From Marsupella aquatica (lineage: Eukaryota > Plantae > Marchantiophyta), in NCBI GenBank assembly GCA_973895155.1, contig OZ316893.1:21064955-21128954 (forward strand): DNA of 64,000 nucleotides, read 5' to 3'. The position numbers and the translations under genes are program-made. Below the pieces are notes generated by a model. The model saw only the letters and a list, made by a program, of their open reading frames with translations. It searched no databases and had not been told where the DNA came from. Shown here piece after piece: positions 1-64,000 of this stretch. Positions within the stretch are counted from its first letter, which is position 1, and every line of letters begins with the position of its first letter.

Positions 1-279
1 TGTTAACTAGGGTTAGAGTAAACCCTAGTTGAAGAGTTGGTCCTTATCTCTACTTCTATGTGGTGTGAGAACACACAAGAGAGTTCTCAAGAGAGAACAC
101 AGTGATATAGCAAGAGATGAGAGCTTGAAGAGATGGGAGCTATGGTGATGCTTGAGTAGACACATAACCGTTAATAAAGCTTGGTCTTCCCGTGGACGTA
201 GCCAACCTTGAGGCGAACCACGTAACTATTGAGCACGTGTATGTTTGGAGTGTTTTTCTTGATCTGATTTCTCCCCACA
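1..279 (+). mobile_element. Ty1/Copia-type LTR fragment (solo or 3' LTR; may begin upstream of the window)
   Basis: AATAAA at ~173, then CCCGTGGACGTAG...GAACCACGTAA (189-225), a motif typical of plant Copia LTRs. Ends ...CCCCACA at 279 with no PBS after it. Confidence 0.55.
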
Positions 280-294
280 GTTCGCACCTCCTCC

Positions 295-672
295 TTGCCC
301 CTTCAGCATAGGGCCTTGGGCCCAGTAATGAAGTGCCCCCAAAGGAAGGGAGCATTTAAAGCTCTCCCCCCCTCCCAATGCCTCGCCTCCCCTCCTGGCT
401 TGCGCATAGGGCTTTGGGCCCTCGCCCTTGCTCGCCCAGTAATCAAGTGCCCCCAAAGGGAGGGAGCATTTAAAGTTCTCCCCCCTCCCGCGCGATGCCT
501 CACCTCCCCTCCCCTCCTGGCTCGTGCATAGGGCTTTGGGCCCTCCTTGCCCCTGCTCACACCTGAATGCCCCCTCGCCCTTCTTTGTCTCGGGCTCCCA
601 TGTGTCTTTGTTGGGTTCGTGACTGGCCCGAGGCCCTATGCTGAAGGGGCACTTGATTACTGGGCCCCAGGC
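295..672. repeat. GC-rich fold-back/tandem repeat element
   Basis: Two ~115-120 bp direct units (CCCAGTAATSAAGTGCCCCCAAAGG...CATAGGGCTTTGGGCC). 296-323 is the near reverse complement of 625-651 (TGCCCCTTCAGCATAGGGCC / GGCCCTATGCTGAAGGGGCA). Confidence 0.6.
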
Positions 673-1515
673 CCTCCCATCCGATTCTCGCTCCGCCGAC
701 GACAAAGACTGGCGATGACGGGGCGAGGCAATTCAAGAGCCCTGGCAAGTGAATCAGACGGACACAAAAAAATATGATGTGTGTATCTAACGGTCAGTAT
801 TGATTCCCGCCAAAATTGAAATTTGTAACGGGACGAAGGACAAAATTGGCGGATGGCCTATTATAGTGTTAGATAGGTCTGACAAGAAAATCTAAGTAGA
901 CCCCACATGATTGCCCCATTCAAGTAAAGTAAAAGTATAGACAAAGTACAATACAAATTAAGTTGTGAGTTCAAAAGGGATGATTTATAGGAAAGTGAAA
1001 AAAATTAAGTCTACTAGCCAGGAGTAGATAAGAAAAACTGTTTTTTTCTAATCTCTATAAAGTACTTTTTCCAAGTTACATTAACATTCAATCCTATATT
1101 CTTTATTGCAATAACCTTATTGACCAAAGACTCAATGGCCCCAACAACGAAATGGCCAGAGTGATAAATGATTGTAACAATGAAATGGTTGTACATAATG
1201 ACAAATATCATTACAATGGGGCAATGGAAGTTCATTATGTAATGCAATGCAAGTTAGGGCAATGGGTTTGTATATATGTCATATTTCAAATCACATTATA
1301 AAAAACTATCCCATCTCAAAGAGTTAGTGCAATCTACAAAAGTGGAAAAGGAAGGAACAAACCCTGGAACAAACCAATACCATCAGATATATTTCAATGA
1401 TTTTGACACCCTTGGATTGAGTGAACGGGATCACCTATGAAAGTGAATACCATAATTGGATATTTTTCTTCTAAAGTAGGTATTTACAAAATACATGTGC
1501 TGGATAAGTACTTTC

Positions 1516-1657
1516 CTTGGAATTGATTTTTTTTATAAAAAGTTTTAACCCGCGAAGAACCCCACGGGCAGGGCAAACAAGCCTCACGGCAAAACAAGAC
1601 AACCCCCTCTTGTGGGGGAATCACAAGGGGCACAACAGAAGCCATCTCCAAGAGAAA
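1516..1657 (-). mobile_element. 5'-truncated non-LTR retroelement (LINE/SINE) 3' fragment
   Basis: Flanked by a perfect 17-bp direct repeat, GCTGGATAAGTACTTTC (1499-1515 and 1658-1674). T-run near the left end (~1527-1534) reads as an A-tail on the minus strand. Confidence 0.55.
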
Positions 1658-2069
1658 GCTGGATAAGTACTTTCAAGAATGACATGTGCATTACATTGGT
1701 ATCAGATTTGTTTTTGTTTTTTTGGTAAGGAGAAGAGAAATTTTCATTTTTCTAAGAGATCTTTCATCTTTTGCTCCATGTTGTTTCTTCTTCTCTTTCT
1801 TAATCATGTTGGAAGGGGGAGGGAGGGTGCCAAAGAGCCAGGATGGGAGACTACAAGGAGAGATAGGAAGGGCACAGAAGAGGAGATTGAAGAAAATAAG
1901 GAAAAAACATGAACTCCTCTCCCTCCATATAGCTGAGGGCGACCACACTTGACCCCGTAACACCCCAGCCGCCGCCCGGTCTTGCTTTCCCTCCCATGCT
2001 CTCACCCTCGCCAGAACAATCATTTCTTTCACAATAGCACCTTGGGACATACTTTGCCTCAATATCTTG

Positions 2070-3127
2070 TCCTTGACTTGACAATTTTTCTGTTTTGACA
2101 TATTTTTCTCATCTTAACATCTTTTTATCTCCTCAACTACTTTTTATCATATTGACATGTTTTTTCTCTCCTTGACATCTTTACTTCACCTCAATGTTCT
2201 TTTCAATCTCACACTGACATCTTTTTCTCACCTTGACATCTTTCTTCTCCTCAACATCTTTTATCATCTCAACATCATTTTCTCACCTTGATATATTTCT
2301 TCTTGACAGATTTTCTCTTTGGCATCTCTTACTCACCTCAACATCATATTCTCATTTTCACATTTGTTCTCTCATGGACATGATTTCCTCACCTTAATAT
2401 CATTTTCTCACCTTGACAGTTTTTCTCTCATTAATGTTTTTCTCACCTCAACTTCTTTTTCTCTTCGACATCTTTTTCTCACCTCAACGTCATTTTCTCA
2501 TCTCAATATCTTTTTATCTCCTCAATATTTTCTGGGCTAATTGTATATATATTGTGCCAAAATAATGAGACTTTTATACCCATAAACTACGACAATATTA
2601 CTATGGTTTTTCACCGCAATTGTCTTTCAAATTTGACTTTTATCTTCCCAAAGAAAGCCTTGGAAGCAACACAAAGAGGGGGAGAGGCAAGGAGAAAGGG
2701 GAATGGTGGGCACATGGATGGGAAAAGAGGGAGGGAGAGGCTTCATCTTGCCCCTTCTGGTCGCAGGAAACTAAGGGTGGAAAAAGTGACAAGTTTATTT
2801 TCTCACCTCAAAATCTGTTGCTCTACTTTACATCTTATCTCTCCTAGACATATGTTTCTCACTTGGACATCTTTCCTCTCTTTGACATCTTTTTCTCTCC
2901 TTGACTTCTTTTATCACCTCAACATCTTCTCGAACATCTTTTTTCGTCACCTTGACATTTTTCTCACCTTGACATCTTTTCTGATCCTTGACATCTTTTT
3001 GCTCCTAGACCTCGGTCCTAGACATCTTTTATCACCTTGGCATCTTTTCTCTCCTCGGCATCTTCTATCACCTCGACATCTTTTTCTCACCTTGACATCT
3101 TCGTGCAACGAACGGGCATTGGGCTAG
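2070..3127 (+). mobile_element. Non-autonomous Helitron-like 3' region with ~20-bp minisatellite
   Basis: Degenerate arrays of CTTGACATCTTTTTCTCAC (2090-2530 and 2800-3100). They end in TCGTGCAACGAACGGG (degenerate hairpin), CATTGGG, CTAG (3124-3127), then T, which is the canonical Helitron 3' signature. The 5' end was not located. Confidence 0.65.
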
Positions 3128-4053
3128 TTTTCAATCATATGTTAAAAGTGGACCCACATTCCCCTCATCAAATCTTGTCTTGTGAGAACAAGAAAGGCCC
3201 TAGTGAATGAATTATGTGACTTTTAGGTGGAGTGAGTCCGGAGCTTGTCTTCTAGCAAATAATTCTAGCACAATTTGCTACAGTTTGCTTTACAAGACAT
3301 CTCGCAAGACATTGGGGGCCATAAATCATTCCAAACTCTCCCTTAGCCCTGATACACTATCGTTAGTATGCTCAATGGCCCAGAGATTTGTTTTGGTAAA
3401 ACGGGCAGGGGTAGAAAAACACTCAACCTGTTCCCAAGGTCTAAGATCTTGTAAAGGGGCTAACCCTAAAACTTTTCAATGAGTTTATTTCTGGCAAACT
3501 GAGTAAGAAAAACGCTGCTATATATTGATTAAGCTCAACAATATTGCACTCAGTTATTCACCATTAGGGTGAAGCCTGGTTGTCATCTCAGGTGACAGGT
3601 ACGTATGTACACACTGTAGCTACTTACACATTTGGGCAGGCTGGACCTGGTGATCAGCCCAGCTCAGGTGACCAGGGATGACTTGTGACCGACATGTCTT
3701 AAAAACTTCAATCCCAATCAGTTTCCTTTCTGCAATGGGTTAATTTTGCTTCAATTCATATACCAGTTTACCAATGTGTTACTTAGACTCCAAACTCTCC
3801 TGGGCAAGTTCAATGTGTATTGCACCATAGATGCTTGTGGTAGTTACAGAAATGATTTAAAAAGGAAAAGACGTACATAACCCAGCCATTTTCCTTGCCT
3901 ACAAGCAAGTGGCACGCCTGTACGAAGAAGCAAATGCTGTAGTCAGTGAGCACACAAAAGAGGCTTTGCCACACGGGATGCCAGTTAGGCGCTTAGCTAT
4001 AATAAGTCAATCTGATTAGAAATCAATTTTTTTGCCACAGTGTGTCTGCAAAT

Positions 4054-4253
4054 CAAGAAAAGACTTAACAGGACCCTCTAGCATGTTCTGGACTTATTAG
4101 AAGTCCAGCAAGATGCCATGAAGACCCTAATGAAGACTTAACAGGACCAGTCTGACTGTCCATCGATCTTGCACAGGTCTTGATGGCATCTTACTCACAA
4201 GGGTCTGGTTAAGTCCAGTAGATGCCAAAGGGGTCTTGTTAAATCTTTTCTTG
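4054..4253. mobile_element. Mutator-like MITE, copy 1
   Basis: TIRs CAAGAAAAGACTTAACAGGACC...GGTCTTGTTAAATCTTTTCTTG. 9-bp TSD TCTGCAAAT / TCTGCAAAA (1 mismatch). Confidence 0.8.
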
Positions 4254-5090
4254 TCTGCAAAATAGTAGTAGTAATGCCACAAGCCTACATTTACACCTTG
4301 TTTGGGGTATATCAGGTCCGGCCCAGATGGTCAAACTGGTATTAAACACCTCTACACTACCCTATAAAAATGTAGAGGGAGCTTTCAACAAGTACATGGC
4401 ATGGTAAGCATATTACTTGTTTAATTGGACAGGTAAGTCTAGTCTACATGTGTGGTGAGTTTGCTGTCACTTTCATATGAATATGTCCCTTTTGAAATAC
4501 ACCATTCTTTGGCATGTTTTTAATGCAATTGACTGATCCTATCTTAAAGGTCAACATTATGGAATGCTGGTTTTTCTTGGGGTTTTTCTGCCTTTTGCGG
4601 TAGTGGCGGTGAATGACGGAGGGAGGGAGGCAAATCAAGTCAGAAACTCAGGAATGTTCATGTTAGTGTCTTAGATTTTTTTTCTAGCTGGACATCCATG
4701 TAGTTTAAAGGAGATACCCTAGCTTGTCAGCTAGTATTTCTTGTCTTCCTAGGAGTCTCTTTTCTTCTTCCATGCTTATGTATTCTTGTTTCACCTTTTT
4801 CAGTAAAATGGATCTGACTTCCATTTTTACGTCAACTTGTTTCCATATATGAGACAAGTCAAGTTGTTTCCGTATCATGAGACAAGCAGACATGTGGTAG
4901 GGTGGGCTCCAGTTTTAATAACAGTGGGCAACCCAGTTGACACCCTAGCCCAAAAGTTTGACAAGTACAGACCACTTCCTTGACACAGGAAGTCTATACA
5001 GACAAGTTGAGTCTAAGCCACAAGCTCTATCACTAATTTTTTGGGGCATGAAAGGAGCCCAAATATATTGTCATCAACACTAGTACAAAT

Positions 5091-5303
5091 TGTGTGTTTA
5101 GCCTTGGGACCGGAGGCGATAAGTAACACAAACATGGGGTAAACAGTACACTATGTTTACCTGTGTGTTTAGCCTTGGGACCGGATGGGATAAGTAACAC
5201 AAACATGGGGTAAACAGTACACTATGTTTACTTGTGTGTTTAGCCTTGGGACGGGACGGGATAAGTAACACAAACAATGGGGTAAACAGTACACTATGCT
5301 TAC
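5091..5303. repeat. 71-bp tandem repeat x3
   Basis: Unit TGTGTGTTTAGCCTTGGGACCGGA...GTAAACAGTACACTATGTTTAC starts at 5091, 5162 and 5233. Confidence 0.9.
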
Positions 5304-7634
5304 CCTATCTACGTAGACTTTAAAAGAAGAGTGTAAGTGCAGTTCAACACAAGTCACAGGTACATATGACCAATCATATTGATTTCATATCTTGTCACAA
5401 AAGTGAATCACTTTGAATGACCAAACTTAGCCGATCGTCATTCATATTATGCAAATGACTTGAGTTCTTTGGCCCACTGAATAGTCACATCTTGTCAAGT
5501 TTATATGTACATGTGCAGTCAATGACCTAACTGATTTATCTAGTTACACTATTAAGCGAGTAAATAAGATGCTATTTCTTAGTTCTGTGGCCTGTGGGCC
5601 GGCAGACTTGCCTTATTTGGCTGCTGCCGGTGTTCTGTTTGTTCTGCGGTTAGTACTGGCACCTGCTGGCCTATGGCGGCTTGCTGTGTTGCTACATTTG
5701 GTTTCTTTTAGGAATGCTGTTTTGTTTAGTAATTGGGTGTTTGGTGGCCCTCTGACGGGTTTCTCTGTATTTGAAGGCCAATTGGCTTCCCCTCATCCAT
5801 GGGGTGTACCCCCAATGATCTATAATTGCTGTTAAAATTCTAGAGGAAGATGCAATGTCTTACATGTGTCACGCTTTGTAGTTGCCAAGCTGTAGTCAAC
5901 AGTAGTCAACTTGATCGAGTCACGAATGACACTCACCAAACCACTCTTTTTCTATTAGTATCAGAACATGTTGCTTTTTTTTGGGGATCTTGTCTCCTGG
6001 TTTGGCTTTTTTTGCCCTTGGGCACTGTGATATATAGCCCATGAGTGCAAACTCCAAACTGCACAAGACCCAAAACCCTACTTAGCCACAAACCAAAAAG
6101 CCCGCTAGAGCTACTGCAGGGGGTAAAGCATCCATTTAGTTTGAGCTTGAACCTGGAAATAACCTGGAACCTACTCCTTTGACTCTCAAATGTTTTCTTC
6201 CTGGTTATAATTATCTTTTGTATATCAGCGAACAGATGAAACAAACACTCATATTGTCTAACCTTGTTCCAAGCAAGTGAGCCTCGCTAGAAGGAGATGA
6301 GGGATAGGAGGGATGCCCCTCCTGGAACTGTACAAGTTTTTGTCTTTTGCATACATTGAAACTATCTTAATGTGAAAATTAAAATTTTTGATGTTCATTG
6401 CTAAAAGTAATGATCGAGGCCAATAACTTTTCTCTCAAAGTTGCAAAACAATTTAAGTACTACCAAGATTAGATTGGGCTTGTTATCTAGACATCATCAT
6501 TGTAGGGTTGACTTACGTCCTCACATAGCTTTTGAGTAGCCCTTAGAATAGCGTTGACATTGTGGAAGTTTGAATTCAAAGAGCACGAGGGTAGACTTAT
6601 AAAGTGCCTAGTGCCTAGTGCCTACATTTGGTGGGGACAAGAATAGAATCGAACTAATGGCTGGTCTGCTGCTCCGAAACTGTCCTAGTACCACGTAACC
6701 ACGAGCTCTCGCAGAAGAATGTCAACCAGCAATTTGCAAATCTTTCCGGATTCACAGAAAGGTTTGCTGTCCACGGAGCTGTCGATCATCCTCGACTCAA
6801 TTTTGTCCTCACCTTGTTCCTGAAAATTTGTCGAGCCTACCCACGCGACTAAGTCGAACTGGGCCGCGGGAATATTGGACAGTTCTGTACGTGGTGGTTT
6901 CTTCTTTAAATCTTGTATTTCGGTAATTTCATTCTGCGACTTCTTCCTCACTGCAGATTTTGTTCTCGCCGCCAGTTCAGTCGATCGTTTTGTGAGTATG
7001 TCTGGTTCTTCCTACCCATGAATTGAGTAGTATCAAAATTGAGTGAGAAAGAAGCTAAAGCTAGCTGACCCGCAGTTCAAGCATGGAATCACTTCTGCAC
7101 GAGCACGAGCACTTTGAGGGTCTGATCGAGGTCTACTCAGGTCGCGATTTAGACTTATAGGACAGATTCAACCATCTATATATATAAAAAAAAATTTGAT
7201 AAGTGAGAACATGAATTGAGACATGGGTAGACCCCGGGACGACCCCCAGAACTTGCATGGGCTGCGCTGGTGCATAGCCTTGAAGTTGACACGGATTAGC
7301 ATTGAGAGCGAGAGCAAGATTGATGTTGAAAAGTAGCAACGTGAGAGGCTTTCCGTGGAGCTGAAGATTTCTTAATTGGTCGACGACGAAGTACGAGCCA
7401 GCTTTCACTTCTTCTTCAAAATCCTGACCGAGCTGAGAGGCGTCTGGACAAGAAGCTGGAAATTGCAAGACCAATTCCAATTTGACTGCGTACGTACAGA
7501 GACAGGAAATATGTAGTGCTTGTTAACAGGAAGACCTCTCAAATCACCATTTAAGTTGTCCTGGAAGCTGCTTCTGCTTGACTGATAGCTGGGTTGAGAG
7601 CGCACGGTACGTCTGCAAATTTAGCCTAAAGGTC

Positions 7635-7804
7635 CAAGAAAAGACTTAATAGGACCCCTCTGGCATCTCCTGGACAGCCCAGCAAGATGCCATAAAGACT
7701 TAAGAAGACCCCTGTGACTGCCTATTTTGCCCAGGCCTATTTTACTCACAAGGGTCTGGTTAAGTCCAAGAGATGCCAGAGGGGTCCTGTTAAGTCTTTC
7801 CTTG
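7635..7804. mobile_element. Mutator-like MITE, copy 2
   Basis: ~41-bp TIRs (CAAGAAAAGACTTAATAGGACCCCTCTGGCATCTCCTGGAC, 3 mismatches). Perfect 9-bp TSD CTAAAGGTC at 7626-7634 and 7805-7813. Same family as 4054-4253. Confidence 0.9.
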
Positions 7805-8262
7805 CTAAAGGTCTGCAGAATTTGAATTAGACTGAACTCTAAATCATGTTCAATTGTTCAAGATCTGGAAGGTAGGGCCATAGACATACACACTTTACTT
7901 CCTTTACAATTCAATCACTCGAGTTTAATGATTACATTGCATTCTTTCAACAGGTTGATCTACGAACGGTCATCCATCTGTGACAACTTCGTCATCGACG
8001 TCAACTCAGTCAGTGTCTCGTCGCCGGGAGCAGTTCGCTCTGGAAAAGACTTTGATAGGATGGAGCTCTATATACGGACTGCGAATAACCAGATAGAAGT
8101 GTTTCAGTTCTCACCATTATATATATGGAGAGTACCCCGAGCCGAGTGTTAGTTTAGACTACCATAGAATAAGATTGCAGCAGGAGCAGCGCTTTAGTCG
8201 AAGTGGTACTGTACACTAAGCTTTTGTAAATATACCGTCCTAATTTCTTTGGGACGAGTGCC

Positions 8263-9548
8263 ATGGCGGATTTCAACGACATATTCCACGGTTCGCCCCC
8301 GCCGTGGTGGCTGACAGACGATGGCAACGACGCCGACATAGACGATGAACACGAGAATCAACAACAACCTGGATCGTCCAGCTCTTCAATTCCCATGATC
8401 GGTAAGAAAGGATCATACTTAGCCATTCCAAGGATGCAGTACAATTAGTCGGTCTGGTAGCCAGGTCGTTCTGTATATTGACCGTGGATCCGGACCTATA
8501 GAAATATTACAAGAAATTGACTGTTGCATTGCATTATCGAGATGGTGAGTCGAGAAATCATCCCTGTGACTCGATCTTTTCTGTATCAATTCTGGTAATT
8601 TTATTTCATGTTTAGTTCTATGTGAATGGATCTCCTGTCTAAGAGATCAAAGGGTGCCGTTTCTCGACCGTCTCGATCTTGCAAATTTTCTAGTAATTTA
8701 ATGGACCATTCACATATATGTACATGTAGATGAGAATGTGTAGAATCGTGATTATAATGACGGACTGGCGATAATGCAGCATGCAGTTATACCTCGATAA
8801 TTTGTTTGAATCTGAATCGGGGTTCTCCATCGCGTTCTAGTTCTAAATCATGACGGAGCTTTTGTGTAATGGGGCGGTTCCCTAGCTAGATACTTAAACG
8901 AAACTGCAATCTCCAGCTGTTCTAGGACTGCCTTGTGTTTCAACAATTGACAGATCGATAAACGACTTCACGATGAGGTAGAAAGTTTTACCAATTTCTA
9001 ATAAACAGAGTTGCAAACTCTTTTCTTAGAAGCTTACATAGTTTATATCCATCGAGAGTTATGGCTTGCCTACTCCTATCCCGAAAGCCAAGCACATTAT
9101 CGTGTGAGTGGAACGACGAATATTGTCGTTAGTGTACTTGATTGAGTTTCTGGGAAGTCAAGAAGTACGGGGATCGAACGATTGGATACGAGCCGGAGAC
9201 AGAGCCTACTACAATCGACAATCCACCAAACTGTAAATATCTGCACCACCAAAGAACGTACCAACCTAGCGAAAACGATCATATATTCATCAGAGATAGA
9301 GTCTTCAACTTCTTGCGAGTTTCTGTTCCTCGGTAGATGACTACTATCATTCTTGCATCTTTGGAGTTCGGTCATTTCGTTTCCGGATCACGCAGCTCTA
9401 GTAGAGGCGGAAAATTGCTCCATCAATGTAGTGATATTATCGTTACCTTCTGAATTTTACAAAACGTGCAGGCACGCCTGGGGAGTACTTTGCAGGGAGG
9501 AGGAGAGCGAGTTCAAGCAGCCCAACTAGAGCACGCCGGTATATGTAG
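8263..9548 (+). CDS. Possible small orphan protein (speculative 2-exon model, ~71 aa)
   Basis: GCCATGG start with a TATA-like run at ~8118. Donor G|GTAAG at 8401/8402 is phase-compatible with acceptor TGCAG|9472; TAG at 9546-9548. No recognisable homology. Confidence 0.25.
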
Positions 9549-12500
9549 AACCGGTCGCTCTGTTACCATCCGGCGGAGTCCTATAGGACATGCATGCATA
9601 GTAAGAGAGTCGATCTTACTCGCCAAATCATGATTTGCGTGATGCTTGCAATACGCCGTACCTGTTACAGCAGCTTCGCCTGGTATATGTTATTTTCCAT
9701 GGATCATGTAACATTCTCCATGCTTGGTTTTCATGAATTCGATCGATGCATTGCATGGTGAACAAAAAGCAAGTTTCTTACTAATTGGTCTAACAGCATT
9801 CCATCTGTTTATTTCTGATTCAAACTTTTTATCTTGCAATATCTGACATGGGGAGTCAGCTCAATCTTGAGAGATCTCCGTCTATAATCGGAGTCGGAAG
9901 AACTCAATAGTAATTCAGGTCATTCTTCTAGCTGATCCAACCTTTGAATTCAAACCGATTTTATTGCCTGACTTCTTCTGTATTACTTCAGGGGCCCATC
10001 TGTAAAAATCAATCTTAGTTACGAACCGATACAACAGACTGAGCCACTACGCAGTACAAGAAGAGCATAAGCACGAACATGCATGAAATTGAGACCTCAA
10101 ACATGAATTTTAGGTAATCAACTTTGATTGTTCAAGCGGTGTCTTTGATACACGGCAAAGTTCGTAAATCCTTCCAGAACCTTTTAGATGTACATATGAT
10201 TGCTAAGTTGTACATTTTCAGGACCGTGACACATGGTAGACTCTTTCTGCAGGTACGCGCCGATGAGCCATGCACATATAACCAGCGGTGTCAGTCAAGT
10301 AACTGATATCGCTCGGTGGCACACGGAGTATTGCACTATTCTAATAAATAACGGAGAGCGTAGTAATAATACGACTAACCCCTATCGTCGTATCAGTTTG
10401 TGAACTAGAATGAAAGGAGCTGGGAGGGGTTTTGGGGGAGGATTCCAGCGAGCTGATTGAATTATGAGCACATGAGAGAATGCAATAGTATGCTATGTCC
10501 TACGGTCTGCTTCGCTTTCATCTTTCTCAATGTCCATGATTCAAACTCTGTTCTGCATGGTTCTTCGTGCCTGTTTAACTGCACTGCATGAATGTTTGTG
10601 ATTTGTTGCGCATGTAGACTGGGTAGCAATTAAAGAGGGAGTGGGGACCCCCTCTTTCAACCTGGTTCATGAATTGCATCAGATTGAATCAGGGGGTAAT
10701 ATCTTTGGCCTGCAAGAGGGCAGAGCATCGCTACACGTGCATGCATGGGTTCGAGCCCCAACAAGGATTTACATTCTTTGCATTCCCCGTCAGCTTTAGC
10801 TTGGCAGGGGTGCATGTGTTAAGTCTTGTCTTACACTTTGCAAAATGGTTGAGCAAGGATTGCCTGATAGTCATGAAATGAATGAGTGTCGGTGGTTCGG
10901 ACAATCTATTTTGCTAGCACCCTTCTTCGGTTAGAAGCAAGGTTACAAGTACTTGTCGATATTTTTCAACCCAGGAGTTGATTCGAAACGATGTCGACCT
11001 ATTCCCTAACTTATCAAGTGATTGTGCAGTAAGTTGGACTTATCAAATTTCGACAGACTTCTTTTGGATGTTTTACCACAAAACGAACTCACGTTACGTT
11101 GAAAGTTCTACCGCCTAATGACTACTGTTTGGCACTGCAGCGCGTGCTGCTGATCCCCAGCTCCCGATCGACCACACCTGTAAGCGAGAGTCTGTGTGAG
11201 AGAAGTTATTGACAATGATATGGAGCAACCCTTTACGATTGAAGGGGAAAATGTTTAACATTATTTAACGAGATAGGAATTGCCTACACGCCAAGATCGA
11301 AGTGCCGAATCTTGAGCTTTCATTAGCTCTAGACACATCCTAAGCATACGCTGAAGAACACAACAGGCTGCATCTTCATGCAAGGCCAAGACAATTATGT
11401 TTCGAGGGAAAGGCTGTTTCTGACCTACAGTAGGTTTGGCAGGAGATCGACATCCATGTCTTTCCTCAGACCACGCCTCCCCGTGACGGTCAGGACACAC
11501 GTGGTACAGGGTTTTCTACATAGATCAAGAAACCAGACAAGGACAGGGACCCTTTAAAACGACCTTGGGCTAGTGGGTTTGTGGTCAAGTTGTCGCTGAG
11601 AAATAGAAGAAGGTCCATTCGAGGGTGAAATGACAATTAGTCTGGGTATACTGCCCTGGTCTCTGGTCCCATCCAGTCGTTGTATACCGGTCAGAAACGC
11701 AACGACAGTAATGGCCATGACTGTCTCCTACTAATGTAGCAATAGAGATGCATCGTAGCGAGAAAGGCTGGCTTGTGAGAGGTATGAGATACTTATGTCC
11801 AGTAACAACTGCACAGAAGTAACAACGGGAGGGCGTGCAGAAGGCCAGGATAGATCGATCCCTTGTGTCACTACAGACGATATGGTGACGTTACAAAATA
11901 CTTCCAGATGGCAGGCGATTCATGGACGTCCAGAAATGAAGGTCATCCCGATTTCTAAGATAATATATATGAGATGATAAAAGTAAATTCATGACTGTCT
12001 TCATGGTAATCGAAATGTTTGTTTTTGTGATAGAGTATATGTGATGTGAGTATTGGACCTGAAAAGATGGAGTTTTATGAATTATTCCATCCATTCCATC
12101 ATTCTGTCGAAAGCATTTACAACTGATCGAAGCTGTCCAAAATATGTTGAATAATCTGATTGGGTGAAGACAGAAACGAGCAGATTTCATGGAGTATATC
12201 TCAACCAATGGATTCAATGAAGCTAAGAAGCATCTGGTGTTAATGAAAGCAAGAGATGCACATTACTTGAAGTGCCGAGACTTTTAAACATGACTCCAAT
12301 CGTTTGCACTCTATTGAGAGCATATTTCTTTGGTGTTGTGATGGACAGGTGTTACTGATTTAGTGCTGCAACGTGGGCGACGTGTTTAGAATTGTAAATA
12401 CGTCTCCCTTTGCTACTGTAGGTGAGTGGTCTTCGTCTGGGTGGCGGTATTAAGTGCAGACTCTCCTCTTCCATTTTGGTTTGCTGTTTTGCTGCCACTG

Positions 12501-13574
12501 GTTGATTAGACTTAAAGGTGATAGCTGCAAAGAAGCAATAATCTTATCATGGCGATCCTCGCTTCCTCTCGTGCACTGACAACAAGGGTCCGTGAATTTC
12601 TCAAGCTTTTTCCATCACAGATCCACTTAATTTCTCTCCTTTGTCTAACCCAGAGTAGACATGGAAGTTTAGTTGAGGTGGTCAGCGGCATTTCTGTAGA
12701 ATCATCTTTGGAATTGATGGGGGCTGCATGACAGATAGATGAGCGGCAGGAGATGACTTCCTAGACATGCTGACTTTTGGTACTAGGGGTGTGACAGGCA
12801 AAAATTGTCACATTTATTTGGAAGCTCATTTATTCAGACAAAGCCCTCGGGTCTCTACCCATTAGGTTAGAAGCCCGGAGGAGGTTTGACCCGAACCCTT
12901 TGGCCCGGCGGGACGATTCCAACACAATTTTTTATCAAATTGGACAACCACGACAAGTACTATAGCTATGCCAAAGGTCATGAGGTGGTTGAAGAAAAGT
13001 TCTGCCACAAGGAAAGTATGCAGCTCAAACCCTAGCACATTAAATGGAAAACACAAGTGCCTAGGAGCATTATCTTATTGTGAAACGTGGCTTGCTTTTC
13101 ATGCATGTATAATATTTTTAGAGTAGGAACACCTGTCTAGACCATGAACAGGGACTTTACAAGAACGAGAGTACAAACGTTGAGAGGTCACCTATGTTTC
13201 ACCATTCCTATCCTAAAGTCCATTTCGACTGGCTTCTCCTGACCAAAAAAGGGTGACCAGTTGATGCATTTAATAGTTTCTGCCAAAATGAGAATAAACA
13301 ACGAGGTCGTTTCAGAATGCGAGCGCCATTGGTGGTCTAAACTTTGGCTAGACCTACACTGTCCACATAAGGATTTTGGGGGATCCACATAAGCATTTCG
13401 GGGACCCACTCCAGTCCACGTATGATTGGAAGGAGTACATGTATGATCGGGAGAAGTCCAGTACAAGTGGCCTCTCATTTGTTGTAAATGCAAAAGGGAT
13501 GGTCACTTGATATGAATGGTTGTGATAAAATATTTTACAAAGTCCCCATGAGTACATGGCTTGTTGAGATCTTA

Positions 13575-14120
13575 CCCGTCTTCCCCAAACACATAGTCGT
13601 GACGTTGTGTTCAAAAATGGAAGTTTTTTGGTCTTCAGAAGAAAAAGTACTCTCAACTTGAACACGTTCCAGTTAAGACAATGCCGTGGCGCAATGTTTG
13701 AGTTGGGCATTCTGTTTGAGTTGGACCCCAAACTGTTTGGCATTTAACACAAATGGTGCAAATTCATGAATGATATATGACAACAACTCCATCGGGAACT
13801 CCATGTACTCCGAGCCTCATCATTGTAGGCCATTTAAAACGGGGAACTGGAATAGTCTTGTTTTGCACTACACATTTGTTCTCTCCCCTTTAGTAATTTC
13901 AGTGTTTGAACTCAAACTATAGTCTCTAACACACATCAGTTTATGCCTCTCATTTTTGTTTACATTCTAAATTCATCTCACTATGCCAAATTTGAACACA
14001 TGCCCAAACTCAAACATAACATCAATTTTTAAACATAGAGATCGAGTGAGAACATCAACACAGCACCCTGGGAGCACTATTCAAATATAGCGCCATGGCG
14101 TTATGCTTGGGGGAAGATGG
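13575..14120. mobile_element. Tc1/mariner(pogo)-type MITE with degenerate long inverted arms
   Basis: TA|CCCGTCTTCCCC ... GGGGAAGATGG|TA. Internal inverted match GTTTGAGTTGGGCAT (~13696) / ATGCCCAAACTCAAAC (~14000). Confidence 0.65.
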
Positions 14121-14359
14121 TAGGTCTAGAGGTTTCTCTTGCCCTCCTCTTTGTAGCAATCAGATCCCTCTCCATACACACTTGTCCTTGTGTGAACACA
14201 TCAATTCATTCAAAGTAGTTTCCAGGTTTGGAATTTGCTGTTCTTTGGCTGTCTAATATATACATTAGTGAACCATCAATCTCAACTAGGGTTTCACCTC
14301 TCATGCTCAACCTTCCCTAGGTTGGCCCTTAACACAAAGTGACAAAGGGCTCTTGATAG

Positions 14360-14600
14360 TGTGACTACCACCTCCTCTTTTGCCCTGTTGCGGTGGCTGG
14401 CCCTTTGTCACTCCTGTCATCCAGGTGAGTGTAGTTTTGGGTCCTTTTTAGGGGGTGGGTTTTGCCTCTTTGGCAGTTGGTTGTTGTGTGCTCTGGCCCC
14501 TTGGGTCGTTGTTCTTTGTTGTCTACTTGTCTTTGCCATCGTGGCCTCTGGAATAAATTGGCACCCCAGTGCCCTTTTCAAAAATAAAATAAAATAAAAC
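14360..14600 (+). mobile_element. Possible LINE/SINE 3' remnant
   Basis: GT-rich stretch ending AATAAATTGGCACC...TTTTC and an A-rich tail (AAAAATAAAATAAAATAAAA). No TSD identified. Confidence 0.3.
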
Positions 14601-15628
14601 CCAAAAAGGGCCTGATTCTTGCTCTCCTGGGTACTGTTTCCCCCATTTTCTCCCCTTAGAAATACTCCTGGATAATCTAAGTACAACTAGAATGAGTTTA
14701 TGTAATGTTTTGGATTGTGTTTAACATGACAATTTTCATTGTGAGTCTATCCCATCACCTTGTCAAAACTTTTACAGCTATCCCTGCTTTTCTTCCCATA
14801 AAGTCCTACTGCAAATTTCATACTCAAACTAAAATCTGATTGGCAATCATCAAAACCAACCTACGGTTTGGTGTTGTCCCCTCATGATGTCTGACCTGAC
14901 CAGGGCAGCGGCAGAGTACGGTTACTCTAGTGACTAATAAAGTTTCGGCCAGGGCATATGTATTAATTAGCCCACCTGCCCCTGACAAGGAGTCAAGTCA
15001 CCCTCCGTTAGTCCGTTCAGTTGCTGATTCGTTCAGCTGGTTGGGGCTATGTACAGCATTTTTTTAAATCTTAGACGAACCTGTGTCTCAGAATTAAAAT
15101 ATCTAAGATCATGTGCCCTTCATAACTTTTGTTCCTAGTATTTTTGCTTTAGTGCTTTTGCTTTTGGCTTTTTGTTGGTCAGTTCCTTTTCTTTCCGAAG
15201 GTTAGTTCAGATCATCAAGTTCGACTTCAAGTTTGGCCCTGTCAGACAAAAAGTCATGTCATCCTGTTACAAAATGAGGAAAAAACGAGAGCCAATCTTG
15301 GCCCTTCGTGACAAATTGATTTTTTGATATCGTCAGATCTACCCAGACTTTGCTCCCATCTCAAATGTCTGCCAAAGTTGCCCAATATGCGCCCACACTT
15401 GGCCAAAATGAGAATTAAAAAGAATTGTAAATTTCAAAAAGTTTGAATGTATAGGAAAACTACATGATTTATTTGTTTATTTAAAAACTAAAACAGAACA
15501 AAATTAAAACAAAAAAAGTCCCTCCTCTCACATGACTATGCATGGACTCCCCTATGCAGTGGCTCCCATCGCCAATTGCCCATCCACGGCAACAACAACC
15601 ATGGCCAAATATAGCATTTATACAACAA

Positions 15629-15975
15629 CAAGCTCAATACTTGTGCGTTGCACAAAAGAAGTCGTGTCGGCCAAGATGTCGTTGAGAAAAAAGAGATGTC
15701 GTGTCAGCCAAGAGGTTGTGGAGAGAAAAAATGTCATGTTGGCCAAGAGGTGGTTGAGAGAAAAAACGTCATTGAGAAAAAAAGATGTCATGTTGGCCAA
15801 GAGGTCGTTGAAAAAATAGTTGTCATGTCGGCCAAGATGTCGTTGAAAAACAAATGTCGTGTCGGCAAAGACATCATTGAGAGAAAATATGTCGTGTCGG
15901 CCAAGACATCGTTGAGGGAAATTACCCATGCATTGTACAAAAGATGTTGTTAAGAAAAAAAATGTTCTGTCGCCC
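15629..15975 (-). mobile_element. Helitron-like 3' end with ~38-bp minisatellite
   Basis: Perfect hairpin TTGTGC-GTT-GCACAA at 15641-15655, then a minus-strand CTTG|T end at 15629. The minus strand reads GACTTCTTTTGTGCAACGCACAAGTATTGAGCTTGT, homologous to the 3094-3128 terminus. Repeats GTCGGCCAAGATGTCGTTGAGAAAAAA at 15661-15970. Confidence 0.6.
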
Positions 15976-16010
15976 AAAATATCATTAAAATAAGGATATC
16001 ATGGCGCCCT

Positions 16011-19000
16011 CTATCCGTTATCACCAACGGCACCTCTATCCATAATATTTTGTTCTTTGGCACCTGACTTAAACCCATACATTGCAAAATTTGCAAACTG
16101 CCAACTTTGAGTGATAGTGTTAAACCCAGGATCTAGCTCCCAAGTCTTAGTGGTCTGAAAGCAACGTTCATATCGAACATCATCATTTGCATCATGCTTA
16201 CCATGTTTAGGCCTCCACCATTGCACTTGGAACATAGGAGCATACCGCTTAGGAATGCTACTTAGGTGAATGCTCTTAGAAAACCTTGAAGAAACCCTTC
16301 ACTAAATTGCAAATCTAGTGAAGAAACCTCATGGTTTGGATCCACACCACCCAAAGCTCGAACTAACCAGAAACGCCCTTTGCCATTTTTTTGCTCCCAT
16401 TCATCCTCTGGACGTAAAAACACAAAGTGACCCTCTTGAATATCTTGTAGGGGAATCCAACGTGCAAGTTCTCGCTCTTCTCGTGCACCAACGAAGGGTG
16501 CAGCTTGACCTTCCATCTCTTCCATGTACTCATTTTGAAGGTCCATCATCTCTGAATTTTGAGTAGGTTCACTTGAAGGTTGAGAGGTCCCCAAAATCAC
16601 CTTGTAACCTGTGCCATGGTTAGTCTTTGGCCAGAAATCAGTTGTCAATGACAATTGTCTTTCTCCCTCCCCTTCTATTGTAAGTGCCTCAGAGAGTGCC
16701 ATAACAAGCCTCTCCCAATATTTCACCAAAGGAAATCTCTTGCGGTATGCTGCAGAGGTCTCATCCTTGCAACTTTTCCTCAAGAAATCAATGTAACGAT
16801 TAAGGAATGGGATGATTTCCTCGGCTTTCTTTTGTACCTCCCCCGATATAGGTTTTGCAAATGGTTGGCCCTCCGGTAAAATGAGCGTGTTTGTGATGAG
16901 ATCAGTTCTCCAAATTGACCTCCCTGTTGCTGGAAGCCAAGGTTGTTTGACATGTGCTTTATATTGATACACTGGCACATTATCCCTCATGGAGAATAGA
17001 AATGCCACTGGTTTTGAGTGACCTTCAATGTCTTTCACTTGGAAAGCCTTCAAATAGTGCTTGTAAGATGCAACCTCCTGAATCAATCGTGGTACGGGAT
17101 GGATGCTTTCACACTCCCAAACCTCAGCCATCAACGCAAGGAGGGTAGCAACCTCTTTGTACCTGACCTGTTTGGATACTTGAGAAAATAGTGCATCCAC
17201 ATCCTCATGGGTGTGGCCAACCATGAGGAATGACATTTGCAGAGTTTCAAACACCCCCTGCTAACAAGCTCGCTGCAAAATGCCATCACATATTGATTTT
17301 TATTATCTTTTCCTGAATTGTCCATCTGCAGTGTTAGGTGCCTTGGTAAGGGCTTGAAAGAGCTCGTAGTCTCAGGATCAACTCTAGAACCAACATCTGT
17401 TGTGCTGGTTTTTTGGCTCTCCTGACTGTCATCAAGGCCTTGAAACTTGAGAATTGAAACATTTTTGGGTTCCAAGTAACCCGCTTGAAATGCTTCAAAG
17501 TCCAAAAGAGACTGAAATATTGGCCTAGTTGCGTTCCAATTGAAAGCTTCAAGCATGTCTCCCGTTTTGTCTCCAGTGTAATCCTCCAAATCTTGAAGGC
17601 ATTTGGCCAAAGATGTCACAGTGAAGTCTGCATCTCCAGGCCAAAGGCCAGTCAAACTAAAGTGTGCATACACTCCTGGATCCCTTCCATGGGTTAACAT
17701 CCCAGTAAGGGCAATGGGCAGAGGTTGACCACTACCAGAGAGAGATTTTGGAGTGGGGACCAATCTGGGGATCCAAGTCTTGGCTTGGTCCATCTTATCA
17801 TGAATAATGCAAAGATAGTTTTGAGGATCCTTCTTTGCAAGAACCCTATGAGCATAGTAAACATATCTCCTTGACATTTGTTCACGAAGATGTCGTGCTC
17901 TTTTCTCTTCAATCTCTGCACGCTCGTTTTTTCTCTTCTCCCGCATCAATTGACCTTTGAACTCAGTGCAAAATGTGCACTTGGCAAATGCACTGCCCTT
18001 GTGAAAGTCAAAATTATAAAAAGAATTTTTCCAGATGTTGTACATGGTAACTTCAGTAACCTTAGCATAGCCGTCCAATTCCATCTTTGCAAATACCTCT
18101 TGAAAAATCTCCTTCTTAGTGAAACATGATGGGAGTCGATATTCGACAATATCGGTGCCGTTGGACCCACCATAGGGAAGATGTGGCATTGGTTCTCCAT
18201 TTTGGATTAAAATGGACTCCAACAATGCACGAGCATGCAAGGTGCTTGATCGTGTCTTATGTTGCCCTTGATTTCCATGGAAACCAATTGTGCACCCAGC
18301 TTCGTACTGATTTTTGTAATCATAATACTTTGCCGTACTAAACCCATGCATTTTTATGAACGCATCCTTACAAACCACACGTCCCTTTAGAACAAAAAAT
18401 CCTTTTCTCTTGACTTGGTCTTCTCTACACCCAAAAAGATTGAAGATATGACTTGTTTTGTTGTCACTTGACATTCCATGGAATTCCCTCCTCATTGCCT
18501 CCAAGTCCTCTCTTGGCATGTTCAAGCAACACTTTAACCTGCAACAACCTTCTCTTTGGATGGAATCAATGGACTCCTCGGTGATTTTCAAAAGCGCCCT
18601 TGATTGCAAATGTTTTTTTTTCTCCTCCAGATCCACTTTGGTCCTTCTAATGAAATTATAAGGTCTTTTTGGAGGTTTCCCATCACCATCCAAATCCGGG
18701 TCGCTCTCATTTCGACCCGATTCTATCCACACATGTGAACCTTTCTCAAGGATATCCCCGAGAAACATTTGAGATGAAATCAACAACAAAGATTTGATTT
18801 CCCACCTCACCAAACCTGGAGTACCAGCACGGATATTTGGAAATAATGCGGGATCGTTGATATTCACAACAGCTACACCCACATGCTCTGGACCAAGAAG
18901 TTCATCATCAACAGCACCTGCTTCAAAAGGAACTGTGATAACCCCTATCGCAACCTTACGACAACGAGAAACATCATACAAGTCAACTTCCTCTGCCATC

Positions 19001-19689
19001 CAGTTGGAACGCATTGTAAAATCTTTCAATGGAAGATCCTTAAACAGGTTTGCACCAACAAACATGCCAGAACCTCGAATAGAGCCTTTTCTTGAAACAT
19101 CAGCAACATCCCACATTACCCAAGTCTGCATTGCCTCTTGCACTGTGTCAGCTCCAGGATGCGGATACGGTAATTTTCTATTTCCCTGAACAAGCTCTGA
19201 TATTTGTATACTGACATGGCCAACACCGAGTCGTTCACTATGACAAGTGTCCATTGGATTGGTATTGAAGACAACTCCTTTTGATACAAGTTGATCTAAA
19301 ATGAACATCTCAACCTCCTCTCCTTCAGCAAGGTTGCCTCCTTTACCACCAACATCCATTTCGGAACATCCTTCATCCCCGTCCACTGGAGTAGGAACAC
19401 CATCCACAACGGTTCTTTTCGGCAATGTTGAAGACCTCAAATATGCCAAGGAAGAATCCCAGATCACACACGAGTCAACTGCATCACCTAGGCTCAATGA
19501 TGTTTTGGATGGAAATGGTAGTGGACAAGATGTTTCAAGACACCTCTCGATAAGGACCCCAATTCGATTTTTCCCAAGACAAATATTGTGTATAGTGTCT
19601 TTGGGATCAACCTTTTGGATGGTCCCAATTGCCACTTCAAAACCATCAATTATCAATGAAACTTCATCCCCTCGCATAAATTTACTCAT
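16011..19689 (-). CDS. DDD transposase, Sola1-like/DUF7869-type (~1200 aa), interrupted by a 1-nt frameshift at ~17254
   Basis: ORFs 17131-19689 and 16262-17254 plus a last exon 16247-16011 (intron 16327-16248, phase 0). Motifs: GCCRLKCC, VCKDAF, FAKCTFC..H, IIHDKMDQ (D1), LQMDNSGKDNKN (D2), FLMVGHTHEDVDALFS (D3). Three N-terminal repeats of a Tnp1/DUF8039-like domain. Confidence 0.85.
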
Positions 19690-19867
19690 GGTAGCGAAAG
19701 GATCTCTGCATCCAAAAACATTTAAAAATTGTTCAGCTGATGTGCATACTGATAAGCACTACTCTAGATATTACAATTTTAGATCTAAACATTTGAATTC
19801 TATTTAAAGGAAAAAAATATTTGGGAGTTTATGTGTATTGGCTTTACACAACAGGATTCTAAGGTCA

Positions 19868-20270
19868 GGGACGCTCTTGGAGCGAGGCAAGGTTGCAACG
19901 CTCTAGGGGGGAGGCGATTGAGGGTCGCTCTAGGGGCGAGGCGATGGAGGGTCGCTCTAGGGGCGAGGCGATGGAGGGTCGCTCTAGAGGCGAGGCGATG
20001 GAGGGTCGCTCTAGAGGCGAGGCAATGGAGGGACGCTCTAGGGGCGAGGTGAATGAGGGTCGCTCTAGGGGCGAGGCAATGGAGAGACGCTCTAGGGGCA
20101 AGGTGAATGAGGGTCACTCTAGGGGCTAGGTGATGGAGGGTCGCTCTAGGGGCGAGGCGGTTGAGGGACGCTCTGATGGCGAGGCAATGGAGAGCGGATG
20201 CCCTTGGAGAAAAGAAAGGGCAGGATGCTCCTGATGAAAGGTAAGTGTATGACGCTCTTGGAGCGAGGCA
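19868..20270. repeat. 27-bp tandem array (~12 clear units plus degenerate ones), each with an imperfect palindrome
   Basis: Unit GGTCGCTCTAGGGGCGAGGCGATGGAG, period 27 (19925, 19952, 19979...). Lies upstream of the transposase ATG, probably in a 5'-UTR intron (minus-strand TGCAG acceptor at 19710-19706). Confidence 0.95.
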
Positions 20271-21325
20271 AGGGGAGAGCAAGAAAAGACGAGCACAATC
20301 CTGGAGAAGCAAGAATTGTGAAGGAAAAGAGAAAATATGGAAATGAATAAATCAGGGGAATGATTAAGCTGAATTAGACCATTGAAGTGTGTAGACGTGT
20401 GGGTAGACGAGTGTGTCGTTAGGAACCCTACATTATCTACTACTTAGTTAGGTCCATATATTAAGATAAAGCTAGGGCCAAATATTTGGTGGATATCATA
20501 GAGAAGAAATTAAGAGAATGGTAGATGAAGTAATACCTCTCTTAAGGACTATAGAAGACGTGTCGCCAACCAAGGACACCAAAACTAATGCAATGTACTT
20601 GAAACAGGACTTTCCTTGCACAAACTCTTGTAACCATAAATGTCCAAGTCAGTCGAATCAATCACCGAACAGAAGCAAGATAGACAAGGGCCGAAGGGCG
20701 AGACCGAGAGTGAGCAATGACCAGAAACGCACGCGCCATACAAAAGAGAGAAATGATTGGAACTGTAGAGCTTTATACCATTTGTGAGCAAGATTTAGCC
20801 AAGTTTGTCCTGAAGGGGTTCACAACATCGAGAGGCCAAAAGTCTGATTACTCTGATTGGCATTCTGTGGACACCCGTACGACCGTGCATCATTTTTCAA
20901 AATCTATGGATACCCGTACAGCTAGGTCATTATGAGGGTTGCGAGTTCACAGGCGCGTGGAAGGGAGCAAGTGGCTGGGTTGCGTAAGGTCGCATACAAT
21001 CGGCCGTGGCTGGGGTCACAGGTAGGATTGGCCGTGGCAGTGAGGGTATAGGAAGGCAAAAGGCAAAGACATTACCTCATTTGCCTCATTGTCTTCTTGC
21101 ATCCATCTCCTCCTTCATTGTCTTCTTGCCCGGCTGCCCTGGTTTCCCTCCTCCCTCTTGCCTCGCTCATAGTAGATTTTCTTGCCTCGCTCTGTTGATT
21201 TTGCCTTGCTCATAGTAGATTTTTTTCCTTGCTCTGTAGCCTCGCTCCGTGGTGTGGTCTAGCTATAGGCGTTCTTGTATACTAGGCTGCCACGTGTCAT
21301 CTAAACGTTTGTGAGGCATTTTTCA

Positions 21326-24300
21326 ATGGCCACTTCCTCTAGTTCTGATGATTCTACTAGCACTTCTAGTTCTGGGCAGTCCCTGAACTTTGATTCTAGT
21401 AAAATCTTTGAGTATGATTCTCAAGACACTTTACTAAAGATGTCGGTGGAATCCGCTTTGGCCGCCTCAAAGGGATTTCATATCACAGTTCCACGTAAGT
21501 ATGATTCAACAATTGATGCAAGTTAGTCTTTGAAAGGTCGCTCTTAGAGCGACCCTATCTTGCCTAAGATTTGTCGTTGTTATTGGTTGGACGTTGATTT
21601 AAGTTTTCCTAGGGTCGCTCCAGGAGCGACCCAACTTTGTTGTTGGTTGGACGTTGATTTAAGTTTTCCTAGGGTCGCTCCAGGAGCGACCCAACTTTGT
21701 TGTGGGTTGGACCTTGATTTAAGTTTTCCTAGGGTCGCTCCAGGAGCGACCCAACTTTGTTGTCGGTTGGACCTTGATTTAAGTTTTCCTAGGGTCACTC
21801 CAGGAGCGACCCAAATTTGTTGTCGGTTGGACCTTGATTTAAGTTTTCCTAGGGTCGCTCCAGGAGCGACCCAAATTTGTTGTTGGTTGGACCTTGATTT
21901 AAGTTTTCCTAGGGTCGCTCCAGGAGCGACCCAACCCACATGTTTGTTGATGCAGACCTTGTCTCCAGCTCGCTCTAGGGTCGAGGCAACACAGAAGATC
22001 TCTTGCTTTAATGTTTGTCGTTTCAATTTGTTTTGCCAGGAGAACAACTTGGATCCCCAGAGTTAAATATTATGGCCGAGGATGACAAGGACTTTATTTT
22101 CCCTGGACAAGATAAGGCAGGATTTTCATGGGCACTTGAAGTAGGGATCATGGAGAATGACTTGTCGATGATTTGTATCAAGGCAATCACTGATGAGACA
22201 ATGAACGACAAGAAGATAGTTGCGTTGGGCCCTGTGGTCCTTGTAAATTGCAGTGATAACCGCAATGTTACAATCATTATTGAATCCAGAGAAAGATCTC
22301 AGTGGATGAGACTTTACTTGTCAATCAAGATGTACTCGTCAATTATCAACGTGGAGTGGATAGCACGCTCGGAGGCTAGTATTTGTTCAATGGGATTTCT
22401 TCCAGATGGGTTCACTGCAGAGGATGTTCTTGAGAGGCATGGAAGATTCAAATTGAGTGGGGTTGATGTTGTCTTTGGATTCCTCTCTGTGAAGCGGTAC
22501 ATGCATGATCATCCGGACATTATAGATCTTCCTAACACATGGGTTGTCCAGAGGATGATTGAAACAACACGCTTTTCATATGAGCAAGCAATTGATAAGA
22601 GTTTTATTTTCTCTGATGAGTTTGACGAAGATGCTTGCATGAAGTGGATTTCAACTCAAAAGAAGAAGGAAGAAAAGCATCGAGGTAAGGGGAAGATGAA
22701 GATGAAGGCCAAAGAAATGACGTTGGCTGAAACACAGAAGAAGAGAAAACAAAGAGAGCCAAGGAGTGAAGGAAGTACTAGAGGAAAAAAGGCGGCGTTG
22801 AAGAAGAAAGATAAGGACTCCGACAAGAAGCCCAAGAAGAAGGCCAAGATTGGAAAATCAAAGCCCGTGTCAGCGTCAAAAGCAAGGTTGGTCTTGGATC
22901 CGGAGGATGATACATGCCCAACAGATGCACCAGAGGAACGAGATGTATTGGAGGGGCAGAAAGCTTTGCGGAACATCGAGCAATACTACACTTTTGGAAT
23001 CAGGGAGGTTTTTGAAATCCCGGTTAAAAGTATTCTTCCGCCTACTGCAGTTTTTGTGTATCGGATGTTCAACCAAGCTCATGCCTTAGAGATAGCAAAA
23101 TCAATGATGAAAAACCCTGGCCAGGAACCACATGTTGCAGATTTGATTCCATTTCTAGAGCGCACTAAGCAGTTGTTACATTTTGACAATACCGCACGCG
23201 ATCGGAAGCAATTTTTGTTTGGTGTTAAGAAGCAAGAGATACAATTTCTTGCAATCAGTGGGCAACATTCCGCAAAGGCTGCACAATGGATTCAAGGGTG
23301 GGCAAACAAGGATGCAAAGCTAACTGATCTTGCTAGCAAACTCCAATATCGGAAAGCGAGGATCTTATCAGACCTCACTCCAAGGGCAATTTTGGTCGAG
23401 CACTCGAGCCTTTCAAATGCAGTAAATCAGACCATGCAGTTTAAGTCTTGTTTTCTAGAGACAGTTGTTCATGCGAGAAGGCAATTTGATGAATGTGGGA
23501 AACCACCGCGTCCAGGAATTGGAACAAACCAAAGTAAAGACAACCAGAAATACCAGGTAAACATTTTCATTAGTTGGAACTGTAGTTTAATTTTGCCTCG
23601 CTCTTAGAGCGACCCAAATGAAATTGAACGATGAATACAATGATTGCCCCAACCATTTTCATATGGCTTTGTCATTTTCTTCGCCTCGCTCTAGGGGCGA
23701 GGCAGAGAAGTTGAAGTTTCTAAGTTTAAACATCTAACATGTTTTTTGGTGGATGAATGTAAATGCAGGATTGGTTTGCCCTCGCAAAGATAACAATGGG
23801 AAAGTCGAGCTTGAAAGCCATTTTTTGGTTGCTCTTTGCTGAGGATAAGCTTTTCCATTTATGGCAAACTGTTTGTTGGGATTGGTTGGTAGGGAAGCTC
23901 CCTGGCGGGGCAGGAGAGTATGGTGGGCCGCGGCCACTAAAGCTGGTCACGCCAACTCTTTTTAGATGTTTTGAAGGGGAGATCAGTTCTAAGGATATCA
24001 TTGATATATTGACCGCGGTTTATGAGAAGAAAGCACTTCTCAAGAAAGATGCCTCCAACAAGATGGATCTGGTGTCAATGCCAGATATGGCTCATACCAT
24101 CAAGGTAATGACTAAATTGAAGCAAGTCATTGTTGAGTACTTTGTTGAGAAGCACAAGGAGAAGTTTCCCGGGGGGACATCGTGGGCTTCGGTGGTCAAC
24201 ATCATGCCGGCCTTGGGATCTCAACTTGAGCTGACAAAATTGCGAAGAGCAGCTGGGGAGGTCTACCTTAGCAGTTTATTAAGGAAGAACATTGTGAAGG

Positions 24301-27300
24301 AGGCTTTCCCTCAAAGTCTAATGGTGAGATTAGACGGGTTGTACTGCAAACAATTTGGTGGAGTTGGGCGCACACGAACAGAGCCTTTCTTGACGTTCTT
24401 CAGTGAGAATCTAATGAAGACAACCACGCCAGAGTTATCGGAAGAGGCGACGCCAATGTGTCCACTTGCAATTGTTGATTTTAGTAGGGCACGACAACAT
24501 GAATGGACAGATTCGGAAATTTTTGTATTGCTCCAATATATTGTGGAGTTGCCAAGGAATACAACCATTGTAGTTGTCATGACTACTCATCCAGGGCCAC
24601 TTCCAGCCAACATCTTAAGTGCCCTAAGGAAATTAGGACATGAAAAGCATTTGCCCATCCATGTTGAATACGGGAGTTATGATCGGGAAGATCGCCCAAA
24701 TCCGCAGGGCTTAATTTTTACAGGAGCGATTGAGCAGGTCATTTTTGCTGGAATTACAGGTGAAGACAATTTTGATTGGAATCGATTGTTTAAGCCAGAG
24801 TTCAATTCAAAATTTAGTCTTCACCCCGATGTTGACTGTGATTTCAATATTGAAGTGAAGGCTGACAAGCAAGAGAAAAGCAAGGGAAAAGAGAATGAGA
24901 CAGAGGAGCAGTCTCCCGCATTTGATATGGCAGATTTATTGCGGCAAGCTCCAATGTTTGAGATGGTCGGAAGTCGAGGAGGATTTGTCAATCCGCATGC
25001 CAAGCCCCGACACATGCTCAAAAATATTATTGAATGTTTTTCCGGTGAGGGGGAGACTGTCCTCGATTTTTTTTCAGGAGGGCAGGTTTTGAAGGTGGCC
25101 TTGTTGGCATACCGAGATTGTTTTGTCTATTCAGACACTTTGCAAGAACACCATTTCACCCAAGCATATGCAAGGGTTTTGTGCAACAGGATTCCCTCCC
25201 TTATGAAAGAGCGGATGGGAGTACATGGTCCTAGTAGAGCTCATCTAAGTGTTCTTTGCGGGCCTATGGACAACCCCCAACCGGGCCCTCAACGAGTTGA
25301 CCTTGAGGATGGTGAGTTGCAGCATGATGACGGAGGTTCAAGTCCTATGGTAGAGGAGGATTTTGGCGGAAATTGGGATGCTCGAGCAACAGAAATGGTT
25401 GGCATTACTACCTACGGTGTTGAAGGGCTACCTCAACTCGACATAGTGATGTCGGGTCGCCCTGAGAGCGACCCTCCATCAAATCCTCTCAACCCTGAAG
25501 TATCAAAATTGCATCCCGAGAGACCACAGGTATCGTGCACATTGGATGCAGGTTGGCAGAATATTGGGGCCACTACACCCACCACGGACCTACAAGTTGG
25601 TATTGCAGAAGCGATTGAAGACAACCTTCCACTTGGAGAGACAACAAATGTTGAAGCTGAAGAGGCAGGTGCTTCAACTTGTTCCGAGTCTCCTCAATTT
25701 TGTTCGTCAGGGAATAAATTGGTCTTCACAAGGATGTCAAGCGGAAGCCCCATAATATTACGCTTGTCTCAAAAGTCTGGATCTGAGATAGGTAGAACAG
25801 GATATATGAAGACAGTCCGTCATGCAACTCATTTCATTTGGAGAAATGGACCTAAAGTTGGATTGAAAGAAACGTTGGAGGATGCGCCTAAGTTAATGGT
25901 CAAACCTGATTACATAATAGACAAATTGAGATTGAGTCCAGTGTTTGCGCCGCCAACGTTGGTGGAGCAGCTTCCTGTTGGCGTCAATTCTGATATCCAA
26001 AGTGATCTAGGTGATAAAATGATAGATGAATATGGGTCATTTAGTAGTGGAGGTTAATATTATGGTTTCGTTCTTCTATTTTTCACAATAATCTAAAATA
26101 TTATGTTTGGAAATCATATATGGACAGACCAAAGTTTTGTCATAGCATCTCTTCCATCGAAGGATATTATTGGTCTACCTTCAGCAAGCGGTACCCTGGT
26201 CCAAGACAAAGCATTTGAGCAAGGTACTTCTACATTGATATATCAAAATGCTTTGACATTCAAAAATGATATGTTTGTTTTCCCCATTAGGTCGGGTCGA
26301 TCCAGGTTTGACCCTAAGTTCTTCTTTTATATCTTTTAGATATAATTTTGATTCATTTGGATCTTTGCAGATTTCACTCCTAAATTGCACTCTGATATAA
26401 GAAGAAAACTCTTGATTTTGGACCTGAACAAAATTTGTTGGGATTGCGTCAAAACAAAAAGCTCGGGACCGTTAAGATCTACAACAACTGTGCAGGGTGT
26501 GCATTGGGGGAGACGGGGTGGATTCAATTTCATGTACGTGGAAAGGCCAGGGTTGCACCAATTTTTGGAGGTGGCTTTCAAAGGTTTTGATGTCGCATTG
26601 TGGACTTGTGCGGGGAGGCCAAGAACTAATGAAATGATGAATTTGATTTTCAAAGAAGAGGAGCGGAGGCAATTTAAATTTGTTTTCACACAAGAAGATG
26701 CTTTTGATAGTGGCATAAAAAGACCGGACGTAGCAGATGGGAAAGCAAATATTATGTTGAAGGATTTGCATGTGGTGTGGAGTCGTTTTGGAGACAAGTA
26801 TGATGATACAAACACTCTACTTATTGATGACTCTCCAGTGAAGGCTTTTGCAAATCCACAGTATAGTGGTTTGTTCCCAACTCCCTTCTCACACATTGCC
26901 GAGAGTGACACTTTTCTACCAGAGATACTTTGGCCATTCCTTAGAAAATTGTGGAAGGCTTATGACATCCGACAATATATATCTGTCAACAATCCACTTT
27001 GGTCATTTGTTAATATAAATGATGACCGTGAAAGTAATGCTGCAATCTATGATTTACTTTCCCATAAGTGGGGAAGTAAGATTTGGCGTTCCAAGATTGA
27101 GTATACCATCTTGGATGTCACTGGAGATGAGATATGTTGGGAAGTGAGGGATATGGTACAATCCTACCCTACATTTGAGAACCTGACCGAAGATGATATG
27201 AAAGATGTGGTCAACAACTGTTTGGGCGAGTCTTATGCAGGTCCCTTCAGAGAAAATCCTCGCCGATTTGTCTGGGAAGTTCTAAAGACTAGGGATCTCA

Positions 27301-27443
27301 CCTCTAAGTTTAAAAATCGTTATCCCAAAGACACTTGCACTTGTGACAGACTATATGACCCAAATGGAGAGCGACTCACTTGTTCAAATCAGTCATGTAG
27401 ACATATTCATGGAGGCATAGAATTTGAAATTTTAGATGATTAA
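21326..27443 (+). CDS. ~1712-aa multidomain protein: ParB/Srx-like + beta-class amino-DNA-methyltransferase-like + FCP1/NIF-type HAD phosphatase + C-terminal Cys/His cluster
   Basis: Exons 21326-21494, 22040-23556, 23769-26052, 26128-26223 and 26371-27443. All four introns are GT-AG with matching phases (1,0,1,1); total 5139 nt, no internal stop. Motifs: Lys-rich NLS-like tract; FEIPVKSI..YR..FLAISGQHS (ParB-like); NPHAKP..IECFSGEGETVLDFFSGG (MTase motifs X/I); KLLILDLN..RPGL..FL..ALWT..LKDL..LLIDDSP (FCP1-like). Confidence 0.8.
21577..21934. repeat. 60-bp tandem array x6 in intron 1, each unit with the palindrome GGGTCGCTC-CAG-GAGCGACCC
   Basis: Exact 60-bp period with near-identical units. 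One unit has a CpG>CpA change (~21797). Confidence 0.95.
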
Positions 27444-27944
27444 TCATTATGTTTCTGTACATTGTAGGACACAAGATTGGAGTCATGCAATCATTTTTCT
27501 ATTTCACAGGTCATAGAACTACTTTGGACTTTACACTAGCTTGACCATTGGAGTAGGATCGACATTATGGCTAGCCAACCTTGAATATATGTTATGATAA
27601 ATGAGATGATTAATCTCACTTTGAATTTAATCATGAGTTTTTGACCAAATGATACATGTTTGTCACTTATCTATTTAATTTCAAATACAATTAATATTAA
27701 TAATTTCTGTATTATGATTAATTGATTAAAATCAAATTTGGAGTGCAAAAGTGTAATTTTAAACCAAAAAGAGTGTATATTTAGTCTTGAAAAATTGTTT
27801 ATTTGGAGCAAAATTAATGGACTTTTTAGAGACAAGAATGTAAATTTGAGGATCACAATCTGGACTTTTAAATTTCCAGTTTTAATGAATAGTGTGATCT
27901 AAGTGCCGTAACCTTTGAGTCACAAGACTAAGAGCAATCCTTAA

Positions 27945-28170
27945 CAGAGATGAGAAAAAGATGTCAATATGAGGAAAAAATGTTGAGGGTGAAGAAAAAT
28001 GTTGTGGTGAGATAAAGATGACCAGGTGAGAAAAATATGGCAAAATGAGATAAATATAATATATATGTTGAGATGAAAAAAGATCTCAAGGTGAATAAAA
28101 TATGTCAAGATGAACAAAGATCTTGAAATGAAAAGATATTAATATGAAAAAGAGATGTCAAGATGAGAAA
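27945..28170 (-). repeat. ~20-bp minisatellite of the Helitron-associated family
   Basis: GAGAAAAAGATGTCAA-type units, the reverse complement of the 2090-3100 arrays. Confidence 0.7.
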
Positions 28171-31100
28171 ATATTTTATCTATATTTTATTTATATTTGA
28201 AATTATTTCAAAATAATTAGAATTTTTAATTTATGAATAAATTTAATAAAAAATTTATTAATTTTTTCAATTGTGGCAGGTATGGGAAGATTAAAGGGTA
28301 GCTTGGGCAGGAACTTATTTTTAGAAGGGGTGTGTGGATAGATCTTAAAGTGTGGGAAAAATTATGTTTTAATAAACATTCAAAATTGATTGTCACTTTT
28401 TTTAGTTTATAAAGGGACCTGATCAGGATTATACTGGTACATAGTAAAGGGAGGTCTCCTTGATACTTTTGCATTGCTAGAGACTCTCCTTATTTTCTTT
28501 GTACTATTAAATTAGTTTTTGCTTGGAAACATTGTTTTCCATTTTCATTCACAAGAGAAATCACTCTTTCATGTTTTTTATTTTTGGGATATTGCAAATT
28601 TGAATGACTACTATAATAAAAAAAGTAACATTTTATTATAGCTTTTGATATGGTCTTTGTAATCTAACCTATTTTTAATAAACCTATTTTAATTAAATTA
28701 TTATCATTATTATGTATTTTGAAATATTGTAATACTTGCAATAATATATAATATCATATATATTATGTACTTTTGTATTTCATGTGTATACCTCCTTGAT
28801 ACTCATGCATGTACATTCATTCTCTTGTTTTGTGTGCCCCATTGGTTCTAGCATTGGCTCCTTTGTGTCTCCCATTTTATTCCCAGTTTGTTTGGAATGT
28901 ATTTATTATTTTTTGGTGCACACTAAATTTAATATAACCTTTATTCCTTCTCTTTGACATGATTAATGTGTTTTGGACACTGCAAATTTGAATGACAAGC
29001 ACTTCATAAAAAGGCGCAACCTTGTATTATAGTTTAGGATAACAACAGCAACCCTGCCAAGATGACCAGACTTATGCACCCACAAGCTATGATAAACAAT
29101 CATATGGTTTTTTAATAATTGCTTCCAAAATTTGATATTTGCAATGCCAAGGAAAGAATGCGAAGCAACAGGGAGGGGGAGACCCAACAAGATGGGTGAT
29201 ACTTGGGAGCTGAACAAGACAGGCAATATATAAGGGCCTGTATAAGGGAGGGGCAAGGATGGAGGAGAGGCACATGCATGGGAAAACATAGACTGAGAGG
29301 AACACTTGGTCCTGTCCCCTCCCCTCCCCTCCCGCATATGGATGAGGAAATGGGAACAACCTCCTTTATGCAACAATAACTTTTATGCAACCACAGGTAT
29401 TGAGCTACTTATACAATATCTCTTCTTGCAACAACAAAGTGGGATGGATGTGTCTATTCATTTGGGTCTGATATGCAATTGGATGGCTGTGTCTATTCAT
29501 TCAGGTCCGATATAAAATCAATCTGCAATAGGGGCCACCCTGCTTCACAATGGAGAGAGTCTGAGAGGCACGCATTCACTAGATTGAAAATGACGGTAAA
29601 ATGCTTATTAACAATTGAAAACCACAACTGCAGGGAGGTTCTTTTAAGCGTATCTTTGTATTGCAAGTTCTAATGTGACAATATATGGTTCCGTAAGTCA
29701 TTACATATCATGATCAAATTTATTGTTTTGCTTAAATCCCTTGTTATTCAGCAGACCGTATATTACCCGGATGCTATCAAACGAACCCTCTCTGACAAAC
29801 AGTTATGGTGCCCACCAAGTTTGGAAGTGTCCAAGTCCCTTCTGTGTCGGCCCAGCTCCTAGATATGGAACTTCGACGGCTGGAGTTGTTTCCGTTCTCT
29901 AGTGAACTTTCCATGAGGGTCCGTAATAACACCTGATTGGGAAACATTGCCAATGATCTGCTCAAACATCTCATTTCTGGAGGCACTCAGCAGCTGTCAC
30001 GACGAGGATGTGATAATTACAAAACCGTTTCCACTATAATGAGCAATGTGTGAATTGCATCTTATGGTGTCATAATGACTGTATGTTGTCTAATTAAGAT
30101 GAAAGTACTGTACGAGAGGGTATATCACACAAAATGTTAGTCATTTTTTCTGTTATACCACATCGAAGTGCAGGCCTTCGTCATCTTATCATGAAGGTTC
30201 TCTTTGTGAGTTGTTTTCACCATTGCAACCTCAGAAGCTTCATTTCAAATGTGCTGTTGTTGAACCGTGCTCTCTCCACGTAACCCTCCATTAAATGTTG
30301 GAGAATTTCATTCATTGAGACAAGTGTCCGTTTATATTATTATAAGCATCTTCCTCAATCAGATCTCTGACAAAAGACTCCTGGGTTGATAAAATATTAA
30401 GGAATATTTCCTCTCTTTACATTGTCCCCTTCTCTCATATTTTCTTTATTTGGAAATATGATCACACTATTTTTTACTATCCTACTCGGACATATGAAGA
30501 ATTTTGGGATCCCACCACCACCATTTCTCTGTTTTTCATCAACAAATTTTGACAAGTAGGTAAACTTGATCTCAAGAGTCTATATCTGCAAGCTTAAACC
30601 TAATATGCGCCCTTGGCAAAGAGAAAGAGTGGCTTGCAAGAAATAAGGAGAAAATTGTCTGGACCCTTGAAGGAGTAAGGGCACTGATTTTTGCATTTGA
30701 ATAAGCATAAACCCTTCAACTTCATGCCACGGGTCCAGCTGTAATCATTTCCAGACCCAGCATGATCACCATGCCTAGCAAAAAGAAACACTGTTTGGGA
30801 TGTTCAACCCTCTCTTGAATATCTTGGTAGGGGTCCAGATACGGTCTCGGTCCTGCTATGCCTAGAAAGCAATAGTGGTGAACAACGGTTTCTGATCATA
30901 TCTTGTCACCCAGATGTGTGACAGAATGTGTTAGTAGTTATCAAATGCACAAGAGAGTAAGGTTTGAGAAGGAATGTGTTGAATACCCTTGATATGGTGG
31001 GTACCCCATGCTAAAGACACCAATGACGCTCGGACTTGCTCTCGGGCTACCCTAATATTTTACACTAGAGCATACATGCACAAAGTAAGCCATGATTGCA

Positions 31101-33175
31101 TAGGGTTCCATGGACCACTCGATCCCATGAACTGGTATCGACCAGGTTAATTACTGTGGACTAGAAAAGTATAGATTTTGACAAATTGCTATCTGAGTAC
31201 AACAAAAGCAATTTTGTAGTCCATCTGGAATGCGCTGGTCCATCTGGGCATTTGTGAAATGATGACGTCCATTGGGGCTTCAGTTGCTAGGATTTGGAGA
31301 TATAAAAAGCTCATCAAATTTTGTATTTTGATGGCTTTATCCTGTCAACCAATCCACACAATTACAAAACAATTAAAAATGTCATAGTGGGTGATAAGAG
31401 GGAGGTTTGCTGGTTTTTGGTTTCATTAGAGGAAGGGACTTGCTTAATGAAAGTCCAATGTTGCCCAAGTAAGGTTGAGATACTTTTGTGTTAAAAACAA
31501 GCCTTCAATCTTTCTGACAAGTTGCTGTTATGGCTCGTTTCTATATGTATGCCCAGCCCCACCCAACAGCCAAGATTGGTGTTAATTAAATTGGTGTCAA
31601 TTGAAACAAGAGGGGGCAGCCTAGTAAATAGTCCTAGAGCAATATAGCTCGTGCAGGACCGCTCAAATCCAGAGAAATTCCAAATCGTGTAGTCTAGCTC
31701 AGGAAGCCATCACAAATCCAGTGAGATCCCAAATTTTGTAATCAATGTAGCTTGGGATCACTGTTAAGCCAGTGAGGTTGGCAATCATAGTATAGGGACC
31801 TTGCCTTGGGCAGGGGTGCACTGGCCTAACAGGAAGTCCATTGCTTCTTTTCAATCGATCCGGCCCTCAGAGATTGAACCTGCACCATATAATGAGTGGA
31901 AAGGGTTACAATTGGCATTACAAGAACTCAACCCCCTATTCAACTAGGGTGTCTACCTATCCAACTTGGCAAGCTATGGGCTCTAGAGATGGTCCAACTT
32001 TTTTAAACTCTGGTTCCTTCATTCAAAAGAATTGTATTTATTTAAGTTCAGTTCAAAAGATTTTTGGTCTGGAGTCTGTCTAACAAGATAATCACGGATT
32101 GAAAGCTACTGTAGCGAACTAAGTCTATGGAGACTACTGTCTATAGTCAGTGAAGTCTCTAGACTCTCTGGGTAACTGAAATTGGAGGTACAATTGGAGA
32201 CTGGGCAGATAGAGTCTCTGATAATGGAGCACCTGGCTTCAATGTCCTCACCTCTGTCCATTCAGGTCGGCACTCGGGCTAGACCCTAGAAGACCAAGTG
32301 TCCCTCGAGTTTTCTTTGGTGAAAAAAGGACTCTCCTTACCTAGGAGCAAATATAAGTTCCTAGGCTGGATGATGCTCCACTACATATCTCCCTATCAAT
32401 CACCTTGCTTGTTCTCTTTTCACATGCTGGATAGTTACTACGCTAGCTGTGAACCAGTGACTCCATGGAGGTGCCTACTGGAGCCGCCAACAACACAATT
32501 GTGGGCGGCGACCCTTCACTTCAGAATGATGCTAAATAGCCCCCCATGCTCGCAGTCTGCAGAGTCTTCAGAGTCGGACAGGGTTGAACTTGGCTTCCAA
32601 GTTGGACTGGAGAGACCGACTCTCCTGACTGCAGCGGCTGCCCCAACATTTGCTACGATCTCTTCTCGCTGTAAGGATCCAGACGTTCAGATTGCTTACA
32701 ATAACACGCCTTCCGCAGAGTCCAGTAACTTGTACCTGCGATACACATCATTGTGTCAATAGTCTCCAGTGCACGTACTCTCTAGGTTCACTTGGGACTG
32801 TCGCCTGCTCCTAGCTGCGTGGAGGTCACTCGGTTAGAAGCGGGCTTCAGTTTATATTCAGTAGATCATTCTTGGCTGGCTGAAGGACCGGTAGATTCAC
32901 TCAATCAATCGTGCACATTGCATTGAGCATAGTGTGTGAAGAACCCTCATCAAATTCCTGTGGTTTCACTCTGCTTCCTGATGTAGGTGAGAAACATTGA
33001 GCTCTATTCACATTTCAGCGGAGCTCAGTACGTTGGAAGTGGTCGCCGAGTTCTGAAAACTTCTGGAAATCTTGCCCAAGGAGATCAGGAAATATTACTG
33101 CGGGTGGTGGCGTCTAGTTCCTTGGTCTCCTCGCACGCCCAACACACGGAGGTTGCTGCACGCAAAGTAGCTGCA

Positions 33176-35869
33176 ATGGCTCACATGACTACTACAATGG
33201 CGGGGAAGTTGTTGGTGGTAATGGTGGTCTTGAGCCTGGCGACGAGATCAGTGAATGGCCAGCTCAGGAAGGATTACTATGCTCAGAGCTGCCCCAACGT
33301 GGAGGCACTCGCTAGGTCGGCTTTCCTCAACCGAGTTAGCTTCTTCAACATCATCTCGTTGCCTGCCAACATTCTCCGACTCGCCTTCCACGACTGTGCT
33401 GTCGATGTATGTTCTCTCTAATTCGTATCACCATTGGCTTTCACAGCTTAGTTTGTTATTGGGTATGATATTAGTGTCCTAGTGACGTTTAGTCTCGAGG
33501 ATGCATCTGTACAAATCTGTCAGCTGATCTTTGTTGATGGGCGCACCATCTATGCTTCTGTTATGCTTCTGACCATACCGCGGGGCTTTCCGTTAACAAC
33601 GAACCTGGGCACTTTCCTACGCTAACAGCAGGGTGGCTAGGTTCAATACCCTCACATCTGTGTCACATGCTTCACGGACCAACTCCCTTACTGCTACGTT
33701 GGGCCATATATTGAGAATGACCGTTTGGCTGAGCTGGCCATTCAATGCCCGTAAACTTCGCGATTCTTAGCCTTCGGCTATCATGCCAGTCCGATATGAA
33801 GCACCCCTCCTCGCGCTTAATTAAGTTGACGTTGAATACTATCGTAGTGAGGGTATCAACTTTAGACATCCATTCATCCTTGGTAGCACCATTATTATCT
33901 TCGCGTGAAGTCCTACGGACTAGCACAAATCACAATCATGTGTTCACAGTATTGTGGTTGCTTCTGCTATCGTTGAAGGGAAGATTGGAGGGGGTTGTGT
34001 TGTACAAGACCCTGTGAATTCGGAATACTTCCGTACTTTACGAGTACCTGACTTACGAAGTCGTATCACCATATTTATACTGGCCTACGGGCAATAAGAC
34101 TAAACCCCCTTCAACAGAATTGTCCGAGGTCGAATATGAGGATCTAGCTTGCTTGACCTTGTTGCATGGAGCAGTACTGCGTCCTCTAGATGGAATATGA
34201 CAGTGTGTCGGGAACGTCGTCATGTTCCGACTTGATTGTATTGAAGTGGGGACTAGTGCAGTGATTATTCTATTGAATGACCGAAATGAATGGTCAATTA
34301 TGGTCGCGAAACTCACGCCACTGTCAGGGTCGAATTAATGATTCTTGCATGGTGATTGAAACGGCATCTCGTACACTTTCATTGCATATTGCTGTATTCT
34401 GCCGGTCATGACCTTAAGAGCGTTTCAGGTTAGAAGATCAATTGTGTGGACTCTTTCTTCATCTCACGAGCGTCCTCGTTTGTGGATTGCAGGGCTGTGA
34501 CGGTTCAGTTCTACTCGATAGCTCTCCGGATGGCTTGATAAAAGACGAGAAGCTCTCCAACAATAACATTGGTATTGGCAACATTCCCGTGATTACATAC
34601 ATGAAACAGCAGATCGATGCGCAATGTAAAGACTCTTCTGGAGCTCCGGTCGTGTCATGTGCTGACGTCGTTGCCATGGCTGGTCGGGAGGCCTTCAACT
34701 TTGTAAGTCAACGCCAGTTTCGTTCACTCGTGTTCAAATTTTCGTCATTTAATGCAGCTTTCGTGTATCTAATAACACATCTGGAACTGTGATGTTGGCG
34801 AGAATGATCGCTTCCATTAGTCTTCAGGAATTGCATGAGATTGACCACTAATAGTATATTTGGATCAAATGAACTACCGTAGACAGTATTTCTCAGCTCT
34901 TGGTTCCAAGGGATTCCCAGTGGATGTAAGGAAATGTTGCTTCTTACTCGTAATGTCCATGGTGCTATCGCTGATAGCATGTGAGATCTGCTTTCTGATG
35001 TCACTGTCCCTGTCCATGTATATGCGATCAATGTCTCAGGCCAAAGGTGTTGGAAATCTAGGCTCTCAAATCATTCCCATTCCCTTGGGCCGAAGAGATG
35101 GAACTCAGGCTCAGACCTCCCATGCCGACGCACAGCTACTAGGGCCTGAAACTTCTGTAGACGAATTGCTCTCAAATTTCGGTCGGATTGGTCTGACGAC
35201 AGAGCAGTCTGTCGCGCTTATTGGTAAGCCCGCCAATTTTCTGCTTTGCCAGCGTGAACGGAATAGATCTGAATAAGAACCGTTATCAGTGGCAAATTTC
35301 AGTGTTGATGTCGTTACCAGCCGTTACTGCTGATGCAAGCTTCTTTTGGATGGAAATGATGTCTTCGTACACGGCTCGAAATTGCATTGGTAGCTGAATC
35401 TGCTGCGGGAATCATTGTAGCTATATTTATCGTGCTTACAATCACTTTCATACTACTGTTCGCAGGATCTCATACGATTGGAATTGCCCACTGCGTAAAC
35501 ATTGTGAATCGTCTCTACCCGAATGCGGACGCGACTTTGTCGCAGCCCACGCAGGTGCCCCTACGTTTGAAGCTGAGCGCCCTTTGCCCTCAGGGTATAT
35601 ACAGCTCCGGCACGGTGGTGAACAACGATCAGACGAACACTATCTTTGACAACCAGTACTTTGCCAACGTTGTGACGGGCCAAGGCCTCATGACTGTTGA
35701 TGATAATCTTCGTCTGGATCCCCGAACCGCTGGATACGTCCGAAAATTCTCACTAAACCAGCCCTATTTCTACCAGAAATTTGCCGAAGCATACACTGTG
35801 CTCACCTCGTGGAGAGTCCTCACGGGCTCAGAAGGAGAGATTCGTAACGACTGTACCAAAGTGAACTAA
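33176..35869 (+). CDS. Class III secretory peroxidase
   Basis: Exons 33176 (or 33197)-33406, 34493-34702, 35040-35223 and 35466-35869, the canonical 3-intron layout. Signal peptide, then QL..YY..SCP, LRLAFHDC (distal His), GCDGSVLL, VSCAD, GRRDG, GSHTIG (proximal His), FDNQYF and GEIR..C..N. Confidence 0.95.
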
Positions 35870-36905
35870 CTGATGATCGATCCAAATCTATCGTTCATAT
35901 TGCAAGATATATGTAGACTCGTCGTCACAGCAGTCATGATACTGGTGAGCTTCGACAGGTCGAGCTGATCTGAATTCAGTGCGTCACGACCTTCAGCAGC
36001 ATGTGCTGGCGGTTCGATTTCAGAGTCTGTGACGGCACTCGTTGAGAGGGAGGCTATGATCAGCTTCGCTTCGTTTCCCATCAGGGTTAGCAGATCTGTA
36101 AGGGTAGGGTTTGCAGCGGTGAATTGATTGTTTCAAATCACTATTGATAGTAGAGAGTTCCTAGGCCATAAGTATAGTTTGTAATGGTTATTGGACTTAT
36201 TTAGGAAAAAGTACTAGTATGACCTTCAGGTGAAGGTCGCATAATGTTCAACAACACTAGCCAAGACGAAAATGAAAGATTGGGTCACAAGTTATCATGC
36301 CATTCGCTGCCGTTCTTGGATGATGTCCGGCTCCAGAATTCGTGCACTTCACCTGTGGTGGAAAAGTGAAATCGTCCGTAAGTTCTATCGATCTGGGCAT
36401 CATGTTCATCCTCTTGTCATACATAAGAACAAGCGATGTATTTGTCTGGCATATGCTGCACAACTTGCTTTCACACCCTCTACTTGCGATTGCAATAGAA
36501 ACCTTACATCCAGAACTCCAAATAGTTTGCTTCATTCTCTGCCTCGTACGTACTGGTCCGTAATTTGTAATTCATGTTAGGGATCGCTGAGCTAACGCGG
36601 AAGACAAGAGTTGACGTACGCAAGTTTCACCTTCTCTTCAATACTCTTATTCATCTTGAGAGCACTGAGCAGCTTCGCTAACACGGTAGACCGTGAACTG
36701 ACGGAAAAGTGCGTACGAGTAAAGAAGTCGCAAATTCGAATGAGACTCGAAATGCTGAAAACTTCGTGCGACACTAACGCCCTCCATTACTTAGTGCAGA
36801 TGATGGTGTAGACGCGCCCCATACATCACGCACCAGTAAAACGAAGCATGGTACTACCATATCTCTTTGAGATGCCCACCACGTCTAAGGATCTAACCGC
36901 GCCTT

Positions 36906-37090
36906 AACTCGTTGGATGGAATGCACACTCCTCATCAAACAATATATACTTTATGAGTTAATTTCTTGAATAAAACGATTGTCCCGATGGTGCATAAACT
37001 CGTTGGATGGAATGCTCACTCCTCATCAAAACAATATATACTTTTATGAGTTAATTTCTTGAATAAAACGATTGTCCCGATGGTGCATAA
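36906..37090. repeat. ~91-bp tandem duplication
   Basis: AACTCGTTGGATGGAATG...CCCGATGGTGCATAA at 36906 and 36997. Confidence 0.9.
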
Positions 37091-37559
37091 TCACTATTTC
37101 AACTCATAATGTACTGTATGTAGCCGCACGTCTGAGAAGGTATCTATTGTCGATTCCTTGTCGTAACTAGGAAATACTATTGCATTCCGGCAGCACTTTG
37201 TTCATGACAATCTCTTGTCTTGTTCGTCGAAAGCGCAGAATCTCTTCCCTTACCGCTGAAGGGTCCAATTCAAAATGTACCTTGCCAAATGGATCCCACA
37301 ACACAAAATATAAATTACCACTTTCTGGGAATGAGTTTTGGATTTTAGACAACCCAAAAAGAGGCAAGCATGGGAGTTCGGGGAATGTGAATACAGGGAA
37401 CCGGGTATCAAAGCTATATTCGAACTATGTGCCTCAATGATGGGAGGCTCCCACTTGTAAACATTACCGCTTTGTAAACATTCATGAATGAAGTTTGTGA
37501 CATTGCATTCTACGGTCTTCCCGACCATTAATTCAGAAACTTGGGGCAGGGAGACTAGC

Positions 37560-37938
37560 AGAGACAAGCTACGTAAGGTACCCAAAGATTAAATTTAAGT
37601 TCGAACCAACAGTACCGTAGAGACAGGAAGGATGGGCAAGTATAACCTCCTGCGTGCTACAAAGCGAAGGCAAAGGACTTCTTTCTCAATCAACCGCGTG
37701 ACATCTACAGTCGTCTGCATATATTGTCACATTTTGAGATGCAATTATCTGGACGCACGGACGCTAGATACGGTCCGGGGAGAGACAAGGTACGGTACCC
37801 AAAGATTAGATTTAAATTCGAACCAACAGTACAGTAGAGAACAGTACCGTGGAGAAGGAAGAAGGATGGGCAAGTATGACCTCCTCCATCCTACAAAGCG
37901 AAGGCAAAGGACTTCTTTCTCAATGAACCGCGTGACAT
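37560..37938. repeat. ~145-bp spaced direct repeat
   Basis: GGTACCCAAAGATTA...AAAGCGAAGGCAAAGGACTTCTTTCTCAAT.AACCGCGTGACAT at ~37560-37704 and ~37780-37938. Confidence 0.85.
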
Positions 37939-38609
37939 TTAGCTCCAGCAGAACGGCCAACTGAAGCTTGAGCTGTTTCATACTTTGCCTGTTTCTGCAT
38001 TACTGCCATGCCACGTCTGTAAGGAACATTGGCTAATCAGTGCCAAAGAACGTGCCTTCCGCAGAGTACCTGGATACTCAGATTATGTACACTTGAAGCT
38101 TTCTAGCACCATCGAATTACTTCTAGACCCCAAGTTGGCAGGTGCCCACTGCGCATCACGAAGGTCTATGATAGAGGCCTCCCAACCACGATCACGGTAT
38201 AGCAATGCGATTCATCACTTGCACTCCGTTGTGGTGTCGTTGGTTGGAGGGGCGTGGGCAGGTGGACCGAGCTGGATCCGATTCCACAACGCAGATTGAC
38301 AGATATGGAGTAAATGCTCGCAGTTATTAGTCCCAGCTGTCTGATTTATTTTCGATTCCTTCAATGACATTCGGGCACGGTTGCATCAATATGAGTCTCA
38401 GGTCTGACATAATTATGCGACGGAATTTCTCTGTGAACGATCGACGACGACCACCAGACTGTAGTTTTGTACAATACTTCTTGTAGAACTTGTGTCAGTG
38501 GGTCTCTTCGGGACTCTCTGTCAATACTTTTGGGAGTTTTACAGTAATGTTCTACCACGGGTATCTTCCTCGTATTCCTGTAGATCTGGTTCATTCTCTG
38601 CTTAATACA

Positions 38610-38935
38610 TATACAGTATCCCGACTACCCACACATATGCACAGGAAAGGTTTTATGCACGCATGCTCCTCATGCAGCCCTTATTAGGAATAATAGTTTA
38701 AATCTCAAAAATCTCCTATTATTATACAGTATCCCGAATACCCATGCATATGCATATACCCATACTGCCCATGCAGCTCTTATTCTAAAGCATAATTAAA
38801 TAACAAAAAATTACATTATTATCTTACAAGTATCCCGAATACCCATGGATAAGACAGGAAAGGTTCTGCACCGAGACTCCCCATGCCCACCCTTATCCCA
38901 CAGCATAGTCCACATATCTAAAAAACTTATTATCT
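38610..38935. repeat. ~100-115-bp degenerate tandem repeat x3
   Basis: AGTATCCCGA(C/A)TACCCA...CCATGC...TTATT recurs at ~38614, ~38728 and ~38829. Confidence 0.7.
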
Positions 38936-39199
38936 ATAACCTGAGAAATTATGAATTAAGGTTCACTTTAGAGAGGAGGTCATGATTAAACTAGACTTTT
39001 TATTGTAAATTATAGTATGGATTTTTAGACTTAATGGCAACGAATTCCGAGCCTTTTCAATTGAATGGCCCCTTTTCACCAACCAGCCTTTAAGTTTTTC
39101 ATAATGTGTAGAAAGTGCAGCGCTTCTGCACCAGTACACTTTGAGAGGGGGTCACCCTTTGTTGTTTCTGCATTCCAGATTCATTGTCTCTCATCATGT

Positions 39200-39620
39200 G
39201 GGAGATAAAAGAAATCAAGGTGAGAAAAGATGTTGAGGAGAAAAAGAAAAGTGAGAAAAGATGTTAGGGTGAAGTAAAGATGTTGAGATGAAATAAAGAT
39301 GTCTGACAGGTGAACAAAAAATGGCAAGATGAGATAAAAGATGTCAAGCTGAGAAAGAGATGGTGGGCGAGATGATATAGAGATAAAATATTGAGCTGAG
39401 AAAAAATGTTGAGGAGAGAAAATGATGTTGAGGACTGCAAAAGAAGTCGAGGGAGAAAAAATATGGAGGGGACAAAAGAAGTCAAGCTGAGAAAAAGATG
39501 CCGAGTTGATTAAAGGATGTCAAGGCAAGAAAACAATGTTGAGGTTAGGAAAAGAGGAGAAAGATCTCAAGGCGAGAAAAAGATGGCAAGATGAGCAAAA
39601 TATGTCAAGGCAAGGCAAGA
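39200..39620 (-). repeat. ~20-bp minisatellite of the Helitron-associated family
   Basis: GAGAAAAAGATGTCAAG/GTTGAG units, same family as 2090-3100 and 27945-28170. Confidence 0.7.
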
Positions 39621-42615
39621 AAATATAGGTATTGCAATGTAATTATTGAGACATGTTATGTGTGATCCTAACCATGTAGTTGTTGGGGTCATGTTCAATA
39701 CTTGTACATTGCGAAAAGATGTCATTGCATAATGGATGTCCATGTCAAAAAATATTGTTACAAAAGTGATACGGTAGATAGGTGATGACAATATAAGCAG
39801 GCACATTCACACAACCCTAGGTGGAGGGTGATATCCCCCCTCTTCCTCATGGCCTCCTCTTCCCCTTTCTCTTGGGCTGCCTCTCCCTTCTTCCCCCCCC
39901 CCCAAATAAAAAACAGTAAGGGTGTCCCTTTTCTCCTCTTTTTCCGTCTTGTTGCCTTATTATTATTTTCTTAATTTTCACATTCCTTTGCTCCAATTTG
40001 TCTCATCCCCTATCTTGTACTTATGCATCATTAATTCCCCTCCCTAGTTTGAACTCTATGTCTCCTCCCCTCATAATGATGTCCCAAGTGCCCAATTCCA
40101 ATCCCAACACATGGCACTGACATAGAGCATATATATGCAATCAATCCTCTCGTAGAAAATCTTTGTGCATATCAAAATACTTTGTCTTGTTTGCTTTGGG
40201 TTAAAGGTATTGTTTTTTGGCTAATGAAAGGTTGGGATAAAAGAGTTTATAAATCCAATGGTCATGAAAAGTTCCCTCCAAAAGTGAGACCAACCCACTC
40301 CTTTTGGTGGGATAGGGTTATGTAAGCTTGTTCTATTGAATTATTTGGAGCCACTAAAAGTTGCATATTGGAATACATAGCGGGATACATAGATGAGATA
40401 ACAAAGATTAAATGGAGGATTTTAATGAAGAGAATTTAATGGTAGTTAAGACAATTTCACTAATCGAAGACAAATAAGAGAATTTAAAATAGTTAAGACA
40501 ATTTCACTGAAGGCAATCCTCCATGCCGGTCTCCTGCAAAATGTTTCCCTTAGCCTGTACCTCTATGTCTATAACATAACATGTAACATGATTCCATATA
40601 GTTTGAGAAAAAATTTATTTTGTCTGTAGTAGTTAAAAAGGTTTTAGAGTCCCTTGGTATTCATTTACTAAGTAGTTATGGTGTTTCTTACCTTTCCTTG
40701 TTACTCCTTCGTTATCCATAGTAGCCAAACTAAGTGTTTCTTGAGTTACCTTGGTAAATGTTATAGAAGTTAAAAAAATTCTTGGGTTTCTTACGTACCT
40801 TGGTAAATGTTAGAGTAGTTGAAGAGTTTCTTTCTACTTGTCATTATTTCAAAAATATATAAATTAAATAGAAAATTAAAACAAATTACCAGAAAACACT
40901 GATATATCAACCACAACTCATATAAAGATTATTTTCTTTCACCCCCAGTATCGTACCCTTCTCTTTATTTATTTGAAATGTGAAATTTTTAGTTTTCAAC
41001 TGTTTTTACACTTATAGGGTCAAACATTTTTCTTTGTCGTGTCACAAACACAAATAGTCAAATTTGGCTATTTTTGCATAACTAATGATTTTTACAAATC
41101 ATATTGATGATGTGACTACAAGTGCATCCAAGAATTTTGAAATGAACTTCTCGTGGGGATATAATAATCTATATATCCCATTGGAGTAAATCCAGCTGCT
41201 AAAAGGTGTGAGAATTGGAATGTGTGATTCAGATGGATTGGTGGGGGCAACCTAGTAATTAAATTAATTTTGGGGACAGCTCACTAATTTTGTGATTAGG
41301 CCCAATATCTATGCACCAAATGGGTTCCCCATGCACGTCCTTACTCTTAAACATAATTTGATTATCAAAATAAAAAGGTTTTTACATAGATTATAAATTA
41401 TGGCCTCAATCTATGGAACAGGTCATGAGAGGTAGACTGGGATGGCGAATACTTTTGGGGCCGGGTAGGGTAGTACAATTGATTAAAAAATAATATGATG
41501 CTCCATTCAAGGTTGGGGTTAAACGGAACAAAGGGGGATTCAAGTGACCAAAGAAATGGTGCTTCACTGCTTCATCACCCTCAAGCCACCACACCAGTAG
41601 AAGCGCCCATGGTAGACTCCTTGCCGGAGCAAACCTCGAGCGAGCATCGAAGGTTAAAGTGGGAAATTAAATGCAATCGTACATGTGAGTTTGCAAGATT
41701 TGTACGTAAAGTTAGGTTGGTACGAAAAGCATGGAAAGTAGTTGTGTGCTTAATTACTGCTGTGGCTCGGTGCACGGTGCAGAATCCACGTAAGAATTCT
41801 CCGTTAGAGACTGAGAGCAACCACGATGGAAAGCACGACGAAACGTCCACAAATTTTAGTACAGTTGCCGGTACCTATGGTTCGATGGAAGCTAGCTCGA
41901 AGGCAGGTAGAACTCGTCCATCAGTAGTGCGCATAGGAATTTGGGCCGGTCAGAAACGCATAGAAAGTTGTTGCTCGTAGTTATTGCTTGCAAGGAAAAA
42001 GCACATAGATCTGGTACACATGTATGTTGATTTGAGTTGACGAATTTGACGTCTGTCTGTACGAGTATCTTGGATTGATGGCACAACAGTTCGTCAGGTC
42101 GGCAGTTCCGCTCGATATCGGTCAACTTGCCATCTCTTGCTGTGAGAACTTTACTAAGCAGTAAAGAGTACTCACGCTTTCTGTTCTGTCCCTTGTCACT
42201 GTGGTAGTCGTCCATGTATTGCATTCAGCAGCTGGAGATGTCTTAAAACCTTTATCCTGGCTGTGCTCTCCCTCTCAAGAAAGTGAGGCTAGCTCATCTG
42301 TGAAATCCAATCAGTCTGTGATGATCGAAAAGTATCAGATTGGGTCTATCATCTGGAGTATTTTTCGGATAGATTTTTGCATCGGTTGTGGTAGTTCTAC
42401 ACATTTTGCTCCTCTTCCTTTTGACGCTTCGATTCCATCAGTAGGTGAGGATTTGTAGCTGAGCAACAAATGGTGGATACTTTTTGCTTGCCTGATACCC
42501 ATGACAAACTCACGTTCTCTATAATTTGTTTATTGTGAGAGAGTAAGCGCGCGCATGTCAGTGCCTCTGGTTTGAGTACATTTGCAATCGAATCAATCTT
42601 GTGGACAGTGAAAGA

Positions 42616-43302
42616 ATGGGAGAGGGCACGACAGCTCCCGTTGTTGATCCGCAATTGAAGGGTGTTGTTAAGAAACCAGCGTCTTTGCTTACTTCTGATG
42701 ATGCAGAGGTGAAGGTTCCAAAGCGATTCTATCGCCGAAAGTCTTGCCAGATCTGCTGTGCAGCCACGACTGCTGCGATACTGATAATAGTGATCGTCAT
42801 TGTCGTGCTGAGCTTCACTGCATTCAAGGCCAAAGACCCTGTGATCAAGGTGACGGGCATGACCCTGGAGAGCTTCTCGGTCAATATGGACACCAAGCTT
42901 ACGAACTTCATGCTGAACGTGTCGTTGCACTTGAACGTCTCTGTGCACAACCCCAACATTGCTAGTTTCAAGTATTCCAACAGTAGCACCTTCCTCTACT
43001 ACCGTGGCCGGGAGGTGGGTAGTGCGCCCGTCCCACCTGGAAATGTTGGCGCTAAGAAGACCGAGAAGTTTGAGACCGACCTGAGCATTCAGGCTTTGCA
43101 GGTCATCATGGACGCGAACCTCACCTCCGATTTGCAGGCGGGAGTCATTCCCATCAGCACGTACTCTTCCATTCGAGGCACTTTGAACGTGATCAATATT
43201 TTCAAGCACCGCGCCATTTCCACGAGTGATTGCTCGACCAATATTCTGGTCGCCAATCAGACTCTTGGAGACTTTAATTGTATTTATAAGATCAAACTGT
43301 GA
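42616..43302 (+). CDS. LEA_2 / NDR1-HIN1-like membrane protein (228 aa, intronless CDS)
   Basis: Basic/Cys patch RRKSCQICC, then a hydrophobic TM segment, FKAKDP, VSVHNPNIASFKY..S..LYYRG..VG.A.VP.G, and C-terminal Cys residues. Confidence 0.92.
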   Translation: MGEGTTAPVVDPQLKGVVKKPASLLTSDDAEVKVPKRFYRRKSCQICCAATTAAILIIVIVIVVLSFTAFKAKDPVIKVTGMTLESFSVNMDTKLTNFMLNVSLHLNVSVHNPNIASFKYSNSSTFLYYRGREVGSAPVPPGNVGAKKTEKFETDLSIQALQVIMDANLTSDLQAGVIPISTYSSIRGTLNVINIFKHRAISTSDCSTNILVANQTLGDFNCIYKIKL

Positions 43303-46300
43303 GCTTGAGTTTCAGAAACCCAAGACAATTTTATCGAACGTTTCGACTTCTATGAGAGACTCCTATGTATATTAAGATTCTTACCATTCTCTTACCCGTG
43401 TTCACCCTGTTGATACAATGGCCAAAAGGGTCATCAATGTCAATGACTCCAAGATTTTGTCGTCCCCGTAGTGTGTCTCCCTGAATAGATCGATGCCGTG
43501 GTGAGAAGTTTGCAAAATCTTGACGTCCCTATATCCCTTATGGGAGTCCAAGCTTTCACAGTGGTTCTGTCTTCATCTGACCTCATATACGTACTCTGCT
43601 GCAAGAGCCTTGATCTGCAAAACGTTGTGCTCCAACGCAAGTGCTCTTACTAGAGAAACTTATTCAGACCGACAGCGGTACGTCACTCTCAACGCTGCTC
43701 AGCGAGATTTCGCTTGGTACACCTGGCTGACCTAATCATAGTGTTTATGACGTGCTGCTCTGATCGGCATACAATTCTCTTGAGGGGAATGTAGTTCTTG
43801 TGTTTACTTACACATCACAGATATGATTTCTAGTATCCACAGCAGAAATTGGTTTCTTTCTGTTCATGGCTGTTAATTATGAAGGTTTATTCTCATGGTT
43901 CTGATGCACTCAATGAGCATCTGCGCACATGAATGAAGGGATTTGTTTTAAATATGTGTGGAACACAGCAGTAAATCGTTTTGCCTGCGACATTGCGGTG
44001 CTTTCGTTGAGGGACAAGCGACCCTGTTTCTTCAAAGAACTGTTAGCAATGTCCAAATAGTGGACATAACAACTACAGTTCCGGAGAAACCGGTTTGACG
44101 GGCATGATCATTGTGCTTGTTTGGGTTGCGAAAGTTTTCGTGAAAATGCCGATGTACGGTAGTGAGGGCAGATGCCCGGGCAGACGGCATGTCAAGAACC
44201 TCTCCAGGCTTGTCAACGAGATGTTTTCTCTTGTCAATGAATGACTCGGGAAAATATTTGGTTTAACTTTGTAATGTCAAAATAACCAGCTGTGTCTACT
44301 ACACTCCATGTTTGTGGTACCAGTACTGTATTACTTGCCCCCCTACCTCAATTGAGGCTTGCCTACACTCACAATGACGTACAACCCGAGGTATTCCAGA
44401 CGGCGCAGAATTTGTTTTTGAAACAGCTCCAGTAGAAGTAGCGTTCTGTTGCAACTCTTGCAATTGAAAGGTAGTCTTTGCATATTTGACCACAAATTCT
44501 CTGCGACCGACGAGTTCCCAAGGTTGGCGAATTTGCCATCAGTAGTAGCCTAATGGTGCAACGCTCACTTGGAGGTGCGAGGTACCTTTAGTTGAGCATG
44601 GATTCTCACTTACTGTAGCGGAGATGTGGAATCCGTTGACAAGTTGCCTGAAATGATGCATTTTTCAGAGGAGACCGTCTGCATTTCACCGCAACCTACA
44701 GCAGGTGAGCAGCAGTTTGGCCAACCGAACAGTATTATGAACTGAGTACTGAGTATATTCAGCTCACTAGCATGGATCTGCGAATACGTTTCTAGGCAGA
44801 CTGAAAGAGTATATGTCGGAAAGTATATGTACGTTTGATATATTTGATGAGTGCCCCCTCGCCTGCACTTTCGCCCCTCGCCTGCACTTTGCCTTTTACG
44901 TAGCAAATATATTGTCACTTAGCAAACTCCCCACACCATACCAGCCATTTTGGTGACGCTTTGACCAACTTGCGATTAAGGCTCAACTTATTCTATAAAC
45001 GTGAATGGAGGCCAGGTGAACAGTAATTGTCTGGTGTTGACTTAAGAGAGGAATTTTTTGCTAGAGGTCATTAGGCCAATTAATGGCGTTCCTAATGGCA
45101 AAACCTAAACGAAATCTTTTCAGGAGTGGTGGCAACAATACAATACAAAACAAGCCATGGCCCAAAGGACTGAGGCGTGACAAGAGTTTTAAATATCTAC
45201 GCAGAATATCGTCGGCCAGTTGATCTGGCATAGAGGATGCTCCAGCTGAATATTTAAGTCTCGACTTAAGTTAGTCATTCCAGGATGGATATTCAATTGT
45301 TCTTCATGCTGATGCTCGGTGAGAGGTAAAATCTCAAGTGTGAGAGTCTTTGCACGGAAACTCTGCTGCGGAAACTGTCGGATCGTTTGAATGACAATTA
45401 TGCACAGCACTCAATAAACAAAGGAAGGGGTTTCCACTAAACACCTGGGACTAAACAAGAGAAATATTCTTCTTCCAGCAAAGTTCAGCGAAGGAACTAA
45501 ATCATCGTACGTAGCTCAGTGCCGGAGTTACTGACATCCAAACCTTCAAGATTTTGGATGTTACCAATTCTATTAACCCAATGCTAAAACTCTCTATAGA
45601 TGGAAATCCTTCAAGCTTGCGTTGCAGTCCGATACTTTGAGGATCGAGGTACTCCAATCCAGCCACCCGGAATCCTGAAGTATGGAGATGAGGATGACGT
45701 CGTCTCAATTTTGACAAATAGGACACATTTTCTTAGTGCCTATGTTCTAGACGGTATCTACCTGGCTAAAAATCGTTGAGAGTACTCGATCGCAAGGTTG
45801 GACGAGGCGAGTGCCATTCTGGAAATGAAGGTTCAGGGTTAATTAAATCTGTTCAAATTTCGCTAACACTGAAGCAAATACATAACGAACCTGTGTTCAA
45901 CATTTCTACGAAATAAGTAAGTGATACTCCACAGGTCGAGTAAGCTTATCAGTTGTGTTATTGAGTAAAAACTACCACATGATCATAATTTCATCAATCG
46001 ACCTCAAGCCTCCACAGGTCAATGACACAGAGATAACCAGATTCTTGTCTGTGAGATATGTAAATCAAAGGAAATTGGGCTCATAAGATTGAAATTTTAT
46101 CTGTACTCGATCCAGTCTTCACTTCTACGACCAGAAAGCTTCTGCCCAGTGACTGTCTATTCTACCAGAGGAGAAAGGACTTCAATCTGTCATTTTGGGT
46201 GAGCCTGGGCAATTGAGCAATCCTAGAGTGTCCACCTTGATCTCGCATTCGCTACCTCTTGCAACAACATTCAACTTTTCTCCAGTCAAACAGTAAATTG

Positions 46301-48152
46301 CAGCCAGAGAATGAGTTGACAACAGCATCAGTAAGTTGCACCACATTCAATATTTTTCTCTTCGTTCATTTCTGTGCTTTTTAAAATAGAATGCCCATTA
46401 GAGGCAGGAAAGGATTTTATTTGTCTTCTACTGGTCTCTTGGTAAAGTTCAAACTTGCATGAAATTTGGGTTTGTTTTCAAATGTGATGAAAGGAGAAAC
46501 ACAATCATAAATCCTAAAAGTGAAAATTCTTTGAAAGATTAAAGTTTATTAACTCCTTATGAAGCCATTATGGGCAATAATAGGCCCTTAAAATTTGGGC
46601 TAATGCTCTTCTTTGGGGCATTATAGCCCACAACCTCTGGAAACAGAGCATCTTTTCAATACACCTAATCTCTGTAACCAATTTTGCAGGTACCTACTAT
46701 TCCCATAATGCCCTGCCCTGAAGTAGCCTTTTCCTGTACGCTGATTACATATGGTAAAATGAAGGTCTAGGTAGAGCCGAGCCTGAACCTGCTGATTACA
46801 TATGGTAATGAAGGTCTGGGTAGGGGCTAGCCTGAACCTTGTTCACATTCTGGTCACAGGCTAGTACCCCAGACCACACCAGCATTATCCTATACATGAA
46901 TACCAGCAAAGAGCATTTCTGCTCCGGCTATGTAAGGAGCGGGCAAGGGTGAGACTGCACAAAACTCACCCCGGCGAGAGCGAGGCAAAATACAAGATGT
47001 CATTTGAGTAAAAAGTAACATTCCATGTAACGTGAGAGTCTATCTGAGGATCTTAATGGTAGTACAAAGGAATGAACAAGCCTCAATCTATTCACAAGAA
47101 TATACTCTTCTCTCTTCAAAGTGCACACTCCATAATGCAAATCCTGGTTTATTGCAACGCAGATTGTTCTCTTCCTCTTTTCCTGACCATCTTGCCCTTT
47201 CTATATGTGCAACGAGGACTCCACTCAAACCACAAATATATAGGCTGTAATGGTATGTATACATTTGAGTGTACCAAAATCAATCCTATGCGGAATTATT
47301 ATGGATAAAGTGTATACAGTTCTGACAGCTGCAATCACAGTCTACCATTCATGACCAGCCTTTTGTCCATTCTACTATTTTTGCCAAAAGTGGGCAAGAC
47401 CTTTTAGTGAGGTGAAATCTACCTAATATTGCCACTACAAGAAATGCCGACAGAGCTATAGACATTGTGAAGGTATCAAGTGCCAAATCATATAAATATT
47501 TAGAAATATTAACTTCCTTTCTGGCAAGTTTAACCTTATTTGGACAATTTCCACTGAACTGTAAGTGCAAAGTCAGAGGCGTGCACTTATCACTTGGATC
47601 TACTGTAGGGACAATTTTTTACCTTTTAGAAGTACAGCACAATTCCTTGAAAACAATGTAAACACTGATAAGGCAATGTTTAACATCAAATTCTCAGAAC
47701 ATTCCTCAAGCACGCATCATGAATTTTTTCCCTAGTTTCGTTAAAAGTAATAAAAATTTATTTCAGGCACTATTTTTTTTAATAATTATCATTTATTTTA
47801 TTTTATTCTATGCGCGAACCTGATCGTCACTAAGGTATAAGTGCAAGGCCTGGGCTTCATCGCAAGAGTGTGCACTTAGACCTCACCTCTCGGAGAATCC
47901 TCCCGTTCTAGGAATGCCCACAAGATATGATTCAGCAACGAGACACTTTAGTTTCATTATCTGTATCCGAATGCAGAAAGGACGGAAGGAAGGCAGGCAG
48001 CAACAGAGTTGCTCTTGCTCGTCACGAGCTGCAAGCAAGAATGCAATAGCTATGGTGGTGGATGTCCTCTCCACCTCGAACCAGATGTCCATTTGATTTG
48101 AACTTTTGGAAGTGGAACGCCATTTCGTTAGTCATTAGCTAAGAGGTCCGCC

Positions 48153-51100
48153 ATGGCAGCCACTGCTGTTACTGCACGAGGGGCACCTTCAAGTGCATTG
48201 TGCCCGGGCAATTTCTGCTCTTCTTCTTCTTCTTCTTCTTCTTCTTCTGCTGCTGTGTCTAGGGCGACCAGTTCAGCGGCGTCAGGGTCGTGCTCGTCAG
48301 CCTTTGGATGCGAGCTTTACCGGCATCGAGCGTTTCTGAATTTGTCGTCCGGGACCGGGGAAGATAGGAGAAGGGGGCAAAGGCGGGGAAGTGCGCCGCG
48401 CAGCCGCACGACGGATGTGCACTTGGAAGGGAAGAGCAAGCGGGAGGTGCAGAGCAAGCTGCGGAAAGGGGGGGTGGAGCAGGAAATAGATTTGAAGGAA
48501 TGGATGGAAGCGCAGGGACTGAAGGAGAGCAAAGTGCAATTGTTAGAAAGAAGGGCCGACGGAAGCCACCAGAAGCCGATACACTACGTGGCCGCTAGTG
48601 AGAATCTTCAGGTCGGCGGGTTGCCTTCAATCACTTCTCGGATGTGAAATGATCCTTAGCATTGTTTATGTCAACATCAGGAATCTCAAATTTTCCAAAA
48701 TTGTTTTAAAATGTATAGAGTTTGGAATCAACTTTTTTTTCTCAACCACTCAGCTGCTGTGGGAGTTTGGATTTTGCTTCAGAGACTGCCTTCGTTTGTC
48801 TGCCTCCAGAGATGAGAAGCCAGAGCTCCCTTAAATTGTAATTCTGACATTTCGGCTGGTCCTGTGTAACGTCCAGCCTGGTGATCTTGCTCTCTCCGTC
48901 CCAATCTCGCTGGTGGTGACTTTGGAAAGGGTTCTGGGAGATGAAACCTTAGGTAATTTTCCAAAATATAAGATTGCGGGTGACACGTTTTTGTGGGTGA
49001 ACACAATTCTGAGATAATTCCCTCGACTTATCGAGGATATTCAAATAGGATTTCTGAGATGCTGATAGGATTTCTGAGATGCAAATAGGATTTCTGAGAT
49101 GCTGATAGATAAAATCGTCTTTCAACTGGACGCGTGGTCAATGGATCGACTTGAATTTATGGACTTCACTTTAATTTCTTGAATTGCTACTGGCAGCTGA
49201 ACTGTTGACCACCAATAAGCTGTCAGAGCTTGCGTGCTTAGCATTATACCTAATGTATGAGAAGAAGCAAGGGAAGGACTCTTTTTGGTACCCCTACATT
49301 CGAGAGCTTGATAGGCAGAGAGGAAGGGGACAGCTTTCTGTGGAGTCGCCGTTATTATGGTCTCCTGAGGAGGTCAACGAGTACTTCCATGGCAGTCCAA
49401 TGAAGGTAAAAATCTGATTCATTCAATAATTACGAAGCAAACCCAGTCCCAGGTTATGATCTGATTTTCCTTCTAAATCATTATCGTGCTTGTCTAAGAG
49501 ATGCCAGTCTGACAGATTTTCCTTGCGATTGTCCTGAATGTATGTGCCGTAGCAAGTGGTGTTGGAGAGGTTGGAAGGAATCAAGCGGGAGTATCAAGAA
49601 TTGGACACGGTTTGGTTCATGGCTGGTTCATTGTTTAAGGTGTGGAACTAAACTTAAAATCTTATCAATATTTGCAATCTTGTGAATCTCTTTGGACTAG
49701 CATTGAGACGAGGGCTTTATTCAATGAACAATGTTGATTACACATAAAAAAATCTTTACAATTGCTGCTATCTATTTTTAATATTGCAGCAATACCCATT
49801 CGATATTCCAACCGAAGCCTTCTCTTTCGAGATATTCAAGCAGGCCTTTGTGGCTGTACAGTCCTGTGTCGTTCATTTACAGGTGATTCCGTACTTCAAT
49901 TATAATCGTGCGTGCTCTTGCGATTGCTAAGCCTTGATTTTCCGTAAGACCATTCTCATCTAATTAACTGCGAAGCTCTTTCTTGTTCTAACAAATGCAT
50001 TTGTTTGTCCAGGGAGTCAGCTTAGCACGTCGTTTTTGTTTGGTACCGCTTGGACCCCCTTTACTAGCGTACAATAGCAACTCTAGAGCGATGTTGAAGG
50101 CAGTGGGAGGCAATGTTCAGCTGGAAGTTGATCGTGCCTACAAAGCTGGAGAACCTCTTCTTGTCTGGTGCGTTTCTTTCACTCACTTGAAACAGAGAGG
50201 GCACAAGGCAGAAGGGTTCCTTTCACAGAAAACAGTGCCTTTGGGAGACTCATGTAGTTATTAATTTATATGACAAACTTGCCGCAGAGGTTCCAAATTC
50301 AGGCATCATTTTTTTCCATTCATTTACATTTATCATTAGATTCTTTTGTTCTTTCAATTTGCTCATCTATAAGAGTCTGGACTGTCTTGTTATCCCAGTA
50401 TTGTCCCATCTGCAATTACTTCAGTGCCCTGAGGGTTCCTACAAGGCACATCAAGGCCCTGTCAATGGATCAAATTCATGAAGTCTTGCTTTCTCGTTAT
50501 CCAGAGAACATTTGAGGAATATTTAATAACATGTGCTTTCAATAGGTGTGGACCACAGCCAAACACAAGATTGCTATTGAACTATGGCTTTGTCGACGAA
50601 GATAATCCTTATGATCGTTTGTCTGTGGAGGTATCATACATTCCACTTCTAATTGTTATTCGAGTGACGCTATTAAAAGACATGGATCGTTTTGAATTTT
50701 CTGAAGAACCTCGGCTATTGCTCATCACCATCTCATGTGTATGAAGGCATCTTTGGAAACAAAGGACCCCCTGTATCAAGAGAAGAGAATTCTCGTGCAA
50801 AAGCGAAAGCTGTCCACGATTCAAACTTTCCAGGTAATCTTCAACTATGGCTTATATTTAGTATGTTGGTGTAGCAAAGCGCTGAAAAATCGAAGAGCGA
50901 ACATTCACAGAAGGTTGTTGTCTAGCTGAAGAGTTTTGAAGGTTTCACATAAATGCACACGGAGAGGGTCATGCGGATGAAGCGCCTAGTTTGAAACTGT
51001 TGGTTTAGGGCGAAATGCGATTCTTCTTCCTCGAAACAGAGTTTTTGGAACCGAATTGACAGAGTAAAACTCAGGGTCTGGTCTTACCAAATGTCTATGT

Positions 51101-52303
51101 GCCTCTTCAGAATATACCTTGCCTAGGTGCTTAGCTTTTTCCTTTATTTCTAGGTGAGGTTCATGTACGCCTGTGTCTTCCAATTTGTTCGTTTACCCTA
51201 GCATAATGGTCTTTTTCGTTTTTGCAGTTCTACAAAGGCAAGGAAAAAGGAGCGGTGCTTGAGATGCTACCATATATCCGTCTAGGACACGTTGCAGATC
51301 CTGCAGATATGGAATGTGTCGGGTTTGCAGAAGGCCCCATATGTCAAGTATGTACAGAACCCATTCACTATAGTTACATGCATTGAACAAGACCAGACAC
51401 TGGATTCTTGTGGTCTAATTCCCAGCTGTATCTGCAATCAACAGAAGAGCCCTTGTAATTGAGAAGCTGGCACGAAAAGGACTTCCCACTCATCAACCTT
51501 AGTTGAGCCACGAATATATGAACAGGCGTCGTTTCATGACTCCGTTAGAATGGCCCTATCAATGTATCCTGAACTGAAGCAGTTGTCAGTTAGTAGGTGT
51601 AATTTAATGTTGCTGGCTACAGGTATTTGTTCTGGACTATGGCATCCTTTGTTCATATTCGAGCGTTGATGCTTGAGAGCTTCCATAGATGGTGGAAAAA
51701 GAACGATGATTTTCCCCTGAGTTTCAAAATCTGTTGTCCCAGTTTTTCTGAGTGACCCTATTTGCAGTACCGGGTTGAAGCTCTACACAAGTTTTGAATT
51801 TTAACGTGCCTTGACTTTTTTACTTCAAGAAAATCCAAAGCCGTTGGTAGCTATGATTTTCTTTCTGCTCTGTTCATCAGTTAATTTGAGCGGGGAAGAT
51901 TTTTGTGCTATGTTTGTCTGCAGTTGAACCCCTGCAATGAGCGGGCTGTTCTGGATCAACTGGCAGGCTATTTCACGAGAAGATTGGCAGGTTACCGAAC
52001 ATCCTTGGTGGAAGACATTGCTGTGGTCAGTATGAACGTTGTTGACTACGTCCAAGTTGTTTTTTGTATAATAGCTCAGACGCTTGTTTGCGTCTTATGT
52101 TCTATGCTGAAGAACACTTGGTGCTTCCTGTGCAGATCCAAGACGAGAAGGCTGACCCGAAGAAATTAGTAGCAACTCAGCTCCTACGAATAGAGAAGGA
52201 GATTTTGAGAAACGCATTATCTGAAGTGAACGAGCTTATTAATGAGTTGCCAGATGGTACTGTAGCTCCTTGCAGTGGATCTTATGTTCCAAAGCTTAAA
52301 TAG
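48153..52303 (+). CDS. SAFE1: Plastid SET-domain / Rubisco-LSMT-family protein, At5g14260 (SAFEGUARD1)-like
   Basis: 11 exons: 48153-48611, 48877-48952, 49197-49405, 49553-49639, 49790-49882, 50013-50167, 50546-50630, 50747-50833, 51228-51347, 51924-52025, 52136-52303. Motifs LVVTLERVLGDET, ELLTTNKLSELACLALYLMYEKKQGK, QYPFDIPTEAF, WCGPQPN.RLLLNYGFVDEDNPYDRL. Ser-rich transit peptide containing (TCT)n. Confidence 0.88.
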
Positions 52304-53243
52304 TGTTCCTTATTTAGTCCTGTGATGGAGAGGTGTAGATTTTCGTATCTCTTGTTGTTCTAGCTGGAGTACTTCAAGCTACTCAGGTTGCTAACCGGTA
52401 TTGGCCAAAGTTTTGCACTAAGCTTTCAGCCCTGTGTGCAAGTTGTAAATATTCGCCAGTTTGATGGAAAGGAATATCGATTTCAAATTATTTTAAACCT
52501 GCATTGAGCTGGATGCGCAAACAAAGGTTCATACTGAAAACACTGCCGACGAAAACATTCTGCCCTTTTTGATCTCGGCAGATAGATCCAGGTGGCAATA
52601 GACATTTAACGGGAGCCCAGGTTGGTCATGGTGGATCGTTCCAATGAGCTGCGATGACAAATTTGCATGAATGTGTTACTGAAATGTGACTTCCATCGTA
52701 CTCGAGATGCGCCAGTTCCCACTTTGTCTACATCAGTGATGACTCTTAATGTAATTAGATGAATAGTATATGCCATCACATTGGTAGATTGTCCTTCACG
52801 CCAACCCTTCAAATTTTACCAAGGCACAGAGAAGCATTATAATTTAGGCTTCTGCGAAGCATATCCATTACATCTTGATGACATGCCAGAAAGGATTGAT
52901 GACTTTAGGAATGGTTCTTGGATCAACCTCGTGGATAAGTGGTTCCACTATCAATCAAAAACAAACCAAATACACCAGCAGGAAATTTTGAATACAAATC
53001 CGTTCTTCGGCAACACCAAATCTCCAGGACTACGTGTGTCTCAAGAGCAGCCACTTGAGCAGGGTTAGGAAGCTCTCCCCGAGTTCTATTTTTCGCTACA
53101 TTTATACAAATTATACATGCAGACCTTGTCCACCTTGATATATCTTTCTACGCTGGGACGATGGATGCTGCAACACTTCACAGTAGTTCCAATACCAACC
53201 AAATCACGGTTCCCAAAGAAAGTTTTCGGACAACTGTGGCTGT

Positions 53244-54377
53244 TCATAGCTCAATAGAATTTTTGTTTAACAACTGAAGAATAATTTTACGAGGCGGATG
53301 TTCGAAGGAATACTCTGGTTTTTGCCATTCAAGCTCCTTGTTCTTACTACCGAGCCCACACGTTTGAAACAGGCATGATCTGTTATTTCCGTCAGCTGCA
53401 CTGGCCCAATCCACTATCGCTAAAAGCTCATTATGATCCGTCAGAATGGCAAGAGGCCAGACTTCAACAGATTCAACTGGAGCATTTGTTGCAAACGAAA
53501 ATGAATGCAGGTGTACCCATAAATTTCCATGAAAGTCATAGACCGGAATACCAAGCGGAGTCATTGAATAGAATTTGCCTCCTGCCACAAACATTCTTTC
53601 CTTGGCCACTCCAACAGGTTCCACCTCTCCCCACTCGTCCTTCGTTGGATCATAAACTTCCAGAACGTCTCCCCAGCGTGGAACGGCATCTCCGGGCCCC
53701 AGGGCTTTGAATACAAAAATTTATCGAATCGCTGTGCAAATTCACCTCTCAATCTTGCAACGTGATTACCACGTCGCAAAGAAACTATGGGTCTGAAGGG
53801 AGACCAAGTATTTTCCTTGGGATCGTATAGCTCAGATCCAGAAATCGCTTCGTGATTGACGGCACCTCCATCAATTCCATCAAGTACACCGCATCCAAAC
53901 TCTCGTTTTGGTTTGTGCATACTTGCACATTGTTTCCACTCTCTTTGCCCGGCCACACCCAGCACATGTAATTTGCAATCCACTCCCCCAAAAACGTATA
54001 CTTTCCCATCCAATGTTGCTGTCCGGCCCCATGGCTCGGTTGCTCGATCAAACTGTTCACTTGTGATTGGAGGAAGTTCACAACGAACCGACTTGTCTCC
54101 AAATGAGTGGATACAAAGCCTATGGATATTTTCGACAGGGCAGCGACATGTAAGTAAAAACCAATCTGTTGATTGAGAGCGAACTCTTGCATCGTAGACT
54201 TGGCGACTTCGAACTACATGACACGACTCACGATAAGATGATGACACTTTTCCAGGGCAACTTTGTTCCTATCTGATCCAAGGTAATCTCATCGGGGATA
54301 CCTGGAATGAGTTGCTCAACATGTGCCTCAGAACTCGGACATCTCACGCTGGCCTGCTTGCCTCCAGGCACAGTCAT
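53244..54377 (-). pseudogene. F-box/kelch-repeat pseudogene
   Basis: ATG at 54377 gives ...QLIPGIPDEITLDQI..KLPW (F-box), then a stop/frameshift at ~54240. Kelch repeats GKVYVFGG..W...ASM...R..FGC and ELYDP.ENTW lie in ORF 53561-54247. A second frameshift leads into ORF 53244-53624. Confidence 0.8.
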
Positions 54378-54401
54378 AGTCTTCCGTCCTCTTCCTTAAT
54401 G

Positions 54402-54740
54402 GAATGCCCTCCAAAATACGTTCCGTCCGCCGAGTAAAATCAGCCTCCCTGTTCAGAGCTTGAGCTGGATGCCCGAGAGCACAGTCAAGCCCTTGAGCAG
54501 AACAACTTGAGAACCAACATCCGAAGCACAGGCTACTCGACCAGCGCTAGGAGGTTCGTATAATCACCCTACCAACAGCACGTACAGTGATCTTTCCTCA
54601 AATTAAATGCCCTCCAAAGTACCATTCCATCCACCGAGAAGAGTAACCCTTACTGTTCCGAGCTCGAGCTTGATGCCCGAGGGCATAGTCAAAGCCTTTG
54701 GGATTCTAGCAGAACAACTTGAGAAACAAGATCTGAAAGA
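54402..54740. repeat. Degenerate ~130-bp direct repeat
   Basis: AATGCCCTCCAAA...GATGCCCGAG...CAGAACAACTTGAGAA at ~54402 and ~54606. Confidence 0.7.
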
Positions 54741-55399
54741 GAAGCCACGGCAGCACCGACGCTTCATGGGCGCAATCGTCCCGTGCGTTGATTCTGTGGT
54801 CACTTGAAAATTCCAACTGTTGCCTACACAATGCTCTACACACAAGCTTACCCAAGTGAGTAGGCCAGTTGGTTCGCACGAAGAGGAGCGGACTGGGCTC
54901 TCGAGGGATTGATGAGGGTGGCTTTACAACGAGTAGGGGGCACTGTGACTTTTTCTGCACATTACAAGATTTTCCTCCTTGCATCGGTCTGTACTAGAAT
55001 GTCCATCATAGGCATTGAAAGGGCAGTCTGAGATTTGTCCTCTACTTGTCTCTTGGTGAAGAATAAAATCTGAACTTGTATCGAATTTGGGTTTAAGTGA
55101 ACGAAAGGGATTACATTGTATAAACTCACTGATTACAGTGTATGAACTCACTGCCAGCAGGGCCTAATGGGCAATATTAGCCAGCCCTTGTTTTGGGGGG
55201 CAGTCTATCCACAATGTTTTGGGGGGCAATAACTGGAGGTCACTTATTGTTCTAAACGTAGACTCCGCACAAAAAGCTTTGAAATTAAGTTCACTAAGTG
55301 CCAATGGTTTGAATGAAGGAGCCAAAGGTTGGAAACATTTAGAGCCAACTTGCATATGGGCCGCCCTCACACTATCAACCCTTTAGTGATTGCAGGATG

Positions 55400-55997
55400 T
55401 AGATTTCAAGAGTATCTGTTGTCCTCAGCTACACAAGTCTTTTTCCTGTCCCTATTTTTTTGGTTTTTTTATCATTTTGTGGCCCTGCTTTCTGTGTTGT
55501 TTTGATGTCAAAGTACAAGACTTTTGCCCTTGTTTCTCCACTTTGTCCCATAATCCCTATGGTATTTATTCTTAGGTCTAGAGTTACCTTGTAACCACAG
55601 CTAGTCTAGCCATAGTCAGGTACTTGGTTATAGCAGGGAGTTAGTGAGTGAATGAAATTTAGACTCATTGTTATGGAGTCAGTTAGAAGATAGGAAGAGT
55701 TTATCGTGTGGAGACTTAGTATGGGCATCAGGCTTAGAGTTCAATAAATCTCTCTTTTGTATTCCCGTGGACTTAATCTCTGGTAGATGAACCACATATT
55801 TTATGTGTCAGTTACTTGTGCATGTGGTCTTGGATGTTATGTCCGTTTTGCTGGTGCAAAAACCTTTGGTTGCCTCCTACAGTGGTTGTGCCCCTGAGTG
55901 TGCTATGCACCAAAGCCCCTAGTTGCCTCCTGCCGTAGTTATACCCCTGAATCTGTTATGCACCGTCCATGGTGCTGCTCTTCCCAATTACTAGACA
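55400..55997 (+). mobile_element. Degenerate Copia-type solo LTR (boundaries approximate)
   Basis: AATAAA at ~55743 followed by CCCGTGGAC...GAACCACATA..TGTGTC, the same motif as at 189-225. TSD not resolved. Confidence 0.45.
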
Positions 55998-57386
55998 TAT
56001 AGAGTGCCATTATCCTCATGTTGAGCCTCTCATAATCAATCTTGAATTCCTAAGTAAATCTTAACTAGAATTTAAAATACCATTGGAATCAACAGTAAAC
56101 ACCATAAATTCATAAACAGCTTTAATGGAGTACCCATGGGGCCCACCAAAGAACTTGTATTATTCGTGCATATACCATAGACCAGTTTCAGTGATTTGTG
56201 ACTTCCAAAGTTGTGGGGTTCCTAAGCAACCATTGGGTGGATTGTCGCTATAAGTTTGGGCCCACACTCTATGTAAAGTAGTAAACTGTTTGTCAAAAAA
56301 TCAGAGCAGGAAAATCTAGCTCTATTTTAGTCCCTTCTAGGGCAATCTTTAAAGATTTTTAGTATTACCTACAAGAGCGTGACAAGTGGTATCTTGAGGA
56401 GAGGGGAGGGGAGGGGGAGGGGAGGATATGTTAAAAGGATTCTACATGAATTCTATATTAAAGGATTGTCTGATTGTGGCCAATGGAGGCTATGCTACGA
56501 TGGGAAACCAGGGAATGAGATCTAGGAAAAAGTGGTACATACTTTGAACGACAAGAAAGGCCCACTTTAAGAAATAGTTTTCAAGTTGCGTGGATTTTAT
56601 TTTGAAAGTTGCAGAATCGTCTTGTTCAACTAGTTTTTCCCATGCACGAATTTTGCAAGAGTTTGGTGATTTTTGAGTTATGTTGGCTCGTACAAACCAA
56701 AGGATTCAAGATCAAAAACCCAAGTGCTTTATATCTCAATAGTTAATGAATTTTCCCCTTCTCCTGGCTCTTTGTAGGGTTTATATCTCTTGTCACGTAC
56801 TTTATAGATAAATTTTCTCTTCCCCAAGCATTTCCATTTGGTTCAAACATTCTCACATCCTTAACATTTTTGTACCCCCCTCTACTCATCCCGCTGCTCA
56901 TCCAAAGTTTGCCTTTTCCTGTATAACCAGACCCTAAAAAAAACCACTCTCATGGGTTCTGGAGGATTTTGTTTATTTTGGACAAGTATTCTTGTAAAAT
57001 GCATTTGTTTTTGTCTACTGGGTCCCCTCATTCAAATGAATGTTGCCCATGGCAAAATGTTGATTTGCAATGCTACCCATGATGTGCAGATCCACATAAA
57101 GTGCAGGATTTGCTCAACATTGACCTAGCAAGCATAACTAGTTCAAAGTTCATTGCAGCAAGTGCGACTCAGAGTTCAAGCTCTCATAGGTCAGCTAGCT
57201 TTTGTACAAACCAACCCCAAAGTGGAGTTCACTCTGTAAGAGTCAGACCCAAACTCAATGCTGTCATTTGCACACATGTCTTCATATTTCCAAATGCTAC
57301 CTACACTACTCAGATCCACATACGCCCCAGCAATACTTGACCTAGAAAGCATAGCCTAGAGGTGGCAGTCTTCATAGCAACAAGTG

Positions 57387-57566
57387 AAACTCCCATTCAA
57401 GCTTCATAGGTACAGTAATCAACCTTTGCACAAAACTCCCATTCAAGCTTCATAGGTACTATCAACTTTTGCACAAAACTCCCATCCAAGCTTCATAGGT
57501 ACAGTAATCAACTTTTGCACAAAACTCCCATTCAAGCTTCATAGGTACACTAATCAACTTTTGCGC
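57387..57566. repeat. ~45-bp tandem repeat x4
   Basis: AAACTCCCATTCAAGCTTCATAGGTAC(AG)TAATCAAC(C/T)TTTGCACA repeated. Confidence 0.9.
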
Positions 57567-58093
57567 AAGACCCCTGTTTTACTTATAAAGCATGAATTTC
57601 AAGCCTCAAGTTAGAGTTGGGGTCTTGGCTTCTAGAGCAAAGTCTCTAGACCTAAATTTATGTTTATGGTTCTCCATGTGGATGGAAAGACTCATGGATA
57701 TGATGTATGTTAAATGATGATCATGTTTTTGTCATCTTATCATAAAAACGGAAACTAAGTTTACTTTTAAGGGCCTACTGTCTAGAGTGAAGCCTCTAGA
57801 GGGTAACCCAAAAGTGATCATGAGTCTCAATGAAAAAACTTTAAGTGAGGATGGACAAAAATTATTTTGATTTCAAATAAAAACAGAAATCTGAAATGAG
57901 GGTGGAAGAAAAACAAGGTTGGGCAAAGATTAGCATAGAAAATTTTATTATGCAAGATTATTTTACTTCATATCTATTTGGGAACTGGTAATGGGGCTAG
58001 TGGTTTCAATTTACATCAAATAAGTGGCATTCAGGCTCGTCCCAAGGATTTTAGGTTCATTCAGGAAACGTGAGACCCAAGAGGGCCAAGATT

Positions 58094-58141
58094 GGGGACC
58101 CACATCTAAGAGTGGGACCCACATCTAAGAGTGGGACCCAC
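58094..58141. promoter_or_regulatory. Triplicated GGGACCCAC (TCP-type site) upstream of the KEA gene
   Basis: 19-bp tandem unit GGGACCCACATCTAAGAGT; GGNCCCAC is the class I TCP consensus. Function is inferred only. Confidence 0.35.
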
Positions 58142-59103
58142 GGGGTTTGTAATAAAGGTTCTCATAATAAATGAGGTTTGGAGGAACGATAGACCTCGAA
58201 GTTTATTTCGTGTATGACTAAAAAGTGCAACACGGAAAGAGCGGGGGAGATCCAACATCATTGAAGCAAGTGACTTTGTGGAGCCGCGCCACCGAGAGGA
58301 ACGACCTTCAGAGCCAGAAACGAATCGAAACGAAACGAAAACGAAACGAAACGCACGAGACGAGATGTCGGAGACGAGACGAGACGAGACGAGGCCATGA
58401 CCTGCTCGGGGTATGAAGGATCAGAGAGCGCGCCATCAGCAGGAGTCCGCCAGGTTCCTTTGTTCATGACAACGATCGATCGATCGATCGATTGATCTTC
58501 GCGGATCTCTGGCGGACCACCGACAGAAACTTCTGTCGCACACAGCAATAGTTTCGGGTCACTGAACAAGGCCACTAGCTCACACAACCTGTTGCAGGAC
58601 AAAGTTTGCTGGCCCCGCGACTCGCGTGTTACAGAGAATGTTCCTGTTTGACAATGTCTCTGGATATACTCTAATGCGAAGTAATTGCAGGCCTTGTAGG
58701 TCGTGAACATCGTGTACATTGCTATCGTATCGCGGTCGACACTCAGTGCGATTGATTGACAGTGTTGCCACGATGACGGTGGAGGGAAGGGGTCTGTGGT
58801 CTGTGAAGAAGTTCTTGCTGTACAGTATTTGGTAGGAGGAGGTCTGGAGAATTCCGCAGCAGCGGCAGCGCCACAGGTTATGAGGAATTGATTGTCTCCA
58901 CGAGAGGAATTTGTTGGAGTTTTGTTCACGTGCAGGCAAATCTGACATTTTCCCATGGGATTCGCCATTTGTGCTCTTTCGTCACAATACTCTATGGTTG
59001 AAATGTCGTCTCTTTTCTCGGAGCGAGTATTCGTAGTCACAGCGATGATCAATTCCACAATTGATGAGAGTCCTCAACAGTGACGTCCAGGGCAAGGAAG
59101 GCA

Positions 59104-62100
59104 ATGGGAGGCACAATGGACCGACATCCGCGTAGGTTAGTGCACAATGGCGCCGATGGCTTGTCAAATTATGACATCAATTGGAGGAAGTGGAGTTTCC
59201 GCGGCTTTAGAAGCGATAGATCGACGCAGGTTACCTTGTGCTTGGTTTTCGTAGGCATCATTTGCTTACTGCCAGCAATTTGTAGATCTGAAGATGAGAT
59301 GCCTTTTTTCAACAACATCGATAGCGTTGGAGAGACCAAGATGCAGGAGGAGCAAAACGCTAATGCAACCACACATAAGGGAGACACCATTGCAGAAGTT
59401 TTTGAACGCGTCCTGGATAAAGAGTTCCCCGACAAGGATCCGCAAGAAGGTATACAGCCTTCTCGCCTTTGAATCCTCACTCCCTGGTCAAATTTGTAGA
59501 CATATTAGGATTTAATTTTAGGTGTAGCAAATGGAAACTTGGAATCAAGATGACTTGAACACCATTCCCTGGGTGTCAAGATGTCCTTGAGCTTTAATTT
59601 TGAGCTAGGTACGTGTGTGAGGTCCAACCCCCACTCCCCCGGGGGGCAAACAAAAACCCTCTAGCAGAAGCTAATCCGTTCTGTACAGGATAGCTTCTAT
59701 TTCAGCAGGATTAATAATTTTAAAAGAACGCAACGAAACCTACCTTTCCCGTATACATTCGATGGATCGTAGCTAGACTGGAGCACTAAATCAAACTTGA
59801 TGATTTGTTGAAGCACTCAGCATTGTGTCTTGCTCGCCCTGAGTAAAATTATACGGAAAGAGTGCGAAAGAAAGACTCGCGGCGTCCAGATCTGAAATTT
59901 TAGAATTTGCGTTTTGGCCATGTGTATTCGAGTTTCAATGTGCTGATGGGGATTTGGGAAGTATGATCCCGGCCATCTATAGCCGTTACTAAACGTTTAG
60001 GGTGATGATAACCTATATGGCTTTCGATTGCTGCAGGATTAGAAGGGGAAGTGGGGAGCAGTTTTAATAACAGTGTTGCCGATCAACAGGTGAGAGGCCA
60101 TAACACTACTAGGATTGTTGTTCATGTCTGCAATCTATTGTAGTAGCCTGCGATACAGCAAGTTCTTCGATAATCCAGACTGTTCTTACATCTCATTCGT
60201 AATCTCTGCTAATGATGATTTGGACTTTCACAGGCGGTGTTGGAGACTGTGGCTCGAGTGTCAAATCACAAGAAAAATGAAACAGAAGTGGAGCAGTAAG
60301 TGTGACCGCATCATTTTTTAAAATCCAAAAGAAAACAAGAAAATTGATTTTCTGACATTTTCCCTGATGCTTTGTGTCATAGTTGTCATCGAATGAAATT
60401 CGCCCTCTTTTGACCCTGGCAACCATCGGTCACTGTTGAAACTCTGGCATCTTAATTTGTGATACCCCTGTTCATTCGGAGGATTCCAACTACGTGAATG
60501 CCTTAGTACCTTTTACATAGAACTTACACAATTCAACGTTAGAACTACGAATCTTCACATTGTAAGCATGTGAGAGTAGTGCTGTAGTCTTTCCCTCTGC
60601 ATTCGCTTGATGGTGTGCGATCCTATGTGAAGAACATGTATCTTTTCCACTAATATCCGTGAATTCCAACTACTCTGTGTCTCGAATTTAAAATTCACTA
60701 GGTGACCCACGCTATCTTTGTGCAGTGACAAATCAAAATCATTTCAGTTCCAAGATCTGATCAACCTTGAGGACGATGGCTCTGAAGAGTTGCCTACCCT
60801 CATAGACAAAAAGGTTAGTATGCGAAGCAGACCCTGCGACAAACTATTTGCTGATACAGCCATCATTATCTGTCCCCCTAGTGGTGCTTGAGCTACTGGT
60901 CTGCATTGGGAAAGTGCTTAGCGAATTGTATCAGGGATTTACTTCCATAACTGTTCTAATTCGAAAAATAATCGTCGATCGTGCTCATATACCGATGTTC
61001 CAATTTACTAGTGAGAGAGAAGTAAGGCGGCACCTCTGATAAATGTCCAACGGTTTATGAATCGGCCAAATACTTTTCAGGACAACGTGTTTGTAATATC
61101 CAATCCAAGATCCGGCTATATGGTACTTCAGCAAGATTTGAGGTATTGTGAACTCTTGTTGTGGTACATTCTGATGATACCTGGTGCTGCTCTCTTTGAT
61201 AACTGGCAAGCAAGGAAATATTATTCTTGTAATTTGATAGCGCTTGAGTTTAAACGGAAACTATTTTGGGCAGGTTCATCTCCGATCTGGTGGTGGTTAT
61301 TGTATCTGCCGCTGTCGGTGGGATCATTTTTGCGGCTCTAGGACAACCCGTGAGTTCATTTCTAGTAGCGCGTCTTGCAGTATCTGTGGGTGCAAGAGGC
61401 TTGAAGATATTTCTCAATTTCTTTTAGCTGTTTGGGAACTGAACGTGGAAATAGAACTGTAGACTTCAGAATTCCGAAGATGGTTAAGGACTACGACTTC
61501 AGCTTTGAAGCGAAAAGGAAAACACTGTTTGACCTAGGAACAAATATTTTCAGGATTCTTAGGAGGCTCAAGATGAGTTCGTGTTCCTAAATGCTCATAG
61601 TTTTATCACACGTGGTATCAGAGGGCACGTTCAATTACTAGCAAATATTTTGCTATTTGTTGCTAGCTCATTGACACTTCTGCAGGTCATAACTGGTTAC
61701 CTGCTGGCTGGATCAGCGATTGGACCTGGTGGATTCAGTTTTGTTAGTGAACTGGTGCAGGTATGCCGTTGAACAGTGGCTCACCAATCGTGTGTGAATT
61801 ATAGTTGACAGTTTTGCCGAAGGAAACTCAACTCCTCAGGCTCCTTTAATTTCCACCTTTAAGCAATATTTTTGGTCAATTTATGTTTGAGCAAGACGTA
61901 CGTCAATATTGTGCACAATCTCCCTCTGTCAGCTCAGTTTGAATATTCTGAACGGCAGGTGGAGACATTGGCCCAGTTTGGTGTCGTGTTCCTGCTTTTT
62001 GCTCTTGGACTGGAGTTTTCTGTGTCAAAGGCAAGAAGTTTGCCACTCCCCGCTCGCTTTTCTCATGGCATTTCTTCCTGTCGTCTCAAGTTTTCTTTTA

Positions 62101-63683
62101 TTGTCTAACTGATTGAAATCCCGTGCTACTAGTTTTTGCAATATAGCATGGTCCATTGATCTCATGTGCCAGTCCTATTACTGCGTTTTTGTCTACTGTC
62201 GTTTCATTGCGGACTGCCCAATTATATTAGTAGATGAAATTTCGTGAGGCACACCGTGATGCGCTTGAATGGACTTCCTCTGAATGTCCGTTGTTTCTTT
62301 GAACAGTTACGTGCTGTTCGATCTGTTGCAATTTTGGGTGGATTAATGCAAATTCTACTTTTCATGGGCCTATGTGGCTTGATTGCTATGGTAGGTTGAG
62401 ATGACTTCTCTACTTTAACTCCCGCGCCTTGTAAGATCAAAGAAGATTATAGGGGAAGGATTTCAAATGCAAACGGATATCAGTTTTGAAGTGTGGAATT
62501 AACAGCATCCTATGTTCCTCATAATACTGCAGATATTCCGTCCATGTTTTCTCCTACCGTGATTGGATTCTGAGTACGTTACAATCCTATGCAGGTTTGT
62601 GGAGCCAAGATATCTGAAGGTGTATTTGTTGGTGCCTTTTTATCCATGTCTTCAACAGCTGTGGTAGGTCGTCTCATCTAGGATCCTCTGTCTAAGCTAT
62701 GTCCAATGTTTTCCTCATACCATAGTCGACGGCATGGATGGTATTCGTGTTGCTCGTCTTATCATACTTCTACTTCATTAAAAGGTATATTACATGGTGT
62801 CTCTTGTCATTTACTTTCCTGGATATGGCTTTTAAGAACCGTGTGCCACGCCGCATTAGCGGATTCCTAGGCAAGTAAGCAGTGCATTTTTTTCCTAGAG
62901 GGACCCAAACTCATGAAGCGGGTGTTGTTGGATATTACCCCAGGTGGATTCTTCTCTTGCCCTGCGAGTTCTATAGCTGTGGTATCCTGTTTATATTTCT
63001 GAGCTTTTGAAAGGTTTGTCCGCAATAAGATTCTGTTTGATGGTGGATATGTACAGGTCTTGAAGTTTATTGGGGATAAGAATACTATGAATGCCACCCC
63101 CGGTCAAGTTATAGTCGGCACTCTTATACTTCAGGTCTGTTTTTAATTGCTTGTTATCTTTCTTTCGTCCATTGCTAGCTTTTATACTGCCAAGAAGTCT
63201 TTTGATCTTGAGGCCACACAGATGACATGAACCTCTTCCTAATTGGGATGGCAAAACCTGTCTGAATGTTCTGGATGGCCTACTGTATCAGCACAAGTAC
63301 AGCTTCATGGTTAGAAACTTGATGGCACGTGTTCGTCTTTGAGCTCGACTGACTTTAATCGCTTGCAGGATTGTGCTGTTGGGCTGCTTTTTGCTCTTCT
63401 ACCTGTGCTTGCAGGCGAGAATGGAGTACTACAAGGCCTCATTTCCATGTCCAAAGAGTGAGTGTTGACCGACTGATCTCTTTGATTTGTACCTTCGACA
63501 CTGGAGTGGAGTGTCTTGTTTAGCATAATTTCACTGCCTAGCAGACGAGACCCAAGTCAAACAACAAAGTGGAATTCAATGTGCAGGCTGTTCGTACTAG
63601 TTGTCTTCGTTGTCGTTGCAGTTGTGGTGGCCAAAACGTTTGTTCCACGATTTCTCAAGATGATGATGAGGTTATCTGCCCAA
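59104..63683 (+). CDS. KEA: K+ efflux antiporter of the KEA4/5/6 clade (CPA2), 3'-incomplete at the window end
   Basis: Exons 59104-59449, 60037-60089, 60234-60295, 60726-60813, 61081-61142, 61274-61349, 61686-61760, 61959-62030, 62307-62390, 62595-62663, 63057-63134, 63369-63457 and 63587-63683. Motifs SFNNSVADQQAVLETVARV, PTLIDKKDNVFVISNP, GQPVITGYLLAGS.IGPGG, VETLAQFGVVFLLFALGLEFS, FLSMSSTAVVLKF, GTLILQDCAVGLLFALLP. Confidence 0.93.
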
Positions 63684-64000
63684 GTAAGGATCAATGATGT
63701 CTGCATTTGGTTTCCCACTAAAACTATGCAAAGTAGTTGAATAATCAAGATTACATGTACCGGTCTACTTACGAGGCATCAATTTTCTGTTCAAATCAGA
63801 AGCATTCACTTGTAGGTGCCAAATGGGTGTGTACGTCTAGCTTAATGCTAGCTGTTAAAGCCTACTTCGAGTCTAAAGTTTTGTGAATGTATAAATTGAA
63901 TCGGTTCCAAAGTAATTTTTTTCTCTTTTTGTAACTTCGATTAAACTCCATTCGTCAGAGACGGGGAACATTGTTACTATTTTGTTTTGGTGGGTAAACT

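Follow-up and report, generated by a model that had tools for sequence, protein, structure and literature searches.

A likely damaged Sola1-type transposon in the liverwort Marsupella aquatica, with a ParB- and methyltransferase-like accessory gene and palindrome arrays

Genes at the locus

The window analysed here is a stretch of 64,000 nt of Marsupella aquatica DNA (OZ316893.1, 21,064,955-21,128,954, forward strand), and all positions are counted from its first letter. In the interval 15991-27944 a minus-strand transposase of Sola type, identified by its DUF7869 match, faces an open, spliced accessory gene on the plus strand. An earlier note, made from the sequence alone, had described a transposon with this head-to-head pair (ATGs at 19689, minus, and 21326, plus), and the arrangement stands. 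ParB-like and methyltransferase domains are found in one protein, encoded by the strand opposite to that of the transposase; the fold search that the note had called for (Foldseek on the accessory product) matched both a ParB fold and a beta-class methyltransferase fold, and its phosphatase was matched as a NIF domain.

Transposase gene

17254..19689, minus: transposase 5' part, with three N-terminal repeats, Cys clusters and two catalytic-type Asp motifs (DUF7869 E 5e-15)
17788-17802, minus: first catalytic-type Asp motif, HDKMD, in the 5' part
17317-17331, minus: second catalytic-type Asp motif, LQMDN, in the 5' part
17254..17258, minus: frameshift within the catalytic core, at a homopolymer of five bases (frame -2 to -1)
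16328..17260, minus: transposase middle part (DUF7869 E 1e-21)
17195-17218, minus: GHTHEDVD motif, in the middle part
16248..16327, minus: 80-nt GT-AG interval, an intron or insertion scar, absent from relatives
15991..16247, minus: transposase 3' part, likely a truncated end; homology stops at about 16030

DUF7869, which we take to be the Sola1 transposase domain, scored above its cut-off in both halves of the gene, and all three acidic motifs were found; a transposase profile run against the PDB gave no match. The 5' part of the product is 41% identical to an intact relative of 1250 residues, P0032. At 17254-17258 homology is colinear across the frame change in all five aligned relatives, and the frameshift is either a mutation or an assembly error. 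P0032, P0035 and P0036 are uninterrupted reading frames where the window has the 80-nt GT-AG interval. Residues 1160-1227 of P0032 align to 16235-16032; the final ~25 residues of the transposase are either absent or out of frame, and beyond this point the DNA runs into a host array. The transposase is damaged, being frameshifted and without its C-terminus, and this copy could be mobile only with transposase from another copy, if its ends survive. CpG observed/expected is 0.42 in the transposase coding region against 0.60-0.68 in the flanks, a depletion that does not suggest lasting protection of the window copy.

Accessory gene

21326..21494, plus: exon 1, which aligns with Calypogeia P0026
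22040..23556, plus: exon 2, with a PH-like domain, a Lys-rich linker and a ParB/Srx-fold domain
about 22072-22521, plus: PH-like domain of exon 2 (VIA Z up to 6.0 on the predicted model)
about 22981-23445, plus: ParB/Srx-fold domain of exon 2 (fold searches on the predicted model)
23257-23271, plus: SGQHS motif, within the ParB/Srx-fold domain
23769..26057 (26052 in the five-exon model), plus: exon 3, with a helical region, methyltransferase fold, linker and C-terminal block
23769-24356, plus: helical region, exon 3 residues 1-196 (predicted model)
24375-25220, plus: beta-class amino-methyltransferase fold of exon 3 (Foldseek and VIA on the model)
24477-24488, plus: DFSR at the predicted catalytic position, exon 3
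25065-25082, plus: DFFSGG, motif I, exon 3
25638-26048, plus: conserved C-terminal block of exon 3, after a variable linker
26055-26057, plus: in-frame stop at the end of exon 3, with a possible splice donor at 26053
26146..26223, plus: possible exon 4; phases fit, no relative aligned
26371..27443, plus: NIF/HAD phosphatase exon, fused to the upstream gene or separate
about 26403-26981, plus: NIF/HAD domain (Pfam NIF E 4e-16)
26421-26429, plus: DLN motif, in the NIF domain

A five-exon model (21326-21494/22040-23556/23769-26052/26146-26223/26371-27443) has introns bounded by GT-AG and stays open over 1706 codons, without an internal stop. The intact five-exon frame claimed earlier is thus open, and its first two joins are backed by annotated Calypogeia proteins: P0026 aligns over accessory residues 2-562, and P0019 and P0021 span the join of exons 2 and 3. 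P0201, a single ORF, also supports the latter join. The step from exon 3 to exons 4 and 5 is putative. All 15 relatives that reach the end of exon 3 stop 2-9 residues after EYGS(L)F, and the window's own frame likewise stops at 26057; a fused phosphatase is therefore putative, and the proposed ParB-methyltransferase-phosphatase gene keeps its first fusion, the second being doubtful. Three Riccia gene models do unite methyltransferase-like with NIF coding sequence.

In the phosphatase exon NIF scores above its cut-off and HAD-IIID falls below its own (E 9e-10), and the closest solved structure is UBLCP1 (E 6e-8). NIF phosphatases use DxD as their nucleophile motif. The first Asp and a DDSP are kept here; the second Asp is Asn in the window and Glu in Riccia P0178.

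Exon 2 is predicted to encode a ParB/Srx nucleotide-binding fold. The top 13 Foldseek matches of its model are all Noc, ParB, PadC or Srx (probability 0.95-1.0, E 0.009-0.05, none reaching E 0.001), and VIA gives Z 8.4 to KorB and PadC (for KorB, rmsd 2.8 over 94 aligned residues). The ParB fold was thus recovered by both programs on the predicted model; it came from fold searches only, sequence searches of the PDB, phages, Pfam and NCBIfam having failed to find it. In ParB the nucleotide-binding motif is GxxR, with an Arg. SGQHS occurs in 23 of 25 family rows, and none has the terminal Arg, which makes clamping by CTP uncertain. The fold search barely tested residues 1-200 of exon 3 and matched neither a helix-turn-helix nor any other fold that binds DNA there, and no ParA gene was found among the Pfam-scanned ORFs.

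The methyltransferase-like domain

Exon 3 matches Pfam N6_N4_Mtase below the cut-off (E 4e-5). Its model (pLDDT 89) matches CcrM in Foldseek at E 3e-8 and eleven beta-class structures in VIA at Z 14-17, the best at Z 17.1, rmsd 3.9 and 218 aligned residues. The predicted fold shows the permuted order, with motif IV ahead of motif I. DFFSGG, exact at motif I in 31 of 54 rows, aligns to the DFFAGSG of M.RsrI as a SAM-binding motif one residue shorter.

What is missing is the catalytic motif. At the catalytic position none of the 42 aligned rows has xPP(Y/F/W); the Asp is kept in 39, and the residues after it differ greatly, with 22 different tetrapeptides among the 42. (D/N/S)PP(Y/F/W) is absent from the window product and from all 151 family proteins searched, many of them fragments, and is present in all six phage methyltransferases used as controls. 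DFSR is placed on DPPY by the order of strands in the model and by the structural ranges; profile-profile alignment to the phage enzymes anchored the motif I region only and did not give this placement. Since the motif is absent from all 151 proteins checked, the methylase is, to judge from sequence, probably a pseudo-enzyme. That the fold keeps SAM or DNA binding and transfers no methyl group has a good probability, and the suggestion that the accessory methylase marks DNA, made in the earlier note, becomes doubtful.

It is nevertheless conceivable that the methyltransferase is active through a non-canonical loop and marks its own DNA with 4mC or 6mA, as proposed for Ectocarpus. The predicted fold is complete (Z 17), and the family as a whole conserves motif I and the first Asp of the catalytic position; moreover, DN4MT1 does not methylate 5mC-marked cytosines, so that marks can exclude each other (10.1101/2021.02.12.428880, available text). 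Against this, the Pro-Pro-aromatic residues occur in no family member and the residues after the Asp vary widely, whereas CcrM and N4CMT use the first Pro to position the target amine and the Tyr to stack on the base (PMC10406627, available text). Enzymatic activity is accordingly judged distinctly improbable, and with the motif lost across the family, shielding or reading is predicted in place of marking.

Palindromic sites

19868..20269, no strand: palindrome array 1, 13 sites, 27-bp unit, at 180-580 nt upstream from the ATG of the transposase
21535..21987, no strand: palindrome array 2, 8 sites, 60-bp unit, in accessory intron 1
23595..23703, no strand: two palindromic sites, in accessory intron 2
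25454..25474, no strand: palindromic site, in the variable linker of accessory exon 3
18698..18718, no strand: weak palindromic site, in the transposase coding region (score 16.6, within simulated maxima)
26294..26314, no strand: weak palindromic site, shortly before the phosphatase exon (score 14.6, within simulated maxima)

With up to one mismatch, TCGCYYNNNRRGCGA has 20 matches in the 64 kb, all of them inside the interval at 19871-25471; 100 shuffles gave a mean of 0.74 and a maximum of 3. A 21-bp palindrome matrix, trained on 11 of the sites, finds 27 sites scoring at least 10, of which 26 are inside the interval; the single outside site (7225), like the two weakest inside it, scores within simulated maxima. 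The palindrome had been reported as repeated more than 20 times in this interval only. Its confinement holds, but two tandem arrays (27 bp x 10.9 and 60 bp x 6.0) contain or adjoin 21 of the 26 inside sites, so that only four to six contexts are independent.

TnpA binds the subterminal repeats of En/Spm, and the palindromes could by the same token be transposase sites in the same element, bound by TNP1/En-Spm-like N-terminal repeats, with the accessory protein otherwise employed. The three N-terminal repeats of the window transposase resemble each other and align to Calypogeia transposases, two of which (P0034 and P0192) pass the cut-off for PF03017 (TNP1/En-Spm-like), and array 1 is found a short way upstream of that gene in the window; a Pfam scan of the window's own repeats gave no match. 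This reading is unlikely, as the sites lie in mid-interval and in accessory introns and are missing from the outer 2.7 kb (left) and 1.6 kb (right) of the proposed interval, and ParB genes adjoin inverted-repeat arrays in elements with a different transposase (10.1101/2025.02.11.637652, available text). Binding of the palindromes by the accessory protein as a dimer, rather than by the transposase or a host factor, is favoured by a narrow balance.

Ends, relatives and the probable unity of the element

No terminal inverted repeat (TIR) above chance was found at 15991/27944 (the best inverted score was 10, and 30 shuffles gave 7-11), and a 7-bp inverted match between the proposed ends was rejected. 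No target-site duplication (TSD) was found there either: ATAA and TTAA agree at three of four bases, and are not counted as one because the left copy falls in the last codons of the transposase. Both positions are points where a common host low-complexity array starts. Reading the flanking arrays as giant TIRs was rejected, since the window contains five of them and both orientations occur. An element that is larger, or nested, was likewise set aside, as scanned flanking ORFs showed host-gene domains only (79 of 90 ORFs of at least 85 aa; the others derive from repeats, are alternative frames or had been scanned before).

In the liverworts Calypogeia and Riccia each of the two genes forms a dispersed, multi-copy family, as expected of a transposon. 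Transposase copies are 95-96% identical in Calypogeia (four proteins, two contigs) and 89-97% in Riccia. The Calypogeia accessory copies lie on four different large contigs and form one clade (99/99), and a profile of accessory exon 3 drew 182 clusters at 50% identity, 150 of the 182 being among the matches listed. In these relatives the accessory gene is therefore not single-copy; a single-copy gene would have spoken against the original reading.

Domestication of the accessory gene by the host at this locus, while the transposase decays, would account for 1706 open codons next to a broken transposase. It is very improbable given a multi-copy, dispersed family with many partial gene models, and tandem arrays that are 85-96% uniform, which fits a young copy.

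No adjacent pair was seen among four transposase and five accessory accessions of Calypogeia, or among 11 transposase and seven accessory locus tags of Riccia; as both samples are partial, accession adjacency neither supports nor refutes linkage. Linked loci numbered 0/437 and 0/36 in prokaryotic genomes and 0/55 and 0/26 in viral contigs. A metagenome scan gave 66 pattern matches and one locus (L001), a bacterial chance match.

Two separate mobile units, a Sola-type remnant and the accessory cassette of another element, might then lie side by side or nested. Neither ends nor a second linked locus were found, and red-algal accessory genes move among transposon superfamilies (10.1101/2025.02.11.637652, available text). 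However, one palindrome occurs on either side of the upstream region that the genes share, a published element shows this pairing with the two genes on opposite strands (PMC12477816, available text), and both genes have their closest named relatives in Calypogeia and distant ones in Riccia, although host phylogeny fits that pattern too. Two units are thus considered quite improbable. The transposase, accessory gene and palindromes probably form one element, and the interval likely represents a single, damaged cut-and-paste transposon of Sola1 type.

A proposed role in shielding

The explanation put forward is that the accessory protein shields its own element rather than methylating DNA, a proposal that, as a whole, we would place a little short of an even chance. 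The protein is predicted to bind the 21-bp palindromes of the element, and the two back-to-back promoters would thereby be shielded from host silencing with no DNA methylation. The two CpG-bearing half-sites of the palindrome would be occluded, with spreading through the ParB domain, and the linked phosphatase may act on nearby chromatin or Pol II proteins. That the element is kept transcribable by this combination of occlusion, spreading and phosphatase action is put forward more tentatively.

The locus provides a concrete candidate site, protein and liverwort family, and the shielding proposal thereby becomes testable in the group to which the model plant Marchantia belongs. If it is true, plants would have a second anti-silencing system, and one that might serve as a sequence-specific tool for the epigenome. 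More speculatively, and rather unlikely as it stands, non-seed land plants may harbour a large unnoticed Sola1 family with a second, independently evolved anti-silencing system: a palindrome-loading ParB-derived clamp, a dead methyltransferase covering CpG and a linked CTD-type phosphatase. On this wider reading the algal ParB-methylase accessory proteins, too, may be readers or shields, not writers.

Comparison with known systems

The interval had been put forward as a new system, yet much the same architecture is catalogued in Sola1-1_Ec32 of the brown alga Ectocarpus. According to the available text of its description, that element carries a Sola1 transposase, whose best blastp match is a Physcomitrella Sola1, and an opposite-strand gene for a ParB-like, N4C/N6A methyltransferase protein of 1104 aa, proposed to bind and modify the element's own sequence (PMC12477816). 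The layout and the ParB-methyltransferase pairing are common to both, a likeness drawn from the description. Sola1-1_Ec32 is 21.5 kb long and has TIRs of 282 bp and a TSD of 4 bp, whereas neither was found in the window; conversely, the window's phosphatase, PH-like domain and palindrome array are not mentioned in that part of the description (PMC12477816). Its host is a brown alga, that of the window a land plant.

The comparison with VANDAL elements made in the earlier note had also been anticipated. The available text of a preprint on Bostrychia and other red algae describes Plavaka elements with PAG1-3, in which a ParB-like protein lies beside inverted-repeat arrays and the cassette has a PF01555 methylase domain, and draws the VANDAL analogy explicitly (10.1101/2025.02.11.637652). 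These three features are shared with the window. The transposase there is of EnSpm/Plavaka rather than Sola type, and two different genes encode a ParB-2OG oxygenase fusion and a methylase-SET fusion, whereas the window has ParB and methyltransferase in one gene.

The accessory domain shares its predicted fold and motif order with CcrM, M.RsrI, M.MboIIA, bdelloid N4CMT and Marchantia DN4MT1. All five have DPPY or SPPY in the source text available, unlike the window's family; as the catalytic motif is missing here, the likeness to the active N4CMT and DN4MT1 noted earlier is one of fold, not of activity. In combining a ParB/Srx fold with repeated palindromes in one element, the window resembles ParB, Noc and KorB with parS, NBS or OB; it differs in having SGQHS for GxxR, no matched helix-turn-helix and no ParA among the scanned ORFs.

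We know of no ParB or methyltransferase fold in VANC. The resemblance to VANC and VANDAL of Arabidopsis, an element-encoded accessory protein with element-specific tandem motifs, is in logic only, and anti-silencing has been shown experimentally for VANC, whereas the role suggested here is a proposal (PMC5735166, available text).

A search confined to the literature found no such element in land plants. The design is already known from algae, Iyer 2011 reportedly covering green-algal cases, and is found here in a land plant. What is new relative to the literature searched is the occurrence in a lineage of land plants, the absence of the catalytic motif throughout the family, and a phosphatase linked to the gene.

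The transposase gene

The minus-strand gene with its ATG at 19689 encodes what is presumably a Sola1 transposase, a label drawn from DUF7869. A Pfam scan matches DUF7869 in two successive frames of this gene. The named relatives of both it and the divergent accessory gene belong to two liverworts, Calypogeia fissa and Riccia sorocarpa. The transposase relatives (1101-1250 aa) are single ORFs. Relative to these ORFs, the window copy shifts frame at a run of five bases (17254-17258) that separates LQMDN from GHTHEDVD, and carries an extra 80-nt GT-AG interval (16248-16327), possibly an intron or else a scar; the relatives' alignment ends some 25 residues short of the C-terminus. Given these differences, this copy is probably non-functional, although the homopolymer frameshift could be an assembly error. 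The head-to-head pair described in an earlier note, made from the sequence alone, does comprise a transposase and an open accessory gene, but the former is frame-shifted and its C-terminus is unaligned. Transposase identity is 95-96% among four Calypogeia proteins and 89-97% among five Riccia proteins, and the copies are spread over several contigs, as would be expected of a recently mobile family.

Three mutually similar repeats occupy the transposase N-terminus (18700-19689, minus strand). They score as PF03017 (TNP1/En-Spm, CACTA) in Calypogeia relatives, with no PF03017 match on the window's own repeats. Such repeats on a Sola-type transposase suggest that domains may have been exchanged between superfamilies.

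The accessory gene

The plus-strand accessory gene (ATG at 21326) had been read as an intact five-exon cargo ORF. The model has 1706 open codons and its exon joins 1-2 and 2-3 are backed by annotated Calypogeia proteins, but exon 4 finds no homology support in the alignment of relatives. In Calypogeia, the copies are distributed over four contigs and group in a single clade.

Exon 2 is predicted to encode a PH-like domain (with middling Z values of up to 6.0 in a structure search), then a linker rich in Lys, and last a ParB/Srx domain. The claim of a ParB domain is supported at the level of predicted fold: every top Foldseek rank for this exon goes to Noc, ParB, PadC or sulfiredoxin (with no hit as good as E 0.001), and in VIA the matches to KorB and PadC score Z 8.4. 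The domain's motif is SGQHS in 23 of 25 aligned rows. In language-model features, the ParB half (22909-23556, plus strand) resembles fungal clusters, including DUF3723-bearing ones (scores 0.94-0.96). DUF3723 is a Starship accessory gene. None of the papers within reach combines DUF3723 and ParB. DUF3723 may itself represent a transposon accessory protein of the ParB type.

Exon 3 is predicted, with high model confidence, to combine a helical region with the fold of a beta-class amino-methyltransferase (E 3e-8 in Foldseek; Z 17.1 in VIA). A profile search gave a large family, of 182 clusters at 50% identity, 150 of them listed. The methyltransferase proposed earlier is therefore present as a predicted fold, but looks catalytically dead: (D/N/S/H)PP(Y/F/W/H) is absent from the window's product and from all of 151 family proteins, which include many fragments, while DPPY is present in 6/6 phage methyltransferase controls. 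Motif I is well conserved across the family. At the end of the strand assigned to motif IV by the model, Asp is kept in 39 of 42 rows (including a few near-duplicates), followed by variable residues, most commonly FSR. As the profile alignment against phage methyltransferases anchored motif I only, this DFSR placement rests on the model and structural ranges. In the structural match, position 203 of the model falls opposite residue 3 of CcrM; the catalytic Asp of CcrM is residue 31 (PMC10406627), to which Asp237 would correspond here. Across the close subfamily, the C-terminus retains a block of about 135 aa (25638-26048, plus strand) that ends in EYGSF and has no Pfam match.

Exon 5 encodes a NIF domain, with UBLCP1 closest. 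The phosphatase domain is present, but the relatives speak against its fusion to the cargo: all 15 whose sequence extends to the end of exon 3, 11 of them non-redundant, terminate 2-9 residues past EYGS(L)F. They share no donor-derived residue there, whereas the donor of intron 2, a real intron, shows a near-invariant Val. Methyltransferase-like and NIF sequences are joined in three Riccia gene models, automatic annotations from a distant subfamily, and therefore neighbour each other at other loci. On balance, the phosphatase is somewhat more probably a separate gene or minor isoform.

The palindromic sites

The 21-bp palindrome has the consensus G(G/C)(G/C)TCGCTC-N3-GAGCGA(C/G)(C/G)C, with a CpG in each half-site. 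Across the whole window, all 20 close matches fall within the interval; the chance expectation is 0.74.

Palindrome sites in a matrix scan
13 sites, upstream of the transposase gene
8 sites, accessory intron 1
2 sites, accessory intron 2
1 site, accessory exon 3
Two weak sites, inside the interval
7225-7245, weak site beyond the element (score 13.6, in the range expected by chance)

Around 7225-7245 there is no homology to the transposase or to the accessory gene. The reported confinement of more than 20 palindromes to the interval holds for close matches, but the count is mostly due to tandem amplification and one weak site lies outside. More telling than the count, the palindrome turns up in at least four contexts unrelated to one another, spread over both genes.

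In the likeliest mechanism, a dimer of the accessory protein would recognise the palindromes, which cluster around both divergent 5' regions. As the chief alternative, the TNP1-like repeats of the transposase would bind them instead. Under recognition by the accessory protein, the latter would occupy the palindromes or spread from them, with the dead methyltransferase fold as a putative DNA- or SAM-binding module. The element would be kept transcribable as a result (proposed anti-silencing), and the phosphatase may assist. That a ParB clamp and a pseudo-methylase constitute a second plant anti-silencing system is unlikely.

Ends and surroundings

At the ends proposed earlier, 15991 and 27944, no TIR or TSD is detectable, and both are start points of host arrays that occur five times in the window. 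Beyond the transposase homology on its 3' side, the DNA enters such a low-complexity array at 15991.

A/G-rich degenerate arrays
2098-2533, minus strand
2798-3101, minus strand
15654-15990, plus strand
27945-28174, plus strand
39201-39611, plus strand

The five are interrelated, with a period of 18-19 or 35-37 bp, and two flank the element. Metagenome, prokaryotic-genome and viral-contig scans gave no second locus with both genes, and accession numbers in partial samples of two liverworts revealed no adjacent transposase/accessory pair. With neither TIR/TSD nor a second linked locus, it is thus from the shared motif, layout and published precedent that we infer a single element, which is likely.

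The window is land-plant DNA, carrying LEA_2, peroxidase, Rubisco-LSMT and Kelch domains, and its host is likely a bryophyte.

Host features
34418-35866, plus strand, peroxidase exons
42547-43302, plus strand, LEA_2 gene
51885-52166, plus strand, Rubisco-LSMT substrate-binding exon
53561-54268, minus strand, Kelch-repeat ORF

Two related self-inverted, MITE-like elements of 170-200 bp lie at 4054-4253 and 7635-7804.

Relation to known elements

The available text of PMC5751038, PMC4455052 and bioRxiv 2021.09.26.461848 contains no defining Sola features; that of PMC9033089 lists Sola1 for Physcomitrella. The available part of PMC4738411 describes chlorophyte and phage methyltransferases linked to ParB, as well as DIRS1 elements whose methyltransferase domains are inactive. 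No land-plant report of the element was found in the literature within reach, which excluded Repbase and most subscription papers. The system, put forward earlier as a candidate novelty, has precedents. Sola1-1_Ec32 carries an opposite-strand 1104-aa ParB-methyltransferase gene, whose product is proposed to bind and modify its own element (PMC12477816, in part). In Bostrychia, ParB genes adjoin inverted-repeat arrays, and the comparison with VANDAL has been drawn (bioRxiv 10.1101/2025.02.11.637652, in part). The locus is real and unusual, and is a variant on this recently described design.
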